Source of the DNA: an uncultured bacterium
GTDB taxonomy: Bacteria > Bacillota_I > Bacilli_A > RF39 > UBA660
Direction: 5' to 3'
NCBI GenBank assembly: GCA_948433885.1
Contig: CAOJEC010000002.1
Span: 8,976 to 72,975 of the forward strand
DNA: 64,000 nt
In this document: positions 1 through 64,000 of the stretch, one piece after another
How positions within the stretch are numbered: position 1 is the stretch's first letter
How the letters are laid out: every line of letters starts with the position of its first letter
The notes under the pieces: model-generated
Seen by the model: only the letters and a program-made list of their open reading frames with translations
The model's database searches: none
Told to the model about the DNA's origin: nothing
Position numbers and translations under genes: made by a program

Positions 1-3000
1 TGTATTCAAGTACTTACCGATTCCTGATGTTGTATTGAATACACCAACTGTACCAAATTCAATATTTACATAACCATCGTTTGTTGTCAAATAGTTATCG
101 GCTATCAATTTAGTTCCCTCATTTGAAGTAGAAACTATACGCCATGCTTTTCCACCAAAGTTAACATATTCACCAGTTGATCTATTAGTTAAGTTAGATC
201 CTACAGATGCTTTATTTCCTTCGTCGATGACGTATGGATCAGCAGCTGTTCCTCTACCCTTTAAGATATCTACTGGATTGATGTTGATTACTGGTCTCAT
301 AGCATATGGTTCATTGACATAGTATCCTCTTTCTTTTCTACCTGTTTCTTCTACAACCCAAGCAGTATCTTCGCTTGTAGGAGTCATAGTAAAGTAACGT
401 TCACCATTGTTCAAGAATCCATTTGCGCCACCTAAGATGTTGTATTCGTCGATTGTCAACAATCCTACTTTAGATTTTACTACGCTATTAGCACTACATG
501 TGTATCTGACGTTAGTTAATGAAGTCATTTTCTCACTACAGAATTCACCAGTAGAAACTATTGTAGAAGCGTTGTTTAGTGATGGATAGAATACATTATT
601 CAACCATCTTTCGGCATGACTTCCAGTAAAGACACTAGAGTTATCATCGAATGAGAATCCCGTTGCAGATTCTTCAGTGACAATTCTCAAAGTTCCATCT
701 GCATTGACTTTTACAACTCTCCATAAGTGTCCACTGTACCAAATATAGTTATCAGTAGAATTTGTAGCATAGCATTGTTCGCCATCAGTACAACTGTTTT
801 CTTCTTTAAACATATCGGTAGCAGTAGTACTTACTACTTTTACAGTTCTCTTCTCAGTAGTTTCATTACCAGAAGCATCCGTAGCAGTGTAAGTTATTTC
901 ATAAGTTCCAACTTCGTAAACATTTACATTGTGTGATGTTTTAACTTCCAATTCACCGTCGAATGTATCTTCAGCAGTTGCGCCATATGTATCGGCGAAA
1001 GAGCTTCCGTACTTGACTTCTATTGCACTTCCATTACCACCTAAAGTGATTGTTGGTGCAGTAGTATCTTTAACTTTTACAGTTACTGTAATGACTCTCG
1101 TATTACCGACATCATCAGTTGCTTTATAAGTCAAAGTATAATTATCACCTAATGTAGCTAAATCTACAACTCCGTTGATATCGACTGAGACAGATGCACC
1201 GTCACGGTCAGTTACATTGTATTCGAAGTTTTCGAATTTGTTTACTTTGTCTGCTTCGAGAGTAACCTCGAAGTCTTCTTTGTGTTTAACCCCTTTATTA
1301 TCTACTATCTCCAATTCAGGAGCAGTTTTATCGATTGTGAATGTAACAGATGTGCTATTACCTGCTTCGTCGATGACGATCAAAGTATGATTTCCTTCTT
1401 TGCTTATGACATCACCATTTTGGACTGTCTTACCATCGAGTTTAGCAATAGGTTTTGTAGTAGCATCGTTGAATTCGATTGTGACATCGTTTCCATAGAT
1501 CATACCATCCTTGATTGAAGTAATCTCAGGTGGAAGTGTATCTACATAGAAAGTAACACTTGTAGTTTTTCCATTTTCGCCAGTAACTACTAATTCGTAT
1601 CTACCGTCGGAAACTTCAGTTCCATTTGTAAATTCTACGCCATTTAATGTAGCAGTACCTTTATCGAATGAAACAGTTACTTTTTCACCATAAACTTCTC
1701 CATCTTCCACTCCTGAAACTACAGGTGAAGCATTGTCTATTGTGAATGTTACAGTTGTCTCATTTCCTGCCTTATCTGTAGCAGTAATAGTATAAGTACC
1801 ATCTTCAGTGAATGTAGCATTTCCTTCTACTTCGTTACCATCTTTATCTACGATTGTAGATATATTTGCATCTTCTACTGAGATTGTTACATCTCCCGTA
1901 TAGATACCATTGTTGTTGATAGATGTTCCACTTATTGCGATATTTGGATCAGTCTTATCGATTGTGAATGTCTTAGTGACTTCACGTCCTACTATATCAG
2001 TAGCTGTTATTACATATACACCATCTTCAGTGAATGTTGTACCATTAGTGATTTCTTCACCATTATTTTTGATAGAAACTATGTTGTGATCTTCTACATT
2101 TACAGTTACATCTACACTGTAATGACTTTCATCATCGAATCCGTTGATCACTGGAGCTTTAGTATCGACTATGAAGCTCAATTCTGTCTTCTTACCAGCA
2201 TCGCTCGTTACGACAACTGTGTATTTACCATCACTTAGGACTGTACCGCTTTCGACTGTTTCACCATTTACTGTTGCTGTTCCCTTATCAAATTCTAGAG
2301 TAACATCATCAGTATAGACTTTTCCATCTTCCACTCCTGTGACTACAGGTGGTAATGAATCTATAGTGAATGTTTTAGTTACGCTGTGTCCAGCAGCATC
2401 GACTGCTGTTATTGAGTAAGTTCCATCTTCAGTGAATGTTGCTCCACTTTCGATAGTCGTACCGTCTGCTAATGTGATAGATACTAAGTTGGCATCACTT
2501 ACTGTTACTGTTATAGCTTCAGAATAAGTTTTTCCATCTTCGAATCCTTCGATTACTGGATCTTTAGTATCGATTGTGAATGTTACAGATACAGTGTGTC
2601 CTGCTTTATCTGTAGCAGTGATTGTATGAGTTCCATCTTCATCTATAGTTGAACCATTAGTGATTTCAACTTCACCATTCATTATAGTATCGATATTGTC
2701 GTCAGTAACATTTACTGTTACACCTTCAGTATAGATACCATTTACTTGTTCACCATCTAGTTCGATTACAGGTGCTTCTGTATCGATATCAAACTCAACA
2801 GTAGTACTGTTACCTACACGGTCAGTTACTACTAGAGTATGATGTCCAGAAACATTGTAACTTTCGCCTAATGTGAACGCTTCTCCATCCATTGTTGCTG
2901 TCATAGAATTCATATCTGTAGCATTGATAGTAACTTCTCCATCATAGATCATACCATCTTCTACGCCAGATACAACTGGAGCAGTATTGTCGATTCCAAC

Positions 3001-6000
3001 ATATATTACTTTTGTAGTATTACCTGCTGCATCGACTGCATATATTCTATGAACTCCGTCTGAACTAATTTCAGAACCAGACGCTACTTCAGCGTTATTG
3101 TCATATATGATACCTTCATCGACTGTGACGATTACAGAACCTTTGATATACATACCAGAAGTTACTTCTTCACCAGTATTTTTGTCTATAATAGTCATGT
3201 TTGGAGCATCTTTATCGATGTTCTCAACGTTGTAAGTTACTACTGTCTCATTTCCTACTGCGTCGGCAATTGTAACGCTTACTTCAGTATTTTCTTCAAC
3301 AGTGAATACGTATTTACCATCGACTAATTCGTAATTTACATTTGAATTTTTGATGGTTACATTTTCTTCATTAGTAACATTCAATGTCAATTTCACATCT
3401 TGATTTGTCATTTCAGTAGTGTTAGGTTCGAGTGTTGCTACAGGAGCATCTTTATCGATTCCTGAAACATTATATTCGATTCCTTCTACTGTATTACCAG
3501 CCTCGTCTTTGATATTCAAAGTACCGGCAATATTTTTAGAAACTGTAACTCTATAAGTATATTTTTCGTTTAGAGAAAGTTCAACTTCACCCTCGACGAA
3601 ATTCATCCAATTCATATTGTTAGAGTCTACTATTTCTACCAACTTCTTAGTTGAAGTCAATTTGATTGTTACATCTTCTTTAGTAGGAGTATCACCATCG
3701 ATGATATTCTCGTTACCTGTAGTTCCTGTAACATATGTTATTGTAGCTTCTGGAAGAACTTTATCGATGTTGCTTACAGCATATTCGACGATTGTCTCGT
3801 TTCCTACAAGATCTACTAGAGTCAATGTTCCTGTTACATTTTCGGAAACAGTCACACTGTATACAAATGAGCCATTTTCAGTTTGTACTGAATCGATCCA
3901 ATTCATTCCGTTCGTATCTCTTATAGCAGATAGTTCTTTATCAGAAGTCAATGTAATTGTAACATCTTTATTAGTCACTACTTTATCAGCATCTGTATAA
4001 GATACAGTTGCCTTAGCAGGGGTTTTATCGATATTCGTTACATTGTATGATGCACTTCCTTTGCGTCCAGCTAAGTCTTCGAATTCTACTACGACTTCTC
4101 TATTTGCAGATACAGTCAACGTATATTCGTTTTTACCTTCGACTTTAGTCCATACATCAGTTGTACTTGTAATGATGATTTCTTCACTTGGTGTAAGTGT
4201 AAGAATTACATCTTGGTTAGTACCGTCGGACGTATTTGCAACTATATTGGCAGTTGGATCTACGAGGTCGATATTTTCAACTTCGATAGAAGCACTTCCA
4301 TAGTTACCTGCTAAGTCAGTATATTCTACTGTTACGACCTTATTAGCAGTTACTTCGCTTGTATATTCGTTTTTGCCTTCAACTTTAGTCCATCCTTCAC
4401 TAGTAATGATGAGCTCTTCATTTGAAGTCAATGTAATTACGACTGGTCCTACAGTTGGGCTTGTATTTGATGGTATCATGTTTGTATCTGCAGGAGTTAC
4501 GTCGACTACTATATCTGAATCTGTAGGTTCGATAGCAGTTCCTACTAATTGATTTGGCCCTACTGGAGTGATCGTATAAGATACGATTCCTTCTTTAGAA
4601 CTATCAGTAATAGTGATAGATGCTTCGTACTTACCAGTTTCAGCATTCTTTGTAACTATAGCGGTTTGACCATTTATAGTAGCAGTTGTTACAAGTGGTT
4701 CATCTTCAGTAGCAGTAACGTTAAGTTCTACATTGCTTTCGAATTCCAACTTGATTACATCTCCAGCTTTAGCATATCCAACATTTCCTGTAGTAGTAAT
4801 AACTGGATTAACTACGACTGGGATCAATACCAATTCACTTAGATCGATTTGTTCAAGAGCAGCATTGTACTCGCTTCTCAAACCATCTCTATCGATGACA
4901 GCTTGAACTGCATTCAATTTCTCTTGTAATGCTGTCCATGATTCGTTAGTATAGTCTGCTTCTTCATAGTTGTCTTCCAAATCTTTCAATATTGCTTCAT
5001 ATGCACTCGCATCGATCGGCAATCTTGTTGCCAATATTGCTTCTTCGATCTCTTCGAGTCTTGCTTCGTATTCACTCTTCAAGATTCCTTCGCTTACTGC
5101 TGTCGATAACTCTGTTAACGCTTCTTGGTATGCATCGTATCCTGAATAGTCTTCCTCTTTATACTTGTCTCTGTAGTCTTCTGTTGTGTCTACTACTGGT
5201 TCTTTCTCCAAGTCTTTGACTAGTCTTTCGAGTGCTTTTGAGTAGTAATTGACATCACTTTGTAATCTCAATGTTCCTTCTACCTCTGATTCACTCTTCA
5301 ATGTCATGAGCTCTGCCCATGTTTCTTTTGTATAGTCACTTTCTACCAACTTAGCGATCTTACCGATTACTGTGTTGTAATCGTACATATCTTTCTCTGC
5401 TGGTATCAATTCCATATTTTCGACTGTCTCGATTTGTTTATCCATGTACTCTTGTGTGATATTTGGATTCAATTTGATTGTTCCATCTACCATCATTGTG
5501 AGTGCATCGAAATACATCTTCTTTGTTTGCCATGACTTGTCAGTGTAATCGTATTTGTTTTCGTTTACGCTGAAGTAGAATCCACCTGTACTGTTAGTCT
5601 CGAGCATTTCCATATATGCAGCGATCTTATTGTACTTATCTACATTGATAACTCTTATTGTAAGTGTCTCACTAGCAGTGTTGCCTGCTGAGTCAGTAGC
5701 AGTATAAGTTATAGTATGTTCTCCAGCTTCGTTGATGTCGACTTCCGTCTTATCTGCTGTTACTGTCAATTCTCCATCGACTGAGCTTGTAGCCGTTACT
5801 TTAGGATATGTAATGTCCATTCCCTTGATCGTTACGATTACATTTCCACCTTCGATTGTGATTGTTGGAGCAGTCTTATAGATTTTGAATGTAACTTCGC
5901 TAGATTCATTACCAGCTTTATCAACTGCTTTGATAGTGTAAACACCATCTTCGCTGAATGTCTTAGACGTTCCGAATGCAGCATCCAATACTCCATTGAC

Positions 6001-9000
6001 GTATACTTTGTCGGCATTTGCATCGTTAACAGTGACAGTAACTGCGCCATTGTAGATACCTTCCTCTACTTTAGTATTTTCATCAGTCAATGTAATAGTT
6101 GGAGCTACATCATCGAAGTTTGTAATTTCGATAGAAGCAGAACCTGCATTACCTGCTAAGTCTTTATAGTTTACAACTATTTCACCATTAGCGCTTACAG
6201 TTCTTTGATATTGAACTGAAGGATCAGATTCGGTAGCATCTTTGATCAATGTCCATTCACTGTCGCTCAAATCTTTGATAGCTTCGTCAACAGTCAATGT
6301 CAATGTGATTTCTTCGTTAGTTATATCAGTTTTATTAGCAGTGATAGTACCTTTTGGAGCTTCTTTATCTATACCAGTGACATCGATAACGAATGTACCC
6401 TTATTTCCAGCTTCATCTTGGAAGATGAATGAGAAATTTCCATTATTAGATCTATTAGCAGTCAATAATGAATATTCATTTCCTTCTTCATCAACTTTGT
6501 TTTCAACATCGACTCGTGTGCCAGTGTTGAGAGAAATTACTTTCTCAGAAGTCTTAATAGTTATAGTCTTATGACTATTTGTAGGTCCTTCTGGTGTGAT
6601 TTCATAAAGCTCAGCAGTTGGTTTTTCTTTATCTATTCCTTCTACTTCATAGACGAATGATCCACTATTTCCAGCTTCATCTTCGAACTTAAACATATAT
6701 TTACCATTATTACTTCTTTTAGCAGCAAGTAATGTATACTTAGCACCAGTTTCCTCGTCTACTTTAACTTCGACAGTTGGAATAGTACCTGTATTTGTAG
6801 TCTTTACAACTTTATCTACTCTAATAGTAATTTCTTTGAATGAATTAGTAGGACCTTCTGGGTTGACACCGACGAATGTTGCAGTAGGTGCAGTCTTGTC
6901 GATATTTTCTACCGTATAAGAAACTGTAGAAGTATTGCCAACGTGATCTACTAAAGTCAATGTATTAGATACGTTTTCAGTTGCTGTTGCAGTATAGATG
7001 AACTTGCCGTTTTCTTCTACCGCGCTAGACCATTCTAATTTATCATCTTCGAATGTTACTGCCTCATCAGAAGTTAAGGTAATCACAACATCTTGGTTAG
7101 TCAAATTCGTATTTGAATATGTGACATCTGCCGTTGCAGGAATCTTATCGATGTTCGCCACTGTGTAAGAAACACTTCCTATATGTCCAGCTAAGTCTTT
7201 GAACTCTACAGTGACAGTTCTATTATCGCTGACTACCAACGTATATTCGCTGCCTGTTACTTTAGTCCATTCATCAGTTGTACTTGTGATGACGATTTCT
7301 TCACTAGCATTTAAAGTCAATGTGATATCTTGGTTAGTACTTTCAGTTGTATCAGCTTCGATAGTAGCAGTAGGTACTTCAGTATCGATATTGCTTACAG
7401 TGTAAGTCTTGCTTCCTGCGTTACCAGCCAAGTCTGTATATTCGACAGTGACAGTTCTATTAGAAGTTACAACCAAAGTAAATGTTTTCTTATCTGCACT
7501 TGCAGTCCATTCATCAGTTGTACTTGTGATGATAAGTGGTTCATCAGAAGTTAATGTTAGAGTAACTGGATTCATTGTTTGACCACCTGTTGATGGTATC
7601 AACGTAGTCTTAGCAGGAGTTTTATCGATATTCTCGACTTCGTATGATGCACTTCCTGTATGTCCAGCTAAGTCTTTATAAGTGATCTCATAAATTCCAT
7701 TTTCAGAAACATCTAATGTATATCTGATAGTCTTATCTGTTGGATCTTCGTTTGTTACACGAGTCCAATTTCCACCATCGATTATGATGATTTCTTCATC
7801 GACTTCGAAAGTCAATGTAATATCTTCATTTGTAGGATCTTCATTACTTGAAGTAATCGTTCCATTAGGAGCTTTAGTATCGATCGTAAATGTTACAGTC
7901 TCTTCGTTACCTACTTGGTCGATTACTTTTATAGTATAAGTTCCATCTTCAGTAAAGTCTTGTGGACTTACAAATGAAGTATCCAATACACCATTTACAT
8001 AAACTTCTTTGACGTTGCTTTCAGCAACAGTAACAGTTACTGTGCTCGTATAAAGATTGTTTTGTCCATTGACTTTGTCTCCAGAAATTTCGATTGTAGG
8101 TTCAGTGATATCGACAATAATATCGGATTCGACACTTACTTCTGCACCTTCGAGACCATCAGGTCCGACTGGTTTGATCGTATAAGTGACTTTACCTTCT
8201 TTTGTATTTTCATCGACAATTACAACTGCACGATACAAATCGCCTTCTTTACTTACAGTTACTTGTTCTCCGTTTATAATTACTTCAGTACCTGTCAAAT
8301 CTAATTCAGTATTTGAATTAAATTCCAAAGTCAATTTATTTCCAATTGTAGCATATCCATTAGCACCATCAGTTACAAATGTGACATTAGTAGCTTTAGG
8401 AATTGCAACTAGATCATTCAAATCGATTTGATCAAATACAACTTTGAATTCACTTCTAAGAGCACCATTTGCGATCAACTCTTTTGCTTCATCGATCAAT
8501 TCTTTGATAAAAGTGTAAGATTCACTTGTGTAGTCACTTTCTACCAATTGTTCGAATTCAGCTACTATTTTATCGAATTCAGTTGTATCGATTGCCAATG
8601 CTTCTAGGTTGTCCAAACTCAAATTAGCCAACTCTTTTTCGTATTCGCTTATCAATCCATTGTTATCGATAATTGCTTGTACTTTTGCTATTTGATTTTC
8701 GATAGCTGTCCATGATTCTGCAGTATAGTCAGTTTCGATCAACTTACCAAATTCAATAACGATATTATCAAATTCAGTAGTATCCAAAGCATTTGCTACC
8801 AAATCATTTAGATCGATTTGTTCAAGAGCAGCATTGTACTCGCTTCTCAAACCATCTCTATCGATGACAGCTTGAACTGCATTCAATTTCTCTTGTAATG
8901 CTGTCCATGATTCGTTAGTATAGTCTGCTTCTTCATAGTTGTCTTCCAAATCTTTCAATATTGCTTCATATGCACTCGCATCGATCGGCAATCTTGTTGC

Positions 9001-12000
9001 CAATATTGCTTCTTCGATCTCTTCGAGTCTTGCTTCGTATTCACTCTTCAAGATTCCTTCGCTTACTGCTGTCGATAACTCTGTTAACGCTTCTTGGTAT
9101 GCATCGTATCCTGAATAGTCTTCCTCTTTATACTTGTCTCTGTAGTCTTCTGTTGTGTCTACTACTGGTTCTTTCTCCAAGTCTTTGACTAGTCTTTCGA
9201 GTGCTTTTGAGTAGTAATTGACATCACTTTGTAATCTCAATGTTCCTTCTACCTCTGATTCACTCTTCAATGTCATGAGCTCTGCCCATGTTTCTTTTGT
9301 ATAGTCACTTTCTACCAACTTAGCGATCTTACCGATTACTGTGTTGTAATCGTACATATCTTTCTCTGCTGGTATCAATTCCATATTTTCGACTGTCTCG
9401 ATTTGTTTATCCATGTACTCTTGTGTGATATTTGGATTCAATTTGATTGTTCCATCTACCATCATTGTGAGTGCATCGAAATACATCTTCTTTGTTTGCC
9501 ATGACTTGTCAGTGTAATCGTATTTGTTTTCGTTTACGCTGAAGTAGAATCCACCTGTACTGTTAGTCTCGAGCATTTCCATATATGCAGCGATCTTATT
9601 GTACTTATCTACATTGATAACTCTTATTGTAAGTGTCTCACTAGCAGTGTTGCCTGCTGAGTCAGTAGCAGTATAAGTTATAGTATGTTCTCCAGCTTCG
9701 TTGATGTCGACTTCCGTCTTATCTGCTGTTACTGTCAATTCTCCATCTTCTTTATCCGTTGCAGAAACCTCAGGATATGTGATATCCATTCCTTTGATCG
9801 TTACGATTACATTTCCACCTTCGATTGTAATTGTAGGAACGTTGTGATCGATATTCTCTACAGAATAAGTAACAGTAGTAATATTACCGACGTGATCTAC
9901 TAAAGTCAATGTATTAGATACATTTTCAGTTGCTGTTGCAGTATAGATGAACTTACCGTTTTCTTCTACTGCGTCAGACCATTCTAGTTTATCATCTTCG
10001 AATGTTACAGCCTTATCAGACGTTATAGTTATTTCGACAGATCCTGTAGTGCTTTCAGTCGTATTATAAGAAACTGTAGCGTTTGCAGGAGTCTTGTCGA
10101 TATTTTCTACTGAATAGCTTACTTCAGTTTCATTTCCTACATGATCGACTAGAGTCAATGTATTAGATACATTTTCAGTTGCTGTTGCAGTATATGTATA
10201 CGTACCATTTTCATTCTTAGTTTCAGTCCAATTGAGTAACTCATCTTCGAAACTTACTTTCTTAGAAGTGTTGATCGTAATTGTTACATCTTCGTTTGTA
10301 TCTTCAGTTGTTGAATAAGTCACACCCGCTGTAGCAGAAGTCTTATCTATGTTATTTACTGAATACACGACATTTTCAGTAACATTTCCGACTTCGTCAG
10401 TCAATGTCAATGTATTAGATACATTTTCAGTTGCTGTTGCAGTATATGTATACGTACCATCTTCATTACGTGTCTCAGTCCAGTTGAGTAACTCATCTTC
10501 GAAACTTACTTTTTCAGAAGTATTGATCATGATCGTTACATCTTCATTAGTATCTTCAGTTGTAGAATAAGTTACGTCTACAGTAGCAGGAATATTGTCG
10601 ATATTAGATACTTCATATTTGACGCTTCCTTTATTTCCAGCAAGGTCAGTATAAGTAAGCTCTATTTCTCCATCCGTATTTTCTGATAAAGTCTTAGTAT
10701 AACGAACTGTTCTATCTTCCAAAGTAGCATCTTTGACCAAAGTCCAATCAGACTCACTCATATCTTTGATAGGTTCGCTTACTTCTAAAGTCAACGTTAC
10801 AGAACCCTTAGTAGGAGCAGTTACATCAGCAGTTATAGTACCAACTGGTGCTTCTTTGTCGATATTCTCGACTGTATATCTAGCAGTACCTACGTTACCA
10901 GCTGCATCTGTAAACTTGAATGTTATAGTACCATTGATAGATTTTTTGAATGTCCATGTTTGGTTGTCTATTTGTTCTAGCGCTTTGTTCTCAGTCAACA
11001 TTGTTACTGGTTCACTAGTCTTGATTGTCAAGATTACTGGTTGATTTGTTGGTGCTGTCGTACTTGGTGTGATCTCTGCTGTAGGAGCAGTCTTGTCTAT
11101 CGTGAATGTTACAGCAGTTGAGTTATTTGCTCCATCAGTTACAGTCAACGTATAAATTCCATCTTCTGTAATAGCTGCACCTTTCTTGTAGTCTTCGATT
11201 ACGACTTCAGTAATTGCTCCGTCTTCATCGACTACCTTCTTAGTCAATACACCAGTACCCTCATTGTATGAAGGTCTTACATTTTTATTATAAACACCTT
11301 TATCTTCGACACCTGTTATTTCTGGTGCTTTAGTGTCGATCGTAAATGTATAAGTAACCTTGTTGTCAGCTTCATCAGTTACAACTAATGTATACTTACC
11401 ATCTTCGCTTACAGTATTACCACTTGTGAAGAACTCATCATTGAGCATCGCGCCAACATTGTGATCATCACTATACATGATAGTTACTGGAGCATTGTAA
11501 ATTCCTTTGTTTTCGACACCTGTTACAATAGGTTTAGTTTTATCGATATTGTCGACAGTATAACGAATAGAATTCGTGTTGCCAGCCAAATCTTTAAATT
11601 TGAATGTTATTGTTCCGTTGATAGATTTCTTGAACGTATAAACTGTATCAGAAACTTTTGTCAATGCAGAACTTTCAGTCAACATTTCGATTGGTTCACT
11701 CGCTTCGAATGTCAATATTACAGCGCCATTTGTATATTTATCCTCTGTAGGATCTTGAGTTATTATTGCTGTAGGAGCAGTTTTATCGATAGTAAATGTC
11801 ACTACTGTGTCATTTCCGACCCCATCAGTTACAGTCAATGTATAAATTCCATCTTCTGTAATAGATGCTCCTTTGACATAATCGGCAACTACAGTATCGA
11901 CGATAGAACCGTCTTCATCGACTGTCTTCTTAGTCAATACAGCAGTGCCCTCGTTGTATGAAGGTCTTACATTTTTATTGTAAAGTCCTTGGTCTACGAC

Positions 12001-15000
12001 GCCTGTTATGATAGGATCGATTGTATCGATAGTGAATCTATAAGTTACTGTATTACCAGCTGCATCTGTTACTATCAATACGTGTTTACCATCGGCAATT
12101 TCTCCACCTAAGAATATCTCTCCGTTTAGAGTTGCTGTTACACCAGGTTTGTCATCTTCAAAAGTAACATTCTTGTTTTCGTTATATTCGCCTTTATTAT
12201 CTACACCTGAAATTGTAGGTTTAACTTTGTCGATATTCTCGACTGTATATTTTGCAGTACCTACGTTACCAGCTGCATCCGTAAACTTGAATGTTATAGT
12301 ACCATTGATAGACTTTTTGAATGTCCATGTTTGGTCGTCTATTTGTTCTAGCGCTTTGTTCTCAGTCAACATTGTTACTGGTTCACTAGTCTTGATTGTC
12401 AAGATTACTGCTTGATTTGTTGGTGTTGTAGTACTTGGTGTGATTTCTGCTTCTGGTTTTGTTCTATCTATAGTGAAGTTGATTGTAGTAAAGTTTCCAG
12501 CTTCATCGGTTACGATCAAAACGTAATCTCCACTTTCAGTTACATCAGTTCCACTTACAAAAACGTTACCATTTAATGTTGCAGTTCCTTCAGTGAATGT
12601 AGGAGTGACGATAGTGTTGAATAAATATTTGTTTTCTGCTTCGACAAATTTATCTTCATCAAATCCACCCACTTCTGGTGCACCTTTATCGATATTGTTT
12701 ACTACATAAGTAATATTTTTTGTGTTGCCTAATTTATCAGATACGACGATCGTATTAGATATATTCTCTATAGCAGTAGCAGTGTAAGAATATGTTCCAT
12801 CTGCTAATTTGAGAACAGTCCAATCAAGTTCATCAGTAAATGTCAACTCTTCACGAGCTTTGATAGTTATGATGACGTCTTGATTTGTAATTTCAGTAGT
12901 AGAATATGTAGGAGCATCTACATCGACAATTTTATCGATATTTTCTACTTTATATGAAATTTCAGTTTTATTATTATTCGCATCAGCAATGACAATTGCA
13001 CCTGAGATATTTTCAGTTATAGTAGTCGCATATTGATACTTACCATCTTCAGTAAGTTCATCTAGTTTATTCCATACATTTCCATTATTGTCAGTAATTG
13101 TGACTTCTTCATCTACTGTCAAAGTCAAAGTTACATCTTTATTTGTATCTTCTTCTGTATTAGCTGTTATGCTTCCAACAGGAGCGGTCTTATCGATCGT
13201 TACTGAATATGGAAGTGAAACTTCATTTTCGGCTTTATCGATAAGTTTGATAGATCCAGTTACTGAATCATTTACAGTATAAACGTATTGATATTTACCA
13301 TCTTCAGTCATTTCATTGAGTTTCAACCACATATATCCATTTGAATCTTCGAATGTGATCTCTTCATCGACTGTCAATATCATCTTTATAGAATCGACTA
13401 ATCTATCAGTTGTCGCATCATCGATATTTTCATATGATATAGACCCCTTAGGATTTGCTGAATCGATTTCGACTGTTACAGTAAGTTCATTTTCGCCTTT
13501 ATCGACTAAGTACAATACGTACTCACCATCAGCATTCAAAACTACTGATCCATCTTTCTTTCCATCGCTTATTTCCTGAATACTTGCATTATTCAATTTA
13601 GCTGCGACACTGCTGTATTTGTCTTCGAAAGTAATAGTAACTTCTTTGTTAAAATACAATTTCTTAGTTATATCGTCAATGACGATTTCTTCACCGTCGA
13701 CGATGAACTTAACATCAGGAGTAGACTTATCTATAGTCGGATAATAGACGATAGCATTACCTGCTTTATCAGTCAATTTTAAAGTATGTTCTCCTTCTTC
13801 AGAAAGCGTAACTTTTCCATTTTCGATTTCGACACCATCGAGTTCAGCTTTGACTTCTCCACTTTCATCTTCAAAAGTTATAAGAATATCTTCGCCATAT
13901 ACTTGACTTCCAACTGAACTTGTAGGATTCTTTTGATCAATAACAAATTTTATAGTAGTGCTTCTACCAATAGAATCGGTTACAACTAACGTATATTCAT
14001 TATGTTTACCATCGATTGCATATATCGTTTTTCCATTCGCGATTTCATCAGCAGATAACTCTTCTCCGTTCAAAGTTGCTGTCAACTCTAAAGGATTTTC
14101 TACGATATTGATCGTAATATCATGATTGAAATAATGTGTTGAAGTTTCATCGTCGATCAATTTACCATCGATGTTAACTTCAGGTTTATCTTTATATATA
14201 GTAAATTCGATTCTTGTAGTAAGCCCAACTTCATCAGTGACTTCTAAAACGTGATTTCCACTAGCGGTAATTTTAGTATCAGTAAATTCTTTACCATCTA
14301 ACATAACAGTGGTCTTAGTCAAATCACTAATTTCGATGTTGACTTCGTTTTCGTATTTATCTTCATACTTATCGCTACCATTTAATAATACACTAGGAGC
14401 AGTCTTATCGATTGTAACAGTTCTAGTTGTTACAAGACCAGCCTTATCAGTAGCTATGAGAGTATAAAGACCCTCTTCATCTAAAGTTACTTCAGAATTG
14501 GCATACACTAATCCATTCTTCTTGACTGTAACAGATTTTAGATTTGTATCGATTGCTTTGACAACAAAATCATCCTTTGTAATCAAATCTGAATCTAAAC
14601 CTTCAAATTCAGGAGCAGTCTTGTCGATTGTGAAGATAGTCGTTCCACTATTTCCAGCATCGTCAGTCAAAACTAAAGTATGTTCACCTTCGTCTGATAC
14701 GACATGACCACTTGAGATTTCCAAACCGTCCAATGTAGCAGTTACAGTACCACCTTTATCATCGAATGTTATAGTTCTATTTTCTGAGTAGAATTTACCA
14801 TTCACGACACCTTCCACAGTAGGAACTTGTCTATTTATTGTGAAGTTGAAAGTTACAACATGTCCTGCACCATCAGTTACAGTTATGACATATTTTCCTT
14901 CTTTAGTAAATACTTCTCCGTCCTTCAAATCTCTATATAAAGTATTCGACTTAGCAACAACATTCGAATATTTATCTTTGAAATGAATGATCACATCTTT

Positions 15001-16137
15001 ATTTATAGATTGTCCATCTACAATCTTAGTTCCATCTTCAGTTTCAGCCCATACTTCAGGATCTGATTGATCGATTGAGAAATTGACTGATACTTCCCCA
15101 ACGGAGTTTCTAACTGTCAAAGTATATTTACCTTCTTCAGTAATTGCACCTCCACTATTGATAGGTCTCTCACTCGCTTCTTCACCTTCTACAGCATGTT
15201 TATACAATGTTGCTTCATCACCATAATAAGAAACTCTATAAGGTAACTCAGTGTATACACCACCTTCGGTAATTCTATTGATAACTGGTGGATTTGTTGT
15301 AGTAGTTTTTCCCAATGAAAATTTTGCTACTGTTTTATTTCCAGCTTCATCTGTAGCGACAACTTCATAAGAACCCGTTTCATTGATCGCATTAGAAGTC
15401 ATCTTATCACCATTGACAAGAACATCTTTCAAATTGTCATCTTGAACATTGAGTGTTACTCCTGTACCATAGTTAGAAACTACATCTTTACCATTGACAA
15501 GAATAACAGGAGCTTCTTTATCGATGTTTGTTGCACTTACATTTACAGTTGCATTCTTTTCTCCATCGAGTGAAACAACTTCGAAAGAATCTTCTCCATT
15601 TTCAGTATATATTTTTGTAAGCGTCTTTTTATCATTAGAAAGAACCCAATCTTCTTCATCTACTTTTTGAACCTGTTCACTAAAACGAACTTGAACTTCA
15701 ACGTTTCCATTCGTGTATCTAGTCGAACTTGGTAATACTTTATAAGTCAATATAGAAGTATTGCTATCCAAATTTGAATCATCAGATTGATTTTCATTCT
15801 CATCAACTTTGACAGAATCTGTCTCACATGTGAGACTTGGCTCATACTTATATGTACCATCTTCATTCGTAATAGTAACATATGAGTTATTTATACATTC
15901 GTCTTTCATACTAGAAACTAAACTTCCAGATTCTTGAAGACGAGAAGCACTCGTAACCAATTTAGAATCGATCGCCAAATTGTTGTTCTCGACATACTTC
16001 TTAGCAGATTCTACTAAGACGTCACTATAATCCCTTTCTTTGTATAATAAATTTGTGACCGTATAGGCACCAGCAACCACAGTTGTAACTGCAGTAACCC
16101 CCAAAACTACATTTTTAACTTTATTATTTGTTGCCAT
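1..16137 (-). CDS. Giant cell-surface repeat protein, at least 5,379 aa, with the 3' end beyond the left edge. It has an N-terminal signal/anchor, dozens of ~85-95 aa Ig-like modules ending in IDK(T/D/E)AP, DUF5011/HYR-like modules, two FIVAR-like helical blocks and DUF6273-like distal domains.
   Basis: ATG at 16135-16137 is preceded by GGAGG (rc of 16144-16148) with a 6-nt spacer. I translated the minus frame by hand over 1-9750 and 13900-16137 and spot-checked 10321, 11461, 12361 and 13081; no stop appeared and the frame is the same at both ends (16137 = 3 x 5379). The ORF track lists no bounded minus-strand ORF here except one out-of-frame 70-aa ORF, as expected for a single ORF leaving the window. 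N-terminus: MATNNKVKNVVLGVTAVTTVVAGAYTV (hydrophobic anchor). Recurrent motifs: TxTDxAGN...FTIDKTAP. Confidence 0.9.
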   Translation of the reverse strand, partial: MATNNKVKNVVLGVTAVTTVVAGAYTVTNLLYKERDYSDVLVESAKKYVENNNLAIDSKLVTSASRLQESGSLVSSMKDECINNSYVTITNEDGTYKYEPSLTCETDSVKVDENENQSDDSNLDSNTSILTYKVLPSSTRYTNGNVEVQVRFSEQVQKVDEEDWVLSNDKKTLTKIYTENGEDSFEVVSLDGEKNATVNVSATNIDKEAPVILVNGKDVVSNYGTGVTLNVQDDNLKDVLVNGDKMTSNAINETGSYEVVATDEAGNKTVAKFSLGKTTTTNPPVINRITEGGVYTELPYRVSYYGDEATLYKHAVEGEEASERPINSGGAITEEGKYTLTVRNSVGEVSVNFSIDQSDPEVWAETEDGTKIVDGQSINKDVIIHFKDKYSNVVAKSNTLYRDLKDGEVFTKEGKYVITVTDGAGHVVTFNFTINRQVPTVEGVVNGKFYSENRTITFDDKGGTVTATLDGLEISSGHVVSDEGEHTLVLTDDAGNSGTTIFTIDKTAPEFEGLDSDLITKDDFVVKAIDTNLKSVTVKKNGLVYANSEVTLDEEGLYTLIATDKAGLVTTRTVTIDKTAPSVLLNGSDKYEDKYENEVNIEISDLTKTTVMLDGKEFTDTKITASGNHVLEVTDEVGLTTRIEFTIYKDKPEVNIDGKLIDDETSTHYFNHDITINIVENPLELTATLNGEELSADEIANGKTIYAIDGKHNEYTLVVTDSIGRSTTIKFVIDQKNPTSSVGSQVYGEDILITFEDESGEVKAELDGVEIENGKVTLSEEGEHTLKLTDKAGNAIVYYPTIDKSTPDVKFIVDGEEIVIDDITKKLYFNKEVTITFEDKYSSVAAKLNNASIQEISDGKKDGSVVLNADGEYVLYLVDKGENELTVTVEIDSANPKGSISYENIDDATTDRLVDSIKMILTVDEEITFEDSNGYMWLKLNEMTEDGKYQYVYTVNDSVTGSIKLIDKAENEVSLPYSVTIDKTAPVGSITANTEEDTNKDVTLTLTVDEEVTITDNNGNVWNKLDELTEDGKYQYATTITENISGAIVIADANNNKTEISYKVENIDKIVDVDAPTYSTTEITNQDVIITIKAREELTFTDELDWTVLKLADGTYSYTATAIENISNTIVVSDKLGNTKNITYVVNNIDKGAPEVGGFDEDKFVEAENKYLFNTIVTPTFTEGTATLNGNVFVSGTDVTESGDYVLIVTDEAGNFTTINFTIDRTKPEAEITPSTTTPTNQAVILTIKTSEPVTMLTENKALEQIDDQTWTFKKSINGTITFKFTDAAGNVGTAKYTVENIDKVKPTISGVDNKGEYNENKNVTFEDDKPGVTATLNGEIFLGGEIADGKHVLIVTDAAGNTVTYRFTIDTIDPIITGVVDQGLYNKNVRPSYNEGTAVLTKKTVDEDGSIVDTVVADYVKGASITEDGIYTLTVTDGVGNDTVVTFTIDKTAPTAIITQDPTEDKYTNGAVILTFEASEPIEMLTESSALTKVSDTVYTFKKSINGTITFKFKDLAGNTNSIRYTVDNIDKTKPIVTGVENKGIYNAPVTIMYSDDHNVGAMLNDEFFTSGNTVSEDGKYTLVVTDEADNKVTYTFTIDTKAPEITGVEDKGVYNKNVRPSYNEGTGVLTKKVVDEDGAITEVVIEDYKKGAAITEDGIYTLTVTDGANNSTAVTFTIDKTAPTAEITPSTTAPTNQPVILTIKTSEPVTMLTENKALEQIDNQTWTFKKSINGTITFKFTDAAGNVGTARYTVENIDKEAPVGTITADVTAPTKGSVTLTLEVSEPIKDMSESDWTLVKDATLEDRTVRYTKTLSENTDGEIELTYTDLAGNKGSVKYEVSNIDNIPATVDVTYSTTEDTNEDVTIMINTSEKVSFEDELLNWTETRNEDGTYTYTATATENVSNTLTLTDEVGNVTENVVYSVNNIDKTSATAGVTYSTTEDTNEDVTITINTSKKVSFEDELLNWTETKNENGTYTYTATATENVSNTLTLVDHVGNETEVSYSVENIDKTPANATVSYNTTESTTGSVEITITSDKAVTFEDDKLEWSDAVEENGKFIYTATATENVSNTLTLVDHVGNITTVTYSVENIDHNVPTITIEGGNVIVTIKGMDITYPEVSATDKEDGELTVTADKTEVDINEAGEHTITYTATDSAGNTASETLTIRVINVDKYNKIAAYMEMLETNSTGGFYFSVNENKYDYTDKSWQTKKMYFDALTMMVDGTIKLNPNITQEYMDKQIETVENMELIPAEKDMYDYNTVIGKIAKLVESDYTKETWAELMTLKSESEVEGTLRLQSDVNYYSKALERLVKDLEKEPVVDTTEDYRDKYKEEDYSGYDAYQEALTELSTAVSEGILKSEYEARLEEIEEAILATRLPIDASAYEAILKDLEDNYEEADYTNESWTALQEKLNAVQAVIDRDGLRSEYNAALEQIDLNDLVANALDTTEFDNIVIEFGKLIETDYTAESWTAIENQIAKVQAIIDNNGLISEYEKELANLSLDNLEALAIDTTEFDKIVAEFEQLVESDYTSESYTFIKELIDEAKELIANGALRSEFKVVFDQIDLNDLVAIPKATNVTFVTDGANGYATIGNKLTLEFNSNTELDLTGTEVIINGEQVTVSKEGDLYRAVVIVDENTKEGKVTYTIKPVGPDGLEGAEVSVESDIIVDITEPTIEISGDKVNGQNNLYTSTVTVTVAESNVKEVYVNGVLDTSFVSPQDFTEDGTYTIKVIDQVGNEETVTFTIDTKAPNGTITSSNEDPTNEDITLTFEVDEEIIIIDGGNWTRVTNEDPTDKTIRYTLDVSENGIYEITYKDLAGHTGSASYEVENIDKTPAKTTLIPSTGGQTMNPVTLTLTSDEPLIITSTTDEWTASADKKTFTLVVTSNRTVTVEYTDLAGNAGSKTYTVSNIDTEVPTATIEADTTESTNQDITLTLNASEEIVITSTTDEWTKVTGSEYTLVVSDNRTVTVEFKDLAGHIGSVSYTVANIDKIPATADVTYSNTNLTNQDVVITLTSDEAVTFEDDKLEWSSAVEENGKFIYTATATENVSNTLTLVDHVGNTSTVSYTVENIDKTAPTATFVGVNPEGPTNSFKEITIRVDKVVKTTNTGTIPTVEVKVDEETGAKYTLLAAKRSNNGKYMFKFEDEAGNSGSFVYEVEGIDKEKPTAELYEITPEGPTNSHKTITIKTSEKVISLNTGTRVDVENKVDEEGNEYSLLTANRSNNGNFSFIFQDEAGNKGTFVIDVTGIDKEAPKGTITANKTDITNEEITLTLTVDEAIKDLSDSEWTLIKDATESDPSVQYQRTVSANGEIVVNYKDLAGNAGSASIEITNFDDVAPTITLTDENTKVEEGIYNGAVTVTVNDANADKVYVNGVLDAAFGTSKTFSEDGVYTIKAVDKAGNESSEVTFKIYKTAPTITIEGGNVIVTIKGMDITYPKVTATSSVDGELTVTADKTEVDINEAGEHTITYTATDSAGNTASETLTIRVINVDKYNKIAAYMEMLETNSTGGFYFSVNENKYDYTDKSWQTKKMYFDALTMMVDGTIKLNPNITQEYMDKQIETVENMELIPAEKDMYDYNTVIGKIAKLVESDYTKETWAELMTLKSESEVEGTLRLQSDVNYYSKALERLVKDLEKEPVVDTTEDYRDKYKEEDYSGYDAYQEALTELSTAVSEGILKSEYEARLEEIEEAILATRLPIDASAYEAILKDLEDNYEEADYTNESWTALQEKLNAVQAVIDRDGLRSEYNAALEQIDLSELVLIPVVVNPVITTTGNVGYAKAGDVIKLEFESNVELNVTATEDEPLVTTATINGQTAIVTKNAETGKYEASITITDSSKEGIVSYTITPVGPNQLVGTAIEPTDSDIVVDVTPADTNMIPSNTSPTVGPVVITLTSNEELIITSEGWTKVEGKNEYTSEVTANKVVTVEYTDLAGNYGSASIEVENIDLVDPTANIVANTSDGTNQDVILTLTPSEEIIITSTTDVWTKVEGKNEYTLTVSANREVVVEFEDLAGRKGSASYNVTNIDKTPAKATVSYTDADKVVTNKDVTITLTSDKELSAIRDTNGMNWIDSVQTENGSFVYSVTVSENVTGTLTLVDLVGNETIVEYAVSNIDKVLPEATITYVTGTTGNENIIDGDTPTKEDVTIKLTSTKKLVEIVDSNNMNWMNFVEGEVELSLNEKYTYRVTVSKNIAGTLNIKDEAGNTVEGIEYNVSGIDKDAPVATLEPNTTEMTNQDVKLTLNVTNEENVTIKNSNVNYELVDGKYVFTVEENTEVSVTIADAVGNETVVTYNVENIDKDAPNMTIIDKNTGEEVTSGMYIKGSVIVTVDEGIIYDNNAEVASGSEISSDGVHRIYAVDAAGNTTKVIYVGIDNTAPVVSGVEDGMIYDGEVTINATDMNSMTATMDGEAFTLGESYNVSGHHTLVVTDRVGNSTTVEFDIDTEAPVIELDGEQVNGIYTEGVTVNVTDDNIDTIMNGEVEITNGSTIDEDGTHTITATDKAGHTVSVTFTIDTKDPVIEGFEDGKTYSEAITVTVSDANLVSITLADGTTIESGATFTEDGTYSITAVDAAGHSVTKTFTIDSLPPVVTGVEDGKVYTDDVTLEFDKGTATVNGETVESGTVLSDGKYTVVVTSDAGKKTELSFIVDTKAPVINGFDDESHYSVDVTVNVEDHNIVSIKNNGEEITNGTTFTEDGVYVITATDIVGREVTKTFTIDKTDPNIAISGTSINNNGIYTGDVTISVEDANISTIVDKDGNEVEGNATFTEDGTYTITATDKAGNETTVTFTIDNASPVVSGVEDGEVYGEKVTVSFDKGTATLNGVEFTNGTEVSDGRYELVVTGENGKTTSVTFYVDTLPPEITSIKDGMIYGNDVTIEFNDATTKPIAKLDGKTVQNGDVISKEGNHTLIVIDEAGNSTSVTFTIDKTAPELEIVDNKGVKHKEDFEVTLEADKVNKFENFEYNVTDRDGASVSVDINGVVDLATLGDNYTLTYKATDDVGNTRVITVTVKVKDTTAPTITLGGNGSAIEVKYGSSFADTYGATAEDTFDGELEVKTSHNVNVYEVGTYEITYTATDASGNETTEKRTVKVVSTTATDMFKEENSCTDGEQCYATNSTDNYIWYSGHLWRVVKVNADGTLRIVTEESATGFSFDDNSSVFTGSHAERWLNNVFYPSLNNASTIVSTGEFCSEKMTSLTNVRYTCSANSVVKSKVGLLTIDEYNILGGANGFLNNGERYFTMTPTSEDTAWVVEETGRKERGYYVNEPYAMRPVININPVDILKGRGTAADPYVIDEGNKASVGSNLTNRSTGEYVNFGGKAWRIVSTSNEGTKLIADNYLTTNDGYVNIEFGTVGVFNTTSGIGKYLNT
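4839..5778 (-). repeat. 940-bp perfect direct repeat, copy B, inside the giant ORF (FIVAR-like helical block plus part of a DUF5011-like module)
   Basis: I compared it line by line with 8808-9747 and found it identical. Mismatches occur at 4838/8807 and 5779/9748. Confidence 0.9.
8808..9747 (-). repeat. 940-bp perfect direct repeat, copy A
   Basis: The offset to copy B is 3,969 bp (3 x 1,323), so the two copies are in frame. Confidence 0.9.
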
Positions 16138-16167
16138 AATAAACCTCCTAAATATTTCGCAAATATT

Positions 16168-16196
16168 ATTCTATCATTTACGTAACATTTTGTCAA
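16168..16196 (-). promoter_or_regulatory. Sigma-A-type promoter of the giant surface-protein gene
   Basis: On the minus strand, TTGACA (rc of 16191-16196), an exact 17-nt spacer, then TAGAAT (rc of 16168-16173), about 30 nt upstream of the ATG. Confidence 0.55.
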
Positions 16197-16562
16197 AAAT
16201 TATCACTATATAGCATATGCCATATAATCCCTTTTTTTTCTTATGTAAGTAATTGATAGTCCCTTTTTAATTCCTTTCTTTTTTCATCATTTCTATTAAT
16301 CATGTTTTTTGTTCGTTCCTAAAATCTTGTTTTCCTTAAAGATTCAGAAACATTACCTTCATGGTGCACCGAATTTCGACTCTATAATCGAAGTGGTGAA
16401 TCTAAATCTAATGGATAATTATAAATATAGAATAAGTTTTTGGCTTTTATAGTAGATACTATATAAGTCAAAGTTCCCCTTTTTCTCATAAAAGATATAA
16501 TCCCCCTTAAATTGATTACGAATATTCTACTGCTTTTTTTTAAAAAGTCAAGAAAAAAATCA

Positions 16563-16590
16563 AAAAAAGTCCATTTTATGGACTTTTTTC
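16563..16590 (-). terminator. Rho-independent terminator after the 593-aa gene; symmetric, so possibly bidirectional
   Basis: The hairpin AAGTCCAT-TTT-ATGGACTT is flanked by an A-run and a T-run and follows the TAA stop at 16592-16594. Confidence 0.7.
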
Positions 16591-16591
16591 C

Positions 16592-18373
16592 TTATAATTT
16601 CATTATTTTTGCAGATTTTTCAGTTCTTTTTGTACTTAATAAGAAACTCTTAACCTGCTTAAACATATTGATTTTACATGAAAGAGCATCAGCTTTGCTT
16701 TCAGATTCAAGAGTAGCTTCTGGTTCATCATCAAATGGTTTAACACTACCACTTCCAATTCCTGGGTTATGACCTTTATCGCCTACAATTCCATCTCTAT
16801 CAGCGTCTTTTGGTGCCTCTGGTTCGATCGAAGCTGAAACCGTTGGATCAGGTATGACAAGCGAAACAGAAGCCGATGGATCAGGATCGAGTGAAACCGA
16901 CACATCAGGTTCAGGAGAAAAAGTGCTTTCTTCTTTTTCTTCCTCTTCATCATCAAATGGTTTAACATTTCCATTACCGATACCCTGATTTCCATTTCCA
17001 TCATTTATTTCTCCTCTATCTGGATCATCTGTTGGTTCAGATGAAGGAGGTATAGACTCCGATGGTTTCTCATCATCAAAACCTGGTTTTGTACCTCCAT
17101 TACCAATACCTGGATTGCCGAGTACATCATCAATTTCTCCTCTATCTGGATCTTCTGAAGGTGATGGAGATGGTGATGGATCAACTGGTTGTGATGGATT
17201 CACCGAATCTGATGGTGATGGTGATGGATCTACTGGTTGTGATGGATTCACCGAATCTGATGGTGATGGTGATGGATCAACTGGTTGTGATGGATTCACC
17301 GAATCTGATGGAGATGGTGATGGATCAACTGGTTGTGATGGATTCACCGAATCTGTTGGTGATGGTGATGGATCTACTGGTTGTGATGGATTCACCGAAT
17401 CTGATGGTGATGGTGATGGATTTACTGGAAATGATATATCAGGTCCTTTTGATTCTATCTTCACATAGTCACATTCTACATGTGTACAATCGTAAACTAA
17501 ATTTCCATTCTCTTCAAATACGTTAAATACATGATTTTGTTCTTTAATATCTTTACATTTTCTACATTTCAGATATTCAAGATTTTCGTCATATCTTTCA
17601 AGTTTCCACTCACAATATCCTTCTTTAGACAATGTATATTTATATCCGCAATTAATACATTCATAATTCGTATAAATCTTATGAATATCCTTTTTTTGAC
17701 TTTGGTCATAAGTTATAAATTCTTCTATGACATGAGATCTATATTCCAAAGCACCACAAATAGTACACATGCGGGCTTCCATTTTATCATCATGGTATCC
17801 CCAATCACCATAAGTATGAATATGATCACTATTTATTGATTGACTTGGATCTGCTGATTGCTCAGGACGTGGTGTAACTACTATACCAGGAATATAAATA
17901 TCTTCTACTTTTTCACTCTCATCTGGAACAGGAGTTGAATCTATCTTATCATCACCAGCATTATCAGATGGTTTTACTGAAACGGTCGGCGTTGGAGTCG
18001 TCGTATCAGTAGGAGTAGCTGTAGAATCTAAATCATCAGAATGTCCAGGAGGGAGAGGTACGTCATTTGAATTGTTCCTGTTTGCCAAATGTAAACCTAC
18101 TCCCGCAACAGCAGAGCTCACAATCAAGGCAGCCGACAAGATAAATACTATCGGTTTCTTTTTCTTTTTCTTTTCTTCCTTTTCGTAAGCTTCGTTGAAC
18201 ATATTCAAAGTCTTTTCAACAGCTGCCATGTTATCGTCTAATGTAGGCGCATTCGCCGCCTTTTTTTCTTCTAATCTATGCATTTCTGCCACTCTCTTCG
18301 AGTTATTTAAAACTTTCTTTTGCTCTTTTTTTTGTTCTCTTTCAATTCGTTTTTGTTCCTTAGTTTTTGCCAT
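16592..18373 (-). CDS. Type-II membrane-anchored protein. It has a K/E-rich cytoplasmic N-terminus, one TM helix, an extracytoplasmic Cys-rich region with CxxC pairs, six 16-aa Pro/Ser repeats, and three DPDRGEI...GIGNG..KPFDDE repeats.
   Basis: ORF-track protein. TM segment: IVFILSAALIVSSAVAGVGLHLA. Cys pairs: CTICG, CINCG, CRKC, DCTHVEC. Repeat DSVNPSQPVDPSPSPS about 5.6 times. I recognise no family. Confidence 0.8.
   Translation of the reverse strand: MAKTKEQKRIEREQKKEQKKVLNNSKRVAEMHRLEEKKAANAPTLDDNMAAVEKTLNMFNEAYEKEEKKKKKKPIVFILSAALIVSSAVAGVGLHLANRNNSNDVPLPPGHSDDLDSTATPTDTTTPTPTVSVKPSDNAGDDKIDSTPVPDESEKVEDIYIPGIVVTPRPEQSADPSQSINSDHIHTYGDWGYHDDKMEARMCTICGALEYRSHVIEEFITYDQSQKKDIHKIYTNYECINCGYKYTLSKEGYCEWKLERYDENLEYLKCRKCKDIKEQNHVFNVFEENGNLVYDCTHVECDYVKIESKGPDISFPVNPSPSPSDSVNPSQPVDPSPSPTDSVNPSQPVDPSPSPSDSVNPSQPVDPSPSPSDSVNPSQPVDPSPSPSDSVNPSQPVDPSPSPSPSEDPDRGEIDDVLGNPGIGNGGTKPGFDDEKPSESIPPSSEPTDDPDRGEINDGNGNQGIGNGNVKPFDDEEEEKEESTFSPEPDVSVSLDPDPSASVSLVIPDPTVSASIEPEAPKDADRDGIVGDKGHNPGIGSGSVKPFDDEPEATLESESKADALSCKINMFKQVKSFLLSTKRTEKSAKIMKL
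17150..17430 (-). repeat. 48-bp tandem repeat, about 5.6 near-identical copies, encoding (DSVNPSQPVDPSPSPS)n
   Basis: The plus-strand unit ggtgatggatcaactggttgtgatggattcaccgaatctgatggtgat recurs head to tail. Boundaries are approximate. Confidence 0.85.
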
Positions 18374-18404
18374 AATAAATTAATCCCCTTTCGAAACAAA
18401 GCAT

Positions 18405-18432
18405 ATTATACCTAATTTCTGACAAAAGTCAA
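18405..18432 (-). promoter_or_regulatory. Sigma-A-type promoter of the 593-aa gene
   Basis: On the minus strand, TTGACT (rc of 18427-18432), a 16-nt spacer, then TATAAT (rc of 18405-18410). Confidence 0.55.
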
Positions 18433-18469
18433 CCCCTAAATATTCTATTACGAAAGGCCCCATTCATTT

Positions 18470-19723
18470 TTATTCTTCTACAATAGCAATTTCTGCACCG
18501 ACTGAAGATAGTTTATAAACTAAATCTTCGTAACCTCTAAGAATGTGTTCTATATTGGAAATCTTAGTAGTTCCTGCAGCGATGAGTCCAGCTATAATCA
18601 ATGCAGCGCCTGCTCTCAAATCGCTCGCTGCCACTTCAGTTCCTACCAATTTTGAAGGCCCCTCGATCGTGGCACTAGACGGAGTGAACTCTATATCGGC
18701 TCCCATTTTAACTAATTCGGGATAATGTCCTCCCCGACTTTCGTAAATGGTCTCTTCAAAATGAGATTCTCCCTTAGCTTGAGTTAGCATAACAGCCATC
18801 GGCTGCCCTAAATCGGTCGGAAATCCTGGATAAACTAGTGTTTTAATATCCACAGCGGTCAATGCATCGTGATTCAAAAATGTTACCGAATCGTCCTCGA
18901 CTTTGAACTCGACGCCCATGTCCCTCATCTTGGAAAGTAAGATTTCTACATGTTTTGGAATTACATTCGTTATCTTGAGATTTTCCCCGATGAGAGCACC
19001 GATCATCATATAAGTCCCCGCTTCTATTCTATCGGGAATCACTTCGATAACAGCACTATTGAGCTTTTCGACTCCCTCGATGCGAATAGTATTCGTACCA
19101 CCACCGACGATCTTTGCACCCATATTGTTGAGTAAAGACACTATATTTATGATCTCTGGCTCCTTTGCTGCATTCTCGATCACGGTCACTCCATCCGCCA
19201 AGACGGCAGCCATTAACACATTGATAGTCGCGCCGACACTTGGAAAATCGAACAAAATATTCGCTCCATGAAGATGTTCTGCATCCAATGTATATTTATC
19301 GCCTTCACGAACGATAGTCGCCCCCATCTTCCTGAATGCCGTGAGATGCAAGTCTATCGGTCTTTTACCGATCTTACATCCTCCAGGAAAGTTAATTACG
19401 ACATGATGAAATCTTCCAAGTAAAGCACCCATAAAATAATAAGATGCTCGTAGTTTATCTGATAACTCCGACGGAATAGGATTCGATACGACATTCTTTC
19501 CATTTATCTTCATAAATCCTTTTCCAAACTCGATGTCTCCACCCAATAAAGTGATTATTTTTCGCAAGTTTTCGGTATCAGTTAATTCGGGAGTATTCAA
19601 GATTTCGACGACACCATCGGTGAGAATCGCCGCTGGAATCAATGCAACCACACTGTTCTTCGCTCCACTAATGCTGATACAACCTGAAAGTTTTCGATTT
19701 CCGTTTATCACTATTTTTTTCAT
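18470..19723 (-). CDS. murA: UDP-N-acetylglucosamine 1-carboxyvinyltransferase (MurA family)
   Basis: Full-length MurA-like sequence (KLSGCISISGAKNS...; PGGCKIGKRPIDLH). The ATG at 19723 has better RBS spacing than the GTG at 19732 used by the track. Confidence 0.9.
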   Translation of the reverse strand: MKKIVINGNRKLSGCISISGAKNSVVALIPAAILTDGVVEILNTPELTDTENLRKIITLLGGDIEFGKGFMKINGKNVVSNPIPSELSDKLRASYYFMGALLGRFHHVVINFPGGCKIGKRPIDLHLTAFRKMGATIVREGDKYTLDAEHLHGANILFDFPSVGATINVLMAAVLADGVTVIENAAKEPEIINIVSLLNNMGAKIVGGGTNTIRIEGVEKLNSAVIEVIPDRIEAGTYMMIGALIGENLKITNVIPKHVEILLSKMRDMGVEFKVEDDSVTFLNHDALTAVDIKTLVYPGFPTDLGQPMAVMLTQAKGESHFEETIYESRGGHYPELVKMGADIEFTPSSATIEGPSKLVGTEVAASDLRAGAALIIAGLIAAGTTKISNIEHILRGYEDLVYKLSSVGAEIAIVEE

Positions 19724-19770
19724 ATTTATCACTACCTTAAATATATTCTATATACGAAATAAAGTCAATC

Positions 19771-20313
19771 CTAAAACAAAAATTGACAAAAATTTAAAAT
19801 TCCTAATATTGCCATAATTGCCGCACCAACTATAACCGAATATTCACCTACAAGTGAATTCAATACTCCGCCCAAACTTAGACCCAAATAAGTGAATCCA
19901 GCACTGAAAACAGAAAAAATCAAAAAACTTCTAATACCATTTATCCAGTCGAGTTGCAACGCAAAACCTACACAAAGACTATCCAAACTTACCCCTATTG
20001 CAAATAATAGAGCACCCAAAATGGACAATTTAAAAACTTCATCTTCTTTTTTGAAATCTTTGAACATCAAAATGGCAATATATAAAAATATTATCCCAGA
20101 AAGCATATGAACATCTACATGGATACTCCTCACGAAAATGGTACTGAGAAAAGTCCCTATCATGGGCATGACAAAATGAAATATTCCGACTAACGAAGAC
20201 AATCCAAAAACTATTTTTTTAGGAAATTTCAAAGTTCCTATCGACAAAGCCAAACTGAAAGCATCCATCGACAACGAAACTGCAATCGCGACAATAAACA
20301 ATAATCCACTCAA
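19771..20313 (-). CDS. MntP/YtaF-family (DUF204) integral membrane protein
   Basis: Six-TM protein with duplicated SMDAFS / SLDSLCVGF motifs typical of the family. Confidence 0.6.
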   Translation of the reverse strand: MSGLLFIVAIAVSLSMDAFSLALSIGTLKFPKKIVFGLSSLVGIFHFVMPMIGTFLSTIFVRSIHVDVHMLSGIIFLYIAILMFKDFKKEDEVFKLSILGALLFAIGVSLDSLCVGFALQLDWINGIRSFLIFSVFSAGFTYLGLSLGGVLNSLVGEYSVIVGAAIMAILGILNFCQFLF

Positions 20314-20326
20314 AAAAAATCACCAT

Positions 20327-20842
20327 CTAATTATATTTCAAGATAGTGTCTTTTATTAAAGAATGATATTCCGTTTCACTTTTATTTTCGTCGATCGTAC
20401 ATAAAGGCGGATAAAGAACACACCACCAGTTTTCTCCTTCACCTTCGCCTAAAGTAACGACGAAAGAATCATAGTTGCCTGCTGCATAAACCAATCCTTT
20501 GAATTCCTTTTGAGGAAAATAATTATTACCTAAATTAGAACTATAATCGACGTCCAAATTGGCTTTTTTTATTTCAGATTCTATTTGAGCATCGATCTCT
20601 TCTTTATTTTTTTCGAGTGAATCCATTATGTCTTCCTCTCGATCGAGTCCATCGATAAATTCGTAAAGTTTTTCCTCGACGAAGGACTTTACTATATATT
20701 TATCCGCTTGATCTTCTTCCGAATTGGAGTTTGCAATTACTCTCATTCTAATAGAAGACGAAGGAATTTCCAAATATTCATTTTCATTACTACAAAATAC
20801 TACGATTCCTGCTATGACGATCAATAATATTAATTGCTTCAT
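20327..20842 (-). CDS. spoIIR: Stage II sporulation protein R
   Basis: Motifs IRMRVIANSNSEEDQ and NWWCVLYPPLC. It lies next to prmC-prfA, as in B. subtilis. Confidence 0.85.
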   Translation of the reverse strand: MKQLILLIVIAGIVVFCSNENEYLEIPSSSIRMRVIANSNSEEDQADKYIVKSFVEEKLYEFIDGLDREEDIMDSLEKNKEEIDAQIESEIKKANLDVDYSSNLGNNYFPQKEFKGLVYAAGNYDSFVVTLGEGEGENWWCVLYPPLCTIDENKSETEYHSLIKDTILKYN

Positions 20843-20887
20843 AATAAATCTCCCTTACACTCTTGTAATGGGAGAATTACTCATTTA

Positions 20888-21643
20888 TTATTCACAATTA
20901 TTAAAAATAAATACAAATCTATCGCGTCCTGCGTAATCTTTTTCTAAATTAACTTTTGCTCTTGGATACGATTCTTTAGCTAAATTGACTACTTCATTAC
21001 CCTGAGATGAGCCGATCTCGAAAGCCAAAATGCTTTTATTTTTCATGATCGTCTTCGACGAAGCAATTATCTTTTTATAAAATATAATTTCATCCTCTCC
21101 AGGATAAAGAGCCATCTGCGGTTCGTACCTAGTATTTGACGATACTTTTTCATCGATCCGGACATATGGAGGATTCGAGATTAGAACATCCAATTTATTA
21201 TCAAATAAATTTTCTTCGAGCACGTCCTTCAAAATAAATTCTATATTCACCCCATGTTTTATAGAATTTTCCTTCGCACACTGAAGAGCCATCTCACTTT
21301 TATCTATTGCTATTACTTTGTCCATCGGACGGCTCTTTTTGATAGCAATCGCAATGCACCCACTACCCGTACAAACATCTAAAATATGCGACTCTCCAAA
21401 AGAGTACTTTTTCATGTACTCTATTAATTTATCGACCAACAATTCAGTTTCGAATCTAGGAATCAAAACCCTTTCATCGACATCTATTTCATAACCTAAA
21501 AAATCGACGTTTCCAATGGCATACTGCACTGGATAGTCATCGTCAATTTTTTTTAAAACTCTCTCTAGTTCTTCACCTGAATATTTTTTCTTCAATAATT
21601 CGCGATCGACTCTAGTCAACTCATCATTTTCAAAATCGTTCAT
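20888..21643 (-). CDS. prmC: Release-factor glutamine N5-methyltransferase
   Basis: SAM-binding motif DVCTGSGCIAI and the NPPY motif (ISNPPYV). 4-nt overlap with prfA. Confidence 0.9.
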   Translation of the reverse strand: MNDFENDELTRVDRELLKKKYSGEELERVLKKIDDDYPVQYAIGNVDFLGYEIDVDERVLIPRFETELLVDKLIEYMKKYSFGESHILDVCTGSGCIAIAIKKSRPMDKVIAIDKSEMALQCAKENSIKHGVNIEFILKDVLEENLFDNKLDVLISNPPYVRIDEKVSSNTRYEPQMALYPGEDEIIFYKKIIASSKTIMKNKSILAFEIGSSQGNEVVNLAKESYPRAKVNLEKDYAGRDRFVFIFNNCE

Positions 21644-22698
21644 TTTTGGCCTTCCAATTTTAATCGTTGATCTTCGGTTATCAACATCTCAATTATAGAA
21701 TCCATCTTGCCATCCATGACAGCTTCCAAATCCATGACCGAATAATTTATTCTATGATCGGTTACACGATTTTGAGGATAATTGTAAGTACGTATTTTTT
21801 CCGATCTATCTCCGGTTCCGATTTTACTCTTACGTTCACGTCCCATTTCGGCTTCCTGTTTTCTAGTAATCTCGTCTTGAATTTTAATTTTCAAAAGTTT
21901 CATTGCTTGTTCTCTATTTTGAACTTGGCTTCGTTCAGTTTGACAAGTCACAACAGCTCCCGTCGGAACATGAGTCAAACGAACTGCCGAATTAGCAGTA
22001 TTTACGGATTGTCCACCTGCACCACTCGAATGATAAACGTCCATTTTGATATCGGATTCGTTTATCTCTATCGTCGCATCTTCTACTTCTGGCATAACCA
22101 AAACAGTAGCGGTAGATGTATGAACTCTTCCTTGTGTCTCCGTTGCAGGAATTCTTTGAACTCGGTGAGAACCACTCTCGTATTTCAATTTTGAATAAAC
22201 ATTTTCTCCCTTGATCATACATTCTATTTGAGAATATCCCCCACTTGATCCATCGACAGCATGAATTATCTCTATTTTCCAACCTTGCTTATCCGCATAG
22301 TAAGAATACATTCTAAACAAATCTCCTGCAAAGATGTTGGCTTCGTCTCCTCCTGCTGCTCCGCGGATTTCCATAATTATATTTTTTCCATCATTTTCAT
22401 CCTTTGGTATCAACATTATTTCCAACTCTCGAAGACAAGTTTCTTTCTTCTCTTCCAATGAAACAATCTCATCGGCGATCATCTCGGCCATATCACGATC
22501 ATTTTTCATCTTATAAAGTTCTATGAGTTCATCACAGCACTTTTTATATTCGTCGTATTTGCCGACTGTTTCTTCTAAATCGCTCTTCTGTTTAGAAAGT
22601 TCCTTCAGCCTTTGAAAATCACTTAAAACTTCCGGAGTCGCAAGTTCACGTTCCAATTCGACGTACTTTTCTTTAATTATTTTAAGTCTTTCTTCCAT
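21640..22698 (-). CDS. prfA: Peptide chain release factor 1
   Basis: GGQ motif (SGAGGQSVNT) and the RF1-type PAT tripeptide (RIPATETQGRVHTS). Confidence 0.95.
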   Translation of the reverse strand: MEERLKIIKEKYVELERELATPEVLSDFQRLKELSKQKSDLEETVGKYDEYKKCCDELIELYKMKNDRDMAEMIADEIVSLEEKKETCLRELEIMLIPKDENDGKNIIMEIRGAAGGDEANIFAGDLFRMYSYYADKQGWKIEIIHAVDGSSGGYSQIECMIKGENVYSKLKYESGSHRVQRIPATETQGRVHTSTATVLVMPEVEDATIEINESDIKMDVYHSSGAGGQSVNTANSAVRLTHVPTGAVVTCQTERSQVQNREQAMKLLKIKIQDEITRKQEAEMGRERKSKIGTGDRSEKIRTYNYPQNRVTDHRINYSVMDLEAVMDGKMDSIIEMLITEDQRLKLEGQK

Positions 22699-22719
22699 CT
22701 TGAAGGTTCCTTTCTCATT

Positions 22720-23154
22720 TTACATATTTGCTTCGTCTTCTAAATCATCGACTATAACTAAATCGGATAAATCGTCATCATCGACGTCGTCATCTTCGGA
22801 TTTATCGGTATCTTCATCGAACATATCATCCTCTTGATTGACATCATCATCTTCGAGAACGATGTCATCGTCCTCTTCATCATCTTCGAAAGTTTCCATT
22901 CCTTTATTATGTTTTATTTTCAAATCCCAATTCCCATCTTCCAACATGATAAATCTCTTATCGGTACTGAGTAGTTCAAAAAAATCCGCGATATGTTCAG
23001 CATACTCGCTTTCATCCATTTCCAAAATTTTTCCTACTTCAGCAAATAAATCGTTGATCTTCATTTTTTTGCCATTTTCCGCGAGAATGATATGAGCTAT
23101 ATCATTGTAATTCATCAATTCGGCCTCTTCTAAACTCAAGTTAATTTTTTTCAT
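22720..23154 (-). CDS. rpoE: RNA polymerase delta subunit
   Basis: N-terminal HARE-HTH-like domain followed by a long D/E-rich acidic tail. Confidence 0.8.
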   Translation of the reverse strand: MKKINLSLEEAELMNYNDIAHIILAENGKKMKINDLFAEVGKILEMDESEYAEHIADFFELLSTDKRFIMLEDGNWDLKIKHNKGMETFEDDEEDDDIVLEDDDVNQEDDMFDEDTDKSEDDDVDDDDLSDLVIVDDLEDEANM

Positions 23155-23273
23155 AACACGATTCCTCCATCACGCCTATTATTATATGCTATTGATACAC
23201 AGTTGATATGTGTATCTCGATAACTCGTACCAAATTATTACATATAATCTTTTCTATGTCAACATAATAATCG

Positions 23274-23621
23274 TCATAATATAAATTTTATCGTTTTCCT
23301 CTTGTCGGTGTCACTTTCTAATGCATATTCTATTACAAATTCCGAGTCTTTTTTACAAAATTTGTAATGATCTACTCTCACTTTAAAATGACCTTCGACA
23401 CCAGTTAATGTTACTAGACATTCATTATCCCTAAGTAAAAATTCTTCTTCCAAAGTAATTCTTCTAAATTCGATATTGTCATCGAGTTTTACTTTATATA
23501 TCACGTTGTCCAATGTGAAGACAATATATTCATCTTCTTTTGTATAATTTAAATCTGTATCGTAGTAAACTTTTTCCTCATCAAAGAACTCAAAATGAAT
23601 TTTTTTCATAAAACACCTCAT
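23274..23621 (-). CDS. Small hypothetical protein, possibly DUF1934/YwiB-like beta-barrel
   Basis: ORF only. The resemblance to the family is weak and recalled from memory. Confidence 0.4.
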   Translation of the reverse strand: MRCFMKKIHFEFFDEEKVYYDTDLNYTKEDEYIVFTLDNVIYKVKLDDNIEFRRITLEEEFLLRDNECLVTLTGVEGHFKVRVDHYKFCKKDSEFVIEYALESDTDKRKTIKFIL

Positions 23622-23660
23622 AAAACTGGCATCATTATATCATAATAAACTTGAAAGAAA

Positions 23661-25598
23661 GTGATTATTATAAAAAAATTCTTGAAAACAAGTTTAAAAG
23701 TTTTTCTCATTTTAACAGTATTGGGAGTATTGACTATCGGAGGACTGTACTTCTATGCTTTTTGTTCTCCCAAAATTGCCATAAAAACTAACGGTAAATA
23801 CTACATCTACGATCAAGAAAACGAACTCGTTTATCAAGGGTCTAGTTCTAGTGAATGGGTCGCCTTCGACGATATCTCGGATAATTTAAAAAATGCCATC
23901 GTATCCGTAGAAGACAAAAACTTCTATAAACATCAAGGATTCGATTACTTGAGAATCGCCAAATCTTTGATAAACAACTTTCGCACCAAAAGTCGATCGG
24001 AAGGTGCTTCGACGATCAGCATGCAATATGTAAAAAATATGTATCTCACGTTCGATAAAACATGGAAGCGAAAAATAGAAGAAGCTTTTCTAACTTTAGA
24101 ATTGGAAGTACACTATTCGAAGGAAGAAATTTTAGAAGGATATCTTAATACCATAAATTTTGGACAAGGAAACTTTGGTATACAAGATGCTTCACTTTAT
24201 TATTTCAACAAAGATGCTGGCGATTTGACTTTGGAAGAAGCCTGTATTTTAGCCGCCATACCGAAAAGTCCCGGATACTATAATCCTGTATCCGACTACG
24301 ACTTATCTATACATCGTGCCAAATTGGTCGCAAGTACGATGGTGACTAATGGATATATTACAGAAGAAGAGAAAGAAGAACTATTCCAAGAACCGATCGA
24401 GATATATGGTAAACGTGACAAGAACAATTTGAATACTTTGATGTATTATCAAGATGCCGTAATTGCCGAACTTTCGTCGCTTTCGAACATTCCAAAATCT
24501 GTCATCGATTCTGGTGGATTAAAAATATACACAACTCTCGACATCGAAAAACAAAGAGCTCTTGAAGATGCCGTAAAAACGAATATGCTGACCGACGAAA
24601 CTCAAATTGCATCGGTCTACGTCGATCCAAAAACAGGTGCTGTCGAAGCTTTGGTCGGCGGACGAGATTATAGCACAAGTCAATTTAATCGAGTAACACA
24701 ATCGAAAAGACAAGTTGGTTCGACGATCAAACCTTTTCTATATTATTCTGCTTTGAGTAACGGAATGACTATGGCTTCAACTTTCAGAAGTGAACCTACT
24801 ACTTTTACTTTATCTAATAACAATACATATAGTCCTAATAATTACGGAAACTATTATGCAAATAAAAATATAACCATGGCCGCTGCGTTGGCATATTCGG
24901 ACAACGTTTACGCCGTCAAAACGCACATTTTTCTAGGAGAAGACAATCTAGTCGATACTATGAAATCGATGGGACTCAAAGAAGAACTTTCTGCCATTCC
25001 ATCTTTACCTTTGGGGACTATAGAACTGAATATGTTAGATTATGTCAAAGCCTATACTACATTGGCAAGCGGAGGATACGAAAGAGATATTCATTTCATA
25101 CGACGTGTCGAAGACATGAATGGAAACTTGATTTACGAAAGAAAAGATACCGACGAACTCATACTAAACTACAATTATGTTTTCATCACCAATCAAATGT
25201 TGACGAATACTTACAATCCTGAATTTATAGATTATATAAATCCGACAGTCATTACGATGAAAGGTCGTCTTTCGAGAGATTATGCCATCAAGACAGGTAC
25301 CACTGACACAGACAACTGGATAGTCGGTTACAATCCGGATGCACTTCTCATGATATGGACAGGAAATGATAATGGGCTATCCACACCGGGATATGCCAAA
25401 GTAGTAAAAGATATATGGGCGGACACGATAGAAACGACTCTCAAGGACGTTCCACCATCTTGGTATGAAATGCCCAAAAATGTAATAGGCCTACCTCTTT
25501 CACCTGTGACTGGAGAATTTGTCAAAAACGGAAAAAATTCTATGTACTATTTCGTAAAGGGAACCGAACCACAAATATATTTAGAAGCCTCTCGTTGA
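23661..25598 (+). CDS. Class A penicillin-binding protein (glycosyltransferase plus transpeptidase)
   Basis: GT51 motifs EDKNFYKHQGFD and GASTISMQ. Transpeptidase motifs STIKP, SDN and KTGTT. N-terminal TM anchor. Confidence 0.9.
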   Translation: MIIIKKFLKTSLKVFLILTVLGVLTIGGLYFYAFCSPKIAIKTNGKYYIYDQENELVYQGSSSSEWVAFDDISDNLKNAIVSVEDKNFYKHQGFDYLRIAKSLINNFRTKSRSEGASTISMQYVKNMYLTFDKTWKRKIEEAFLTLELEVHYSKEEILEGYLNTINFGQGNFGIQDASLYYFNKDAGDLTLEEACILAAIPKSPGYYNPVSDYDLSIHRAKLVASTMVTNGYITEEEKEELFQEPIEIYGKRDKNNLNTLMYYQDAVIAELSSLSNIPKSVIDSGGLKIYTTLDIEKQRALEDAVKTNMLTDETQIASVYVDPKTGAVEALVGGRDYSTSQFNRVTQSKRQVGSTIKPFLYYSALSNGMTMASTFRSEPTTFTLSNNNTYSPNNYGNYYANKNITMAAALAYSDNVYAVKTHIFLGEDNLVDTMKSMGLKEELSAIPSLPLGTIELNMLDYVKAYTTLASGGYERDIHFIRRVEDMNGNLIYERKDTDELILNYNYVFITNQMLTNTYNPEFIDYINPTVITMKGRLSRDYAIKTGTTDTDNWIVGYNPDALLMIWTGNDNGLSTPGYAKVVKDIWADTIETTLKDVPPSWYEMPKNVIGLPLSPVTGEFVKNGKNSMYYFVKGTEPQIYLEASR

Positions 25599-25608
25599 GA
25601 GGTTTTTT
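25588..25608 (+). terminator. Rho-independent terminator of the PBP gene
   Basis: CCTCTC-gtt-GAGAGG followed by T6. Confidence 0.6.
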
Positions 25609-25611
25609 ATA

Positions 25612-25639
25612 TAAAAAAATGTAGAAACCATTTCTACAT
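25612..25639 (-). terminator. Rho-independent terminator of noc, convergent with the PBP terminator
   Basis: 9-bp stem ATGTAGAAA / TTTCTACAT with a 3-nt loop, followed by a T-run on the minus strand. Confidence 0.65.
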
Positions 25640-25648
25640 CATTAAATT

Positions 25649-26818
25649 TTATTTATCCTTTTTGATCTTGACGACTATCTGATACATATCTTCAAAATCG
25701 TATTCTTCCATTTCTACACGGAAACCATTTTGCTCAGCTCCTCGGACTGCGCCTCTTATACTGTTAATTTGATCTCCTATATTCTTACTCGAATCCTGAG
25801 TTTCCACCGTAGCACTCGGACCTCCGAACATTGAATCCATATTTTGATTTAAAGGTGTAGTATTAGGAGGAACGATATCACCAAACATATCAAAAGTTTC
25901 TATCGTCTCAGGCTCACTAACTGAAACATTCAGACTTGGATCCACGGGTGTAATTTGATTTGCATCTTGCTGTGGAGCTCCTACTTGCTCGCCTGTAAAA
26001 GGATTGAAACTTACAGGTGGCACGAATTCTTCCTCTCCTATTGTCAAATTAGGAGCACTAGTTTCCAAATCCGTTGGTGGTTCCATAGCAAAACCAAAAA
26101 GATTTTTTGTCGCTTGATTTTGTCCACTGACAGTTGTATCCATTTCATTCATATTGTTCATTTCTACACGTGCGCCTCCTGTCGAAGATTCTGCTGCACT
26201 TAGAGCGGCAGCTACTCCTTGTGACATTTTCTTTATTTCATTATCTAACTGTTTGACCGTCAACCTCTCTTTTACGATTCGGTTCAACATTTTCTTTTGA
26301 TCGTCAGGATTGGCGATTTGCAACAAACTGCGAGCATGACGTTCACTTATTTGTTCGTTCAAAAGAGCATTTTGAACTTCATCACAAAGATTTAGAAGTC
26401 TCAACTTATTTGCAATAGTCGGCTGTGATACGCCCAATTTTTTTGCAAGTTCATCTTGAGTTATATAACCTCTTTGCAACAAATTCTTATAACTCTGAGC
26501 TTCTTCGATACTAGAAAGATTTTTTCGCTGTATGTTTTCGATCAACGCAATCTCGGCACTTTCATTATCGGTAAGTTCACGTACAATAGCAGGTACTTTT
26601 TTTAATCCTGCCATACATGAAGCCTTGTACCTACGTTCTCCAGCAATTATTTCATACTTATTTCCGACTTTGCGGAGCACTAAAGGCTGTATGACCCCAT
26701 GCACTTTTATCGAATCGGATAGTTCTTGTAATGCCTTTTCATCGAAAGTAAGCCTAGGCTGAAATCTATTAGGAATAATATCTTCGACAAATATTTCTTG
26801 CACTTGTTCATTATTCAT
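25649..26818 (-). CDS. noc: ParB-family protein in the noc position (Noc-like), with a ~150-aa low-complexity insert and a short N-terminus
   Basis: ParB N-domain (IIPNRFQPR, GERRYKA). The HTH region SQPTIANKLRLLNL...ISERHARSL resembles B. subtilis Noc rather than Spo0J. The C-terminal end INSIRGAV...FRVEMEEYDFEDMYQIVVKIKK resembles the Noc C-terminus. It lies directly downstream of rsmG. Confidence 0.8.
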   Translation of the reverse strand: MNNEQVQEIFVEDIIPNRFQPRLTFDEKALQELSDSIKVHGVIQPLVLRKVGNKYEIIAGERRYKASCMAGLKKVPAIVRELTDNESAEIALIENIQRKNLSSIEEAQSYKNLLQRGYITQDELAKKLGVSQPTIANKLRLLNLCDEVQNALLNEQISERHARSLLQIANPDDQKKMLNRIVKERLTVKQLDNEIKKMSQGVAAALSAAESSTGGARVEMNNMNEMDTTVSGQNQATKNLFGFAMEPPTDLETSAPNLTIGEEEFVPPVSFNPFTGEQVGAPQQDANQITPVDPSLNVSVSEPETIETFDMFGDIVPPNTTPLNQNMDSMFGGPSATVETQDSSKNIGDQINSIRGAVRGAEQNGFRVEMEEYDFEDMYQIVVKIKKDK

Positions 26819-26868
26819 CTTCAGTTGCCCCTTTACTTTATTCTTTTACTTATACTAAGTTTACTTTA

Positions 26869-27588
26869 TTATTGCAATTTTTGCAATGGTTTTTTCGATA
26901 TTTTATCAAATGATCGTGGATATTCATCGGGAGTTTTACACTTTTTATTTACGAATACGAACGATCTTGATGCATTTTTAACTGGCAACAATGTCTCGAC
27001 AACTCTAGTGACGTCACCACCGAGAGTCTCGATTGCGTAAATTCCATTTTCCAAAGTTGGATCTAATACTCCTTTATACGGGATGAACATTCCACCTTCT
27101 TTGACGAAGGGAATTGATAGTTCTGCCAAAGTAGGCATGGCTGTCACAGCGCGAGACGTGACTATATCGAAACTTTCTCTTTTCTTAGAATTATATTTCT
27201 CAGCACGATCATTTATGACAACATAATCCAATTTCAAAACATCTTTGAGTTTCGTCAAAAAATCCGTTTTCTTTCCATTTGAATCCAATAAGGTAATATC
27301 GATATTTGGAAAACAAATCTTCAATGGCACCCCTGGAAATCCTGCTCCTGATCCAATATCGAGGACTGTTTTTCCACTTATATCGAAATACTTCGTCATC
27401 AAAACTGAATCATAAAAATGAGTTAGATAAACATCTTCGATCGTTTTGATTGCTGTCAAATTGGTATGTGAATTGTAATCCAAAAGAAATTCAGCATATT
27501 TTTTAAACTGTTTCTTTTGATCTTTCGACAACTCGATTCCAAGTTCTTTCAATGATTTGACAAATTCTTTTTCACTCATTTTTTCCAT
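26869..27588 (-). CDS. rsmG: 16S rRNA (guanine527-N7)-methyltransferase
   Basis: GidB-family sequence (DIGSGAGFPGVPLKI), downstream of mnmG. Confidence 0.9.
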   Translation of the reverse strand: MEKMSEKEFVKSLKELGIELSKDQKKQFKKYAEFLLDYNSHTNLTAIKTIEDVYLTHFYDSVLMTKYFDISGKTVLDIGSGAGFPGVPLKICFPNIDITLLDSNGKKTDFLTKLKDVLKLDYVVINDRAEKYNSKKRESFDIVTSRAVTAMPTLAELSIPFVKEGGMFIPYKGVLDPTLENGIYAIETLGGDVTRVVETLLPVKNASRSFVFVNKKCKTPDEYPRSFDKISKKPLQKLQ

Positions 27589-29437
27589 ATTCCTTTCTCA
27601 AATAAACTGCTAAAATCGAAATATCAGCCGGATTGACTCCACTTATACGACTTGCTTGTGCAATAGTTCTAGGTCGTATTGCCTCCAATTTCTGTCTTGC
27701 CTCACTCGCCAAGTTGTAAACTTTTCCATAATCTATATCATCAGGAATTTGTTTACTCTCGAGTTTGATCAATTTTTCAGCGTCTTTATATGTTTTGACA
27801 ATGTACCCTTCGTATTTGACATCTATCGATACCTCTTCGAAAACGTCGCCATTGATATCTTTCAAATTTGGACATACTTCGAATAAAACATCTTTAGTAA
27901 TATCAGGTCTCTTCATCAGCTCTTCGACACTCATCGTTCTAGCATTCTCGACATATTGCTCTAAAATTTCTTTCGATACCTTCATCTTTTTGATTTCATT
28001 TTTCAACGTCTCGATTCCGGCAACTTTCTCATCTAATTTCTTCTTTTGATCGTCATCGATGAGGCCACATTCATACCCATAATTGCGCAATCTCAAATCA
28101 GCATTATCGTGCCTCAAAATCAACCTAAATTCTGCTCTAGAAGTCAACATGCGATAAGGTTCGATCGTACCTTTGGTCACCAAGTCATCGATAAGAACTC
28201 CTATATAAGATTCGTTCCTCTTTAGAATTAATGGTTCGAATCCTCTCAGCTTCTTCGAAGCATTGATGCCGGCAACTATTCCTTGGCCTGCAGCTTCCTC
28301 GTAACCACTCGTTCCATTAATTTGTCCCGCGGTGAAAAGTCCTTCGATTAATTTAGATTCCAAAGAAGGCATAATCTGCAAAGGATCGATCGCATCGTAT
28401 TCTATGGCATAAGCATATTCCAAAATTTTTGCATTTTCCAGCCCTTCCAAACTATGTACCATTTTTTCCTGAACATCTACAGGCATAGATGTCGAAAAGC
28501 CTTGCAAATATAGTGCATCGTAATAAGCACTGCCAACTTCCATACTTTGTGGTTCTAAAAACAAAATGTGTTTTTCCTTATCGGCAAATTTTACAATTTT
28601 ATCTTCGATACTTGGGCAATATCTAGGTCCTATTCCACTTACATAGCCACCATACATTGCTGACTTAGAAAGATTTTCTCTTATAATATTATGTGTATTT
28701 TTATTAGTATAAATTAGATAACATTTTTCTTGCTTATGAACATCGTAAGTACTATCTCCATCGAAACTGAAATGCCATTTTTCTTCGTCGCCGAGTTCTT
28801 CCTTCATTTTAGAAAAATCACAACTTTTAGCATCGATTCTCGGCGGTGTTCCCGTTTTAAGTCTAATTATTTTGAAACCCAACTTTGCTAAATTATCACT
28901 TAAATTGTCGGATCTTTTCTCACCGTGTGGTCCTTCCGAAATCTTTTCGCTTCCTCTCAATATTTCACTTTTGAGATACGTTCCAGTCGTCAAGATCAAC
29001 ACTTCACATTCGATCTTAGTCCCATCTTTCAAAATGACTCCACCTATTTTATTATCATCGACTATTATGTCTTCGACGATATTTTCCATCACGGTAAGGT
29101 TTGGTAATTTTAAAAGAGTTTCTTGCATAGCTCTTGGGTACGATTCCTTATCTGCTTGAGCTCTCAAACATCTGACAGCAGGTCCCTTGCTACCGTTTAA
29201 CATCTTCATCTGCAAAGTAGATCGATCGGCAATTTTTCCCATCAATCCACCTAATGCGTCTATTTCTCGAACTATTACACCTTTTGAAGTACCGCCGATA
29301 GATGGATTACAAGGCATATCTCCGATATTTTTGATATTTCCTGTTATCAATAAAGTCTCATGACCAATTTTACTCGTCGCATGTGCTGCTTCTATACCAG
29401 CATGTCCTCCGCCGACTACTATCACTTCATACTTCAT
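27572..29437 (-). CDS. mnmG: tRNA uridine 5-carboxymethylaminomethyl modification enzyme
   Basis: FAD-binding N-terminus (VIVVGGGHAGIEAA) and full-length GidA similarity. Confidence 0.95.
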   Translation of the reverse strand: MKYEVIVVGGGHAGIEAAHATSKIGHETLLITGNIKNIGDMPCNPSIGGTSKGVIVREIDALGGLMGKIADRSTLQMKMLNGSKGPAVRCLRAQADKESYPRAMQETLLKLPNLTVMENIVEDIIVDDNKIGGVILKDGTKIECEVLILTTGTYLKSEILRGSEKISEGPHGEKRSDNLSDNLAKLGFKIIRLKTGTPPRIDAKSCDFSKMKEELGDEEKWHFSFDGDSTYDVHKQEKCYLIYTNKNTHNIIRENLSKSAMYGGYVSGIGPRYCPSIEDKIVKFADKEKHILFLEPQSMEVGSAYYDALYLQGFSTSMPVDVQEKMVHSLEGLENAKILEYAYAIEYDAIDPLQIMPSLESKLIEGLFTAGQINGTSGYEEAAGQGIVAGINASKKLRGFEPLILKRNESYIGVLIDDLVTKGTIEPYRMLTSRAEFRLILRHDNADLRLRNYGYECGLIDDDQKKKLDEKVAGIETLKNEIKKMKVSKEILEQYVENARTMSVEELMKRPDITKDVLFEVCPNLKDINGDVFEEVSIDVKYEGYIVKTYKDAEKLIKLESKQIPDDIDYGKVYNLASEARQKLEAIRPRTIAQASRISGVNPADISILAVYLRKEYGKNE

Positions 29438-29443
29438 TATGTA

Positions 29444-30790
29444 TCACTTCCCTAAACAAAAATTACTGAACAGTGTATCGATCAATTCATCATCATACAC
29501 CTCACCTAAAAGTTCACCCAAAAGTATTCTGGCATCTTTTAAATCCAAAGTGACGATATCTACAGGAACGGAATTGCCTAAACCTCTTATAGCCCTTACG
29601 ATTGCCTCGTACACTTTTTTCATAAGTGACTCTTGTCTCGCGTTCGATATGTATGTGAAATCTCGATTTGGAAGATCGCCTATAGAAAACATTTCGACAA
29701 TTTTTTCTTTTAGACTATCTAATCCATCGATACTCACTGTATTCCCATATACGACATCTTTAGAAGATATATTCATCTTTCTTGTCAAATCGTTTTTATT
29801 GACAAAAACTATGTGTTTTTTATCTTCTAATCTAGTCAAAATTTCTTTTTCATCATCACTCAATTCTTCGGAATTACTCAATACTAATATGACCAAATCC
29901 GCTTCCTCAATTTGAGCTAAACTTTTCGTTACACCTATACTTTCGACGACATCGTCAGTTTTTCTAATTCCTGCTGTGTCGATAAACTTCAATTTCACAC
30001 CACTCAAAAGCATCTCACCTTCGACAATATCCCTTGTCGTTCCTGCTATATTGGTGACTATTGCTTTTTCTTCTTCCAATAGAGCATTTAAAATACTGCT
30101 TTTACCGACATTCGGTCTTCCAATCAACGCGACTCTAATCCCGTCAGTTATCATTTTGCCTGTCTTACTTTCGTCGAGCATTTTGCAAACATCATCTCTT
30201 ACCGAAACTAATTCGTCTATTACTTTCTCATTCGTCATATCTTCGATATCTTCATATTCTGGATAATCGACATTTACTTCAATTTTTGCTTCTATTTCGA
30301 CAATTCGACTTTTCAGGCTCCTGATCAAGTCAGATAATTTTCCAGTTAAAGAATTTATAGAAAGATTGCGTGCATTTTCATTGTCGGCGTTTATTATTTC
30401 TCCGACGGCCTCTGCCTTGACGAGATCGATTCTTCCATTCAAGAAAGCCCTCTTCGTAAATTCTCCTGGTTCGGCCAATCTACAACCGATCCTTAGCAAT
30501 ATTTCTAGCACTTTATTGGTAGTCGCGATTCCGCCATGTAAGTTTATTTCTACTACGTCTTCTGCCGTGTAAGTTCTAGGAGCTCTCATTATTGAAACTA
30601 AAACTTCGTCAATCGTTTGACCTTCGAAGACAATATGACCATAATTTATAGTATGACTTGCACACTCGGTCAAATCTTTACCTACAAATATTTTGTCTAC
30701 CAAAGGAATGGCATGATCGCCACTTATCCTTATAATGGATATTCCTCCGACACCCATAGCCGTACTAATTGCGCATATTGTATCATCCAT
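29444..30790 (-). CDS. mnmE: tRNA modification GTPase
   Basis: G-domain motifs GRPNVGKSS and DTAGIR, and the C-terminal CLGK. The start at 30790 (MDDTICAIST) follows GGAGG. The track's 28-aa upstream extension is implausible. Confidence 0.9.
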   Translation of the reverse strand: MDDTICAISTAMGVGGISIIRISGDHAIPLVDKIFVGKDLTECASHTINYGHIVFEGQTIDEVLVSIMRAPRTYTAEDVVEINLHGGIATTNKVLEILLRIGCRLAEPGEFTKRAFLNGRIDLVKAEAVGEIINADNENARNLSINSLTGKLSDLIRSLKSRIVEIEAKIEVNVDYPEYEDIEDMTNEKVIDELVSVRDDVCKMLDESKTGKMITDGIRVALIGRPNVGKSSILNALLEEEKAIVTNIAGTTRDIVEGEMLLSGVKLKFIDTAGIRKTDDVVESIGVTKSLAQIEEADLVILVLSNSEELSDDEKEILTRLEDKKHIVFVNKNDLTRKMNISSKDVVYGNTVSIDGLDSLKEKIVEMFSIGDLPNRDFTYISNARQESLMKKVYEAIVRAIRGLGNSVPVDIVTLDLKDARILLGELLGEVYDDELIDTLFSNFCLGK

Positions 30791-30886
30791 GAGCCATACC
30801 TCCTTCGGTTCTTGACATATTATAACAAAAAAAAAGAGATAATTAAAGTAGGCTCGAAATTTGAAGAAAATCACAAAAAAAAGGAA

Positions 30887-31501
30887 TCATTGTTCCTCTT
30901 TTGGCTTGATTATTACATGCCTATTTGGTTCTTCTCCGACACTAACTGTATAAACATCATTGAATTCGGCAACTGCATTGTGAACTATCAATCTTTCATA
31001 AGAATTCATGTTGTCCAATTCGACAGCTATTTTTGTCTCGCTCACTTCGCGAGCAATTCTCTTAGCAGTTTTCTCTAAATACATCAATTGTTTATCCTTA
31101 TAATTCTCTACATCTAAAGATATGTAAGGGGTCTTTCCAAATTTGTTTTTTATAACTGCTCTTACCACTGTTTGTAAGGCTGCTAAATTTTTTCCTGCAT
31201 GTCCTATCAATAATGGATTATCGTTTGAATACATTTTAATCTTCATTTGGTCTTCTCTAAGTTGAGTTTCGAAACGAACTTCCAACCCCATATTCTGAAT
31301 TGTATCGCTTAAAAATTCTTTTGCATATTCCAAAACATCGGTCAACGGAGTTATAGTAACCTCTACGTTAGTGCCTTTAAAAAGTCCCGCTTTCACTTCA
31401 GTCGATGTGACGAGTACTTCATTCAAGCTCATACCCAACTCATTCAATCCATCGTTCAAAACCGTTTCATATTCTTTTCCGGAAAATTTATGTACTGCCA
31501 T
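30887..31501 (-). CDS. khpB: Jag/KhpB RNA-binding protein (KH plus R3H)
   Basis: Conserved position after yidC and an R3H-type C-terminus (ELDNMNSYERLIVHNAV). The start at M16 avoids a long overlap with yidC. Confidence 0.8.
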   Translation of the reverse strand: MAVHKFSGKEYETVLNDGLNELGMSLNEVLVTSTEVKAGLFKGTNVEVTITPLTDVLEYAKEFLSDTIQNMGLEVRFETQLREDQMKIKMYSNDNPLLIGHAGKNLAALQTVVRAVIKNKFGKTPYISLDVENYKDKQLMYLEKTAKRIAREVSETKIAVELDNMNSYERLIVHNAVAEFNDVYTVSVGEEPNRHVIIKPKEEQ

Positions 31502-31505
31502 ATAA

Positions 31506-32510
31506 CTACTTTCCTTTCTTTTTAAAATTGGCCTTTTTAGAGACAACTTTTTCTTTTTTATCTTTCGCTTCGTTCAAAGCCAACTTTTTAAATATCATAT
31601 TTTGTATTATGACAAATCCATTCGAAACTATCCAATAAAGTGCCAAAGCAGTCGGTAAAGAAAGCGACGCGATAGATATGAACACTATCATGAACTTGAC
31701 GGTCATTTCCATTTGTTTGTCTTGATCGGCATTTCCAGTAGAAGCACTGCTCATAGAATTTTTCAATGAAAAGTAAGTTGTCAAAACGATAAGAACGATC
31801 AATATTATATAGAGAAAATTTCCATCCTTGATTCCTACAAACGGAGAAGTACCCAACTGTAAATGTAAGAAAGAACCTTCAAAAATAGCAGGGACTCTAT
31901 TGATAGCCTCTAAGAAAGCAAGTAGTATCGGTAGTTGAATAAATGCTACTAAGCATCCACTAGCAGGATTGATATTGTACTTTTTGTAAACGGCCATCAT
32001 TTCTTGACTCATCATCATAGCAGTCGCTTGGTCATTAGTCTTACCGTACTTGCGCTGAATTGCTTGTAACGCCGGTTGAGCCTTCTTCATGTTTTCAGAT
32101 TGCATCATCGATTTTTTCGTAAAAGGCATCAAAATCAATCTGATCAAAAATCCTAGTACTATTACTGCCAATCCATAGTTCTTGACCAAGACACCTAATT
32201 TGATGATGACGAAAGCCAAAGGTTTGATGAACAATGTTTCCCAAAGACCATTGTATTTCAAATCGCCAGGCTTATATTCGGCACAAGATTTTAAAGAGTC
32301 GAAATCGACGTCCATATTGTCTTTATTTTCCTTATATATTTCTAGCAAATCTTCATCTTCAGGTAAACATAAAATATTCGACGTCAATGCCTGCCCAGTA
32401 ACTTCGTTGACTATCTTCTTTTTATCGTCTCCGGCTAAATACTTGGTACACCCCGTCAACACTGTCAAAACTAACAACAATGTAACGATCTTTTTTTTGT
32501 GTTTTTTCAT
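31506..32510 (-). CDS. yidC: Membrane protein insertase YidC/SpoIIIJ (lipoprotein type)
   Basis: Lipobox LTGC, multi-TM 60-kDa-IMP core and a basic C-terminal tail. Confidence 0.9.
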   Translation of the reverse strand: MKKHKKKIVTLLLVLTVLTGCTKYLAGDDKKKIVNEVTGQALTSNILCLPEDEDLLEIYKENKDNMDVDFDSLKSCAEYKPGDLKYNGLWETLFIKPLAFVIIKLGVLVKNYGLAVIVLGFLIRLILMPFTKKSMMQSENMKKAQPALQAIQRKYGKTNDQATAMMMSQEMMAVYKKYNINPASGCLVAFIQLPILLAFLEAINRVPAIFEGSFLHLQLGTSPFVGIKDGNFLYIILIVLIVLTTYFSLKNSMSSASTGNADQDKQMEMTVKFMIVFISIASLSLPTALALYWIVSNGFVIIQNMIFKKLALNEAKDKKEKVVSKKANFKKKGK

Positions 32511-32837
32511 TTACTTTATTCCTTTCAAAAGTTTGGTTAAAGATTCATTCATTTCCGAAAAATTCCCACCTAAACATCCGTTCCTTATCATTATAATATA
32601 ATCATTCTCTTTTTTAAATAAATTTTTATTATTGTCCATGATACTTCGTGTTTGTCTTTTTAATCTATTGCGAACAACAGCGTGCCCTAAACTATTTTTT
32701 ATTGCTATACCATAATGGATTTTTCCATCTTCACTTGGAACATAATAGATAACAAAATTTCTATCCTTATTATAATGACCATTTCTAATGATGTAATTGA
32801 AACGTCGTTTATCTTTGATCATTTCATATCTTTTCAC
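32511..32837 (-). CDS. rnpA: RNase P protein component
   Basis: Small basic protein between rpmH and yidC, with the RNR-like motif VVRNRLKRQ. Confidence 0.85.
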   Translation of the reverse strand: MKRYEMIKDKRRFNYIIRNGHYNKDRNFVIYYVPSEDGKIHYGIAIKNSLGHAVVRNRLKRQTRSIMDNNKNLFKKENDYIIMIRNGCLGGNFSEMNESLTKLLKGIK

Positions 32838-32876
32838 AAGGTACCTCCTAGAATAAAAACCACTACAAAGAGTGGT

Positions 32877-32999
32877 TTACTTACAAAGCACTTTGCGGCC
32901 TTTTTTTCTTCTAGATTTTAAAATATTGCTTTCTTTTCTAGCAAAGAAACCGTGCTTCTTACTCTTTTTACGATTATTTGGTTGATAAGTTCTCTTCAT
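32877..32999 (-). CDS. rpmH: 50S ribosomal protein L34 (40 aa; below the ORF-track cutoff)
   Basis: My translation: [45 protein letters not shown] lies upstream (rc of 33008-33012). Confidence 0.85.
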
Positions 33000-33103
33000 T
33001 TTTTGCACCTCCACATCTAAAATTCAAATGTATTATATTATACCGCAGTATAAAAAGTCAAGAACTAACGAGCGATTAACTTTTCAACAAATTTTTCAAC
33101 ATC

Positions 33104-33219
33104 ATTTCCACATCTTGTTGATAAATCTTCCACATTGTAGAAAATGCAAAATTGTGGAAACTGTGGATAAAAACTTTTTTTCAATTAAACTCTACAAATT
33201 TTAACACAAGTTATCCACA
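33104..33219. promoter_or_regulatory. oriC part 1: DnaA-box cluster upstream of dnaA
   Basis: Perfect boxes TGTGGATAA at 33162-33170 and TTATCCACA at 33211-33219. Near-boxes at 33104-33112 (ATTTCCACA), about 33128-33136 (TCTTCCACA) and 33153-33161 (TGTGGAAAC). Confidence 0.8.
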
Positions 33220-33324
33220 AAATTTGTCGAAAATTGTTGTAGATAACTATTTTTTGAAAAATCTATCTTTACCTTTTTTTTATTTTAAGATACAATGAAA
33301 TTACTAGAAACCGGGGTGAGGTTC

Positions 33325-34731
33325 ATGGCTGAAGAGAACAATTTAGTTTGGGAAAATTTTATTGGTTTACTTAAAAATCGCATCTCTACTGTCTCGATCA
33401 ACTCCTGGTTTAAATACTGCAAAATTTACAAAATAGACGATGCCGTCCAAGACAACAAATCTATCAAAGTTGTCACGATCATGACGAGCTCACAATATAT
33501 AAAGGATGCTCTCATAAAAAGATACTTAGAAACTATCGAAGAATTGATGGAATCGATTTTAGGAAAAAATTGTAATATCGAATTCGTACTCGAAGAAGAG
33601 CTTAATCAAGAACGAATTGAAGAACAAAAAGAATCGCCACCTATCGAACCGACTACAGTTGTGGAAAAACCGGTCAGTTATCAACAAAATTTTGAAACGA
33701 ATCTTTCACCAAAATACACTTTTGAAAATTTCATTGTTGGAGAAAATTCAAATCGTCTAGCATACGAAGGAGCGAGACATGTAGCTGAACAACCTGGAAA
33801 ATTGTTCAATCCATTTTTTATTCATGGTAAAAGTGGTCTCGGTAAGACCCACCTCATGCATGCCATTGGAAATTACATTACAGCTCATTCCAACAAGAAA
33901 GTTTTATATGTTACAAGTGAAAGATTTAAGTCGGATTTTACTACGATTAATATGAATAAAGATTCCAAAAGTATCCAAATGTTCAAAGAAAAATATAGAG
34001 GAATAGATGTTCTGATGATCGACGATATTCAATTTTTAGAAAAGGCTGAAAAGACTCAACAGGAATTCTTCCATACTTTTAATACACTTTATGATATGAA
34101 TAAACAGATCATCATCACATCTGATCGTAGTCCAAATGACTTGAAGTTACTAGAAGAAAGATTGATAACGCGTTTCAGTTGGGGACTGACAGTAAATATA
34201 TATCCACCGGATATCGATTTGAAAAAAAGAATCGTCAAAAATAAGATGGCTGGTCATGATGTAGCCAATTTAGTAGACGATGAAGTTGTCGAATTTATTG
34301 CTAACAACTGCGAAAATGATGTTAGACATATCGAGGGAACCGTCACAAGACTTTATGCATATGCAGCCATGATGAGCCCACATAAAATAGACTTAGAATT
34401 TGCAAACGAAGCATTGAGAGACTATTTAAAAAGTTCAGTTTACATGGATTCAAATATCGCAAAAATACAAAAAGCAGTCGCGGATTATTATAAGATAACA
34501 GTCGAAGACCTGAAGAGTAAAAAAAGAACTGCCAATATCAACTATCCACGACAAATTGCAATTTATCTATGTAGAAATTACACTGACGAATCTTTTCCGA
34601 AGATCGGACTTGAGTTCGGTAATCGCGATCATTCGACAATTATGTATGCATGTGATAAAATTGAAGCAGATCTCAAAATAAACAATCAGCTGAAAGAGAT
34701 AATTAGAGAGATCAAAAATAATATTGGGTAA
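33325..34731 (+). CDS. dnaA: Chromosomal replication initiator DnaA
   Basis: AAA+ Walker A (GKSGLGKTHL) and the domain IV motif (YLCRNYTDESFPKIGLEFGNRDHSTIMYA). The start at M11 follows GGTGAGG. Confidence 0.95.
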   Translation: MAEENNLVWENFIGLLKNRISTVSINSWFKYCKIYKIDDAVQDNKSIKVVTIMTSSQYIKDALIKRYLETIEELMESILGKNCNIEFVLEEELNQERIEEQKESPPIEPTTVVEKPVSYQQNFETNLSPKYTFENFIVGENSNRLAYEGARHVAEQPGKLFNPFFIHGKSGLGKTHLMHAIGNYITAHSNKKVLYVTSERFKSDFTTINMNKDSKSIQMFKEKYRGIDVLMIDDIQFLEKAEKTQQEFFHTFNTLYDMNKQIIITSDRSPNDLKLLEERLITRFSWGLTVNIYPPDIDLKKRIVKNKMAGHDVANLVDDEVVEFIANNCENDVRHIEGTVTRLYAYAAMMSPHKIDLEFANEALRDYLKSSVYMDSNIAKIQKAVADYYKITVEDLKSKKRTANINYPRQIAIYLCRNYTDESFPKIGLEFGNRDHSTIMYACDKIEADLKINNQLKEIIREIKNNIG

Positions 34732-34750
34732 ACTGTTGATAAACATGAAG

Positions 34751-34862
34751 TTTTCCACAAGTTTTCTACAGGGTTTAAATTCAATTAAATGTGGACAAAA
34801 GACCACTTTTCCACAAATTCCACAAAACATATAAATAATAATAAATATATAATAAATAAGAA
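34751..34862. promoter_or_regulatory. oriC part 2: DnaA boxes plus an AT-rich unwinding region between dnaA and dnaN
   Basis: TTTTCCACA at 34751-34759 and 34807-34815, TGTGGACAA at 34790-34798 and AATTCCACA at 34816-34824. These are followed by catataaataataataaatatataataaataag, which is nearly 100% AT and contains TAATAATAA. Confidence 0.7.
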
Positions 34863-34875
34863 AGAAGGAACAAAA

Positions 34876-35994
34876 ATGAAATTCACAATAGAAAAAAATA
34901 TTTTACTAGAAAATCTAAATAACGTGACGAAGGCTATTTCGATCAAAAACGTCATTCCAATATTGAATGGAATAAAAATGGAACTAAACAGCGACGGTCT
35001 TTATTTGACTGCAAGCGACACCGACCTGACGATCAAGTCATTTATCAAAAGAGATAAGATCAAGAAAGTTTCCGAAGAAGGAAGCATTGTCATTCAAAGT
35101 AAATATATAAATGAGATAATAAGAAAACTGCCAGATGATACAGTAGATATTGAAGTAGTAGACGGATTGAAGGTAATTATCACAGCAAAAACTGCTCACT
35201 TCAGTTTGAACTGTTTAAAAGTCGAAGATTATCCACAAATAAAATTGGATTATCAGAAAGACCCTATAGTCATCGCAGGAGGATTATTCAAAACTATTAT
35301 CAAACAAACTGTCTTTGCTATTAGTAATCAAGAATCTCGTCCTATGTTGACAGGACTAAATTTCAAGTTACAAGGAAACATAATGGAAGTAACTGCAACC
35401 GATTCTTATCGCTTGGCAAAGAAAACTATAACACTTCAAGAATTCATCAAAGATGAAATCAATATTACGATTCCCGGAAGTAACATCAACGAATTAGATA
35501 AAATAATAAACGACGACGAACCTGTTGAAATGCATATATTTACTAACAAGATATTATTCATTTATAAAAACATCACTTTCCAGTCTAATTTACTTTCAGG
35601 AACATATCCTAACACAAACAACTTGATCCCCGATAACTTCGAAACGATTTTCAATACGAATTATATGGATTTCTACAGCGCGGTCGATCGTGCATCATTA
35701 CTAACTCAAGGAAAAGAACAAAATATAGTTAAAATGGAAACCCAAGAGGATAAATTGATGATCACATCTTTCTCTTCAGAAATTGGAAGAACTGAAGAAA
35801 CTATAACGATCGAGAAAAATGAAGGCGCTAATGTAGCTATTTCTTTCAGTGCTAAATATATGATGGATGCACTGAAAACTATAGATGATACTGAATTAGT
35901 CGTCTTCTTGAATAGTGAAATTAAACCGATTGTAATCAAATCATCAAAAGATGAGACACTCGTTCAATTAATATTACCTATAAAAACATATTAG
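34876..35994 (+). CDS. dnaN: DNA polymerase III beta sliding clamp
   Basis: MKFTIEKNILLENLNNV... is a typical DnaN N-terminus. The ATG at 34876 follows AAGGAA. The track's upstream extension covers the DUE. Confidence 0.95.
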   Translation: MKFTIEKNILLENLNNVTKAISIKNVIPILNGIKMELNSDGLYLTASDTDLTIKSFIKRDKIKKVSEEGSIVIQSKYINEIIRKLPDDTVDIEVVDGLKVIITAKTAHFSLNCLKVEDYPQIKLDYQKDPIVIAGGLFKTIIKQTVFAISNQESRPMLTGLNFKLQGNIMEVTATDSYRLAKKTITLQEFIKDEINITIPGSNINELDKIINDDEPVEMHIFTNKILFIYKNITFQSNLLSGTYPNTNNLIPDNFETIFNTNYMDFYSAVDRASLLTQGKEQNIVKMETQEDKLMITSFSSEIGRTEETITIEKNEGANVAISFSAKYMMDALKTIDDTELVVFLNSEIKPIVIKSSKDETLVQLILPIKTY

Positions 35995-36019
35995 ATGGCA
36001 AAACTCCATCTTTTTTTTT
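35993..36019 (+). terminator. Rho-independent terminator after dnaN
   Basis: AGATGG-caaaact-CCATCT followed by about T9. Confidence 0.65.
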
Positions 36020-36058
36020 CGAAAAATTTTTGATTATTTAACTTTTGACATATTCGAT

Positions 36059-36134
36059 TGTCGAAAAAAAGTCATTTTTCAACAATTTTTTCCAATTTTT
36101 TACATCTTTCGACAAAATTCGACAAATTTCGACA
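36059..36134. promoter_or_regulatory. Array of Spo0A-box-like heptamers upstream of comK
   Basis: TTCGACA at 36108, 36118 and 36128, with exact 10-bp phasing, plus an inverted TGTCGAA at 36059-36065. Confidence 0.5.
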
Positions 36135-36174
36135 TCGAAATAGTGTATAAGGGTATGGCAAGGAGGTGATATAT

Positions 36175-36642
36175 ATGAACGATAAGTACACTATAAATGC
36201 AGATACTTTGGCAATTATACCGATCAGTAAAAAGAAAACTAGAGTATACGAAAATGATACAGTATTGACCATCAATAGAAATGCTAATAAAATAATCGCC
36301 GATAACTGTGAATATTTTGGAAGTTCTTACGCAGGAAGAAAAAAAGGAACTTTGGAATTGATTGGAGTGACTCACAAAGCACCTATAATAATCGAAGATT
36401 CTAACAGTTTAATCTTTTTTCCTACATCTAGCCCTCGTCTCAACGACTGTGGTTGGATTTCGCTTAACAATTTGGACTCTTATAAAGGTTATGCTGATGA
36501 TAGTATTTTGAGTTTTCAAAACAATCTAAAATTGCAAGTAAATGTATCAAATCGCATCATAGACAATCAAGTTTTGAGAGCGACAAGATTGGAAGCAATA
36601 ATTCGCAAAAGAAAAAACATAAAAAAAACTCCAAATAAGTAA
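36175..36642 (+). CDS. comK: ComK-family competence transcription factor
   Basis: YFGSSYAGRKKGT and HKAPIIIEDSNSLIFFPTSSPRLNDCGWIS closely match B. subtilis ComK (FFGSSYAGRKAGT; HKPPIMVDPSNQIFLFPT...CGWIS). AAGGAGG lies 8 nt upstream of the ATG at 36175. Confidence 0.85.
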   Translation: MNDKYTINADTLAIIPISKKKTRVYENDTVLTINRNANKIIADNCEYFGSSYAGRKKGTLELIGVTHKAPIIIEDSNSLIFFPTSSPRLNDCGWISLNNLDSYKGYADDSILSFQNNLKLQVNVSNRIIDNQVLRATRLEAIIRKRKNIKKTPNK

Positions 36643-36649
36643 AAAATCA

Positions 36650-36678
36650 TTACAAAGAGCCTCAATTTATGGTATAAT
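36650..36678 (+). promoter_or_regulatory. Strong sigma-A promoter for recF-gyrBA
   Basis: TTACAA (36650-36655), a 17-nt spacer, then TATAAT (36673-36678) preceded by an extended -10 TG element (TGgTATAAT). Confidence 0.6.
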
Positions 36679-36745
36679 TATTACTAGGTACAGGAGTACG
36701 TCCATACCTAGTAAATTTATTATTCGGAGCATTAAGGTGGCAATT

Positions 36746-39761
<3,016 letters not shown>

Positions 39762-39771
39762 GAGGTTAACG

Positions 39772-42387
39772 ATGGAAGAAGAAAATAAAGAAAATTTACA
39801 AGAAAATATTCAAACCAATGAAGACGAGCAACTCGTCATCGATCGCACCCCTACAAGAGATAAAATAGATCACAATGATATTGTCGATGAAATCGAGAAT
39901 TCATTTATCAAATACTCTCTAAGTGTCATCACAGCGCGTGCGTTGCCAGACCTTCGAGATGGATTGAAACCAGTTCATAGAAGAATACTTTACTCTATGT
40001 ATGATTCGGGATACACACCAGATAAGCCACATAAAAAATGTGCCCGTATTGTCGGTGACGTCATCGGTAAATACCACCCTCATGGCGATTCATCGATTTA
40101 CGACGCCATGGTTCGTATGGCTCAAGATTTCAGTCTACGTTATATGTTAGTAGACGGTCACGGAAACTTCGGTAATATAAATGGAGATAGTCCCGCAGCT
40201 TATCGTTATACGGAATCTAGAATGGCAAAGATATCTCTCGAAATGCTTCGTGATATAAACAAAAATACTGTCGATTTCGAGGATAATTTCGACGGTCTAG
40301 AGCAAGAACCTAAAGTTCTACCATCTAGATTTCCAAATATCTTAGTTAATGGTACGACAGGTATTGCAGTCGGTATGGCAACCAACATTCCACCACACAA
40401 CTTAGGAGAAGTAATAGACGGATGTATTGCTTATATCGACAACCCTGAAATAGATACGATGGGATTGATGGAATATATTAAAGGACCAGATTTTCCTACA
40501 GGAGCGATAATTCTTGGAAACAGTGGAATACGTAAAGCATACGAAACAGGACGAGGAAGTATAACGATCCGAAGTAATGCTATTATCGAAGAAAAACACG
40601 GTAAAACGTACATCGTTATAGATGAAGTACCTTATGGACTCAATACGAACTCTCTTAAAGAAAAAGTTGCAAATTTAGTACATAATAAAGTCCTAGATGG
40701 AATATCGGATTATCATACAGACTTAAAAAATGGATTGAAAATAACTATCACGCTCAAAAGAGATGCAAATCCTCAAGTCGTATTGAATAATTTGTATAAA
40801 CATACTGAATTTCAAACTACATACGGTATCCTGTTCATAATGTTGGATATGGGTGTACCAAAAACCTTGGGATTAAAAGAAATAATTAGCAAATATATCG
40901 ATCACCAACGAGAAGTTATCATCAGAAGAACGCGATTTGAACTAGAAAAAGCAGAAAAACGTGTTCACATATTGGAAGGTTATAAGATCGCCCTAGACAA
41001 TATCGATGAAGTGATCAAAATAATTAAAGAAGCTGAAAGCGATTCAAATGCAAAAGAAAAATTGATAAAGCGATTTGGATTTACTGAAATTCAAGCGGAT
41101 AGCATCTTGGAATTGAAGTTACGTCGTTTGACAGGATTAGAAAGAGCAAAAATCGAAGAAGAATTGAAAAACTTACTAGCTCTTATCGAAGAATTGAAGA
41201 GCATTCTAGCTTCAGAACAAAAAGTTAATGACATAATTAAAAAAGAATTAACTGAAATAAAAGATAAATACGCAGATGAAAGACGTACTAAGATAGATAT
41301 GACTGCAATCGATTTTATTGAGGATGAATCATTGATACCTGAAGAAAATAGTATGATTACTCTAACAGAAAAGGGATACATCAAGAGACTTGCAGCAGAC
41401 ACTTATAAGACACAAAATCGTGGTGGTGTTGGCGTAAAGGGTATAAGTACAAATGAGGAAGATAATGTAAAATTGATGGTCAATGTATCTACACATGACT
41501 ATATACTTTTCTTTACAAATAAAGGTAAAGTATACCGTATCAAGGGATACGAAATACCAGAGTTCAATAGACAATCGAAAGGCTTGCCGATTATCAATCT
41601 TTTACATATAGAAAAAGACGAAGCAATAAGCTCTATAATAAAAATTGGTAAAGATGAACCAGAACTAAAATACCTGTTATTTGCGACTAAAAAAGGCGTA
41701 GTCAAACGTACGGCCATCGAAGACTTTGAAAATATCAGACAAACCGGTAAGATGAGTATTACTTTAAAAGATGATGATGAACTAATAGCAGTTAAAAAAA
41801 CAACTGGCGAAAACAAAGTTTTACTAGGAAGCACGAACGGACGTATGGTTTTGTTTGATGAATCTGAAATTAGAGTTATGGGTAGAACGGCATCAGGAGT
41901 ACGAGGAATCAATATGCCTGATGGAGAATGTATATGCGCTGACGTTTGTGATATGGACACTAATTTATTGATCGTCACCAAAAAGGGTTACGGAAAACGT
42001 ACATTTGTACAGGAGTTTAGAGAAACACGTCGTGGAAGTAAAGGAGTAAAAGCTCTAAATATAACTGAAAAAAATGGTGGTATAGCTTCATTCAACATTA
42101 TCGACGACGAAAAAGATATTGTTATAATTACGGATTCCGGAATGGTAATCAGATTAGATTCTACGACAATATCTCAACTTGGACGCAACGCCCAAGGTGT
42201 AAGACTGATTAATCTGAAAGATAATCAAATTGTCTCTTCAATTTCTATTGTGGAAAAAATAATGGAGGAAACAGGAAACAAAGAAAATTTAACTGTGGAC
42301 AACTCAATAACTGATAATATTGAAATTGCTGTGGAAAACTCTGAAAAAGAAATTCAAGAAAGTGCTGTGGAAAACGAACAAGAATAA
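39772..42387 (+). CDS. gyrA: DNA gyrase subunit A
   Basis: QRDR-type motif ([17 protein letters not shown]), the catalytic Tyr region (AAYRYTESR) and a beta-pinwheel C-terminal domain. Acidic C-terminal tail. Confidence 0.97.
42249..42374 (+). promoter_or_regulatory. Four co-oriented DnaA-box-like 9-mers inside the last 140 bp of gyrA
   Basis: TGTGGAAAA at 42249-42257, 42330-42338 and 42366-42374. TGTGGACAA at 42294-42302. Confidence 0.5.
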
Positions 42388-42426
42388 AAAAAAATAGGTA
42401 TGAAAAACTCCCTATTCTTTTTTTAT

Positions 42427-42446
42427 ATTATTTCCCGGGAAATAAT
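42427..42446. promoter_or_regulatory. Noc-binding-site (NBS) palindrome 1
   Basis: ATTATTTCCCGGGAAATAAT is a perfect 20-bp palindrome containing the B. subtilis NBS consensus ATTTCCCGGGAAAT. Confidence 0.75.
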
Positions 42447-42464
42447 GGTTGAATCTACCTGCGG

Positions 42465-42504
42465 AAATTTACAATCTTTTGTATATACGAAAGATTGTAA
42501 ATTT
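42465..42504. repeat. Perfect 15-bp inverted repeat with a 10-nt loop
   Basis: AAATTTACAATCTTT - tgtatatacg - AAAGATTGTAAATTT. Confidence 0.8.
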
Positions 42505-42526
42505 AGTACTTGTAAAGAAAATTGGA

Positions 42527-42544
42527 ATGTTACATGTGAAACAT
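42527..42544. promoter_or_regulatory. Degenerate parS-like site within a 36-bp palindrome (42518-42553)
   Basis: ATGTTaCAtGTGaAACAT has 3 mismatches to the local perfect copies. It is flanked by 14-bp arms AAAATTGGAATGTT / AACATTCCAATTTT. Confidence 0.45.
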
Positions 42545-42686
42545 TCCAATTTTAAATTATCATTTAAATATCACCTAATATAAGATACTTCCAGGAAATA
42601 TTATAATAAGAAAATAAAGTAAAAAGTATATATGATCTTTAAAGTTTAAATAACTATAAATACAGATTTAATATTTATATGCATTT

Positions 42687-42704
42687 ATGTTCCACGTGAA
42701 ACAT
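42687..42704. promoter_or_regulatory. parS site a
   Basis: The core TGTTCCACGTGAAACA is identical to the B. subtilis parS consensus. An extra half-site GTGGAACA lies at 42710-42717. Confidence 0.8.
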
Positions 42705-42742
42705 CACAAGTGGAACAAAAAATGATATTTTTAATATTGTAA

Positions 42743-42760
42743 TTATTTCCCGGGAAATAA
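42743..42760. promoter_or_regulatory. NBS palindrome 2
   Basis: TTATTTCCCGGGAAATAA is a perfect 18-bp palindrome. Confidence 0.75.
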
Positions 42761-42785
42761 AAATATAGGTATTTTTCCACAGCAC

Positions 42786-42803
42786 ATGTTCCACGTGGAA
42801 CAT
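42786..42803. promoter_or_regulatory. parS site b
   Basis: ATGTTCCACGTGGAACAT is a perfect 18-bp palindrome. TTTTCCACA lies just upstream at 42773-42781. Confidence 0.8.
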
Positions 42804-42958
42804 TAGATTTTGACATAGTAAAGTTTAGATATAATTAGTCTAAGTAATATTTTATTTAAAATCAAATTCTCAGTTGTATTAAAAATAATTATAAATTTAT
42901 TTTAATACTATTAAGAGTTAAATTGGTTGTACTCTTCTTACTACTTTTCCACAACTAG

Positions 42959-42976
42959 ATGTTCCACGTGGAACAT
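42959..42976. promoter_or_regulatory. parS site c
   Basis: ATGTTCCACGTGGAACAT is perfect. TTTTCCACA lies at 42945-42953. Confidence 0.8.
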
Positions 42977-43140
42977 GATAGTATTAAGTCAACGCTTTGT
43001 TTTTTATTAGCTCATTTCTAGAAAATGCAGCACAAAACCGAATTACTAAGCATCTAGTTAACATTGGTTAAATTAATATAAAATCTTAATGATCATATTG
43101 ATAGTTGAAAATGTTTTTTATAATATTCTTTCCACAACAA

Positions 43141-43160
43141 AATGTTCCACGTGGAACATT
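43141..43160. promoter_or_regulatory. parS site d
   Basis: AATGTTCCACGTGGAACATT is a perfect 20-bp palindrome. CTTTCCACA lies at 43128-43136. Confidence 0.8.
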
Positions 43161-43220
43161 GTATAATACTTGGTAATAAAATTTATAAAACACTTGAATA
43201 TACGTACATTTGTATGCAAC

Positions 43221-43236
43221 TATTTCCCGGGAAATA
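43221..43236. promoter_or_regulatory. NBS palindrome 3
   Basis: TATTTCCCGGGAAATA is a perfect 16-bp palindrome, 8 nt upstream of the ffs -35 element. Confidence 0.75.
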
Positions 43237-43243
43237 ATCCTAC

Positions 43244-43272
43244 TTGAATTTTATAATTTAATATGATAAAAT
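43244..43272 (+). promoter_or_regulatory. Putative promoter of the SRP RNA
   Basis: TTGAAT (43244-43249), a 17-nt spacer, then TAAAAT (43267-43272). This places the start near G43278/79. Confidence 0.5.
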
Positions 43273-43277
43273 TTAAA

Positions 43278-43352
43278 GGCACAACGAACTATTGTCGAAC
43301 CTGGTCAGGATTGGAAAATAGCAGCCATAAGATGAGAATTCGTGTGTGCTTT
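43278..43352 (+). ncRNA. ffs: Small (4.5S-type) signal recognition particle RNA
   Basis: cctGGTCAGGattGGAAaatAGCAGCCataagatgagaattcgtgtgtgc parallels E. coli 4.5S ccaGGUCAGGuccGGAAggaAGCAGCCaaggcagaugacgcgugugcc. It has a GGAA tetraloop, and the closing stem GCACA(A)CGAA / TTCGTGTGTGC has one bulge. The ends are approximate. Confidence 0.8.
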
Positions 43353-43367
43353 TATTTTGGAGGAATT

Positions 43368-43787
43368 ATGGAAAAATATATTTTGGATCGACTCTTCGAA
43401 TTGGCAAATAAATCATTAGAGGAAAATGAGTTTCCAGTAAGTGCAATTGTTTATGACCAAACAGGAATATTAGGTGAAGGTTATAATATAAGGAATTCTA
43501 CCAATAAAACTACCGATCATGCAGAAATAATAGCAATAGAAAATGCTAATAAAAATGTAAAAAATTGGAATTTAGAGAACAAATGTATGGTAGTAACTTT
43601 AGAGCCTTGTGAAATGTGCAAAAGTGTCATTAAAGAAGCACGTCTATCCGAAGTTTACTTTCTCATACCGAGATATAAGTACAAAAAACAATATAAAAAT
43701 ACTACAATAAAACATCTTCCCTTACAGGATGAAAGATTAACATCATATAATCAAAATATAACGACCTTTTTTTCAAATAAACGGTAG
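43368..43787 (+). CDS. tadA: tRNA-specific adenosine deaminase
   Basis: CDA-fold motifs HAE (TTDHAEIIAI) and PCxxC (LEPCEMCKSV). The ATG at 43368 follows GGAGG. The track's upstream extension overlaps the SRP RNA. Confidence 0.9.
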   Translation: MEKYILDRLFELANKSLEENEFPVSAIVYDQTGILGEGYNIRNSTNKTTDHAEIIAIENANKNVKNWNLENKCMVVTLEPCEMCKSVIKEARLSEVYFLIPRYKYKKQYKNTTIKHLPLQDERLTSYNQNITTFFSNKR

Positions 43788-43833
43788 ATTATATATCATC
43801 ATTTTGTTATAATTATATTGGAGATGATTTCAC

Positions 43834-45411
43834 ATGGCATATAAAGTACTCTATAGAAAATATCGACCTAATACATTCGAAAAAATAGTGGGTCAAAAAA
43901 CCATTGTCGAAAATCTTAAAAAAAGTGTCGAAGAAGGATCCTTTTCACACGCTTACATCTTTACAGGTCCCAGAGGTACCGGAAAGACTACTACAGCTAA
44001 AGTTTTAGCAAAATCCCTAATCTGTAGTGACCCTCACGCAGGTGAATCTTGTGATAAATGTGAAAATTGTAAAAACTTTGCGACTATTCCAGACATAATC
44101 GAGATCGATGCGGCATCCAATAATGGCATTAATGAAATTAGAGAATTGAGAAACAATATCACACTGGCTCCTTCTCAAGCAAAATACAAAATTTATATAA
44201 TCGATGAGGTGCACATGTTGTCAGACGGTGCCTTCAACGCATTATTAAAAACTTTAGAAGAACCACCGGCACATGCCATATTCATTTTAGCTACAACAGA
44301 AATATACAAAGTACCCATTACTATTTTATCTCGTTGTCAAAGATACGATTTTAAAAAGATAGATCAGAATGACATGATTGCACATTTAAAAGACATCTGT
44401 AATGATGAAAACATTTCATACGAGGATGGAGTACTAGAAGAAATATTTGAGCTCAGTGAAGGTTGCCTACGAGACGCATTAAGTATTCTAGATCAGTCTT
44501 CTAAATCGGAAAGTAAGATAACATTAGAAGGACTTTTAAAAAACTACAACATGATATCTAATAATGCAGTTAAAGAGCTTCTCACATTAGTAAAAACTGG
44601 TCAAATCGATGATTTGATAAAAAAAATAGAAAGCTACGAGGCAACAGGAATAAATGCTCAAAAAATGCTCAAACGAATGATCAGTTATTTAGAAAAAATG
44701 GCCATTGAAATAAAAACAGGGAAAACTAAAGAGTTTTCTTATAGCGCGATATCTCTTTTGATAAAAGATTTAAATAAATGCTACATAGATGCTAGAATTA
44801 ATGAAAACGTTTTTACAATGATAAAATTGTGTTTTTTGGAAGCAGTCGAATCGCCATTAAAAAGAAAAAACGAACTAAAAGAAGAAAAAACGAGTAAAGA
44901 TGTTAAAAAAGAAGTTATCGAAAAACCACTAGAAGAAAAAGTAAACAAAAAAGAAAAAGAGCAGGATGTCGAACATCAAACTTTAAATCCAATTGATATA
45001 AGAATAAATAACTGCTTTGTAGAGGCAAGCAAGGATCATCTATCCAAAATTACAAATAAATGGAATATATTGACTTCAAAAACGATGCCTGGACTCGAAC
45101 CAAAAGAATACAAACCAGTCGCAGCATCATCAACCTATGCAATATTTACTTCAGAAGAAAATTCGTTGGCTAATTTATTTAACATAAAACAAGAAGAAAT
45201 CGAAAAATCTCTGAAAAAGGAACAAATCGATATAAAAGTTGTCGCAATAACTAATGACGAATGGCAAAAAGAAAAAGAAAAATACAAAAATAATTTAATA
45301 CAAAAGAAAAAATACGAATACATAGAGGAACCACTTCCAAAAGAAGAAAATTCAAAAATAAAGAAAGAAGCTGAAGACCTCTTTAATGAAAAATTGGTCG
45401 AGGTTTCATAG
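43834..45411 (+). CDS. dnaX: DNA polymerase III subunit tau/gamma
   Basis: Walker A (GPRGTGKTT), a Zn module (CDKCENC) and the SRC motif (ILSRCQRYDF). Confidence 0.95.
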   Translation: MAYKVLYRKYRPNTFEKIVGQKTIVENLKKSVEEGSFSHAYIFTGPRGTGKTTTAKVLAKSLICSDPHAGESCDKCENCKNFATIPDIIEIDAASNNGINEIRELRNNITLAPSQAKYKIYIIDEVHMLSDGAFNALLKTLEEPPAHAIFILATTEIYKVPITILSRCQRYDFKKIDQNDMIAHLKDICNDENISYEDGVLEEIFELSEGCLRDALSILDQSSKSESKITLEGLLKNYNMISNNAVKELLTLVKTGQIDDLIKKIESYEATGINAQKMLKRMISYLEKMAIEIKTGKTKEFSYSAISLLIKDLNKCYIDARINENVFTMIKLCFLEAVESPLKRKNELKEEKTSKDVKKEVIEKPLEEKVNKKEKEQDVEHQTLNPIDIRINNCFVEASKDHLSKITNKWNILTSKTMPGLEPKEYKPVAASSTYAIFTSEENSLANLFNIKQEEIEKSLKKEQIDIKVVAITNDEWQKEKEKYKNNLIQKKKYEYIEEPLPKEENSKIKKEAEDLFNEKLVEVS

Positions 45412-45423
45412 GAGGAGAAGAAA

Positions 45424-45720
45424 ATGAACATACAAAATATTATGGCTCAAGCCCAAAAAATGCAAAAAGAAATAACAAAGAAACAGGAAGAAATTTATGC
45501 TATGACCTTCGTCGGAAAATCAGAATGGGTCGATGTATCCATGAATGGTAAAAAAATGGTCATGAAAATCGAAATCAAGTATGATGGAGATATCAATGGA
45601 GAAAAAGAAATGCTCGCTGACATGATAACCATCGCAATAAATGACGCTCACAAGCAAATTGATAAAGAAATCGAGCAAAAATTGGGAGTCTATAGTAAAC
45701 AGCTTGGTGGTTTGATGTGA
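45424..45720 (+). CDS. ybaB: YbaB/EbfC nucleoid-associated protein
   Basis: ~100-aa protein between dnaX and recR, starting MNIQNIMAQAQKMQKEI. Confidence 0.9.
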   Translation: MNIQNIMAQAQKMQKEITKKQEEIYAMTFVGKSEWVDVSMNGKKMVMKIEIKYDGDINGEKEMLADMITIAINDAHKQIDKEIEQKLGVYSKQLGGLM

Positions 45721-46322
45721 TGAACATCTATCCGGAATTACTAGAAACACTGATAGAATACTTCAAAAAATTGCCGGGTATAGGTGAACGAACTGCTGAA
45801 AGATATGCACTCGCTTTGATCAATTTGAACAAAGAAGACCTAAAAGATTTTGCTTCAGCTATCGACAAGATAGATACGACCTTTAAGAAGTGCGAGGAAT
45901 GCGGACATCTCACTGAAAAAAAGATATGTCAAATATGTGAAGACACCAATAGAGATCACAACCTAATTTGTGTAGTCGAAGACTATAAAAGCATCTTTGT
46001 ATTCGAAAAGACAAAAAAATTCGGTGGCATTTATCATGTTTTAGGGGGGCTCATTTCCCCGATAGATGGAATCAATCCCGATGATTTGAATATTTCAAAA
46101 CTTATACAAAGATGTAAGGCTCTAGATAACGTAGAAGTAATAATTGCACTGAGACCAACTATCGAGGGAGATACCACGACGTTGTATCTAAAAAAAGTTT
46201 TAGCTAACCAAAATATAAAAGTAACTAGACTTTCTTATGGCATTCCGATGGGAGCTGAGATCGATTATCTAGACATACTAACACTTGAAAGAGCGTTGTT
46301 CGACCGAAAAGAAGTAGAATAA
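45717..46322 (+). CDS. recR: Recombination protein RecR
   Basis: HhH (LPGIGERTAERYA), a Cys4 zinc finger (CEECGH...CQIC) and a Toprim domain. Confidence 0.95.
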   Translation: MMNIYPELLETLIEYFKKLPGIGERTAERYALALINLNKEDLKDFASAIDKIDTTFKKCEECGHLTEKKICQICEDTNRDHNLICVVEDYKSIFVFEKTKKFGGIYHVLGGLISPIDGINPDDLNISKLIQRCKALDNVEVIIALRPTIEGDTTTLYLKKVLANQNIKVTRLSYGIPMGAEIDYLDILTLERALFDRKEVE

Positions 46323-46348
46323 ATATAGCTAAAAATTCATATTATTAA

Positions 46349-46537
46349 TTGATAGATATGAAAATAATTTTAAAAATAATAAAAAGAACAATATTCGCCT
46401 TAGCCGTATTATATGGATTCAACATTATCATGGAAAGCTTAAAATTGTTCATCCCGTTGAACATATATACCATTTCATCAGTAGCAATATTGGGTTTCCC
46501 AGGTCTATTCATATTAGTAGGGCTTTTGTTGATTTGA
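46349..46537 (+). CDS. bofA: BofA-family pro-sigma-K processing inhibitor
   Basis: IPLNIYTISSVAILGFPGLFILV resembles B. subtilis BofA VPINLVTTAISGILGIPGIAALV. Its position after recR matches B. subtilis. Confidence 0.7.
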   Translation: MIDMKIILKIIKRTIFALAVLYGFNIIMESLKLFIPLNIYTISSVAILGFPGLFILVGLLLI

Positions 46538-46546
46538 GAGGATCTT

Positions 46547-47392
46547 ATGGAAGTAGAAACTGTCATACAAAAATTAAAAAAAGAATTCGATGAGAATATA
46601 AATTCCCATATTTTTTTAGTTGAAACAAATGACATAGAAAAAAGTATATCGGATATAAAAAATCTTTTGAAAGAAATACTGTCTCATGGAGACGAAATTA
46701 TAAAAAACCAAATAGTGAATGAAACATATTTAGAACTCATAATTTTGAGAAGCGAAGGGAAAACTATCAAAACAGATCGGGTATTTGAACTTCAAAGTAG
46801 AATCAAGACCAAACCTGTGTTATCCAATTTCATCGCATATATAATCGCTCCAGCAGAAGATTTAAACGACAGTGCTTCCAATAAATTATTGAAGACTATC
46901 GAGGAACCAAACCCTAATATAATCGGCTTTCTAGTGACTAAAAATGCCGATTTACTTCTTCCAACTATCAAGTCCCGCTGTGAAAATATAACACTTTTAT
47001 ATGATCAATCTGAAAATTGCATAGAATTAAATGCTGAAACTGAAGAGACGATTAAAAGTATAATAAGAGCTATAGAAGAAAAAGACCATTTAGCACTGCA
47101 CAAAGCAAAAACTTCCAATAAAAATCTTAAAGAAAATGCACATGTCGTTGAAAATTTGATAAAAGACTATTATAATATGGCCTGCAATCTCAAGACGAAA
47201 GAAAAATTAGATCAAAATCTAGTTGACTTTATAAAAAAGAACAACGATTATAAAACTTTAATTAGAAAAACAAAATACATAAATGGATTGTTGAACAAAT
47301 TGTCAAAAAATATGAACATAGACTTGATGTTAGAAAAAATGTTTTTTGATATGAAAGAAGTGAAAAAAAATGACGATAGTAGCAGGAGTTAA
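46547..47392 (+). CDS. holB: DNA polymerase III delta' subunit
   Basis: ASNKLLKTIEEP and the SRC motif (PTIKSRCENITL). It lies upstream of ricT, as in B. subtilis. Confidence 0.8.
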   Translation: MEVETVIQKLKKEFDENINSHIFLVETNDIEKSISDIKNLLKEILSHGDEIIKNQIVNETYLELIILRSEGKTIKTDRVFELQSRIKTKPVLSNFIAYIIAPAEDLNDSASNKLLKTIEEPNPNIIGFLVTKNADLLLPTIKSRCENITLLYDQSENCIELNAETEETIKSIIRAIEEKDHLALHKAKTSNKNLKENAHVVENLIKDYYNMACNLKTKEKLDQNLVDFIKKNNDYKTLIRKTKYINGLLNKLSKNMNIDLMLEKMFFDMKEVKKNDDSSRS

Positions 47393-48143
47393 ATTTAAAA
47401 ATGGTGGAAAGACTTACAATTTTTCCTCAAATGAAGAATACAAAGTAGGAGATAAAGTTATAGTTGAAACGGAAAGAGGTACACAGCTTGGTCAAATCGA
47501 AACCATAACCGATGACACCGACATTTCCAATAAAAATTTAAAAGAAATTAAATCTCTGGCTACAAAGGCCGATTACAACAAATATTTAAAAAATATCAAA
47601 GATGCTAAAAAGGCATTTGAAGCTACAAAAGAACTTATAAGAAAAAAGAATATCAACATGAATTTAATAGATGCAAGTTATACCTTCGATAGAAAAGTCT
47701 TACTGTTCAACTTTATATCAGATGAAAGAGTCGATTTTAGAGAATTAGTCAAAGAACTAGCCAATAATTATCATACGAGAATCGAATTACATCAAATAGG
47801 AGTACGTGATAAAGCAAAGGAAATAGGAGGACTTGGACTATGTGGACGAACATTATGTTGTAGCAAACAATTCAAAAGTATAGGGTCAGTAAATATCAAC
47901 ATGGTAAAAAACCAAAATATTGCCTTAAATCCAACAAAGATAAATGGAGCATGCGGACGACTTCTTTGTTGTTTTACTTATGAAAATGATATATATGAAC
48001 AAAATAGAAAAGAACTTCCAAAGATAGGAGAACGCATTCAATATGAAAATAAAGAAGTGGTTGTAACTGAAATCGATCCTTTGAATAAAACATACACTGT
48101 TAAACTTGGTGAAAATACTTTTGAAAAGGTGAATGTGGAGTGA
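47370..48143 (+). CDS. ricT: PSP1-domain protein RicT/YaaT
   Basis: The N-terminus IVAGVKFKNGGKTYNF resembles YaaT, and there is a Cys cluster (LCGRTLCC...CGRLLCC). Confidence 0.85.
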   Translation: MTIVAGVKFKNGGKTYNFSSNEEYKVGDKVIVETERGTQLGQIETITDDTDISNKNLKEIKSLATKADYNKYLKNIKDAKKAFEATKELIRKKNINMNLIDASYTFDRKVLLFNFISDERVDFRELVKELANNYHTRIELHQIGVRDKAKEIGGLGLCGRTLCCSKQFKSIGSVNINMVKNQNIALNPTKINGACGRLLCCFTYENDIYEQNRKELPKIGERIQYENKEVVVTEIDPLNKTYTVKLGENTFEKVNVE

Positions 48144-48832
48144 GAGTTTTAAACGATCTTTTCGATTATGGACTAAAAATATATCAGGATAGTGAATACT
48201 TTAAATTCAGTATAGACTCAATCCTACTTGCAGAGTTTGTTAAACTGCATAAAAATGAAAGAATATTGGATATTTGCACAGGCAATGCTCCTATTCCTAT
48301 GATTCTCTCGACCAAAGAAGAGAGCATTCATATCGACGGTGTCGAAATTCAAAAAGAAATTTTTGATTTAGCCCAAAAAAGCATAATAGAGAACGGACTA
48401 GAAAACAAAATACATCTTTTTAATATAGATGCCAAGAGTTTTTTAAATGCTGAAAAATACGATATAGTAACCTGTAATCCACCTTATTTCAAAATAACTG
48501 AAACATCCGAGAAAAATGTAAATATAATAAAAAGAATAGCTAGACATGAGATGTATATAACTTTAGAAGATTGTATAGACGTCGCAAAGAGAAATTTGAA
48601 AGAAACTGGAAGATTGTATATGGTTCACAGAGTCGATAGATTCTTAGACACAATACATCATTTGGAAAACAAGAAATTTGGCATAAGAAAAATAGTATTT
48701 GTTTATACGAAAGATTACAAAGCAGAGTTTTTTTTAATAGAGGCTTCTCGATATAAAAAGAGCGATCCAGTGGTTTATTCGATTTATGCAAACAATAAAA
48801 AATGTTATAAAAATATATTCGAGGAGGCTTGA
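48140..48832 (+). CDS. SAM-dependent tRNA (adenine-N6) methyltransferase, YabB/TrmN6-like
   Basis: NPPY-type motif (VTCNPPYFK). Its position after yaaT matches B. subtilis yabB. Confidence 0.7.
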   Translation: MRVLNDLFDYGLKIYQDSEYFKFSIDSILLAEFVKLHKNERILDICTGNAPIPMILSTKEESIHIDGVEIQKEIFDLAQKSIIENGLENKIHLFNIDAKSFLNAEKYDIVTCNPPYFKITETSEKNVNIIKRIARHEMYITLEDCIDVAKRNLKETGRLYMVHRVDRFLDTIHHLENKKFGIRKIVFVYTKDYKAEFFLIEASRYKKSDPVVYSIYANNKKCYKNIFEEA

Positions 48833-48835
48833 TTT

Positions 48836-49393
48836 ATGAAGTTGATATGTGGCCTTGGTAATCCGGGCAAAACGTATGAAAAAACGAGACACAATGTAGG
48901 ATTTATGATCGTTGATAACTACGTGAATGGAGAAAAATTTAGTAAAAAATTCAATGGCTTGTTTATAGAAAAAACAATAAATGGAGAAAAAGTGATTTTT
49001 TTAAAGCCTCAAAGCTATATGAATCTCTCTGGTGAAGTCGTGAGACCGTTCAAAGACTATTATAAAATAGATTCTAAAGACATACTCATCATTCGTGATG
49101 ATTTGGATCTCGAATTGGGACATGTTCGCATAAAATATGATAGTTCATCAGGTGGAGATAACGGCATAAAATCCATAATAAATCATTTAGGAAACAAAGA
49201 GTTTTATCAATATAAAGTAGGCATATCGAATGATAAAAATCGCGATACCAAAGATTATGTACTAGGAAAATTTTCGAATGAAGAGATGATCATCCTCAAT
49301 GAAATAATCGATAAGTCAAAAGATATTATAGAAGATTTTATTGTTGGAAAAATAACAAATACTAATGACTTCTTTTATGGAGAAAAAAGATGA
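48836..49393 (+). CDS. pth: Peptidyl-tRNA hydrolase
   Basis: N-terminus LICGLGNPGKTYEKTRHNVGF. Confidence 0.95.
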   Translation: MKLICGLGNPGKTYEKTRHNVGFMIVDNYVNGEKFSKKFNGLFIEKTINGEKVIFLKPQSYMNLSGEVVRPFKDYYKIDSKDILIIRDDLDLELGHVRIKYDSSSGGDNGIKSIINHLGNKEFYQYKVGISNDKNRDTKDYVLGKFSNEEMIILNEIIDKSKDIIEDFIVGKITNTNDFFYGEKR

Positions 49394-52300
49394 AAATCAT
49401 CACCGATAAATTTCGTTATAAAAAGGACCACAATGTATACGGTCTTACAAAAGAATTGATCACTCTTTATATATCTAACTATTTTGAAGAAAACGACGAA
49501 AACGTTTTGATTTTGACGAGTACACTTTATGAAGCGAATAATATATATAAAGCACTACAGGCATACACGAGCGATGTTCTGTTTTTTCCGATGGACGATT
49601 TTTTGGCATCAGTTGCGCTCGCTATTTCACCGGATTTGAAAATAAAAAGACTTGAAACATTGGAAAAATTGCTCAACGAAAAGAAAAAACATCTTGTCGT
49701 GACCTCATTGATGGGATATTTAAAATTTTTGCCTAATAAAGAAGAACAACATAGTCTCGTCATAGATACATTGTCACAAAATATTTCCCGGGAAATAATT
49801 TTAAACAAATTAGAAGACTTTGGATACAACCGTGAATCTCTAGTGACGACGACTGGTGAATATGCTGTACGAGGATATATAGTAGACGTATATCCGGTCG
49901 ATCGAGAAAAGCCTGTTCGAATCGAGTTTTTTGGAGATGAAGTCGAATCGATAAAAGAGTTTGACGAAAATACTCAAAGAACTACAACTACGATTGAACG
50001 ATTTGAAATTAAAAAATTTAATGAAACTATATCTACGGACGCCAATTCACTCTTGGACTATATGAATGATCGAACAGTCTTTATAATTGATGAACAAAGA
50101 GTATGCACATCATATAAAAATTTACAAGAAGAGATGCTTGAATACTGTACTAGCAAAGAAATTCCTGTTTCAACAAAATTCATGTTCGGCATGGAAGAGA
50201 TAGCAATAAATAAGGTTTATAAGATCGAAACATTGAACACCATAGAAGATCCAAAATCACTAATTTATGTTTCTAAGGAAATGGAAAATTTTGGAGGTAA
50301 TCTTGAAAATCTAGACACATTTGTTAAAAGGATGCTCGAAAAGAGTACCATTATCTTTGCTTTAGAAAATACAAAACAAATTAACGAAATAAAATCACTT
50401 TTTGATGATGCACTCATTACGAACGAAGAACACATTCATTTGAGAAAGATAAATATCATCGAAAAGAAAATGAACCACGGCTTTGCATTTGAAAATATCT
50501 TAGTTATCACACCTTATGATATAGACAAAAGCACTCGAACCGATGTCAAATACAAAAACACCATAAAAATAGGCCGTAAAGTTAAAACTTACACAGAACT
50601 TGCCAATGGAGATTATATAGTACATGAACAACATGGAATAGGTATTTACCGTGGTCTCAAAGCTATCAAAAATGGCGAATTCGTAAAAGATTATATCGAA
50701 CTGGAATACGAAGGAAAAGACAAAGTATACCTTCCAATCGATAAAATTGATAGACTTTACAAATACTCTTCGAGTGTCGGAAAGGCACCGAAATTAAACA
50801 AACTAAACAGTACGGCATGGGCCAAGAAGAAAAACGAAACAAGAAAAAGAATCCGCGATATCTCGGGCGAACTTTTAGAACTTTATTCTTCAAGACAAAA
50901 AGTAATCGGGCCTGCATTCGCAGATTTTGACGAAGAAATAGCATTCGCTTTTGATTTTCCTTATGCTTTAACTGACGACCAGGAAAAGACGATAAAAGAA
51001 ATAGACTACGATTTAAAATCGCCAGCTCCGATGGATAGACTACTATGCGGGGATGTGGGTTATGGAAAAACTGAAGTCGCTTTTAGAGCGATGTTCAAAA
51101 CTGTCATAAACGGCTTTCAAGTATCTTATCTATGTCCAACAACAATTTTATCTAAACAACAATATACGAGTGCCTTGGAAAGATTCAAAAGATTCCCCAT
51201 TCGTATAGAACTATTGAATAGGCACATTTCGACAGCCAAAGTAAATAAAATTTTAAAAGAGTTAGCAGAAGGTAAAATAGACATAGTCATTGGAACCCAT
51301 AAATTGTTAAATGACAAAATCGAATATAAAAATTTGGGATTACTAGTGATCGATGAAGAACAAAGATTTGGAGTTTCTCATAAAGAAAAAATTAAAAAGA
51401 TGAAAAATGACATTAACGTCTTGACCTTGTCGGCTACACCTATCCCGAGAACATTGAAAATGGCAATGAGTGGGTTACGAAGTCTATCAGTGCTAGATAC
51501 GCCACCAGTGAATCGCTATCCAATTCAAACTTACGTTATTGAAGAAAATGATCTCATCATGAAGGATGCTATATACAAAGAGATGACTAGATCTGGGCAA
51601 GTGTTCCTACTTATCAATAGAATCGATGAATTATCTTCATACAAGACGAAAATTCAAAAACTTATCCCGGAAGCGAGAATCGTATGTGGACACGGACAAA
51701 TGACCTCTGAAGAATTGAACGATATAATGGAAAGTTTCATTCGAGGAGAACACGACATACTGATATGTACTACTATCATAGAAACAGGCATCGATATTGC
51801 CAATGTCAATACTATAATAATTTTGGATGCCGATCACTTTGGTCTAAGCCAATTGTATCAAATTCGAGGCCGCGTCGGACGAAGTGATAAAATAGCGTAT
51901 GCTTACTTGATGTATAAACCTGCGAGACTATTGACTGAAACGGCAACTAAACGACTAGAGTCTATTAAAGAGTTTACTGAATTGGGAAGTGGATATAAAA
52001 TAGCAATGAGAGACTTGGCCATTCGAGGTGCAGGGGATTTGCTAGGTAGCGAGCAAGCAGGTTTCATAGAGGCAGTAGGACTCGATTTATATACAAAGAT
52101 GGTAAACGAAGAGATGAATCGCTTAGAAGGCAACTTCGTCGAAGAAACAGAAGATTCTACCTCTACCTTCAACACGAATACACATATCGAAGATGAGTAT
52201 GTCGAAGATGAAAGTATAAAAATTGAAATACACAAACTCATAAATACTATCAAAACTAAAACAGACTTATTGAAAGTAAAAAATGAACTGATCGATAGAT

Positions 52301-52608
52301 TTGGACGAATTGACGAAAATATAGAAACGTATATGTATGAAAGATGTGTCGAAGAACTTTTAAAATCTCTCAAAATAAAAAATATTATACAAATTCAAAA
52401 GAAGATTACAGTAGTTCTTCCCGAAGAAATATCAAATCTTATCGATGGGGAAAAGTTGTTTTTACAAAGTTACAACATATGTCCAAAATTTGAGATCAGT
52501 TATAAAAGTAAAGAAATACGAATCACCTTGAACACGAATCTCATAAAAAAGAACTATATCTACTACATTTATGAACTTTTAGATACAATTAATCAACAAA
52601 TAAAATGA
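49390..52608 (+). CDS. mfd: Transcription-repair coupling factor
   Basis: CarD/RID region (HEQHGIG), SF2 helicase motifs (GDVGYGKTEVA, DEEQRFG) and a TRG-like region. Confidence 0.95.
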   Translation: MKIITDKFRYKKDHNVYGLTKELITLYISNYFEENDENVLILTSTLYEANNIYKALQAYTSDVLFFPMDDFLASVALAISPDLKIKRLETLEKLLNEKKKHLVVTSLMGYLKFLPNKEEQHSLVIDTLSQNISREIILNKLEDFGYNRESLVTTTGEYAVRGYIVDVYPVDREKPVRIEFFGDEVESIKEFDENTQRTTTTIERFEIKKFNETISTDANSLLDYMNDRTVFIIDEQRVCTSYKNLQEEMLEYCTSKEIPVSTKFMFGMEEIAINKVYKIETLNTIEDPKSLIYVSKEMENFGGNLENLDTFVKRMLEKSTIIFALENTKQINEIKSLFDDALITNEEHIHLRKINIIEKKMNHGFAFENILVITPYDIDKSTRTDVKYKNTIKIGRKVKTYTELANGDYIVHEQHGIGIYRGLKAIKNGEFVKDYIELEYEGKDKVYLPIDKIDRLYKYSSSVGKAPKLNKLNSTAWAKKKNETRKRIRDISGELLELYSSRQKVIGPAFADFDEEIAFAFDFPYALTDDQEKTIKEIDYDLKSPAPMDRLLCGDVGYGKTEVAFRAMFKTVINGFQVSYLCPTTILSKQQYTSALERFKRFPIRIELLNRHISTAKVNKILKELAEGKIDIVIGTHKLLNDKIEYKNLGLLVIDEEQRFGVSHKEKIKKMKNDINVLTLSATPIPRTLKMAMSGLRSLSVLDTPPVNRYPIQTYVIEENDLIMKDAIYKEMTRSGQVFLLINRIDELSSYKTKIQKLIPEARIVCGHGQMTSEELNDIMESFIRGEHDILICTTIIETGIDIANVNTIIILDADHFGLSQLYQIRGRVGRSDKIAYAYLMYKPARLLTETATKRLESIKEFTELGSGYKIAMRDLAIRGAGDLLGSEQAGFIEAVGLDLYTKMVNEEMNRLEGNFVEETEDSTSTFNTNTHIEDEYVEDESIKIEIHKLINTIKTKTDLLKVKNELIDRFGRIDENIETYMYERCVEELLKSLKIKNIIQIQKKITVVLPEEISNLIDGEKLFLQSYNICPKFEISYKSKEIRITLNTNLIKKNYIYYIYELLDTINQQIK
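49782..49797. promoter_or_regulatory. NBS palindrome 4, inside the mfd coding sequence
   Basis: TATTTCCCGGGAAATA is perfect and encodes ...NISREII... Confidence 0.7.
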
Positions 52609-52643
52609 GTATAAAAAAACCGAATTGATTTAAAATAATACTG

Positions 52644-53165
52644 GTGATAATTTTGGCACAAAATAGTAATATAAGAAGAATAGACGAATTAGGTAGAATT
52701 GTCATACCTAAAGATATAAGAAAAAAACTCCACATAAAGGACAGTGAACCACTAGAAATATTTATCGAAGGTGATGAAATCCACATCAAAAAGTACTCTT
52801 CATTGCCCGACATAGTCGAATATGTAAATTTTCTTTTCGATACAAGTTCTAGAATCACCGGTAACGAATATATTTTGACGACGAGAGAAAAAGTTCTTCT
52901 ATCTACCGACCCAGACTACAAAGAAAAAGCATTACAAGAGGAATTGAAAAAAATGGTTCTCTCGTGTACAGAAATGAAAAATGAACAAATCGAATACTTA
53001 CTAGAAGATTCGATATTGAAAGGCAATGCTAACATCGTACCTATAATAGTCGACAACGATCGTTCAGGTCTTTTGATCGAATATAACAAGGATCGTGCTC
53101 CAGGCAATATGGACACTGTCAAAATATATGCGAACCTGATAGAAAATCGATTAAACTGCTATTGA
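52644..53165 (+). CDS. spoVT: Stage V sporulation protein T (AbrB-type N-domain plus GAF-like C-domain)
   Basis: RRIDELGRIVIPKDIRKKLHIKDSEPLEIF is a SpoVT/AbrB swapped-hairpin motif. The ~173-aa size and the position after mfd match B. subtilis. Confidence 0.85.
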   Translation: MIILAQNSNIRRIDELGRIVIPKDIRKKLHIKDSEPLEIFIEGDEIHIKKYSSLPDIVEYVNFLFDTSSRITGNEYILTTREKVLLSTDPDYKEKALQEELKKMVLSCTEMKNEQIEYLLEDSILKGNANIVPIIVDNDRSGLLIEYNKDRAPGNMDTVKIYANLIENRLNCY

Positions 53166-53197
53166 TAAAAAAAAGATGATGTGTTATCATTGTCATA

Positions 53198-53393
53198 TTG
53201 AACGGCGAAGAAAAGAGTAAATTTTGAGAAGTGCATAGAGAGCTATTGGACGGTGTAAAATAGTGACTAATCGACATTGAACATGGTTTTGGAGTTCAAA
53301 CGTATACCTGCGTTAAAGGATAAAGAGCATGATAATCATGAATTAAGGTGGTACCGCGGGAGTGTTCTCGTCCTTAAATTCATGATTTTTTTA
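53198..53393 (+). promoter_or_regulatory. T-box riboswitch leader (Met specifier) controlling metG
   Basis: The Stem I base is TTGAAC...GTTCAA, with an AGAGAG element. The candidate specifier AUG is at 53283-53285. The T-box sequence AATTAAGGTGGTACCGCGGG is at 53341-53360. The terminator arms are 53335-53348 and 53372-53386, followed by T7. Confidence 0.85.
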
Positions 53394-53413
53394 TTTAGAA
53401 AGAAGGAACTTTT

Positions 53414-54946
53414 ATGGAAAAAAAGTATTACATTACGACCCCAATTTATTATCCATCGGCTAATTTTCACATAGGGCATTGTTACAGTACGATAATCGCC
53501 GACTCACTTGCACGCTATAAAAGACTAGATGGATACGACACTTATTTTTTGACAGGGAGTGATGAACACGGACAAAAAATAGAGAAGAAAGCTGAAGAAG
53601 CAGGTGTTGCACCAAAAGAGTATGTCGATAAAATCGTCGAAAATGCCAAAGATTTATGGAATAGTCTTGGCATAACTTATGATCGTTTCATCAGAACGAC
53701 CGATACTGACCATGTAGAAATAGTTGGAAACATTTTTAAAAAACTCTACGATCAGGATGATATATACAAAGGTACATACAAGGGATTATATTGTACACCG
53801 TGCGAATCTTTTTGGACTGAAACACAAGCCAAAGATGGCAAATGTCCCGACTGTGGACGCGAAGTTCATGAAGTAAGTGAAGAAGCCTATTTTTTAAAAC
53901 TATCAAAATACCAAAAAAGATTAGAAGAATATATCGAAACACATCCGAGCTTCATTCAACCTGAATCTCGTAAAAACGAAATGTTGAATAATTTTATCAA
54001 ACCTGGACTAGAAGACCTGTGTGTGTCTAGAACGAGTTTCAAATGGGGAATCCCAGTAACTTTCGATCCAGAACACGTCGTCTACGTTTGGCTCGATGCT
54101 CTATCTAACTATATTACGGCGTTAGGATATTCGACCGATAAAGATGAAAAATTCAAAAAGTTTTGGCCTGCCGACGTTCACATTGTTGGAAAAGAAATAG
54201 TTCGTTTTCATACGATCATATGGCCTATCATTTTGATGGCTCTCGATTTACCATTACCTGAAAAAGTATTTGGTCATGGGTGGCTCGTTATCGAAGGAAA
54301 CAAGATATCGAAAAGTCTCGGAAATTACAAGGATCCACGAGATTATATCGATAAATATGGAGTAGACCCAGTAAGATACTTCGTGTTAAGAGAAATACCT
54401 TTCGGCAATGATGGAAACTTCTCAGAAGAAGCACTTATCAATAGAACGAATAGCGATCTAGCCAACATTTGGGGTAATCTCGTTAATAGAACAATAGGCA
54501 TGGCCAATAAATATTTCGAAGGACAAATTGAAAACACTGAACAAGTCGAAGATGCTGATAAAGAATTACGAGAAAAATTATGTACTTTAAAAGCGAACAT
54601 TGATGAAAAAATCGATCATTTGCAAGTTTCAAAAGCTTTAGAGGAAATCTTCGAAGTATTGAGATTATCCAATAAATACATAGATGACACTGCCCCTTGG
54701 ATTTTGGCAAAAGATGAGACAAAAAAAACACGTTTACAAACGGTTCTCTACAATCTATTAGAAGCAATTCGTATTGCTGCCATACTTCTCAAAGCGTTTG
54801 TTCCAACAAGTGCTGAGGATGTTTTGAAACAGATCGGCAAAAACCAAGGTGATTTTCAAAATGCAACATACATCGAAAATGGAACATACTCAGTGACAAA
54901 AGAACCGCACCCTCTTTTTCAAAGAATAGAACTCCCTAATGAATAA
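53414..54946 (+). CDS. metG: Methionyl-tRNA synthetase (short form)
   Basis: HIGH (ANFHIGH), a KMSKS variant (KISKS) and a Zn knuckle (CTPCE...CPDCG). Confidence 0.95.
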   Translation: MEKKYYITTPIYYPSANFHIGHCYSTIIADSLARYKRLDGYDTYFLTGSDEHGQKIEKKAEEAGVAPKEYVDKIVENAKDLWNSLGITYDRFIRTTDTDHVEIVGNIFKKLYDQDDIYKGTYKGLYCTPCESFWTETQAKDGKCPDCGREVHEVSEEAYFLKLSKYQKRLEEYIETHPSFIQPESRKNEMLNNFIKPGLEDLCVSRTSFKWGIPVTFDPEHVVYVWLDALSNYITALGYSTDKDEKFKKFWPADVHIVGKEIVRFHTIIWPIILMALDLPLPEKVFGHGWLVIEGNKISKSLGNYKDPRDYIDKYGVDPVRYFVLREIPFGNDGNFSEEALINRTNSDLANIWGNLVNRTIGMANKYFEGQIENTEQVEDADKELREKLCTLKANIDEKIDHLQVSKALEEIFEVLRLSNKYIDDTAPWILAKDETKKTRLQTVLYNLLEAIRIAAILLKAFVPTSAEDVLKQIGKNQGDFQNATYIENGTYSVTKEPHPLFQRIELPNE

Positions 54947-54970
54947 AGATATCTTCGTAGATATCTTTTT
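54945..54970 (+). terminator. metG terminator
   Basis: 10-bp stem AAAGATATCT / AGATATCTTT with a 4-nt loop, followed by a T-run. Confidence 0.7.
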
Positions 54971-54972
54971 AA

Positions 54973-54992
54973 ATTATTTCCCGGGAAATAAT
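54973..54992. promoter_or_regulatory. NBS palindrome 5
   Basis: ATTATTTCCCGGGAAATAAT is a perfect 20-bp palindrome identical to copy 1. Confidence 0.75.
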
Positions 54993-55042
54993 CTCTTTAC
55001 TTTTTATTGGTACATCATTATAATTGTCGATAGGTGATACAA

Positions 55043-55789
55043 ATGTTTACGGATACACATTGTCATATCTTAAAAGAATACTATGAAAATATCGAGGAAA
55101 TAATAGATCGAGCAAAAAAAAATGGCATCATGAAAATGATAGTGAACGGCATCGATAGAAAATCTAACGAAGAAGTCTTAGAACTACAAAAAAAATACGA
55201 TTGCATATATGCCGCTATAGGTTTTCATCCAGAAAATATATCGGACTTTCAAGAAAACGACTTGCAACAAATTGAAAATAATATCTCTTCAATAGTAGCA
55301 ATCGGAGAAATCGGTTTGGACTATCACTATGAGCCGTGCGATAAAGAAGCCCAACAAAATCTATTTGAATCACAATTACAACTTGCAGAAAAGTATCACA
55401 AACCGGTCATAATCCACTCACGTGATGCTACACAAGATACCATAAATATATTGAAACGTCATCCAAATGTGAAAGGATGCCTACATTGTTTCAGTGGAAG
55501 CCTCGAAACTGCCAAAATTTATGTTTCCATGGGTTTTAAATTGGGCTTTGGGGGAGTAATCACTTTCAAAAATGCCAAACTTAAGGAAATAATTAAAGCA
55601 GTACCATTGGACACCTTATTATTGGAAACTGACTCACCTTATCTTTCACCTGAACCAAAAAGAGGAACGAAAAATGAACCTGCCAACATACGACACATCG
55701 CCAATTTTATCGCAGACGAATTGAAACTAGATATAAGAGAACTATCCGAAGTCACTGAAGCAAATGTAAAAGCACTTTTTGACATTTGA
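55043..55789 (+). CDS. tatD: TatD-family metal-dependent hydrolase
   Basis: N-terminus MFTDTHCHI. EIGLDYH and HSRDA motifs. Confidence 0.9.
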   Translation: MFTDTHCHILKEYYENIEEIIDRAKKNGIMKMIVNGIDRKSNEEVLELQKKYDCIYAAIGFHPENISDFQENDLQQIENNISSIVAIGEIGLDYHYEPCDKEAQQNLFESQLQLAEKYHKPVIIHSRDATQDTINILKRHPNVKGCLHCFSGSLETAKIYVSMGFKLGFGGVITFKNAKLKEIIKAVPLDTLLLETDSPYLSPEPKRGTKNEPANIRHIANFIADELKLDIRELSEVTEANVKALFDI

Positions 55790-55832
55790 GGCAAACTGTG
55801 ATAAACTATTCATCATAAAGGAGCAGTAATGG

Positions 55833-56381
55833 ATGAAAAAAATGAAGACATTATATAGAGCCATATGCGTCACTTTAGTAATCGGAATTATTTTGAGCTT
55901 TCAAAATAGTTGCATCACAAGTGTAACGAGAGCAACTAACGACAATTTAAATAAGAATGTCGATTTGAACGCCATGGCTAAAGTTATTCAAAACTTCAGA
56001 AATGATGATCTGAATACTGTACTCGATACTTATTATGGAACTTTGACAGGATACGTTGCCGATTGTCCATTATGCACAGGTTATTTGGGCTGCACAGGTC
56101 AAAACGTTTTAGATAGAACTACTACATACGACGATCCACAATACGGAACAGTCCGTATAGTAGCATCTTCAACTAGCCTACCTTGTGGATCGATAGTCAG
56201 ATTCAAAAATTCAGTTTTATCTCCGACTGGTGAAATTACAGCAATCGTATTAGATCGCGGCGTTACAGGAACTAGTTTGGATCTATTAGTAGAATCTGTA
56301 GATACTGCGCTCACAAAAGTTGGAAGTAAAAAAATTAACTATGATATTTTGAGATTTGGATGGACTCGCGATCTTTCGTAA
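55833..56381 (+). CDS. Secreted 3D/RlpA-like (double-psi beta-barrel) domain protein
   Basis: Signal peptide. The C-terminal pattern TVRIVASS...GSIVRF...AIVLDRG resembles 3D-domain proteins. B. subtilis has yabE in this position. Confidence 0.5.
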   Translation: MKKMKTLYRAICVTLVIGIILSFQNSCITSVTRATNDNLNKNVDLNAMAKVIQNFRNDDLNTVLDTYYGTLTGYVADCPLCTGYLGCTGQNVLDRTTTYDDPQYGTVRIVASSTSLPCGSIVRFKNSVLSPTGEITAIVLDRGVTGTSLDLLVESVDTALTKVGSKKINYDILRFGWTRDLS

Positions 56382-56431
56382 GTCCTTTATTTATTTGTAC
56401 AATTATGGTATCATTGAGCAGGTGACCGAGA

Positions 56432-57223
56432 ATGGCAAAGTTTAAATTTAAAAAGAAATACGGACAAAACTTTCTAAAAAATGAAACAATTATCGATAAA
56501 ATTGTGTCATCAATAGATCCGCTTCCACAAGATATGATAATTGAAATTGGCCCAGGAAGTGGGGCACTAACTAGAAAACTGAAGAATTATGGCTGTCAGC
56601 TTATAGCTTTCGAAATAGATGAGGATACGAAACAGTATCTCTTGACTTTAGAAGACGATAAAACTAAAATAATATACGGTGACTTTTTAGAAAGTGATAT
56701 CACAAAGTTATTTAAGAAATATGATTATGAAAGACTTTTCATTTTGGGTAATCTACCATATTACATTACCACACCCATAATAGAACATATTATAGACTCG
56801 AAGATAAACCATGAAAGTTTAACTATAATGGTTCAAAAAGAAGTAGCCGAACGATTCTTGGCAAAACCTCACCATAAAGAATATGGGTATATGACTGTCC
56901 TATTAGAGTACCATTACGACATCGAAAAAATAATAGATGTCGATAGAAACGAGTTTTATCCTGTACCAAAAGTAGACAGTACAGTCATAAAACTTCGAAA
57001 GAAAAATTCGGAACCTGTAGATTACGAGTTTTTCAAAACCATATTAAAAGAGTCATTTCAATTCAAAAGAAAAACCATATACAATAATTTAAAAAAATAT
57101 GATAAATCGATATTAGAAAGAGTCCTAGAGAAACATGGAAATAAACTTAGCGATAGAGCTGAAGATCTACCTCTCGAGGCTTATATCGATCTATCGAAAT
57201 CACTAAACGAACTGGGGAATTAA
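56432..57223 (+). CDS. rsmA: 16S rRNA (adenine1518/1519-N6)-dimethyltransferase
   Basis: KKYGQNFL start, the SAM motif EIGPGSGALT and NLPY. Confidence 0.95.
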   Translation: MAKFKFKKKYGQNFLKNETIIDKIVSSIDPLPQDMIIEIGPGSGALTRKLKNYGCQLIAFEIDEDTKQYLLTLEDDKTKIIYGDFLESDITKLFKKYDYERLFILGNLPYYITTPIIEHIIDSKINHESLTIMVQKEVAERFLAKPHHKEYGYMTVLLEYHYDIEKIIDVDRNEFYPVPKVDSTVIKLRKKNSEPVDYEFFKTILKESFQFKRKTIYNNLKKYDKSILERVLEKHGNKLSDRAEDLPLEAYIDLSKSLNELGN

Positions 57224-57230
57224 AATTATT

Positions 57231-57983
57231 ATGAAAAACACAGCATACATAACAAAAGGTAAAACTACTTATATTAGTAAGCCAGATGTGATGATCGAAA
57301 GAAAATCACATCCAAAGATGAGAGAAATATTGACTACTGAAAACATGGTTCAAGAAATAAAACGGCTCTATCAAGAAAAAAATAAAAAATTAAAAAAAGT
57401 ACAAAAAACATTTAAAACGAATCTAAAAAATACTATATTGTATCCTGCAGTCTTTATGAGCGGACCTGTTCTAGTAACCATGATTTATATGGTAGCGTTG
57501 ATGTCTACAGGTAATAGTCTAACTCAAATAATCGATTATGCCTCGATAGAAGTTTTTTTGGCAATTTTTAAGTCAACTAGTAATTTATATACCATGATGG
57601 GACCACTGAGCATAATAACAGGAATTGGATACGGATTATCTACAATATTTTCAAAAAACACCTGCAAAAAACTCACTGTTACAACCGATTATTTAAATTA
57701 CTTGCTAAAAGAAACAGAAGATCAATTGGCGACACTTAAAGATCAAGAAGATTTACCGTACGAACCAGTAGAGATGGATAAAATTCAATCATTAACAACA
57801 GATGATGAAGAATTCAGAGAATCCATGGAAGATAGATTAGAATTAATCGAAAGATTAGTCGCAATAAGAAACACTCTCGACGAAGCAAGACTTGAAAGAG
57901 ATGGCTATTCCAAAGAAGAAATACAAGCAGCTAAAGATGCTCTTGCAAAAATACATACTTTCCAACCTGTCCAGAAGAACTGA
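57231..57983 (+). CDS. Hypothetical membrane protein with a C-terminal coiled-coil/acidic region
   Basis: ORF with two or three hydrophobic segments. I recognise no family. Confidence 0.5.
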   Translation: MKNTAYITKGKTTYISKPDVMIERKSHPKMREILTTENMVQEIKRLYQEKNKKLKKVQKTFKTNLKNTILYPAVFMSGPVLVTMIYMVALMSTGNSLTQIIDYASIEVFLAIFKSTSNLYTMMGPLSIITGIGYGLSTIFSKNTCKKLTVTTDYLNYLLKETEDQLATLKDQEDLPYEPVEMDKIQSLTTDDEEFRESMEDRLELIERLVAIRNTLDEARLERDGYSKEEIQAAKDALAKIHTFQPVQKN

Positions 57984-58038
57984 AAAGTTCTTTTTATTTT
58001 AAGTAATAATTTTGATGTGAATATAAATTTTAACTAGC

Positions 58039-58071
58039 CAGTCAGCCATGCAACAGTCAGCCATGCAACAG
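58039..58071. repeat. 15-bp direct tandem repeat, 2.2 copies, relatively GC-rich
   Basis: CAGTCAGCCATGCAA occurs twice, then CAG. It is intergenic, about 65 bp upstream of the HD-GYP gene. Confidence 0.8.
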
Positions 58072-58136
58072 AAAATTTATTGAATTAAGCAAATAAATAA
58101 CGTATAATAAAATTGATCGAACGATAAGGAGTATAC

Positions 58137-58829
58137 ATGAGCAAGTTTAAAAAATTTACCCAATTAAAAAAGAATAGTAAAGAGGAAGTTGATGCTTTAT
58201 ACGAAATACTAGGTATCGACAAAAAAGATAAAAATATAGAAAAAATCAATCCCGATATTCCGCGAATTGCTGAATTGTTAGAATGGAATGCAGAGATTGA
58301 AGCATTAGAAGAAGGAAAAGCAAGTGGTCATACACTTCGAGTAGCATACTTATCTAAAAAAATGGCTGAGGAACTAGGACTAGACGATGACGAAGTAAAA
58401 AATATCTACCTAGGAGCATTATTTCATGACACAGGAAAACATTTAATATCTCCGAAAATTTTAAGTAAGCCAGGCCCATTGACCGACGAAGAATACGAAA
58501 TTGTCAAAACACATGTTACTTTGGCAATAGATTTAGTTGAAGATGTCGTTCCAGTAGAATCACTTGCTATCATAAGGGGCCATCATGAAAGAATGGATGG
58601 AAGTGGATATCCTGATGGAATAGTCCCCACAAATATAGGAATTAAAATTCTCGGACTTGTCGATTCTTATGATGCAATGACATCCAACCGAGTGTACAAT
58701 ATACCAAAAAGTAAAGATGTTACATTTCAAGAATTAGAATGGTGCACTGTACCTCGTGAAAAAGGCGGAATGGGATATTTATATGATCCAAAACTAGTCG
58801 AAATATTAAAAAAAATTGTAGAAGAATAA
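58137..58829 (+). CDS. Stand-alone HD-GYP domain protein (putative c-di-GMP phosphodiesterase)
   Basis: HD motif (LFHDTGK) and HHERMDGSGYPDG. Confidence 0.85.
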   Translation: MSKFKKFTQLKKNSKEEVDALYEILGIDKKDKNIEKINPDIPRIAELLEWNAEIEALEEGKASGHTLRVAYLSKKMAEELGLDDDEVKNIYLGALFHDTGKHLISPKILSKPGPLTDEEYEIVKTHVTLAIDLVEDVVPVESLAIIRGHHERMDGSGYPDGIVPTNIGIKILGLVDSYDAMTSNRVYNIPKSKDVTFQELEWCTVPREKGGMGYLYDPKLVEILKKIVEE

Positions 58830-59124
58830 TTTGATTTACTGTTTTTATTGAAGATTTAAAACGTGGATAAAACATAATAAACTGTAACCTGCGTTTTTTT
58901 ATGTCCAAATATAATAAAATTTAAACAGCTTTTTTACTGAACTATTATTTTCGAAATTGCTATGTATTTTCGACAAAACACTATTTTTTGTCTCCTATAC
59001 AGGCAAAAGTGTACACAGTATAGTAAATCTTACGTAAATTAAAACGTAAATTGTTGCGACAACTTATGCTTTGCGGTATATTAATAGTGGCCTAACAAAA
59101 GAGACCACAATGATCGATTAGATA

Positions 59125-59152
59125 TTGCAATATTTTAAAAATATGGTATAAT
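59125..59152 (+). promoter_or_regulatory. Sigma-A promoter of the 1,581-aa gene
   Basis: TTGCAA (59125-59130), a 16-nt spacer, then TATAAT (59147-59152) preceded by an extended -10 TG element (TGgTATAAT). Confidence 0.55.
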
Positions 59153-59180
59153 ATCCAACCGAAAAAGGGGAAGTATTAAA

Positions 59181-62100
59181 ATGTTTAAGATAAATAAATA
59201 TAAAAGAAAAAAAATATTAAAAGCTTTGGGCATAGCAATTTGCTCATTGAGTGTTACAGTAGGACTATGTTTTTCATATAAATATGCTCTAGTCGAAAAC
59301 GAAACTGTGGACGTCGAGACAATACCATACTATAGTACAAAAATTAATGCAAACGTTAAAGATTTCAAGCAACAGTATCTCAGCGACTTAGTGCCGGTAG
59401 AAAAACATATTGGTTATAGAGACCTTGTCAATGATGCAGATGTTAGTGGAAATCCTATTACTTTAAAGGTAGAAAACAATTGGTTCACCTTCAAAAAAGG
59501 TATATTTGCACATGCAAAGTCTACTGTAATTTATGATATATCTGAATATGATGAGTATAATTATTTTGTCGCATTCATAGGTATAAATAAAACATCGAAC
59601 AAAGGTAATGGTGTAACATACCATTTCTATACTTCGAACGATAGAAAAACTTGGTCAGAAGTTGGCGAAGGAATTGCTAAAAAACCACAAGAAAATGCAA
59701 CATTTGTGGAAGTGCCATTGAACGGTGCTAAATACTTAAAGTTAGAAATTCACGACAATGGATCTAATGGTAATGACCACTCAGTTTTTGCGGATGCTAA
59801 ATTGGTAAACGAAGTAAATGGAAACTTTGTTTTAGAGACAGTTGAAGAACTTGATGAAGAAATAAAATCTAAATATAATGGACAAACTGAAGTTGAAGAA
59901 GAATTGGCGCATATCGTTTTAAAAAGAGAATTAGTAAAAAAAGTTGGACAATACACAATAAATTCTTTTTACAACGAAAACGAAGATAATGCCAACGTAC
60001 TAGATTGGCTATTTAACGACAAAACAGCAATGAGATATTACGTTTTAGGTGGATCACCTGAAGGAAATAGCTATTATAATTCTTTAACTCAATTATCTAG
60101 ATTATATAAAGAATACAAAAACGATTTCACAATACAGGAAACAACTAGGTACGATACTGTATTGGGTGACCTTTACATGAGAATGGCTATTGCGTTATCA
60201 CTGACTCATGCACAAACAGTAGGTTTATGGATGCAAGCTGGCGTAAAAGAAAACCAATCAGATGCAGTTGTAAGATATCAAATATATAAAGATTTACATA
60301 AAAACGATAAATTTAAAGTAACTGATACCATAGATATTACAAAATGGTTTGAAAAATACAATGTCGAAAATATGAGATTTGTAATGAATAACCTGATCGA
60401 TGATGAATCAATTTTATGGTTAAATGAATATGTCCAAAGTAAAATTGATGCTAATCCAAAAAATGCTTGGAACTTATTGACACCTCACCCATATATGGCT
60501 TATGTTTGGCCTAACTATAGCAATCACGTATATTATGATGATGAAAATTATGACTATTTTAACGATTTATTTTCAGTCAATGGAAAAAAATTATATGATT
60601 ACAATATAACTCGTGGAACTAATGAGAAAAAAATATACAAAGTTTGGATGAACTTCAGAAATAAATTTGGAACTGGAGCAGTGTGTGGTGGTATCTCCAA
60701 AACCGGGTCTAATATTCGTGCAACTCATGGAATTGCCGCAACAGTTATAGGGCAACCAGGACATGCTGCCATTTTATACTATACAGAAGATAGTCAAGGT
60801 AGAGGTTACTGGAACATCGATAACGATGTAAGTGGATGGACTTTATCAGAAAAAGGAGAAAGAATGCTTCTCGGATGGGGTAATGCAAGTTATTCTAGAG
60901 GATACTCAGTTGTTTATATGGCATTAGCTCAAGAAGCTTTGAATGATTATGAGAATTTTGAAAAAGCAGAAGAATTGAAAATGCTTGCAAGATCTTATGA
61001 TAACGATCCCGTCAAACAAGAAGCACTACTCAGAAAAGCATTAGAATATCAATCTATCAATATAGATGTATGGTACGATTTAATTCAACTTTACAACAAC
61101 AGTAATAAATCAGAAAATGAATATTACGAATTAGCTGAAGAAATAGCAGATAATTTAAAATATTTTCCACTACCAATGTACCATTTGACTAACTTGATTA
61201 AACCAAAACTGACTAGCATAGAAAACACATATAAATTCACGCTTTTACAAACTAGAACACTAAATATTGCTAAAGCAACACCTAACAACACAACTGATAG
61301 TTACACTGTCTATCAACCAAGTTTGACTAGATTAGAAGCAAACTATTTACTCGGTCATATCGATAGTTCAATCGCAACATTCTCATTCGATGGCTTCGAT
61401 GCAGGAAAAATCGTCCTATCCAGTAGATTCGATGGAAATGGTGTTCGTTGGGATTACAGTCTCGATGGAAAAAACACTTGGAATGAAGTTGCATTTACAG
61501 GAGAAGAAGAACATAAACTCCAACTAACTCCTGAAGAAATAGCTAGTATTACTGCCGAAAATGATATTTATGTTCATATAGTCGGAGTCAATTATGATGA
61601 AGAGAACCTATATAAAATAGATATTACAAAAGGAACATTGATTAATGAAATGTTCGCTAATGATTTAGAAAATAGAATTGTAGGAGTCAACTTGAATACA
61701 GAATGGCGCTACGACGAAAGTGAAGCATGGACTTCATATAAAGTTAGCTCACCTGATTTGACAGGAAACAAAACTATCCAAGTAAGACAAGCAGCAACTG
61801 GTACAGCCTTACCAAGTGATCCTTCAGAGATATATACATTCACTGAAGACAATCAACCGGATACTAGAAAATACATTTCCGTATCACACTTGACTATACA
61901 TGGAGTATCAACTGAAGCAGTTAACAATGGTGGTGCAGCAATAAAAGCTATAGACGGAAACTATAATACGAGATGGCATTCTGCTTGGAATGGAACTGAT
62001 ACAGAACGCTACATTATAATCAAACTTGATAAACCTGTTAATCTTTCAGCAGTAGAATTTGTTCCTGCTGGTGGAGGTAACGGAAAAATCTACGATGGAA

Positions 62101-63926
62101 CAGTATATGGAAGTTTAGACGGTGAAAACTGGGAAGAATTATCAAATCTTAAAAACTTGACTTATACTAACCAAGCAAATACAGTCAAAGATGCTATCGC
62201 TAATACAAAAAGTTTCGAAATAGAAGATGTTAGAGAGGTTCAATACGTCAAAATTGTAGCAGATCGTTCTAATGCAAACTGGTTTGCAGCTAGAGCATTC
62301 AATCTATATCAAGATATATCTAAAAATCCTCATCCAACTGCTGGTGTAGCTTATAGTACCACTGAGACAACGAATGGAAAAGTAATCGCAAGATTAGTAA
62401 ATCCAAGCACAAAAATAACAATTACTAACAACAATGGTTCTGATACATATATCTTCGAAGAAAATGGAACATTTACATTCGAGTTTGAAGATGAATATGG
62501 AATTACAGGATCTGCAGTAGCAAAAGTAGACTGGATTGACAAAAGCATCCCGGATGCAAACATCGAATATGAATTAGATAGTAATCATAAAATAAGCATA
62601 TCTTTAGATGATATCACGGAAGACGTTTATTTATTGGATAAGAACAATAAACCAATCAACTACGTAGAGGTTCAAAATAAAAAAGTTACTAGTATCTCTT
62701 ATCTAGATGATTCAGGAAATATTTTTAAAACTGTCTATATCGATGAAAGTGGTAATATAACCAAAATTGCTTATGTCAATACGAGTGGCAATGTTGCTTC
62801 AGTAAATACTTATGTAACTACGATGACAAACGGAGTAGTATCAAAAGAAGAATATTTAGATTCTCATGGAACAGCAGTAACAATAACTGATGCTGAAAAA
62901 GATATACTAAGAGGACTTCAAAAACCTATAACAGATCCATTGGAATACACCTTTGAACAAAGTGGGGATTACGAATTTAAGATGCTCGACAAAGCAAACA
63001 ATATTGCTTATAAAAGTATCAAAGTCGATTATGAAAATGACGATACGATAATTGTCAGCGACATAAAATACGATGTAACTCATCTGACAAACAAAAGTGT
63101 TGTGGCGACAATTAAAGCATACGTATTTAATTCAAATAATCAAAAGGAAGATGCGATAATCGTTGGCAGCAATGAAACGCACGTATTCGATAACAATGGA
63201 AAATTTGCATTCGAATATAAAGCCAAGGGGCAATCAGATGATGAAGCAAGAGAACACATTGCTGAAGTAAATTGGATCGATAAAGTCGCACCTACAGCCT
63301 CAATCAAATACACCGAAAAGGAAAATGGAAACGTCATCGCAACTTTAGTAGGCGAAAGCGAAGAAATAATAATATTGAACAACAGTTCAAATAGAGATTA
63401 TACCTTTACTAAAAATGGTGAATTCACTTTCTTATTTGAAGACCTTGCTGGAAATACAGGTCGTGCTACAGCAAAAGTCGACTCTATTAAGGAGGAAACT
63501 ACTGATCCTGATCAACCGAGCGAGCCGGAGAATCCAGACAAACCTGATCAACCGAGTGAACCAGAAAACCCAGACAAACCGAATAAACCATCGGTTCCTG
63601 GTGATCCGGAAAGTCCTGAAAATCCATCTATTCCAAGCAAACCTGATCCTTCAATTCCTTTCAACCCTAGTAAACCAAATCCAGGAAACACCGAAGACAA
63701 AGATGATGACCATCCTATAGAAGAAAAACCTGAACCTGAAGAAGAGGATGACAAATCCGATAATGAAAACCAAAAGCCAAATACGGAAAATAAAAATCCA
63801 ATCTCATCAGACAAAACGGATAAAAAGGAAAAATCTAATATAATAAAGATTGTTCTTGGAATGATCATAGTAGTAATAGGAAGTATTACAGCATACATAT
63901 TTTTCAAAAACAAAAAAGAAAAATAA
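59181..63926 (+). CDS. Large envelope protein. It has an N-terminal signal/anchor, an NPCBM-like domain, a transglutaminase-like Cys-His-Asp core, an F5/8 type C (discoidin) domain, Ig-like repeats, a Pro-rich stalk and a C-terminal TM anchor.
   Basis: NPCBM-like: FKKGIFAHAKSTVIYDI...LKLEIHDNGSNGNDHSVFADAKL. Putative catalytic core: GAVCGGIS...GQPGHAAILYY...WNIDND. Discoidin: AIDGNYNTRWHSAW...NWFAARAFNLY. C-terminus: IIKIVLGMIIVVIGSITAYIFFKNKKEK. No LPXTG motif. Confidence 0.85.
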   Translation: MFKINKYKRKKILKALGIAICSLSVTVGLCFSYKYALVENETVDVETIPYYSTKINANVKDFKQQYLSDLVPVEKHIGYRDLVNDADVSGNPITLKVENNWFTFKKGIFAHAKSTVIYDISEYDEYNYFVAFIGINKTSNKGNGVTYHFYTSNDRKTWSEVGEGIAKKPQENATFVEVPLNGAKYLKLEIHDNGSNGNDHSVFADAKLVNEVNGNFVLETVEELDEEIKSKYNGQTEVEEELAHIVLKRELVKKVGQYTINSFYNENEDNANVLDWLFNDKTAMRYYVLGGSPEGNSYYNSLTQLSRLYKEYKNDFTIQETTRYDTVLGDLYMRMAIALSLTHAQTVGLWMQAGVKENQSDAVVRYQIYKDLHKNDKFKVTDTIDITKWFEKYNVENMRFVMNNLIDDESILWLNEYVQSKIDANPKNAWNLLTPHPYMAYVWPNYSNHVYYDDENYDYFNDLFSVNGKKLYDYNITRGTNEKKIYKVWMNFRNKFGTGAVCGGISKTGSNIRATHGIAATVIGQPGHAAILYYTEDSQGRGYWNIDNDVSGWTLSEKGERMLLGWGNASYSRGYSVVYMALAQEALNDYENFEKAEELKMLARSYDNDPVKQEALLRKALEYQSINIDVWYDLIQLYNNSNKSENEYYELAEEIADNLKYFPLPMYHLTNLIKPKLTSIENTYKFTLLQTRTLNIAKATPNNTTDSYTVYQPSLTRLEANYLLGHIDSSIATFSFDGFDAGKIVLSSRFDGNGVRWDYSLDGKNTWNEVAFTGEEEHKLQLTPEEIASITAENDIYVHIVGVNYDEENLYKIDITKGTLINEMFANDLENRIVGVNLNTEWRYDESEAWTSYKVSSPDLTGNKTIQVRQAATGTALPSDPSEIYTFTEDNQPDTRKYISVSHLTIHGVSTEAVNNGGAAIKAIDGNYNTRWHSAWNGTDTERYIIIKLDKPVNLSAVEFVPAGGGNGKIYDGTVYGSLDGENWEELSNLKNLTYTNQANTVKDAIANTKSFEIEDVREVQYVKIVADRSNANWFAARAFNLYQDISKNPHPTAGVAYSTTETTNGKVIARLVNPSTKITITNNNGSDTYIFEENGTFTFEFEDEYGITGSAVAKVDWIDKSIPDANIEYELDSNHKISISLDDITEDVYLLDKNNKPINYVEVQNKKVTSISYLDDSGNIFKTVYIDESGNITKIAYVNTSGNVASVNTYVTTMTNGVVSKEEYLDSHGTAVTITDAEKDILRGLQKPITDPLEYTFEQSGDYEFKMLDKANNIAYKSIKVDYENDDTIIVSDIKYDVTHLTNKSVVATIKAYVFNSNNQKEDAIIVGSNETHVFDNNGKFAFEYKAKGQSDDEAREHIAEVNWIDKVAPTASIKYTEKENGNVIATLVGESEEIIILNNSSNRDYTFTKNGEFTFLFEDLAGNTGRATAKVDSIKEETTDPDQPSEPENPDKPDQPSEPENPDKPNKPSVPGDPESPENPSIPSKPDPSIPFNPSKPNPGNTEDKDDDHPIEEKPEPEEEDDKSDNENQKPNTENKNPISSDKTDKKEKSNIIKIVLGMIIVVIGSITAYIFFKNKKEK
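63507..63578 (+). repeat. 36-bp tandem repeat, 2 copies, encoding PDQPSEPENPDK
   Basis: Units at 63507-63542 and 63543-63578 differ only at a few synonymous positions. Confidence 0.8.
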
Positions 63927-63933
63927 AATCTTT

Positions 63934-63984
63934 AAAGAGAGAACAAAACTATAATATATAGTTGAATATCTCTCTTTTTGTTTT
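63934..63984 (+). terminator. Compound hairpin terminator after the 1,581-aa gene
   Basis: Outer stem AAAGAGAGA / TCTCTCTTT, inner stem AACTATA-ata-TATAGTT, followed by a T-run. Confidence 0.55.
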
Positions 63985-64000
63985 GAAAAAAATAATTAAG

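Follow-up and report, generated by a model that had tools for sequence, protein, structure and literature searches.

Giant surface fibres often provide gut bacteria with their main attachment to mucus, to host cells and to each other. Invasin and intimin are built from an N-terminal anchor, a rod made up of bacterial Ig-like domains and, at the C-terminus, a C-type-lectin-like tip that binds the receptor, and in the RTX adhesins the ligand-binding region lies at the distal C-terminal end. SiiE of Salmonella, a protein of 5,559 aa with 53 BIg domains, is reported to reach ~175 nm. The DUF6273 domain has otherwise been described in phage receptor-binding proteins, in targets of diversity-generating retroelements (DGRs) and in an IgA protease. 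Periscope proteins combine near-identical tandem DNA repeats with an LPXTG anchor (PMC9704523), and the phage tentaclins have an Ig-like stalk topped by a lectin-fold head (PMC10743442), an arrangement that the protein described here would share. We read this protein, with a probability of roughly 0.68, as an anchored giant Ig-rod surface fibre with a lectin-like tandem binding tip.

The window, the whole 64,000-nt stretch of DNA that was analyzed, begins with a minus-strand frame that stays open between the ATG at 16137 and position 1; translation of the whole span yields 5,379 codons and 0 stops, including the stretch at 9750-13900 that had earlier been only spot-checked. With stops expected at 7.7% of codons from the local base composition, an open run of this length has a chance probability of ~1e-187, and each of the other five frames contains 149-621 stops over the same bases. 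The first-pass annotation had claimed a minus-strand ORF of at least 5,379 codons that was absent from the ORF track, and both parts of that claim hold: the gene is missing because ORFs running off the end of the source go unreported. ORF lists that drop end-truncated frames can thus hide the largest gene of a window. Window positions 1-16137 on the minus strand are a real gene, probably transcribed independently, and the promoter predicted at 16168-16196 is present there by sequence. The features of the locus, in the direction of transcription, are as follows.

16590-16562: terminator-like hairpin belonging to the upstream gene
16168-16196, minus strand: sigma-70-type promoter, TTGACA-17-TAGAAT with a TG extension, matching 11 of 12 consensus positions
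16144-16149, minus strand: ribosome-binding site AGGAGG, 6 nt ahead of the ATG at 16137
1-16137, minus strand: giant coding sequence, codons 1-5379, leaving the window at its left edge (from translation and full-length orthologues)
16042-16110, minus strand: N-terminal hydrophobic segment, aa 10-32, with an AGA/Y site; signal peptide or signal-anchor
15763-16041, minus strand: juxtamembrane head, conserved (aa 33-125); contains Cys81, Cys104 and a linker, acidic and rich in N/D/S
9850-15762, minus strand: Ig-like array I, aa 126-2096, ~25 modules, each 70-90 aa long, of two subtypes (iterated profile)
9619-9849, minus strand: PF16403 (Bact_surface_Ig-like, formerly DUF5011) module, aa 2097-2173, 34.1 bits
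8808-9747: copy 2 of a 940-nt perfect duplication, partner of 4839-5778
8404-9618, minus strand: helical block 1, aa 2174-2578, six ~65-aa units with a DYTxESW motif, FIVAR-like
5881-8403, minus strand: Ig-like array II, aa 2579-3419 (iterated profile and Pfam matches)
5650-5880, minus strand: PF16403 module, aa 3420-3496, duplicate of the module at 9619-9849
4839-5778: copy 1 of the 940-nt, 100%-identical, non-tandem duplication, partner of 8808-9747
4828-5649, minus strand: helical block 2, aa 3497-3770, near-identical to the first two thirds of block 1
1327-4827, minus strand: Ig-like array III, aa 3771-4937 (iterated profile and Pfam matches)
826-1326, minus strand: two PF16403 modules, aa 4938-5104, directly ahead of the tip (second-half match)
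223-825, minus strand: DUF6273-type, putatively C-type-lectin-like domain 1, aa 5105-5305 (profile and fold match)
1-222, minus strand: linker, then the N-terminal ~55 residues of DUF6273-type domain 2, which runs out of the window

In L004, an independent metagenome contig, the promoter sequence is identical, the ribosome-binding site and ATG are the same, and the gene caller picked the identical ATG start; an Rfam search found no leader or riboswitch 5' of the gene. Two full-length orthologues from related metagenome assemblies, P0060 (5,691 aa; ENA ERZ27288399, contig k119_332762) and P0068 (6,112 aa; NCBI GCA_964472425.1, CAYYLF010000001.1), both stop 123-124 aa past the position of the window edge, so the whole protein should be ~5,500 aa long; ~123-131 further codons are expected beyond the edge, and the window would hold ~98% of the protein. 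Both share with it the N-terminal anchor and head, the Ig-like modules, the PF16403 and helical cassettes and a C-terminal tip of two PF16403 and two DUF6273 domains, at a locus that follows murA and a Cys-rich membrane protein; they differ in their counts of modules and helical cassettes, and neither has been named or studied. The gene order common to the window and the orthologues is parB-PBP1-prfA-prmC-spoIIR-mntP-murA-Cys-rich TM protein-giant. On sequence grounds, the common N-terminus, C-terminal tip and chromosomal position assign the giant protein to an orthologous family.

The giant protein is 47-61% identical to its orthologues (55-59% at the C-terminus), against 83% for the neighboring MurA; exposed surface proteins usually diverge faster than housekeeping neighbors. 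Partial homologues occur in the Bacilli MAGs MGBC102946 and ABMPRH_22_1, the genome scan returned relatives at 42-58% identity only, and the metagenome scan only a 28%-identity relative. The architecture, which had first been described as one that could not be named, is already in the databases in the form of the unnamed full-length orthologues. In the same species, a metagenome contig of low coverage carries a TAA at codon 162, which may reflect inactivation of the gene in some cells or a read error.

The N-terminal segment is the sole stretch of the giant protein with a 19-residue Kyte-Doolittle mean above 1.6, in agreement with the signal or anchor that had been proposed, and the cysteines ascribed to the head are there as well, at residues 81 and 104. 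The first ~75 aa are nearly invariant between the window protein and P0060 and P0068. The head has no Pfam match, and the N-terminal 360 aa contain no LysM or beta-barrel anchor family in Pfam. LPxTG, SPxTG and NPxTG are absent from the 5,379 residues and from full-length P0060 and P0068, which end in ...PYELDM and ...AYTLEY, neither with a C-terminal anchor; the LPXTG sortase-anchored class was rejected on this absence. Pfam and NCBIfam searches of the window protein, with motif searches of the orthologues, gave no LPXTG, SLH, LysM, choline-binding or catalytic domain. We propose that the protein would be exported by Sec and held by its conserved N-terminal end, either because the signal-anchor is not cleaved or by way of the ~50 invariant residues that come next.

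Alternatively, the segment may be a cleaved Sec signal peptide, and the mature fibre may be released or loosely wall-associated as a matrix, biofilm or aggregation scaffold. The n-h-c layout, with Lys residues in the n-region, a 12-residue h-region and an AGA/Y site that reads ASA/Y in both orthologues, is what such a peptide would show; the canonical AxA/Y site could be cleaved, leaving the giant protein without a recognizable anchor, since neither it nor the full-length orthologues contain another anchor motif. However, the hydrophobic stretch runs past the AxA site to residue 32, and together with the next ~45 residues it forms the most conserved part of the protein, which would be odd for a disposable signal peptide. 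We regard release as unlikely, though it carries appreciable weight, and favor attachment through the N-terminal end.

An iterated module profile found 52 Ig-like modules separated by IDK(T/E/D)AP-type linkers, in line with the dozens of IDK(T/D/E)AP-punctuated modules first noticed in the sequence; the total is probably about 55, divergent in sequence, four of which pass the Pfam PF16403 threshold. Single modules match the Pfam families Big_13, BiPBP_C, InlK_D3, HYR, Big_9, Big_12, Cadherin_5, LapA and Invasin_D3 (the first four among the matches of array I), and the module profile matches SiiE (2yn3, E 1e-4) and R28 (8cxj, E 2e-4) in the PDB, matches that array I also shows. NCBIfam gave sub-threshold matches only, to an OmpL47-type barrel and Ca_tandemer. 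The modules earlier called DUF5011-like score 34.1 bits in the first half of the protein and 71.3 bits, over 3 stretches, in the second, against a PF16403 gathering cut-off of 27 bits (best lone module, E 6.6e-17), which indicates that the protein carries genuine PF16403 domains.

Two cassettes interrupt this rod, each running from a PF16403 module through a predicted all-helical block to an Ig-like module. The two helical blocks with DYTxESW motifs are present as first reported, and their likeness to FIVAR is plausible only: the best unit reaches 18.8 bits (E 0.0026) against a PF07554 gathering cut-off of 29.2 bits, three of the nine units match FIVAR at E<1, more than match any other Pfam family, and AlphaFold (AF2) run on three units in single-sequence mode returned helices only, at low confidence (pLDDT 44).

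The 940-nt perfect repeat forms part of a ~1,058-nt repeat that is 97% identical, its copies 3,969 nt apart; modules elsewhere are 60-87% identical at the DNA level, and TRF found no tandem array in the giant gene. Because module number varies between orthologues and one 1-kb cassette has been recently duplicated or homogenized, the length of the gene appears to change by intragenic recombination. The duplication is also the sole place where an error of assembly copy number is possible, and repeats of this size are difficult for short reads, so that collapse or expansion of the duplicated cassette might have made the length and repeat content in part artefactual. We consider this improbable: the frame is open through both copies and all four junctions, independently assembled orthologues are equally long or longer and contain several such cassettes, and the other modules are divergent and form no tandem arrays.

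The C-terminal tip had been described as two copies of a WRVV...RPVINI domain resembling DUF6273. One copy is complete (aa 5127-5305), whereas the second, from ~aa 5320, has only ~55 residues inside the window; the second domain is complete in L001-L003, P0060 and P0068. Domain 1 contains two conserved Cys pairs, 5116/5122 and 5200/5214, which would be compatible with an extracellular location. Against PF19789 (DUF6273) it scores 20.5-21.9 bits (E 1.7e-4 to 4.7e-4), below the gathering cut-off of 23.5 bits; the match nonetheless spans profile positions 28-171 of 172, and 6 of 11 aligned sister domains match PF19789 at E<0.01. Precomputed PF19789 matches are found on P0001, P0005, P0006, P0008, P0012, P0032 and P0035, and a faint one on the orthologue P0068. 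The AF2 model of domain 1 (pLDDT 88, pTM 0.86) has as its top Foldseek matches in BFVD phage DUF6273 domain-containing and receptor-binding proteins (E 8e-8 to 5e-4, TM 0.5-0.69). The sister-sequence bridge and the shared predicted fold support a DUF6273-type assignment of the tip.

Structure matches in the PDB are all weak (E at least 0.1) and include the Legionella Lcl C-terminal domain (8q4e), CD72, rhodocetin, Ly49C and Bd2740, among which C-type-lectin proteins recur. Sequence searches of the PDB with the tip domain, by single sequence and by profile, gave no match, and PHROGs gave none for the window tip and, for one relative, a weak match to a family of unknown function. These weak structure matches, together with published modelling of other DUF6273 proteins, to which a C-type-lectin-type fold was assigned (PMC10743442), suggest that the fold may be of the C-type-lectin type. 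In sequence, the more distant relatives of this domain seem hypervariable.

Compared with invasin and intimin, the giant protein follows the same logic of anchor, Ig rod and lectin-fold tip, with one weak Invasin_D3 module match, but it has no beta-barrel or LysM anchor, comes from a Gram-positive host, is ~6-10 times longer, and ends in a tandem DUF6273 pair where invasin has its D5 domain; membership in that family was rejected on the N-terminal 360 aa, which lack LysM and beta-barrel families. SiiE, LapA, MpIBP and BapA share the rod of Ig-like modules, SiiE is similar in size (and is the 2yn3 match above), and the distal, C-terminal ligand-binding region of RTX adhesins resembles the tip in placement. 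Those proteins, however, are type I-secreted and Gram-negative, with RTX or C-terminal secretion signals, whereas here there is an N-terminal Sec-type signal, no RTX repeat and a lectin-like domain at the end. Pfam and NCBIfam found no RTX or T1SS family in the giant protein, and this absence, the Sec-type signal and the Gram-positive features SpoIIR and class A PBP led us to reject an RTX or type I-secreted adhesin.

Ebh and Embp (staphylococcal FIVAR and FIVAR-GA proteins) are likewise giant Gram-positive surface proteins, and the ~65-aa units here carry a FIVAR-like DYTxxSW; in contrast to them, the helical units are a minority (2 blocks, ~680 aa) below the FIVAR cut-off, and the protein lacks both a YSIRK signal and a membrane anchor at its C-terminus. 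Rib/R28 and SasG-type periscope proteins share Ig-like rod arrays in Gram-positive bacteria, the R28 match and, in the orthologues, variable length; the differences are the divergent modules, the absence of a tandem array and the absence of LPXTG. A periscope-type protein was rejected because TRF found no array, module DNA is 60-87% identical and the sole near-perfect repeat is non-tandem. Phage DUF6273 proteins and tentaclins share the fold family of the tip (the Foldseek matches above), but the giant protein is cellular, chromosomal and ~10 times longer, with a DUF6273 domain that is C-terminal and tandem, and with no DGR found.

The organism encodes a class A PBP, MurA and SpoIIR, from which we take the host to be walled and spore-forming; it appears to be a Firmicute of low GC with relatives among uncultured gut 'Bacilli' MAGs. 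The product would be a ~5,500-residue, ~600-kDa, very acidic extracellular fibre protein, ordered as N-terminal export/anchor segment, head, ~55 Ig-like modules with two cassettes, two PF16403 modules and the DUF6273-type pair. If extended, the Ig-like rod would measure ~200 nm, scaled from SiiE, and would display the lectin-like tandem tip far from the cell, where its ligand could be a glycan or a protein carried by host mucus, by epithelium or by other microbes. The architecture thus suggests a role as an adhesin or in host interaction.

Such a large, acidic, repetitive and beta-rich protein could also be a structural fibre of the envelope or the spore (either an S-layer-like sheath or an appendage of the spore) without specific ligand binding, in a host that sporulates and has spoIIR 4 kb from the giant gene. 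This is quite improbable, given a vegetative promoter (sigma-70 type), the absence of SLH and S-layer domains from the Pfam matches and a conserved terminal lectin-fold pair typical of binding tips; the closeness of spoIIR reflects conserved gene order near the replication origin.

The tip might, finally, be a DGR target, with the C-terminal part of a DUF6273 domain hypermutated and its ligand specificity varied, as DUF6273 is a published DGR target with its variable region at the C-terminus of the domain (PMC10743442, PMC11792537), a subgroup of relatives is near-identical save for an N/S/Y/D/H-rich stretch just ahead of GLRAVIVVN, and the matching part of domain 2 falls outside the window; yet we hold this very improbable, since neither the window nor L001-L003 contain an ORF resembling a reverse transcriptase (YxDD motif), the called genes of L006 and L007 include no reverse-transcriptase Pfam family, no template-like repeat of the tip-coding DNA was detected in the window or any of these five related loci, and in relatives the giant gene adjoins genes of the housekeeping kind, dnaE or an ABC transporter. 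Diversification of the tandem lectin-fold tip of a ~600-kDa fibre by a DGR encoded elsewhere in the genome is just as remote; were it true, the protein would amount to a giant cellular counterpart of the phage tentaclin whose binding site is hypervariable.

The anchored fibre with a tandem binding tip, our preferred reading, would be encoded by a gene that is uncharacterized but not unprecedented, with no enzymatic or mobile-element surprise and with unnamed orthologues already public. Within a little-studied and mostly uncultured lineage of gut Bacilli, its family keeps a single, origin-proximal chromosomal position. The protein, a cellular one in which a tandem DUF6273 tip is combined with an Ig-like rod, offers a route to asking what DUF6273 binds.

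Full translation of the minus strand from the ATG at 16137 to position 1 yields 5,379 codons with 0 stops, and the stretch that the first-pass annotation had merely spot-checked when it called a giant ORF here is open as well. Given the local base composition, 7.7% of codons should be stops, which puts the chance of a run this long at ~1e-187; the remaining five frames contain 149-621 stops over the same bases. The ORF is real and had been read correctly; the ORF list omits it because ORFs crossing a source end are left out. The ATG follows an AGGAGG at a spacing of 6 nt. Since the gene has its own promoter and ribosome-binding site, and the upstream gene is closed by a terminator-like hairpin, it is its own transcription unit. 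Upstream of the ATG lie:

16196-16168, minus strand, promoter motif TTGACA-17-TAGAAT with TG extension
16202-16489, minus strand, decayed remnant of a small membrane protein gene (MRKRGTLTYIV...DLDSPLRL, then a stop) in the "intergenic" gap
16590-16562, minus strand, terminator-like hairpin ending the upstream gene
16592-18373, minus strand, gene for a 593-aa protein without a Pfam match

A conspecific metagenome contig of 832 nt (ENA ERZ14864038; coverage ~2x; aligned to 15540-16400) reproduces the promoter, ribosome-binding site and ATG, and equals the window across the promoter and first 161 codons. Codon 162 is TAA in that contig versus GAA in the window, one further substitution (N to T) is present, and beyond ~130 nt upstream of the ATG the two diverge completely; these differences could mean that the reads are in error, that the allele is null or that the upstream context differs. 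Two plus-strand ORFs antisense to the giant gene, 3617-4000 (127 aa) and 11461-11961 (166 aa), are most likely spurious.

The in-window product (586 kDa, pI 4.2; residues counted from the ATG at 16137) has a single strongly hydrophobic segment, residues 10-32, followed by a head (residues 33-125) with Cys81, Cys104 and a linker that is acidic and of low complexity. Starting from one module, an iterated profile recovered 52 related β-rich modules of 55-76 aa, and three more flanking the head and helical blocks bring the total to ~55. The profile matches Ig-like domains of SiiE from Salmonella (2yn3, E 1e-4) and of R28 from streptococci (8cxj, E 2e-4), and a module-by-module Pfam scan returned Big_13, PF16403, BiPBP_C, InlK_D3, HYR, Big_9, Big_12, Big_6, Cadherin_5, LapA, TIG and Invasin_D3. 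Four of the modules score above the curated threshold for PF16403, previously DUF5011, bearing out the earlier assignment to that family. The rod is interrupted by two blocks of ~65-residue units with a DYTxESW motif:

aa 2174-2578, helical block 1
aa 3497-3770, helical block 2

FIVAR, the family proposed earlier for these units, is indeed the one that more of them match than any other (3/9), at 18.8 bits against a cut-off of 29.2. Among solved structures they best match a comparable motif in Amy4 of Ruminococcus bromii (E 0.008), and single-sequence AlphaFold gave helices only, at an unreliable pLDDT of 44. With scores below cut-off and an unreliable model, a FIVAR-like identity is plausible and unproven.

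At the DNA level the modules are 60-87% identical and no tandem repeat array is detectable in the gene; with modules so divergent, a periscope-type repeat protein was rejected. One non-tandem duplication is perfect (4839-5778 versus 8808-9747, 100% identity) and sits within a ~1,058-nt repeat that is 97% identical; the corresponding cassettes, aa 2070-2476 and 3393-3799, share 85% identity. This is the only spot where copy number could be misassembled. The intact frame over every duplication junction and the presence of several PF16403 plus helical cassettes in the orthologues argue that it is a genuine feature, arising either from recent duplication or from gene conversion between cassettes.

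Residues 5105-5305 cover nearly the whole DUF6273 profile at 20.5-21.9 bits, just below the cut-off of 23.5. Support for a DUF6273-type domain despite this score comes from sister domains, 6 of 11 of which match DUF6273, from a confident model built on 20 sequences (pLDDT 88, pTM 0.86), and from that model's best structural matches, phage proteins named DUF6273 or receptor-binding protein (E 8e-8 to 5e-4, TM up to 0.69). Matches to solved structures are weak, with the C-terminal domain of Legionella Lcl and C-type-lectin-like domains recurring. Of the two copies described earlier, one is complete in the window and the second is represented there by its first ~55 residues. Published modelling gives DUF6273 a C-type-lectin fold in DGR-targeted receptor-binding proteins of phages (PMC10743442, PMC11792537), and the ThomasA IgA protease carries the domain N-terminally (PMC12402451).

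The tip-domain family comprises 12,480 cluster representatives (E<=1e-3), usually arranged as a tandem pair. A separate giant protein, P0039 (4,905 aa; cluster of 15 members in ENA, JGI and Logan), carries 11 DUF6273-type domains instead of a terminal pair. In P0016 and P0030 the domain follows an N-terminus resembling that of type IV pilins (FTLIELL; PF07963 in P0030), and it therefore appears to be displayed on pilin-like proteins too. Metagenome fragments P0005-P0031 are near-identical save for a ~35-residue stretch directly ahead of GLRAVIVVNSDV, in which alternating positions vary over N, S, Y, D, H, F, G and A; a DGR variable region located C-terminally in a DUF6273-type domain would be expected to look like this. 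Because these relatives carry a hypervariable stretch typical of DGR targets, a DGR was searched for in the window and five related loci; neither a reverse transcriptase nor a template repeat turned up.

Two tip-domain matches are full-length orthologues, P0060 (5,691 aa; ENA metagenome contig) and P0068 (6,112 aa; NCBI assembly GCA_964472425.1). They share with the window protein the N-terminus, near invariant over its first ~75 residues, as well as the cassettes and tip. Gene order is conserved (parB, class A PBP, prfA, prmC, spoIIR, mntP, murA, Cys-rich membrane protein, giant gene), with 83% identity for MurA versus 47-61% for the giant protein. The orthologues end 123-124 residues, and three more distant homologues ~131 residues, beyond the motif where the window stops; the whole protein should therefore be ~5,500 aa, with the second DUF6273 domain at its end. 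None of them shows LPXTG or ends in a hydrophobic tail.

The 593-aa upstream protein is Lys-rich at its N-terminus, with a single membrane segment, tandem PSPSDSVNPSQPVD repeats and a region rich in Cys (CxxC-type). That region is conserved (35% identity) and keeps the same place ahead of the giant gene in orthologous loci, which makes the protein a possible functional partner. The decayed gene at 16202-16489 is intact in two related loci, L006 and L007, where it encodes 191-199 aa and separates the Cys-rich protein from the giant gene (tblastn E 9e-8). The sign of the GC skew flips at ~33-34 kb and gene orientation switches at ~33 kb (~32600-34800). The window probably spans the replication origin, which places the giant gene ~17 kb from it; judged solely by where it lies and how long it is, the ORF at 33295-34731 is a dnaA candidate. 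An Rfam scan of the window matched only the two RNAs listed here:

25649-26818, parB, left of the skew switch
26869-27588, rsmG/gidB, left of the skew switch
43271-43360, plus strand, small SRP RNA (55.7 bits)
53196-53378, plus strand, T-box leader (109.6 bits) ahead of a 510-aa ORF at 53414
59181-63926, plus strand, second large ORF (1,581 aa) with domains of the NPCBM/NEW2 and F5/8 type C (discoidin) families; its product is probably secreted and of a glycan-binding or glycoside-hydrolase type

The giant protein starts with an export signal, continues as an Ig-like rod with helical cassettes, and ends in a pair of domains of probable lectin fold that carry conserved Cys pairs. We propose that it would be exported via Sec and held at the cell through its conserved N-terminal end, with a putative ligand-binding site at the distal tip. 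SiiE, a 53-domain protein, provides the scaling by which the extended fibre would be on the order of 200 nm long. Cleavage of the N-terminal segment, and hence release, is a possibility because of a putative site, AGA|Y (ASA|Y in the orthologues). The arrangement would follow the same logic of anchor, Ig rod and lectin-like tip as invasin/intimin, and the protein may work similarly to giant Ig-repeat adhesins; however, it lacks the β-barrel anchor that defines the former and the RTX/T1SS signal that defines the latter, its family lacks a defining LPXTG, and its gene lacks the identical tandem repeats of periscope proteins. It thus fails the defining feature of each, and belongs to a family of giant orthologous proteins, as yet unnamed, in a gut Bacilli lineage.

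Follow-up and report, generated by a model that had tools for sequence, protein, structure and literature searches.

The window, as we call the 64-kb stretch of DNA analysed here, carries next to rsmG (gidB) a gene of the ParB/Noc family, whose product begins with MNNEQVQEIFVEDIIPNRFQPR (N-terminus MNNEQVQEIF). The features of this gene, its neighbours and the associated DNA sites are collected in Table 1. A gap of 50 nt separates the gene from rsmG, and the ribosome-binding site AAAGGGG lies 8–9 nt ahead of its ATG. In Bacillus and in sister lineages of the clade (L015, L045–48), soj–spo0J come after noc, the gene order being noc-soj-spo0J in L015 and noc-soj in L045, L046 and L048; the subclade of the window has a convergent gene for a penicillin-binding protein here. 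All related loci that were examined have a noc-type gene. These loci stem from uncultured low-GC gut Bacilli, with MAG labels of Bacilli, Tenericutes or Erysipelotrichaceae, and a literature search for Noc in Erysipelotrichia found nothing specific. The first 16 kb of the window are poor in ORFs, and rRNA operons were considered as the cause; Rfam detected no rRNA, and the region is one giant ORF.

Table 1 Features of the window (positions in the window; point-like sites by first nucleotide)
Feature	Position	Strand	Evidence or remark
Noc-lineage ParB-family gene without N-terminal membrane-targeting region, 389 aa	25649..26818	-	Pfam, alignment
N-terminal ParB-CTPase domain, residues 1-97	26528..26818	-	no membrane helix, no LG[KR]GL motif
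HTH DNA-binding domain, residues 99-208	26195..26524	-	Pfam, AlphaFold2, alignment
Acidic linker, predicted disordered, residues 209-344, ~136 aa	25787..26194	-	block-mean pLDDT 38-59
Linker motif 1, TKNLFGF, residues 237-243	26090..26110	-	G242 in at least 90% of homologues
Linker motif 2, TDLETSAPNL (TDLE..APNL), residues 249-258	26045..26074	-	≥90% conserved: D250, E252, N257
Linker motif 3, SFNPF, residues 270-274	25997..26011	-	F274 invariant; ≥90% conserved: F271, N272, P273
Linker motif 4, ETFDMFGD, residues 307-314	25877..25900	-	≥90% conserved: E307, F309, F312
Third FG motif, SMFGGP, residues 329-334	25817..25834	-	unconserved, mostly gapped in homologues
Noc-type C-terminal domain, residues 345-389, one helix and two strands, pLDDT 89-96	25649..25786	-	AlphaFold2, alignment
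rsmG (gidB)	26869..27588	-	adjoins the noc-type gene on its upstream side; marks the canonical noc slot
Class A penicillin-binding protein, convergent	23661..25598	+	fills the place of soj-spo0J
gyrA-to-SRP-RNA intergenic array, 875 bp	42388..43262	.	NBS, parS and DnaA-box-like sites interleaved
NBS in array, 3 perfect	42429, 42744, 43221	.	site scan
parS in array, 5	42528, 42688, 42787, 42960, 43143	.	site scan
DnaA-box-like TTTTCCACA in array	42773, 42945	.	site scan
NBS, perfect 16-bp, within mfd	49782..49797	.	site scan
NBS, perfect 16-bp, between metS and tatD	54975..54990	.	site scan

Pfam assigns ParB_N to residues 4–97 (E = 1.8e-35) and HTH_ParB to residues 99–199 (E = 2.4e-32). Among 67 homologues the CTP motifs FQPR, GERRxK and ENxQR are invariant, the invariant residues including R18-F19-Q20-P21-R22, G60-E61-R62-R63 and E94-N95-Q97-R98, and the core is conserved to 85–100% within the family. 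Using the 67-sequence alignment, AlphaFold2 predicts that residues 1–208 and 345–389 are folded, with means over 10-residue blocks of ~77–97. In local alignments, the C-terminal 46 residues match six canonical Noc C-terminal domains with z = 13–19 against shuffles, and the C-terminal domain of the L015 Spo0J with z = 0.2. Judged by these homologies, the protein would be expected to bind CTP, to form a clamp and to bind NBS. One cluster member, P0251, is longer (420 aa), its extra length being C-terminal, not N-terminal.

Alignment to the solved structures 7NFU, 7OL9 and 6SDK places Q132, K138, N143 and R160 at specificity positions 173, 179, 184 and 201, in agreement with the Q-K-N-R set read in the initial annotation; the HTH domain also carries ERHAR. 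At 173 and 201, where parS-type proteins have R and G (201 may also hold a small polar residue), the window protein has Q and R. Positions 173 and 201 are the switching positions, where Q173 and R201 exclude recognition of parS; K179 and K184 are permissive, and a single Lys at either one suffices (Jalal 2020, PMC7383237). Because it holds the switching Q and R plus one permissive Lys, Q-K-N-R is expected to be NBS-specific, and the five perfect NBS sites in the window fit ordinary NBS recognition. The weight that the initial annotation had placed on position 184 as specificity-determining was too great: a change of specificity through N184 is ruled out, since 184 is only permissive in the same study (PMC7383237). 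QKNR is found in 113 of 121 sequences (the window protein and its closest homologues), and remoter relatives read QKSR, QKAR or QKTR. Within the orthologous slot we further found LKKR, KKQG and, in the orthologue P0091, RKNG, i.e., the ParB-type R and G.

The sequence evidence supports membership of the protein in the Noc lineage. In the core it is 47–51% identical to canonical Noc and 46–48% to Spo0J, and roughly equidistant from both in a neighbour-joining tree. The assignment therefore rests not on the core tree but on gene order, the type of C-terminal domain and the residues at the specificity positions. The protein combines (i) ParB_N and HTH domains with the CTP motifs, (ii) Q173, K179 and R201 together with ERHAR, (iii) the slot next to rsmG and the noc-soj-spo0J order of sister lineages, (iv) the Noc-type C-terminal domain and (v) cognate NBS sites in the genome. 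It has none of the Spo0J traits sought: there is no adjacent parA, no Spo0J-type C-terminal domain and, at the N-terminus, no ParA-binding motif (L/F/I)G[KR]G(L/F/I), as defined in PMC12704722. Against the TIGR04285 profile the window protein scores 291.4 bits, under the curated NCBIfam cut-off of 315; in the same comparison canonical Noc reaches 375.5 bits, other atypical members 272–300 bits and Spo0J 247 bits. The Noc-like identity first proposed from position and sequence is thus borne out by the C-terminal z-scores and the cognate NBS sites.

The trait of Noc that the window protein lacks is the conserved amphipathic helix at the N-terminus, which targets Noc to the membrane. When the protein is aligned to solved Noc structures, its residue 3 falls on residue 25 of the G. 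thermoleovorans protein and its residue 2 on residue 26 of that of B. subtilis. It is therefore short of ~24 residues at the N-terminus, among them the membrane helix, close to the ~25 stated in the initial annotation. All canonical Noc proteins recovered for comparison begin MK[HS]PF[ST]R[FI]F. The helix is highly conserved and needed for Noc function (Adams 2015, PMC4331003; Jalal 2021, PMC8429893); earlier work found it in every Noc examined, and both mechanistic papers treat it as universal and essential. We considered whether the short N-terminus is an artefact, in which a helix-coding exon further upstream is concealed by a frameshift or by a wrongly called start. Nothing was found in favour of this explanation, and it is effectively refuted: the 17 codons ahead of the ATG include three stops in frame, the spacing to rsmG and the ribosome-binding site leave no missed upstream start with a helix, the identical protein occurs on 27 independent contigs, and 120 of the 120 closest homologues have the same short N-terminus, starting 14–22 residues ahead of NRFQPR.

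Between the HTH and C-terminal domains lies a linker that is predicted to be disordered, given its low AlphaFold2 block means. The initial annotation had described a disordered insert of ~150 aa with three FG motifs; disorder is likewise predicted here and the length comes to ~136–145 aa, and all three motifs are present, although only two of them are conserved. The list was also incomplete, as the conserved motifs TDLE..APNL and SFNPF had been missed. Motif 1 contains the stretch NLFGF (residues 239–243) and has the clade form K-N-[IL]-F-G-[FM]; its relatives in remoter proteins are KKxSLFFNNLE (KKNSLFFNNLE in L025) and NNRFFGTMPE (NNRFFGTMPEN in L020). Motif 4 contains DMFGD (residues 310–314). 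Motif types 1 and 3 also occur in relatives whose DnaN is ~57% identical to that of the window. A search for the linker motifs in the other proteins of the window found none, and AlphaFold did not dock any of the motifs with confidence onto a folded domain. The long linker is present in all 120 closest homologues. What had been presented as the oddity of one gene is therefore common to its clade: the 120 homologues share N-terminus and linker, and 113 of 121 sequences read QKNR, so that the reservation already made in the initial annotation, that these features might be ordinary in the clade, is partly confirmed.

Among relatives, linkers are 78–265 aa long and differ widely in most of their sequence. 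Together with the TIGR04285 score under the curated Noc threshold, this is what one would see in a drifting remnant, in which N-terminal loss and linker growth are neutral decay and little function beyond residual DNA binding is left. We consider such decay very unlikely. It does not account for the conservation of the core, for the invariance of all CTP-motif residues, or for four linker islands that are conserved to at least 90% amid free-running sequence; moreover, perfect NBS sites are maintained at non-random positions, and no related locus examined has lost the gene.

A second explanation for the linker is that the protein is a true nucleoid-occlusion factor, whose membrane contact has moved into the linker, where either an internal motif of the form [KR]-x-[FLI]-F-G or a membrane-bound partner would mediate it. 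Motif 1 and its L020 and L025 forms resemble SRFFGLGEKE, the core of the canonical membrane-targeting sequence, the NBS sites are kept, and a heterologous amphipathic helix can stand in for the N-terminus (Adams 2015, PMC4331003). The helical hydrophobic moment of ETFDMFGDIV (0.52–0.54) also compares with that of the canonical Noc helix (0.49). The charge, however, speaks against membrane contact: the linker has a net charge of about −18, and its most amphipathic segment carries −3 vs. +2 in the canonical membrane helix. For motif 1, the moment is lower (0.34–0.39), prolines follow and no helix is predicted. Finally, the nearby NBS sites are not scattered but gather at the parS array near the origin, a comparison that covers origin-proximal DNA only. 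On balance, we regard occlusion by a relocated membrane contact as unlikely, though we retain it as an alternative.

The scan of the window identified five perfect 16-bp NBS sites of sequence TATTTCCCGGGAAATA, four perfect parS sites and a further parS site that is near-perfect. By chance, 64 kb should yield ~0.25 matches when up to two mismatches are allowed. The sites closest to the noc-type gene are 15.6–15.9 kb away, which agrees with the earlier statement that perfect NBS and parS sites lie within 16 kb; their interleaving in one conserved array had gone unnoticed. This array downstream of gyrA is conserved across the clade, often in the form of NBS–DnaA box–parS modules. In 935 kb of clade loci we counted 119 parS-class and 55 NBS-class sites; none of them was a hybrid with respect to the four discriminating positions. 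In the origin-proximal DNA of these loci, a parS is no more than 600 bp away from 31 of 54 NBS sites, and no more than 35 bp away from 17 of the 54.

The coexistence of both site classes raises the question of which protein serves parS. Soj–Spo0J might have been lost in the subclade, leaving the window protein as the sole ParB-family clamp for NBS and parS, or leaving parS as relics. No further ParB or ParA was found elsewhere in the 64-kb window or in the 10 kb past its right end, and soj and spo0J are absent within 10 kb of noc or dnaN in ~35 subclade loci; a homologue search with the L015 Spo0J returned matches in the L015 lineage only. The P0091 orthologue, with ParB-type R and G in the same slot, likewise points towards a single protein. 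Such a loss nevertheless seems to us highly improbable. Q173 and R201 exclude parS (Jalal 2020, PMC7383237), the two site classes are pure, perfect parS arrays are kept across deeply diverged species, and sister lineages have both proteins. In addition, related MAGs contain a large canonical Soj–Spo0J family with R-M-S-G residues and an LGKGL N-terminus, detached from noc, in the rearranged context ftsH-...-soj-spo0J-mscS-...-ychF. No tie of this relocated family to the species of the window emerged from GC content, blastn or MAG accessions. We infer that a separate canonical Spo0J is encoded in this genome.

Our preferred reading is that the window protein is a Noc-lineage ParB paralogue that works beside a separate Spo0J as an NBS-loaded adaptor of the origin region with a motif-bearing linker; we put its probability at roughly 0.55, on the basis of sequence comparison. 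A dimer would nucleate on NBS, bind CTP, close to a sliding clamp and spread locally. Since most nearby NBS sites are within or beside the origin-proximal parS array, often by a DnaA box, clamps would be expected to accumulate at this centromere-like region, where the canonical parS-binding Spo0J would act separately and alongside. One or several partner proteins may dock at the four linker motifs, and the NBS-loaded protein would in this way become an adaptor at the origin region. More tentatively, and with considerable doubt, this adaptor reading can be extended to a repurposing of the whole Noc lineage: no longer a membrane-tethering occlusion factor, it may be an origin adaptor that is co-loaded with ParB and DnaA at NBS–DnaA box–parS modules and whose linker motifs recruit a partner in replication, segregation or division, in a slot that has naturally re-switched its specificity (QKNR to RKNG, LKKR or KKQG).

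Several elements are new in these data: a Noc lineage devoid of the N-terminal helix, the four linker motifs, NBS sites within parS arrays and RKNG orthologues in the same slot. In Firmicutes, Noc serves as the model of nucleoid occlusion, and it was the first case in which a CTP switch was shown to control membrane binding. The universality of its helix is contradicted by a large natural clade in which NBS recognition residues, CTPase fold and Noc C-terminal domain are kept, the helix is gone and a linker is gained. Either occlusion can be reached in another way, or the NBS–Noc module now serves another purpose at the origin. The tight NBS–DnaA box–parS modules suggest direct interplay of three origin-binding proteins. 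The RKNG orthologue is a natural test case for the published permissive/switching model of specificity evolution and, if true, re-switching in this slot would replay in nature, and in reverse, the ParB-to-Noc switch hitherto known from the laboratory only.

Among known systems, the origin-anchoring proteins RicO and RocS (bioRxiv 10.64898/2026.03.06.710092) offer a conceptual likeness only, being site-specific DNA binders that are clustered with parS near the origin and equipped with a disordered region; their fold is unrelated, they are not CTP clamps, and no homology is implied. Chromosomal ParB/Spo0J (6SDK, 1VZ0) has the same fold, with a core of comparable identity, and presumably shares the CTP-gated sliding-clamp mechanism; unlike it, the window protein has neither R173/G201 nor LG[KR]GL, a Spo0J-like C-terminal domain or an adjacent parA. 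The closest likeness in slot, CTP motifs, Q173, K179, R201, ERHAR recognition helix, C-terminal domain and 16-bp NBS is to canonical Noc (YyaA) of B. subtilis, S. aureus and G. thermoleovorans (7OL9, 7NFU, 6Y93), which likewise has no ParA-binding motif. Canonical Noc differs in possessing helix α1, helix α2 and a loop, ~24–26 residues that are missing here, and its linker between DNA-binding and C-terminal domains is short and basic (KPKPKRKAF), whereas that of the window protein is long and acidic and bears four conserved motifs. At position 184, canonical Noc has K, the window protein N and its relatives S, A or T; the nearby NBS sites of the window protein, unlike those of canonical Noc, sit inside a parS array. 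Lacking the amphipathic helix, helix α2 and the loop, the window protein is the natural equivalent of the engineered NocNΔ26 (Jalal 2021, PMC8429893), a truncation that begins where the native protein begins. Engineered helix-less Noc has lost membrane binding or occlusion in B. subtilis (PMC8429893; Adams 2015, PMC4331003). Here, in contrast, the truncated form is native and conserved throughout a clade, and a new linker accompanies it.

The open reading frame encodes a 389-aa protein with the N-terminus MNNEQVQEIFVEDIIPNRFQPR and lies in the gene order mnmE-mnmG-rsmG-noc, with an AAAGGGG ribosome-binding site 8–9 nt 5′ of its ATG. Pfam assigns ParB_N to residues 4–97 and HTH_ParB to residues 99–199. 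The top NCBIfam match is the Noc model TIGR04285 at 291.4 bits, below the curated cut-off of 315 bits; in control searches, canonical Noc scored 375.5, other clade members 272–300 and Spo0J 247 bits. Phmmer searches of PDB chains aligned residues 3–200 with G. thermoleovorans Noc 25–223 (192 bits), residues 2–201 with B. subtilis Noc 26–228 (184 bits) and residues 4–200 with B. subtilis Spo0J (177 bits). Because the alignment begins at Noc residues 25–26, the protein starts where the engineered NocN-delta-26 starts. The N-terminus of Noc comprises the membrane helix alpha1, helix alpha2 and a connecting loop (PMC8429893), all of which the window protein lacks. The missing helix region proposed in the initial annotation is borne out by this alignment start and by three in-frame stops in the 17 codons preceding the ATG, which, together with the gap of only 50 nt to the rsmG stop, speak against an overlooked upstream start encoding the helix.

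The short N-terminus, the linker and the Q-K-N-R residues are the norm of a clade and not specific to this gene. The 120 best homologues (228–492 aa; a few truncated, full-length at least 325 aa) originate in gut metagenomes and in MAGs whose labels are uncultured Bacilli, Tenericutes, Erysipelotrichaceae and, in a few cases, Muribaculaceae, the last of which we take as mislabelling. In all 120, the NRFQPR box is preceded by 14–22 residues, and Q-K-N-R is found in 113/121 sequences. More distant relatives, recovered via dnaN-anchored loci, have a short N-terminus, a linker of 78–265 aa and the residues QKSR, QKAR, QKTR or QKNR. The Bacillus-type Nocs from this search (284–293 aa, QKKR) carry an MK[HS]PF[ST]R[FI]F... 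N-terminus 38–43 residues ahead of the NRFQPR box. The description as atypical thus holds against canonical Noc but not within the clade, where the caveat that insert and N184 might be common proved partly justified. Adams 2015 described the Noc N-terminus as extremely conserved, with a predicted amphipathic helix in all homologues examined; the window clade is an exception to this generalisation.

AlphaFold2, run on a 67-sequence alignment, predicts (i) residues 1–208, the N-terminal and DNA-binding domains, with high confidence, (ii) residues 209–344 as low-confidence coil (10-residue block means 38–59), in line with the long insert noticed at the outset, and (iii) a C-terminal domain at residues 345–389 of one helix and two strands (pLDDT 89–96). 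Since the last 46 residues score z = 13–19 over shuffles against six canonical Noc C-terminal domains and z = 0.2 against that of one Spo0J, the C-terminus is, judged by sequence, specifically Noc-type, as first assumed. The equivalent linker of canonical Noc is short and basic (...KPKPKRKAFSKD...), whereas that of the window protein is long, rich in N, E, P, T, S and D, and acidic (net charge about −18). Column conservation over 121 and again over 67 sequences reveals four conserved islands in an otherwise unalignable linker: TKNLFGF (G242 in at least 90%), TDLE..APNL (D250, E252 and N257 in at least 90%), SFNPF (F274 invariant; F271, N272 and P273 in at least 90%) and ETFDMFGD (E307, F309 and F312 in at least 90%). 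Two of the three FG motifs listed in the initial annotation are therefore conserved; the third, SMFGGP, falls in an unconserved, mostly gapped part of the alignment. Motif types 1 and 3 also occur in relatives whose DnaN is only ~57% identical to that of the window, e.g. KKNSLFFNNLENE...FGFNPFK.

The main alternative to a docking function is that these motifs bind the membrane directly, and the form of motif 1 in the related locus L020, NNRFFGTMPEN, indeed recalls the canonical membrane-targeting core SRFFGLGEKE. However, the likeness spans just 4–5 residues, the hydrophobic moment of motif 1 is 0.34–0.39 compared with 0.49 for the canonical helix, and its net charge is zero within a strongly acidic linker. 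For these reasons, we favour protein-docking sites over direct membrane insertion.

According to Jalal 2020, Q173 (reading adenine 1) and R201 (reading cytosine 6) switch specificity, and K179 and K184 contact the backbone and are permissive. Since Q, K and R occupy 173, 179 and 201 in the window protein, N143 (equivalent to 184) is not expected to change specificity. The initial reading of Q-K-N-R as a specificity deviation is thereby not supported, and the five perfect 16-bp NBS sites (TATTTCCCGGGAAATA) in the 64-kb window agree (chance expectation about 0.25 for matches with at most two mismatches). Other residues occur in orthologues from the same rsmG-[x]-PBP slot: the ParB-like R-K-N-G in P0091 (loci L017–L019, three independent samples; core 85% identical to that of the window protein), L-K-K-R in P0116 (locus L100), K-K-Q-G in P0114 and E-K-N-R in P0115. 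Its place inside the QKNR group makes P0091 look secondarily altered, with both switching positions moved in the direction of ParB-type recognition, and the four variants suggest that DNA specificity has re-switched naturally in this clade. The mnmG gene of the P0091 lineage encodes a 787-aa fusion with a GNAT acetyltransferase domain at its N-terminus (L017 1563–3926).

The window is an origin region, with rnpA-yidC-jag-mnmE-mnmG-rsmG-noc on the (−) strand and dnaA-dnaN-comK-recF-gyrB-gyrA, followed by SRP RNA, tadA, dnaX, recR and further genes, on the (+) strand; DnaA boxes flank dnaA. The centromere-like array past gyrA holds three perfect NBS and five parS (four perfect, one with a single mismatch), confirming that both perfect site types are present, and TTTTCCACA elements lie just 5′ of two parS sites. 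Four DnaA-box-like elements occupy the last 140 nt of gyrA, directly before this array. The array is conserved at about 17.3–19.6 kb in nine related loci (L027, L029, L031, L034, L046, L048, L057, L058 and L060); homologous post-gyrA arrays reach 14 parS-like sites, of which 10 are perfect, and in that of L058, 7 sites recur with an exact period of 38 bp. NBS are interleaved with parS, and 45-bp NBS-DnaA box-parS modules recur, e.g. TATTTCCCGGGAAATA-ATT-TTATCCACA-A-TGTTTCACGTGAAACA. For 31 of the 54 perfect NBS of the clade loci, a parS is found within 600 bp, and for 17 within 35 bp; among 18 tight composites (near-identical loci counted separately), 15 have a DnaA-box consensus in the spacer, which measures 13–15 nt in nearly all. 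Across 935 kb of clade loci we counted 119 parS-class and 55 NBS-class sites, none of them hybrid at the four discriminating positions, which points to two separate and strict specificities of DNA binding. S. aureus Noc is linked to replication-initiation control, and we take ETFDMFGD to be loosely similar to the QxDMF or QLxLF motifs that bind the beta clamp. Given the DnaA boxes between NBS and parS, a partner with a role in replication may be worth considering for the linker motifs, as a lead only.

Sister lineages with the same atypical Noc retain the classical order: L015 has rsmG-noc(QKSR, 396 aa)-soj-spo0J, with a Spo0J that carries R at 173 and begins with an LGMGL-type N-terminus, and soj lies directly 3′ of noc in L045, L046 and L048. 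In the window subclade, a convergent PBP gene follows noc. The top full-length match of the L015 Spo0J among 50%-identity cluster representatives is a large canonical family from gut Bacilli MAGs (296 aa, R-M-S-G, LGKGL N-terminus; 56% identical). In related MAGs (L106–L117, L128–L131, L138–L141), this family is relocated beside tilS-ftsH, in the context tilS-ftsH-...-soj-spo0J-mscS-DUF951-abgT-ychF(-rpsF-ssb-rpsR-rplI-dnaB), with the breakpoint exactly at the noc/soj junction, as expected for genomes whose noc no longer precedes soj. The question of soj/spo0J elsewhere in the genome, raised initially, is thus answered for related MAGs but without a tie to this species: blastn revealed no overlap of the relocated contigs (29–32% GC) with the window or same-species loci (33–35%), and no common MAG accession was found. 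The window's genome very probably encodes a separate Spo0J. In a same-species strain, yabG carries an insertion (L104 15425–17153) with genes for a ParA-like ATPase, a protein with ParB_N as its only domain, a pilin of the SpaA type and a sortase; this insertion is probably a mobile element, not the chromosomal partition system.

Coordinates of features in the window
Feature	Positions	Strand	Remarks
Giant ORF	1-16170	-	at least 5,390 codons; extends past left end of window
144-aa protein	22720-23154	-	extremely acidic C-terminal tail (D/E runs)
noc-lineage gene	25649-26818	-
ComK-family gene	36166-36642	+	between dnaN and recF
Four TT[TG]TCCACA elements	42249-42374	-	36-45 bp apart
Centromere-like array	42388-43262		875 bp; between gyrA and SRP RNA
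SRP RNA	43271-43360		overlaps 5′ end of longest tadA ORF
T-box leader	53196-53378		5′ of metS

The giant ORF contains internal repeats of ~3.97 kb (repeated matches at 5101/9070 and 5636/9605) and probably encodes a giant surface protein; no rRNA was found in 1–16170, though few ORFs are listed there. The placement of comK, unusual in the origin gene cluster, is shared by the relatives L100–L102. Given the SRP RNA overlap, the true tadA start is probably further downstream. The acidic-tailed protein has no Pfam match at 1e-5, is conserved in position in relatives and is presumably similar to the delta subunit of RNA polymerase (RpoE).

Judged by its homology with Noc and ParB, the window protein would most likely nucleate at NBS, bind CTP, close its N-gate and slide as a clamp, gathering around the origin-proximal array. 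It belongs to the Noc lineage but lacks the function-defining membrane helix and falls short of the curated score, and we class it as a Noc variant, not a functional Noc. As far as the searched literature shows, what is new is the combination of a helix-less Noc lineage, a motif-bearing disordered linker, NBS in conserved parS/DnaA-box arrays and orthologues carrying re-switched specificity residues. The conserved acidic-aromatic motifs in the flexible linker, read as partner-docking sites, would be the obvious candidate output; that of canonical Noc, in which CTP-released amphipathic helices tether DNA to the membrane, is unavailable to this protein.

Follow-up and report, generated by a model that had tools for sequence, protein, structure and literature searches.

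Candidate DnaA boxes beside parS sites and in the gyrA tail of an uncultured RF39-type gut bacterium

Layout of the gyrA tail and parS array

The window analysed here is a stretch of 64,000 nucleotides (contig CAOJEC010000002.1, positions 8,976 to 72,975) from an uncultured mouse-gut bacterium with a genome of 1.4 Mb (1.41 Mb). Within it, the end of gyrA is followed by a gene-free array of parS sites, Noc-binding-site (NBS) palindromes and 9-mers resembling DnaA boxes, extending to the SRP RNA gene. The features are as follows, in window positions, with the strand where one applies.

34751–34824, plus strand: dnaA-dnaN oriC segment, for reference (box matches)
39772–42387, plus strand: gyrA, 871 aa (ORF list, GyrA relatives and tail translation)
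42249–42257, minus strand: DnaA box TTTTCCACA (plus-strand spelling TGTGGAAAA), in gyrA codons I-V-E-K, where the conserved GyrA core ends
42294–42302, minus strand: DnaA-box variant TTGTCCACA, in gyrA codons T-V-D-N
42330–42338, minus strand: DnaA box TTTTCCACA, in gyrA codons A-V-E-N, first copy of a 36-bp duplication
42366–42374, minus strand: DnaA box TTTTCCACA, in gyrA codons A-V-E-N, second copy of the duplication
42430–42443: NBS 1, palindrome ATTTCCCGGGAAAT (genome motif count)
42688–42703: parS a, TGTTCCACGTGAAACA, one mismatch from the perfect palindrome
42710–42717, minus strand: GTGGAACA, an exact parS half-site, 6 bp after parS a
42745–42758: NBS 2, 14 bp before box b
42773–42781, plus strand: DnaA box b, TTTTCCACA, 5 bp before parS b
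42787–42802: parS b, perfect, TGTTCCACGTGGAACA (sequence match)
42945–42953, plus strand: DnaA box c, TTTTCCACA, 6 bp before parS c
42960–42975: parS c, perfect (sequence match)
43128–43136, plus strand: DnaA-box variant d, CTTTCCACA, 6 bp before parS d
43143–43158: parS d, perfect (sequence match)
43222–43235: NBS 3 (genome motif count)
43271–43360, plus strand: SRP RNA gene ffs (Rfam RF00169, 55.7 bits), the right-hand edge of the gene-free array

The last 140 bp of gyrA, encoding an acidic tail, hold four co-oriented boxes, three reading TGTGGAAAA and one TGTGGACAA in plus-strand spelling, just as an earlier note on this DNA had described from its letters. That note had also suggested that the V-E-(K/N) codons may be shaped by the DNA motif, and codon counts support this: all three such triplets in this tail spell TGTGGAAAA, against 10 of 267 genome-wide (3.7%), and across the clade 12 of 15 tail triplets spell the box, with GTG chosen in them although it is a rare Val codon (12.9%). 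The spelling of the variant box at 42294–42302 is found in only 2 of 213 V-D-(K/N) triplets genome-wide. At the position orthologous to 42249–42257, four of seven clade members have an exact box and the remaining ones have one mismatch.

Within the species the tail boxes are labile. The two A-V-E-N boxes are copies of one in-frame tandem duplication of 36 bp, absent in some strains (positions 42327–42362 are missing from one strain contig), and a synonymous G>T at 42369 in one strain breaks the box at 42366–42374. Box b and two of the tail boxes share an extension, TTTTCCACAGCA(C), which, being absent from oriC and from relatives, was judged a coincidence.

When the genome is searched for the 16-bp palindrome TGTTNCACGTGNAACA with at most one mismatch, the four parS sites listed are the only ones found. 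These palindromes lie near oriC, and an operon for ParA (267 aa) and ParB (301 aa) is present on another contig (C24), which makes the array a chromosomal ParABS centromere. A Noc-like paralogue is encoded in the window, and the NBS palindrome has five copies in the genome, all within window positions 42430–54989.

The one-to-one pairing of boxes and parS put forward in the earlier note holds for three of the four parS. Boxes b, c and d lie upstream of parS b, c and d, in the opposite orientation to the tail boxes, although the gaps are 5, 6 and 6 bp rather than 4–6 bp. parS a has a parS-type half-site instead, present downstream as reported but at a distance of 6 bp rather than 5. As a DnaA box this GTGGAACA was rejected, with 2–3 mismatches including a G at position 2; the site a word TGTTCCACT fails the DnaA-box consensus test (at most one mismatch), and the half-site is altered in a divergent strain contig.

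Between 42660 and 43270 there are 31 strain variants (28 substitutions and three insertions or deletions), none of them in boxes, parS or NBS. For the parS-side boxes this means no SNPs versus about 1.4 expected, a difference that covers 27 bp only and is not significant alone. In a contig of ~88% identity, box b is intact, with changes at 42772, 42783 and 42785. A promoter or transcription-factor role for the boxes was considered and set aside, since promoter-like sites in 42200–43420 occur at chance frequency (nine, versus 9.2 expected); no overlap of boxes with the likely ffs promoter (43244–43272) was found.

Box identity, enrichment and distance from the origin

A 9-mer was counted as a DnaA box if it matched TTATNCACA or TT(A/T)TNCACA with at most one mismatch. 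TTTTCCACA, with five copies here, and TTGTCCACA are each one mismatch from the former, and CTTTCCACA is one mismatch from the latter. The DnaA of this genome (478 aa, 353 bits to B. subtilis DnaA, 8btg) is canonical as judged by alignment, with domain IV conserved. Aligned to 1J1V, the domain keeps R, P, D and H and has conservative replacements of T by S and of H by Y, at positions that we take to be the E. coli base contacts R399, P423, D433 and H434 (kept), T435 (S) and H439 (Y).

The same words serve in the dnaA-dnaN segment, where TTTTCCACA is used twice, as the earlier note had it, at 34751 and 34807, and TTGTCCACA is found at 34790. The segment is laid out as TTTTCCACA (34751), an inverted pair TGTGGACAA-N8-TTTTCCACA (34790–34815), then AATTCCACA and an AT-rich run to the dnaN start. 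GC skew switches at ~33.0–33.9 kb, at dnaA, and AT skew flips sharply there too. By this skew, the origin is at dnaA, 8 kb from the box array, which lies to the right of the skew switch, origin-proximal and outside oriC.

Local enrichment of TTTTCCACA, on which the earlier reading depended, is evident in the genome-wide count, with five of the 36 copies in 1.41 Mb falling inside these 705 bp. The window as a whole has eight copies, versus 0.9 expected. This stretch is the densest cluster of strict boxes in the genome, at 6 per kb versus a genome mean of 0.048, and versus 3 and 4 per kb in the two oriC halves. Since TTTTCCAC is only one base off a parS half-site, DnaA boxes and ParB half-sites are hard to tell apart within this genome alone.

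Boxes beside parS in related genomes

Box-parS pairing was also followed in relatives, in a sample of 81 related gyrA loci with 679 parS flanks. The pairing recurs, and boxes are enriched beside parS, with a density of 5–13 per 1000 positions at gaps of 0–8 bp versus ~1 beyond 13 bp. In an unbiased test of 6-mers beside parS, TCCACA ranked first, in 16 loci versus 2.0 in controls, followed by ATCCAC, TATCCA and GGATAA. The flank words begin with T-T-(A/T) at positions 1–3 and end in A or T, never in the parS-type G, and the commonest of them is TTATCCACA. In four of five genomes the variant of the parS-side box follows the genome's own dnaA-dnaN variant.

The pairing is also patchy: of 67 assessable loci, only 26 have at least two paired sites. 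It is missing from five genomes of the same genus, and same-genus genomes of this kind have no V-E-N tails either. The strict composite is found in six of 151 genomes of the family (~4%), with none in the reversed-pattern control, and in none of ~350 genomes from other families of the class. On a GyrA tree, the distribution of pairing needs at least nine gains or losses and 14 configuration changes; the window's clade, with 100% support, is uniformly box-then-parS.

Between lineages the spacing ranges from 0 to 12 bp, and both side and orientation vary, so that what matters seems to be closeness and not a set geometry between the proteins. All four side and orientation classes occur (in 13, 11, 9 and 5 loci), and models with a fixed geometry were set aside for this reason, among them a filament of DnaA that extends across parS and a roadblock that is invariably on the origin side.

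It is unlikely that the boxes are functionless passengers, that is, parS with a chance box-like neighbour, or with a decayed parS half, amplified along with the array, the tail words being a duplicated V-E-N peptide. Arrays do change fast (there is a difference of one unit between strains, besides the 36-bp duplication in the tail), half-parS remnants exist, as at site a, and many relatives have no pairing. Against this, units b, c and d have only the 31-nt box-plus-parS in common (94% identical between c and d), both elements being kept despite unrelated flanks. The association has recurred at least nine times and in four geometries, its words converge on TTATCCACA and not on the parS half, and passengers do not account for the preference for GTG in the clade's tails.

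Decidedly unlikely is an explanation by some other, lineage-specific DNA-binding protein reading TTWTCCACA-like words, as a dimer where they form a 26-bp palindrome (TGTGGAWAA-N8-TTWTCCACA) and singly next to parS. Of the 18 genomes of this genus, 11 have inverted pairs with the exact 8-bp spacer, as do none of 22 others; the pairs fall in the same subclade as the tail boxes and the box-parS pairing, which would suit such a protein. The word is however the textbook DnaA box, and one N8 pair belongs to the dnaA-dnaN origin itself in two genomes (G000 and G508); box-parS pairing is found in other genera without any N8 pairs, and a centre-to-centre spacing of 17 bp is odd for a helix-turn-helix dimer.

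The second reading in the earlier note, that the 9-mers are third half-sites taking an extra ParB monomer or helping in clamp loading, has become very improbable. It drew on the identity of TTCCAC with the parS half-site core, and the exact half-site at parS a, at the same 6-bp distance as some of the boxes, would agree with it. An additional ParB half-site should have G at position 2 and G after CAC, whereas of 61 unbiased flank words 56 have T at position 2 and just one (site a) has G there, 40 have A at position 3, and none has G, the parS-type base, at position 9. No covariation with the adjacent parS half-site was seen in these 61 words: in loci where parS is TGTTTCAC, the neighbouring word is still TCCACA. 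Spacing and orientation are variable as well. The comparisons thus speak for true DnaA boxes rather than a third ParB half-site.

Just as improbable is a role within the origin, with the array working as a third module of oriC for DnaA assembly in unwinding or helicase loading. The array does exceed both known oriC halves in strict boxes, lies in AT-rich DNA, and has parS on the same side of the boxes as the unwinding element in dnaA-dnaN. However, both skews flip at dnaA and not at the array, the boxes are widely spaced, the dnaA-dnaN pattern of an adjacent box pair and then an AT-rich run is not seen, and the orientation is reversed in other lineages.

Possible roles and comparison with known systems

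The 9-mers are, on balance, probably genuine DnaA boxes kept by selection beside ParB loading sites, making up a putative origin-proximal DnaA-binding array 8 kb from oriC, within a centromere of parS and Noc-type sites. Sequence and comparative evidence in this respect support the earlier proposal of a DnaA-box cluster that lies outside oriC and is fused to the centromere: the words match those of oriC, are most enriched beside parS, are kept while their flanks diverge, and lie 8 kb from the origin. Its companion reading as third ParB half-sites fell away, and, as set out below, the array does not have the box density of B. subtilis DnaA-box clusters (DBCs).

The array would have three boxes adjoining parS b, c and d; another three or four would lie in the gyrA tail, written through T-GTG-GAA-AA (x-Val-Glu-Lys/Asn) codons. 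DnaA domain IV on each box would hold the initiator inside the ParB partition complex, and the most likely function would be a coupling in cis between DnaA and the ParB/Soj system. This could take the form of a DnaA sink or regulatory site, duplicated seconds after initiation, like the B. subtilis DBCs or E. coli datA, or of a DnaA input to centromere function, as in Caulobacter. The layout, being common to relatives, suggests that replication start and chromosome segregation may be linked on the DNA itself.

A more specific mechanism is possible, though it is offered tentatively. DnaA boxes might be hard-wired to single ParB loading sites such that DnaA gates or polarises the CTP-dependent clamp loading and sliding of ParB (and Noc), or such that ParB-activated Soj acts on DnaA in cis. 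The composite would then be a repeatedly evolved DNA-level coupler of initiation and segregation, in this clade recruiting codons of the gyrA tail.

Coordination of initiation and segregation is known from few models: Soj and DnaA in B. subtilis, DnaA on the centromere of Caulobacter, and ParB2 with RctB in Vibrio. With one box per parS, the recurrent composite would offer a compact cis-element, which could be synthesised as a probe of whether DnaA, ParB and a Noc-like clamp help, block or displace one another. In the gyrA tail, a regulatory DNA motif would have shaped the amino acids of an essential enzyme, a clear instance of such an effect, and knowledge of origins and centromeres would be extended to the RF39-type gut bacteria, which have no cultured model.

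Literature searches found no described composite of DnaA box and parS. Two known arrangements come closest: the Caulobacter centromere with its bound DnaA and, in B. subtilis, the ywcI-vpr cluster next to a parS. In Caulobacter crescentus, DnaA binds the parS centromere (Mera, Kalogeraki and Shapiro 2014, via PMC6399470). Like the present array, that system has DnaA boxes inside a ParB centromere a few kb from the origin, and a part in segregation, besides that in replication, is proposed for its initiator (PMC6399470). Here too the boxes lie within the parS cluster, 5–6 bp from three of the four parS. The differences are that binding is proven in Caulobacter, with no one-box-per-parS unit reported, whereas DnaA binding here is predicted from sequence, and that here there is one box per parS, some boxes lie in a coding tail, and Noc-type sites are interleaved.

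In B. subtilis, DnaA and Spo0J both bind the ywcI-vpr cluster, which has a parS next to it (Ishikawa 2007, PMC2533591), and deletion of six DBCs is synergistic with deletion of spo0J (Okumura 2012, PMC3245932). The present array resembles the DBCs in being origin-proximal and outside oriC, and the ywcI-vpr cluster in being next to parS. DBCs are however intergenic and dense, with 4–8 boxes 4–21 bp apart, and stable DnaA binding there is marked by four successive boxes with A = (sum of affinities)/d > 0.3 (PMC2533591). Boxes here are 27–170 bp apart, and each is tied to a parS or written in codons. The tail, with four boxes of affinity 1 spaced 27–36 bp (d ~31), gives A ~0.13, and the array, with boxes ~170 bp apart, A ~0.02. 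Membership in the B. subtilis type of DBC was rejected on this density, and since the spacing leaves A below 0.3, stable DnaA occupancy or effective titration would be doubtful.

E. coli datA lies close to the origin, spans ~1 kb and has a handful of scattered DnaA boxes; it lowers initiation potential after fork passage. It acts via IHF-dependent hydrolysis of DnaA-ATP and has no parS. The present array is likewise origin-proximal, ~1 kb long and supplied with a few dispersed boxes, but includes parS.

On chromosome II of Vibrio cholerae, the centromere site at rctA/parS2-B overlaps initiator-binding sites, and partition protein and initiator influence one another (PMC3688505). That system differs in that the initiator is RctB and not DnaA, and in working through spreading of, or competition by, ParB2 at a single locus on a plasmid-like replicon (PMC3688505).

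Noc restrains DnaA-dependent initiation in Staphylococcus aureus (Pang 2017, PMC5540599). A ParB-family protein of the Bacilli is in that case genetically linked to DnaA activity, and here Noc-type sites are found among the DnaA boxes; a juxtaposition of NBS and DnaA box on the DNA is absent from the abstract of that paper. In some of the lineages compared here, a DnaA box is sandwiched between a Noc-type site and parS.

Boxes and parS sites in and downstream of gyrA

The gene order at this locus is dnaA, dnaN, a small gene, recF, gyrB and gyrA, followed by 0.9 kb without genes and then the SRP RNA gene. GC and AT skew both flip sharply at about 33.0–33.9 kb, the position of dnaA, so the origin is placed there and the stretch considered here is in the right replichore, 8 kb away. 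The window covers positions 8976–72975 of contig C2 in a genome of 1.41 Mb, 35% G+C and 62 contigs. That genome encodes a canonical DnaA and a Noc-like paralogue of ParB, and its contig C24 carries a ParA-ParB operon. Its relatives by GyrA are uncultured RF39-type Bacilli (record titles “Candidatus Coprovivens”, “Ventrenecus”, CAG:710 and CAG:433), and the stretch also turns up in numerous metagenomes of the mouse gut, which come from at least 10 studies.

DnaA-box-like 9-mers (boxes), ParB sites (parS a–d) and flanking genes, in window coordinates
39772–42387, gyrA
42249, box TGTGGAAAA, gyrA codons I-V-E-K
42294, box TGTGGACAA, gyrA codons T-V-D-N
42330, box TGTGGAAAA, gyrA codons A-V-E-N
42366, box TGTGGAAAA, gyrA codons A-V-E-N
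42688, parS a, one mismatch, followed after 6 bp by an exact parS half-site GTGGAACA
42773, box TTTTCCACA, 5 bp before parS b (42787)
42945, box TTTTCCACA, 6 bp before parS c (42960)
43128, box variant CTTTCCACA, 6 bp before parS d (43143)
43271–43360, SRP RNA gene

All motifs were found where the earlier note had placed them. The boxes are indeed upstream of parS b, c and d, with the gaps, given there as 4–6 bp, measuring 5, 6 and 6 bp; the motif downstream of parS a is 6 bp away, not 5. The proposed one-to-one pairing holds for b, c and d, while parS a is accompanied by the parS half-site. Local enrichment is evident: TTTTCCACA has eight copies in the window where 0.9 would be expected, and five of its 36 genome-wide copies fall within the studied 705 bp. 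Strict boxes (TT[A/T/G]TCCACA) reach 6 per kb, compared with 0.048 on average across the genome, making this the densest cluster in the assembly, above the two oriC halves with three and four. A, T and G are all used at position 3 in this organism. Aligned to 1J1V, domain IV of its DnaA (window 34432–34728) has S replacing the first T of the E. coli “DHTT” and Y replacing the H of “LHA”, the latter in common with M. tuberculosis DnaA (chain 3pvp).

The four gyrA boxes share one orientation and lie within the last 140 bp of the gene; none were found in its first 2.5 kb. GTG is the rarest Val codon of the genome (12.9%), and just 10 of 267 V-E-(K/N) triplets genome-wide spell TGTGGAAAA, three of them in the gyrA tail; for V-D-(K/N) and TGTGGACAA the count is two of 213, one in the tail. 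In the clade with box-parS pairing, by comparison, 12 of the 15 V-E-(K/N) triplets in the tails spell an exact box, although these tails are otherwise not alignable, and genus members without pairing have gyrA tails without V-E-N. These triplet counts and tail comparisons support the suggestion that the VE(K/N) codons are partly constrained by the DNA motif, which would thus shape the GyrA tail peptide. At the orthologous I/V-V-E-K site, however, an exact box is present in only four of seven genomes, and strains of the species differ in their tail boxes. Each of the two A-V-E-N boxes belongs to one copy of a 36-bp tandem duplication that keeps the reading frame (second unit, 42327–42362); one strain contig lacks the duplication, and in another strain a synonymous GTG-to-GTT change (G>T at 42369) breaks the fourth tail box.

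Identity of the parS-flanking words

Eighty gyrA loci of relatives were fetched. Nearly all of them carry a parS array immediately downstream of gyrA, in many cases with copies of the Noc-site palindrome ATTTCCCGGGAAAT between the parS sites. The closest relatives have TTTTCCACA or the canonical TTATCCACA before each parS, with gaps of 0–6 bp; others have the box on the opposite side or in opposite orientation. Across 679 parS flanks, allowing up to one mismatch, there are 5–13 boxes per 1000 positions in the “toward” orientation at gaps of 0–8 bp and 11 in the “away” orientation at 3–5 bp, against about 1 beyond 13 bp. A motif-free 6-mer test ranked TCCACA first (16 loci near parS, 2.0 in control windows), followed by TTTTCC, CCACAA, ATCCAC, TATCCA and GGATAA.

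The earlier note had offered two readings of these words, extra-oriC DnaA boxes or third half-sites for ParB, and a core, T[C/T]CAC, is indeed common to both motifs. Among all 61 flank words with this core, position 2 is T in 56 and G in one (site a of the window), A occupies position 3 in 40, only A or T (never G) is seen at position 9, and the commonest word is TTATCCACA. Even beside a parS spelled TGTTTCAC the neighbor is still TCCACA. These preferences fit a DnaA-box consensus and not a parS half-site, which supports reading the flank words as DnaA boxes and leaves the half-site reading for site a only. The parS-side variant matches the genome's own dnaA-dnaN variant in four of five genus genomes (T/T, T/T, A/A, A/A, one mixed).

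Variation among strains and relatives

Units b, c and d (each parS with its box) have in common only the 31-nt box-plus-parS, 94% identical between c and d; the DNA outside is unrelated. Other strains differ over 42660–43270 by 28 substitutions and three indels, none in boxes, parS or Noc sites; these motifs make up 127 of 611 bp, and the chance of such avoidance is about 7e-4, although for the boxes alone (27 bp) the numbers are too small for significance. A more distant contig has changes at 42772, 42783 and 42785, with box b intact. At 42959–42976, other-strain contigs have about 90 additional bases, flanked by two matches that each end on parS c, so the array of those strains has one more parS unit.

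Conservation of the pairing in relatives is partial. It is uniformly box-then-parS in the window's clade of seven, which is fully supported on the GyrA tree, and absent from five members of the genus. For the possession of at least two paired sites, that tree requires a minimum of nine changes, seven of them imposed by branches with good support; for the four geometries it requires 14. The strict composite occurs in six of 151 family genomes (reversed-pattern control, none); about 350 genomes representing 30 further families of the class all lack it. The association is therefore recurrent but patchy.

Likely nature of the locus and related sites elsewhere

Taken together, sequence, enrichment, motif identity and evolutionary behavior indicate that this is most likely an origin-proximal set of predicted DnaA-binding sites built into a ParB/Noc centromere; binding of DnaA to the boxes is inferred. 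Since spacing, side and orientation relative to parS vary between lineages, proximity rather than fixed contact seems to matter. Co-localization of DnaA with the ParB-Soj machinery is accordingly favored over a stereospecific complex; such an array might serve as a sink or regulatory site for DnaA, or it might instead give DnaA an input to the centromere. The skew flip at dnaA contradicts an origin role, and no support for a promoter role was found in the stretch. Nor should the locus be filed as a DnaA-box cluster of the B. subtilis type, since its density scores (A of about 0.13 and 0.02) are below the 0.3 required there (PMC2533591).

Links between DnaA and centromere proteins are known elsewhere. 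In Caulobacter, as described in PMC6399470, the parS centromere contains boxes to which DnaA binds, enabling segregation. One of eight stable DnaA-binding regions in B. subtilis, ywcI-vpr, is also bound by Spo0J (PMC2533591), and deletion of six extra-oriC clusters is synergistic with spo0J deletion, through Soj and DnaA (PMC3245932). In S. aureus, Noc restrains DnaA-dependent initiation (PMC5540599). Unlike these systems, the window's locus has a single box to a parS, further boxes within codons, and Noc sites in between; a literature search found no paper describing box-parS composites.

Several lineages combine a Noc-type site, a DnaA box and parS in a single compact module (L012:6489–6532, L037:6625–6668, L053:6583–6630 and L004:6760–6817, all gyrA loci of relatives). 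Examples are Noc site-4 bp-TTATCCACA-1 bp-parS in CAG:710 and box-0 bp-parS-19 bp-Noc site in L004, each repeated three to six times. The assembled genome has five perfect ATTTCCCGGGAAAT palindromes, all inside one 12.6-kb part of the window (42430, 42745, 43222, 49783 and 54976).

The genome has eight or nine inverted box pairs whose spacer is exactly 8 bp (TGTGGAWAA-N8-TTWTCCACA): one in the dnaA-dnaN origin (window 34790–34815), the others at C1:8773, C1:41938, C1:75425, C10:6344, C24:21318, C25:10605, C52:4767 and C56:3501. Several fall within genes, at positions that are orthologous in relatives, and such pairs occur in 11 of 18 genomes of the genus versus none of 22 from other genera. 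The C10 pair belongs to a small intergenic cluster of four or five boxes (C10:6239–6369) upstream of a 614-aa minus-strand gene. The C24 pair (21318–21343) lies within a 442-aa ORF starting 3.4 kb upstream of the parA-parB operon (C24:16189–17887), which does not adjoin dnaA in the assembly.

Follow-up and report, generated by a model that had tools for sequence, protein, structure and literature searches.

Five perfect copies of the 16-bp Noc-binding site (NBS) palindrome TATTTCCCGGGAAATA are present in the 64-kb stretch of DNA analyzed here (hereafter the window), and three of them alternate with the parS sites of the chromosome's centromere-like region, close to the replication origin. With moderate confidence, we interpret this region as a composite centromere, in which the palindromes are genuine Noc-binding sites and a Noc paralogue lacking the membrane anchor loads next to ParB. 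The Noc-like protein of this uncultured, low-GC gut Bacilli lineage would then probably be a second centromere-loading clamp beside the replication origin.

Interleaved NBS and parS sites next to the origin

The sites and their landmarks, in order along the window, are as follows (strand given for genes where assigned):

33116..34815, oriC/dnaA region, with DnaA boxes and a GC-skew switch; reference point from which the array is about 8-10 kb to the right
39772..42387, + strand, gyrA, forming the array's left boundary; four DnaA-box-like TGTGGAAAA motifs are present at its 3' end (42249-42374)
42388..43270, gyrA-ffs spacer, 883 bp, ~28% GC, with five parS and three NBS; the clade's centromere-like region
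42429..42444, NBS1, exact TATTTCCCGGGAAATA, with a palindrome of 20 bp starting at 42427; a terminator-like hairpin and its T-run behind gyrA stand 3 nt ahead
42528..42543, parS1, TGTTACATGTGAAACA, one mismatch; inside a 36-bp imperfect palindrome (42518-42553)
42688..42703, parS2, TGTTCCACGTGAAACA
42744..42759, NBS2, exact; its center is 56 bp from that of parS2 and 43 bp from that of parS3
42787..42802, parS3, TGTTCCACGTGGAACA; TTTTCCACA ahead of it at 42773-42781
42960..42975, parS4, TGTTCCACGTGGAACA; TTTTCCACA ahead of it at 42945-42953
43143..43158, parS5, TGTTCCACGTGGAACA; CTTTCCACA ahead of it at 43130-43138
43221..43236, NBS3, exact; 7 nt separate its end from TTGAAT (43244-43249), the -35 match of the ffs promoter
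43271..43360, + strand, ffs (small SRP RNA), right boundary of the array
49390-52608, mfd, host gene of NBS4
49782..49797, NBS4, exact; within mfd, codons 131-136 (N-I-S-R-E-I)
53414-54946, metG, with a T-box upstream
54975..54990, NBS5, exact, with a palindrome of 20 bp starting at 54973; the metG terminator stands 4 nt ahead

The first-pass annotation had reported five perfect palindromes and equated them with the NBS of Bacillus subtilis, and both points hold: the sequence is that of the published 16-bp site, with its 14-bp core ATTTCCCGGGAAAT (PMC7383237, PMC8429893), and the exact 16-mer starts at 42429, 42744, 43221, 49782, and 54975, against 0.01 copies expected from shuffles. Three of the starts given earlier, 42427, 42743, and 54973, are those of longer 18-20 bp palindromes (e.g., ATTATTTCCCGGGAAATAAT) around the 16-mers. 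No further site with up to two mismatches was found within the 64-kb window. All five copies are confined to 19.6% of its length (scan-statistic p ~0.006).

The parS sites conform to the 16-bp palindrome TGTTNCACGTGAAACA that defines chromosomal parS near oriC, with five of them between 42528 and 43158, about 8-10 kb from dnaA. The order previously described for the spacer, namely NBS, parS, parS, NBS, parS, parS, parS, NBS, is reproduced exactly, with NBS-parS distances of 43-99 bp from center to center. The two kinds of site differ by two bases per half-site, and the equivalent coding positions read N-I-S-R-E-I for NBS and N-V-S-R-E-T for parS.

The earlier assignments of gyrA, ffs, mfd, and metG are correct, and so is the local placement of the sites in the window: a hairpin and T-run stand 3-4 nt before NBS1 (gyrA) and NBS5 (metG), NBS3 precedes a TTGAAT-17-TAAAAT promoter match, and NBS4 is intragenic. 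As a feature in its own right, this placement at gene boundaries, terminators, and the ffs -35 element does not survive comparison, since it is not conserved in relatives. NBS4 makes use of the rare codons TCC and CGG (the latter supplying only 2 of 307 Arg codons), and in the relative L007 the same 16-mer occurs at the same codon offset between differing flanking codons, which, on codon usage and this comparison, we count as pointing to selection at the DNA level. The offset of NBS5 is likewise conserved in L007.

The arrangement is also reproduced in five independent assemblies of the same species from other samples. One, at 99.7% identity (L183), reproduces the array, while three that are 95-97% identical (L182, L185, and L187) have all three NBS perfect and one extra parS. 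Between strains, there is 1 substitution in 224 site positions versus 42 in 1225 spacer positions, which we likewise count towards DNA-level selection.

Recurrence of the array across the clade

The synteny extends to about 27 related loci, whose gyrA-ffs spacers hold arrays of 2-10 parS copies, and many of them also have NBS there. Arrays are additionally found between ffs and tadA or inside dnaX, where parS sites are embedded in the coding sequence in some lineages. In a survey of ~600 kb around oriC with many genomes pooled, the spacer of the 27 loci holds 0.92 NBS/kb, against 0.009/kb on its left and 0.091/kb on its right, and for parS the values are 3.8/kb, 0, and 0.058/kb, respectively; the spacer thus exceeds the 333 kb to its left in NBS density by about 100-fold. 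The NBS/parS interleaving noted earlier in the window recurs across the whole clade.

Several lineages have parS and NBS together in tandem units, with six units of 125 bp in L022, 119-bp units in L096, and seven of 62 bp in L032. A parS-NBS-parS arrangement with gaps of 10-11 bp is seen in L012, and the close relative L174 combines six NBS with six parS. Overall, 30 of 63 NBS have a parS no more than 65 bp away, and the NBS-parS spacing varies from 21 to 122 bp across loci, which argues against a precise protein-protein architecture. Among genomes with the Noc-like gene described below, the number of NBS in the spacer ranges from 0 (in L176) to 7; therefore, the co-location is frequent but not obligatory.

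The local density is far above that of the known systems, as had been claimed with respect to B. subtilis, which has ~70 NBS per 4.2 Mb (PMC4331003); Staphylococcus aureus has 41 Noc-binding loci (PMC5540599). In those organisms the sites are scattered (~0.015/kb), whereas in the origin-proximal sequence covered here they are gathered in and beside the parS cluster (0.9/kb).

A Noc-lineage protein without the membrane-targeting helix

The window codes for a single ParB-family protein, 15.6 kb from the NBS/parS array:

25649..26818, - strand, ParB-family gene of the Noc lineage, 389 aa, immediately following rsmG/gidB; predicted NBS binder

It possesses the ParB N-terminal CTP-binding and HTH domains (PF02195 at 1.8e-35 and PF17762 at 2.4e-32) and retains the CTP-pocket motifs, with its GERRYKA and ENIQR motifs aligning with those of Noc. 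Its best PDB matches are Noc structures (7nfu, 1.8e-55), and its last 47 aa constitute a Noc-type C-terminal domain, matching positions 209-255 of the 255-position model (E = 2.4e-5). Its best family match, too, is the NCBIfam Noc model TIGR04285, at 291.4 bits against a cut-off of 315 (P0091 and P0114 score 276 and 266).

The specificity positions 173/179/184/201 read Q-K-N-R, thereby agreeing with the Q-K-K-R of Noc at three of the four, with N in place of K at 184. One permissive lysine, at 179 or at 184, is reported to be enough (PMC7383237), and by its residues the protein would fall into the NBS-specific class (Q173, R201, and K at 179 or 184). The signature is common to 112 of 117 scored homologues, and positional orthologues show QKNR (most), QRNR, QKSR, RKNG, KKQG, and LKKR. 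The same four positions were varied in the engineered ParB-to-Noc intermediates (Jalal et al., 2020, PMC7383237); those are library mutants in a Caulobacter ParB scaffold, whereas the variants reported here are natural genomic ones, known from sequence alone. The genome thus combines NBS with a cognate Noc-family protein bearing NBS-type residues, as the first-pass annotation had anticipated.

The gene directly follows gidB/rsmG, which is also its place in B. subtilis and S. aureus. In contrast to the canonical gidB-noc-soj-spo0J order, neither soj nor spo0J was found next to it, and a divergent PBP gene comes after it. A low-complexity linker (approximately residues 200-350; 150-280 aa in the family) further distinguishes it from the Noc of those species, as does the absence of helix alpha2. 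Another difference is at the N-terminus: residue 3 aligns with Noc residue 25, so that the protein begins at the equivalent of Noc residue 23-25, and the reading frame is closed by a stop codon 10 codons ahead of the start. The N-terminal amphipathic membrane helix is absent from it and from all of its 120 homologues, although this helix is necessary for Noc function and was predicted in every homologue examined earlier (PMC4331003). The protein is a natural equivalent of N-terminally truncated Noc, which is itself non-functional for occlusion. Judged by its sequence, it is not a canonical Noc, since the helix for membrane targeting, the defining feature of Noc function, is missing, and chromosome-wide tethering of DNA to the membrane is most likely not its role. 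The Noc paralogue claimed earlier thus stands as regards its lineage and NBS-type residues, but not as a canonical Noc.

The partner ParB and the proposed composite centromere

The first-pass annotation spoke of two paralogous clamps, of which one is the Noc-lineage protein; the other, ParB, we place by inference. No ParB with parS-type residues (R173...G201) was found in the 64-kb window or any related locus, nor was a ParA/Soj homologue in the window or the clade loci. However, lineages without the Noc-like gene after gidB keep their parS arrays; therefore, a separate ParB must exist, and it is presumably encoded elsewhere in the genome.

Under the composite-centromere model, the five palindromes would be bound by the Noc-lineage protein, and three of them would be built into the chromosome's centromere. 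The gyrA-ffs spacer of the clade is always the parS cluster and, where the Noc-like gene is present, NBS are placed within this cluster and close by on its right, often co-amplified with parS. At NBS, the Noc-like protein probably acts as a CTP-dependent sliding clamp that loads adjacent to ParB at parS. The model builds on direct observations of the motif (its identity, enrichment, reproducibility, and conservation), the joint occurrence of NBS and the gene, the specificity residues, and the absence of the helix, from which we infer NBS binding, CTP clamp behavior, the existence of the ParB partner, and a role for the mixed complex in origin organization, segregation, or SMC loading.

Clustered chromosomal parS centromeres, at which ParB binds parS and SMC is loaded, are familiar from Corynebacterium, Caulobacter, and Myxococcus. 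The arrays described here resemble them in having multiple perfect parS within ~1 kb and a few kb from oriC, in tandem-unit amplification, and in a location conserved across the clade. They differ in being interleaved with the predicted loading sites of a second ParB paralogue, in having no parAB operon near the origin, and in the dnaX-embedded parS of some lineages. We found no published description of the interleaved NBS/parS arrangement in the searchable literature, which agrees with the earlier impression that none existed.

Alternative explanations

Ordinary nucleoid occlusion is an unlikely explanation, though the most serious of the alternatives. Here, the NBS would belong to a set that is spread over the whole chromosome and denser near the origin, like those of B. 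subtilis and S. aureus, and the Noc-like protein would block division, reaching the membrane or divisome without the N-terminal helix; proximity to parS would be incidental, a long AT-rich spacer being among the few insertion-tolerant places. The canonical noc position of the gene after gidB would suit this, as would the NBS that lie kilobases from any parS (NBS4, NBS5, and position 6055 of L176) and the one genome that has the gene but no spacer NBS. Nevertheless, the helix on which occlusion depends (PMC4331003) is missing from the whole family, the ~100-fold leftward fall in density is hard to square with a chromosome-wide set, and parS and NBS have been co-amplified as single tandem units in several lineages.

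It is rather improbable that ParB or DnaA is the target, and not the companion, of Noc-like dimers or clamps sitting at NBS. As a boundary, NBS roadblocks would keep ParB from sliding or spreading beyond the spacer and would protect the expression of gyrA, ffs, and dnaX. In keeping with this, NBS1 and NBS3 bracket the entire parS array of the window, and NBS are also found at array edges in L091, L093, and L116; however, in L022, L032, and L096 NBS alternate with every parS instead of bracketing the array, and the site nearest the ffs promoter in relatives can be either NBS or parS, at varying distances. As a regulator, the NBS-bound protein would control replication initiation, as S. aureus Noc does by restraining it (PMC5540599). 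Like the Noc-family sites predicted here, those of S. aureus lie very close to oriC and DnaA-box-like motifs, but its origin peaks are minor and non-canonical and its membrane helix is kept, whereas here perfect NBS are arrayed with parS. The DnaA-box-like TTTTCCACA motifs flanking parS3-5 are conserved in L174 but absent from more distant relatives.

That the clade has no separate ParB, with the Noc-like protein nucleating on both parS and NBS, is very improbable. The 64 kb around oriC, with a single gene of the ParB family and no ParA, would agree with this, dual-specificity variants are known from mutational screens, and the RKNG and KKQG positional orthologues indicate that specificity is plastic. 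Yet Q173 with R201 marks the NBS-specific class, dual binders mostly having T or S at 201, and B. subtilis Noc does not load at parS. Moreover, L170, L171, L177, and L178, which lack both a ParB-domain gene behind gidB and any NBS at up to two mismatches, still carry 5-8 parS in perfect, amplified arrays, pointing to another parS binder in the clade.

Scarcely credible, finally, is a palindrome unrelated to Noc, be it a terminator-associated repeat (as the terminators before NBS1 and NBS5 might suggest), a restriction-modification target (all five CCCGGG of the 64 kb lie within NBS, but with only ~1.5 copies expected by base composition their absence elsewhere says little), or another regulator's operator, given that the palindrome alone folds weakly (~-3.6 kcal/mol, z ~0) without a T-run of its own, that NBS2 is mid-spacer and NBS4 within mfd, that the conserved stretch is 16-20 bp rather than 6, and that NBS vanish in lineages without the Noc-like gene. 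Conversely, NBS and the QKNR-type gene occur together in the window and in L174-L176.

The replication-origin region and its interleaved sites

The window spans the origin of replication in a low-GC Firmicute from a lineage known from metagenomes alone; the closest records that bear a name are MAGs labeled "uncultured Bacilli bacterium". The GC-skew switch falls at about 33-34 kb, and dnaA (33295-34731) is flanked by DnaA boxes. To the left run rnpA, yidC, jag, mnmE, mnmG and rsmG, and to the right dnaN, a comK-like gene, recF, gyrB, gyrA, a spacer, ffs, tadA and dnaX. The Noc-binding sites (NBS), parS-like palindromes and genes that bear on the analysis are listed here.

Sites and genes of the window
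25649-26818 (-), gene of the Noc-like protein
39772-42387, gyrA
42388-43270, gyrA-ffs spacer
42429, NBS1
42528, parS1 (one mismatch)
42688, parS2
42744, NBS2
42787, parS3
42960, parS4
43143, parS5
43221, NBS3
43271-43360, ffs
49390-52608, mfd
49782, NBS4
53414-54946, metG, with a T-box upstream
54975, NBS5

The first-pass annotation had counted five NBS palindromes, and TATTTCCCGGGAAATA does occur exactly five times in the window; the starts it gave were slightly off, being those of longer palindromes of 18-20 bp. A search with up to two mismatches recovers no extra site in the window, shuffles of which give 0.01 expected matches, and CCCGGG is absent from the 64 kb outside the five NBS, which fall within 19.6% of its length (scan-statistic p about 0.006). 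The order proposed earlier for the spacer, namely NBS, parS, parS, NBS, parS, parS, parS, NBS, agrees exactly with the mapped sites; the gene assignments are likewise correct (gyrA, mfd, metG, ffs and the T-box were checked), and NBS1 and NBS5 do follow terminators, lying 3-4 nt past a hairpin and T-run. Neighboring NBS and parS are 43-99 bp apart, center to center, and a TTGAAT-17-TAAAAT promoter match begins 7 nt beyond the end of NBS3. Tandem Repeats Finder detected no array in the window's spacer: its copies are dispersed units, unlike those of the related loci L022, L032 and L096.

The array is reproduced in independent assemblies of the same species from other samples. One of these (L183) is 99.7% identical; three more (L182, L185 and L187) are 95-97% identical, with every NBS perfect and one parS more, the sixth being brought by a spacer insertion of about 100 bp (L182, about 18190-18282). 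Thus, copy number changes within a species. Presence in five independent assemblies rules out an assembly artifact.

The spacer holds two further palindromes, viz., a near-perfect one of 40 bp (AAATTTACAATCTTTTGTAT/ATACGAAAGATTGTAAATTT, 42465-42504), partly conserved in the close relative L174, and one of 36 bp that extends parS1 (42518-42553) and whose conservation in L174 is only partial. An ORF of 43-47 aa called across parS2-NBS2-parS3 in the same-species contigs (L182 17887-18030, L183 17006-17137; ~window 42675-42820, minus strand) has no Pfam match and is probably spurious.

Distribution of the sites across related lineages

Scanning species-representative genomes and metagenomes with DnaX as the anchor yielded about 25 loci (the metagenome part returned no close relatives), and DnaN served as the anchor for an additional set. 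The order dnaA-dnaN-comK-recF-gyrB-gyrA-spacer-ffs-tadA-dnaX...mfd...metG is common to all related loci, every one of which has 2-10 parS in the gyrA-dnaX interval, joined in many by NBS. In a complete 1.5-Mb MAG (L022), each of six 125-bp units pairs a single parS with a single NBS at a distance of 58 bp, a pattern repeated by a 119-bp unit in L096; L032 has seven 62-bp units with site centers 26 bp apart, L012 has parS-NBS-parS with gaps of 10-11 bp, and L174, whose DnaN is 91% identical to that of the window, has six sites of each type. Overall, 30 of the 63 NBS have a parS no more than 65 bp away. For reference, about 70 NBS per 4.2 Mb are known from B. subtilis (PMC4331003) and 41 loci from S. 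aureus (PMC5540599).

Site densities pooled over 27 loci (region; length; NBS per kb; parS per kb)
Left of the gyrA end, including oriC; 333 kb; 0.009; 0
gyrA-dnaX spacer; 31 kb; 0.92; 3.8
About 11 kb rightwards from the dnaX start; 243 kb; 0.091; 0.058

A Noc-lineage protein lacking the membrane helix

The sole ParB-family gene in the 64 kb lies directly after rsmG/gidB, and no ParA/Soj homolog is found in the window. The top structure matches of its 389-aa product are Noc (7nfu, 1.8e-55, versus 4e-51 for Spo0J, 6sdk), its GERRYKA and ENIQR are the counterparts of the Noc CTP-pocket motifs, and its last 47 residues fit the C-terminal end of TIGR04285, the NCBIfam Noc model. The specificity for parS versus NBS is set by four positions (Jalal et al., PMC7383237), which are R173/T179/A184/G201 in ParB and Q173/K179/K184/R201 in Noc, with lysine at 179 or at 184 sufficing as the permissive residue (PMC7383237). 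In the Noc-like protein these positions read Q-K-N-R, a signature common to 112 of 117 scored homologs; neither QKNR nor the RKNG of an ortholog considered below appears in the available portion of the supplement text of that study.

Set against Noc, then, the sites are canonical NBS, and the protein belongs to the Noc lineage; yet it scores 291 bits with TIGR04285, under the curated cut-off of 315, its gene is without soj-spo0J neighbors, and the defining membrane helix is missing. The protein starts at a point aligned to Noc residue 23-25, in frame with its ATG there is a stop ten codons upstream, and an N-terminal extension is found in 0 of the 120 closest homologs; hence, we conclude that it lacks the amphipathic helix, an element necessary for Noc function and predicted in all Noc homologs examined by Adams et al. 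(PMC4331003). Helix alpha2 (PMC8429893) is also missing, and a low-complexity linker of ~150 residues (up to ~280 in homologs) separates the DNA-binding and C-terminal domains.

NBS presence tracks the Noc-like gene across the eight lineages on which this correlation is based. In the window, L174, L175 and L176, gidB is followed by the gene of a QKNR protein, and one or more NBS are present; in the parS-only subclade (L170/L171, L177, L178), that place is taken by an N/Q-rich protein (383-480 aa) devoid of ParB domains, NBS are absent even at two mismatches, and 5-8 perfect parS are present. The N/Q-rich protein, covered except for its C-terminus, may be unrelated and have replaced the Noc-like protein, or may be what is left of the latter's linker region.

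Genes of the N/Q-rich protein (minus strand, no Pfam domain)
L170, 1-164
L177, 1-259
L178, 1-890

As parS arrays persist without the Noc-like gene, they are independent of its product, and therefore we infer that these genomes must carry, at some other locus, a distinct ParB that binds parS; tblastn searches for ParB and ParA over the window and about 190 loci returned none in the clade. L176 has no NBS in its centromere spacer, and its only NBS in 21 kb is at 6055, in mnmE-jag, left of oriC.

Positional orthologs (gidB-X-PBP) with other specificity residues carry RKNG (parS-type), KKQG and, as a third signature, LKKR.

Positional orthologs of the Noc-like gene
P0091, L087 4681-5679, RKNG
P0114, L179 1-696, KKQG
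P0116, a further positional ortholog

The part of the spacer covered in L179 has three parS and no NBS. The contigs of the RKNG species end at mnmE; P0287, considered as its DnaN, was rejected as belonging to another lineage, KKQG.

Selection on the sites and their interconvertibility

The conservation pattern indicates DNA-level selection on the NBS and parS sites. NBS4 codes for N-I-S-R-E-I using TCC and CGG, the latter being 2 of 307 Arg codons sampled. L007 (Mfd identity 69%) carries this 16-mer unchanged and at the same offset in codons, and also keeps NBS5; the codons next to the 16-mer differ, and similar Mfd peptides occur without the site in other relatives. When strains of the same species as the window are compared, substitutions affect 1 of 224 aligned site positions, namely the tolerated N of parS4, versus 42 of 1225 in the remaining spacer.

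The variable linker of DnaX in NBS-bearing lineages embeds an NBS in one of two reading frames, as N-I-S-R-E-I or Y-F-P-G-N-N; in parS-only lineages it embeds a parS as N-V-S/P-R-E/G-T, in the frame of the first NBS form. Two synonymous plus two conservative changes therefore suffice to convert either site type into the other. In the window itself, dnaX contains neither type.

Sites in the DnaX linker, about 1020-1190 nt into dnaX
NBS: L008, L012, L013, L090, L093, L094
parS: L016, L020, L095, L033

A possible mixed partition complex and its alternatives

Noc is regarded as a membrane-tethering, chromosome-wide division inhibitor and ParB as a centromere clamp, with their sites and roles treated as separate; clustered parS centromeres are already known. 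Here, a whole lineage has NBS and parS side by side, often in one repeated unit, and its Noc paralog is without the membrane anchor. A literature search for NBS interleaved with parS, or for natural helix-less Noc homologs, found no description of either.

As the likeliest mechanism, we propose that the gyrA-ffs spacer is the clade's centromere. By homology with the characterized clamps, ParB, presumably encoded elsewhere, would nucleate on parS and the Noc-lineage protein on NBS, both sliding in a CTP-dependent manner a few kilobases from their loading sites. Given loading sites 25-100 bp apart, both would be on the same DNA and could form one mixed or abutting nucleoprotein complex; more speculatively, the long disordered linker could aid self-association. 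Membrane tethering of DNA is unlikely for the Noc-like protein, given its missing helix; the clustering of NBS in the parS array and immediately to its right suggests a ParB-like role close to the origin. The NBS binding, CTP dependence and biological output attributed to it are predictions from homology.

Only tentatively, the clade could be seen as a preserved or re-created intermediate of ParB-to-Noc neofunctionalization, with two paralogous clamps in one mixed partition complex; in equally tentative terms, a Noc-lineage CTP clamp would read NBS with the membrane anchor absent and the sites still inside the centromere. In this picture, parS and NBS would interconvert in situ (N-V-S-R-E-T and N-I-S-R-E-I at equivalent dnaX positions; either site at the ffs-proximal position), and the QKNR, RKNG and KKQG positional orthologs would have switched specificity residues naturally.

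Ordinary nucleoid occlusion, with the proximity of NBS to parS incidental, is an unlikely but serious candidate; it has to account for the missing helix, the ~100-fold local enrichment and the co-amplified units. Rather doubtful is a boundary or regulatory role, in which NBS confine ParB or restrain DnaA, as Noc does in S. aureus (PMC5540599): the window's NBS bracket the array and DnaA-box-like motifs adjoin parS, but the strict NBS/parS alternation in other genomes makes for a poorer fit. That one protein serves both NBS and parS is very improbable, since B. subtilis Noc is not loaded on parS DNA (PMC8429893), the Q...R class was NBS-specific in a mutational screen (PMC7383237), and parS arrays remain in lineages without the gene. 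A terminator, restriction-modification or other operator motif is still harder to credit, as NBS are gone where the Noc-like gene is missing and NBS4 is intragenic.

Specific versions of this last explanation were rejected. As a terminator-associated repeat, the lone palindrome folds weakly and has no T-run, and NBS2 is mid-spacer and NBS4 in a gene; as a restriction site or chance CCCGGG, it shows conservation 16-20 bp wide that tracks the Noc-like gene. An ffs operator fails as a general explanation because the promoter-proximal site is NBS or parS in relatives, at variable distance, and some relatives have their arrays downstream of ffs.

If the mixed-complex reading holds, two paralogous CTP sliding clamps would here load naturally within 25-60 bp of one another, opening roadblocks, mixed condensates and cross-talk between clamps to study, and a Noc-family function independent of membrane binding would be implied. 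The pairs QKNR/RKNG/KKQG and parS/NBS at homologous positions would then lend themselves to studying how specificity and sites co-evolve after gene duplication; under the more tentative intermediate reading, the RKNG (P0091) and KKQG (P0114/L179) orthologs would be natural specificity switches. Co-evolution after duplication is a question to our knowledge so far approached through engineered variants only.

Other features of the region

The ComK-family gene (36166-36642, +) holds the same position between dnaN and recF clade-wide and is a useful synteny marker. The dnaA-dnaN spacer (34732-34788) is only 57 bp, and DnaA-box-like motifs crowd its edges (34734-34815). Similar motifs, TTTTCCACA or CTTTCCACA, lie 6-7 nt upstream of parS3, parS4 and parS5 (42773-42781, 42945-42953 and 43130-43138, +), and in L174 such a motif is 2-3 nt from parS, the motif being conserved and the spacing not; four TGTGGAAAA copies occupy the final 140 nt of gyrA (42249-42374, -). 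The parS array region may also be a DnaA-box cluster, or the motif near parS may instead be an extra parS half-site (TTCCAC).

A giant ORF of >5390 aa (1-16170, -) is cut by the window's left edge; the paired motif matches 5101/9070 and 5636/9605 reveal repeats of about 3969 bp inside it. A second ORF, of 1595 aa, lies at about 59100-63900 (+); both probably encode surface proteins.
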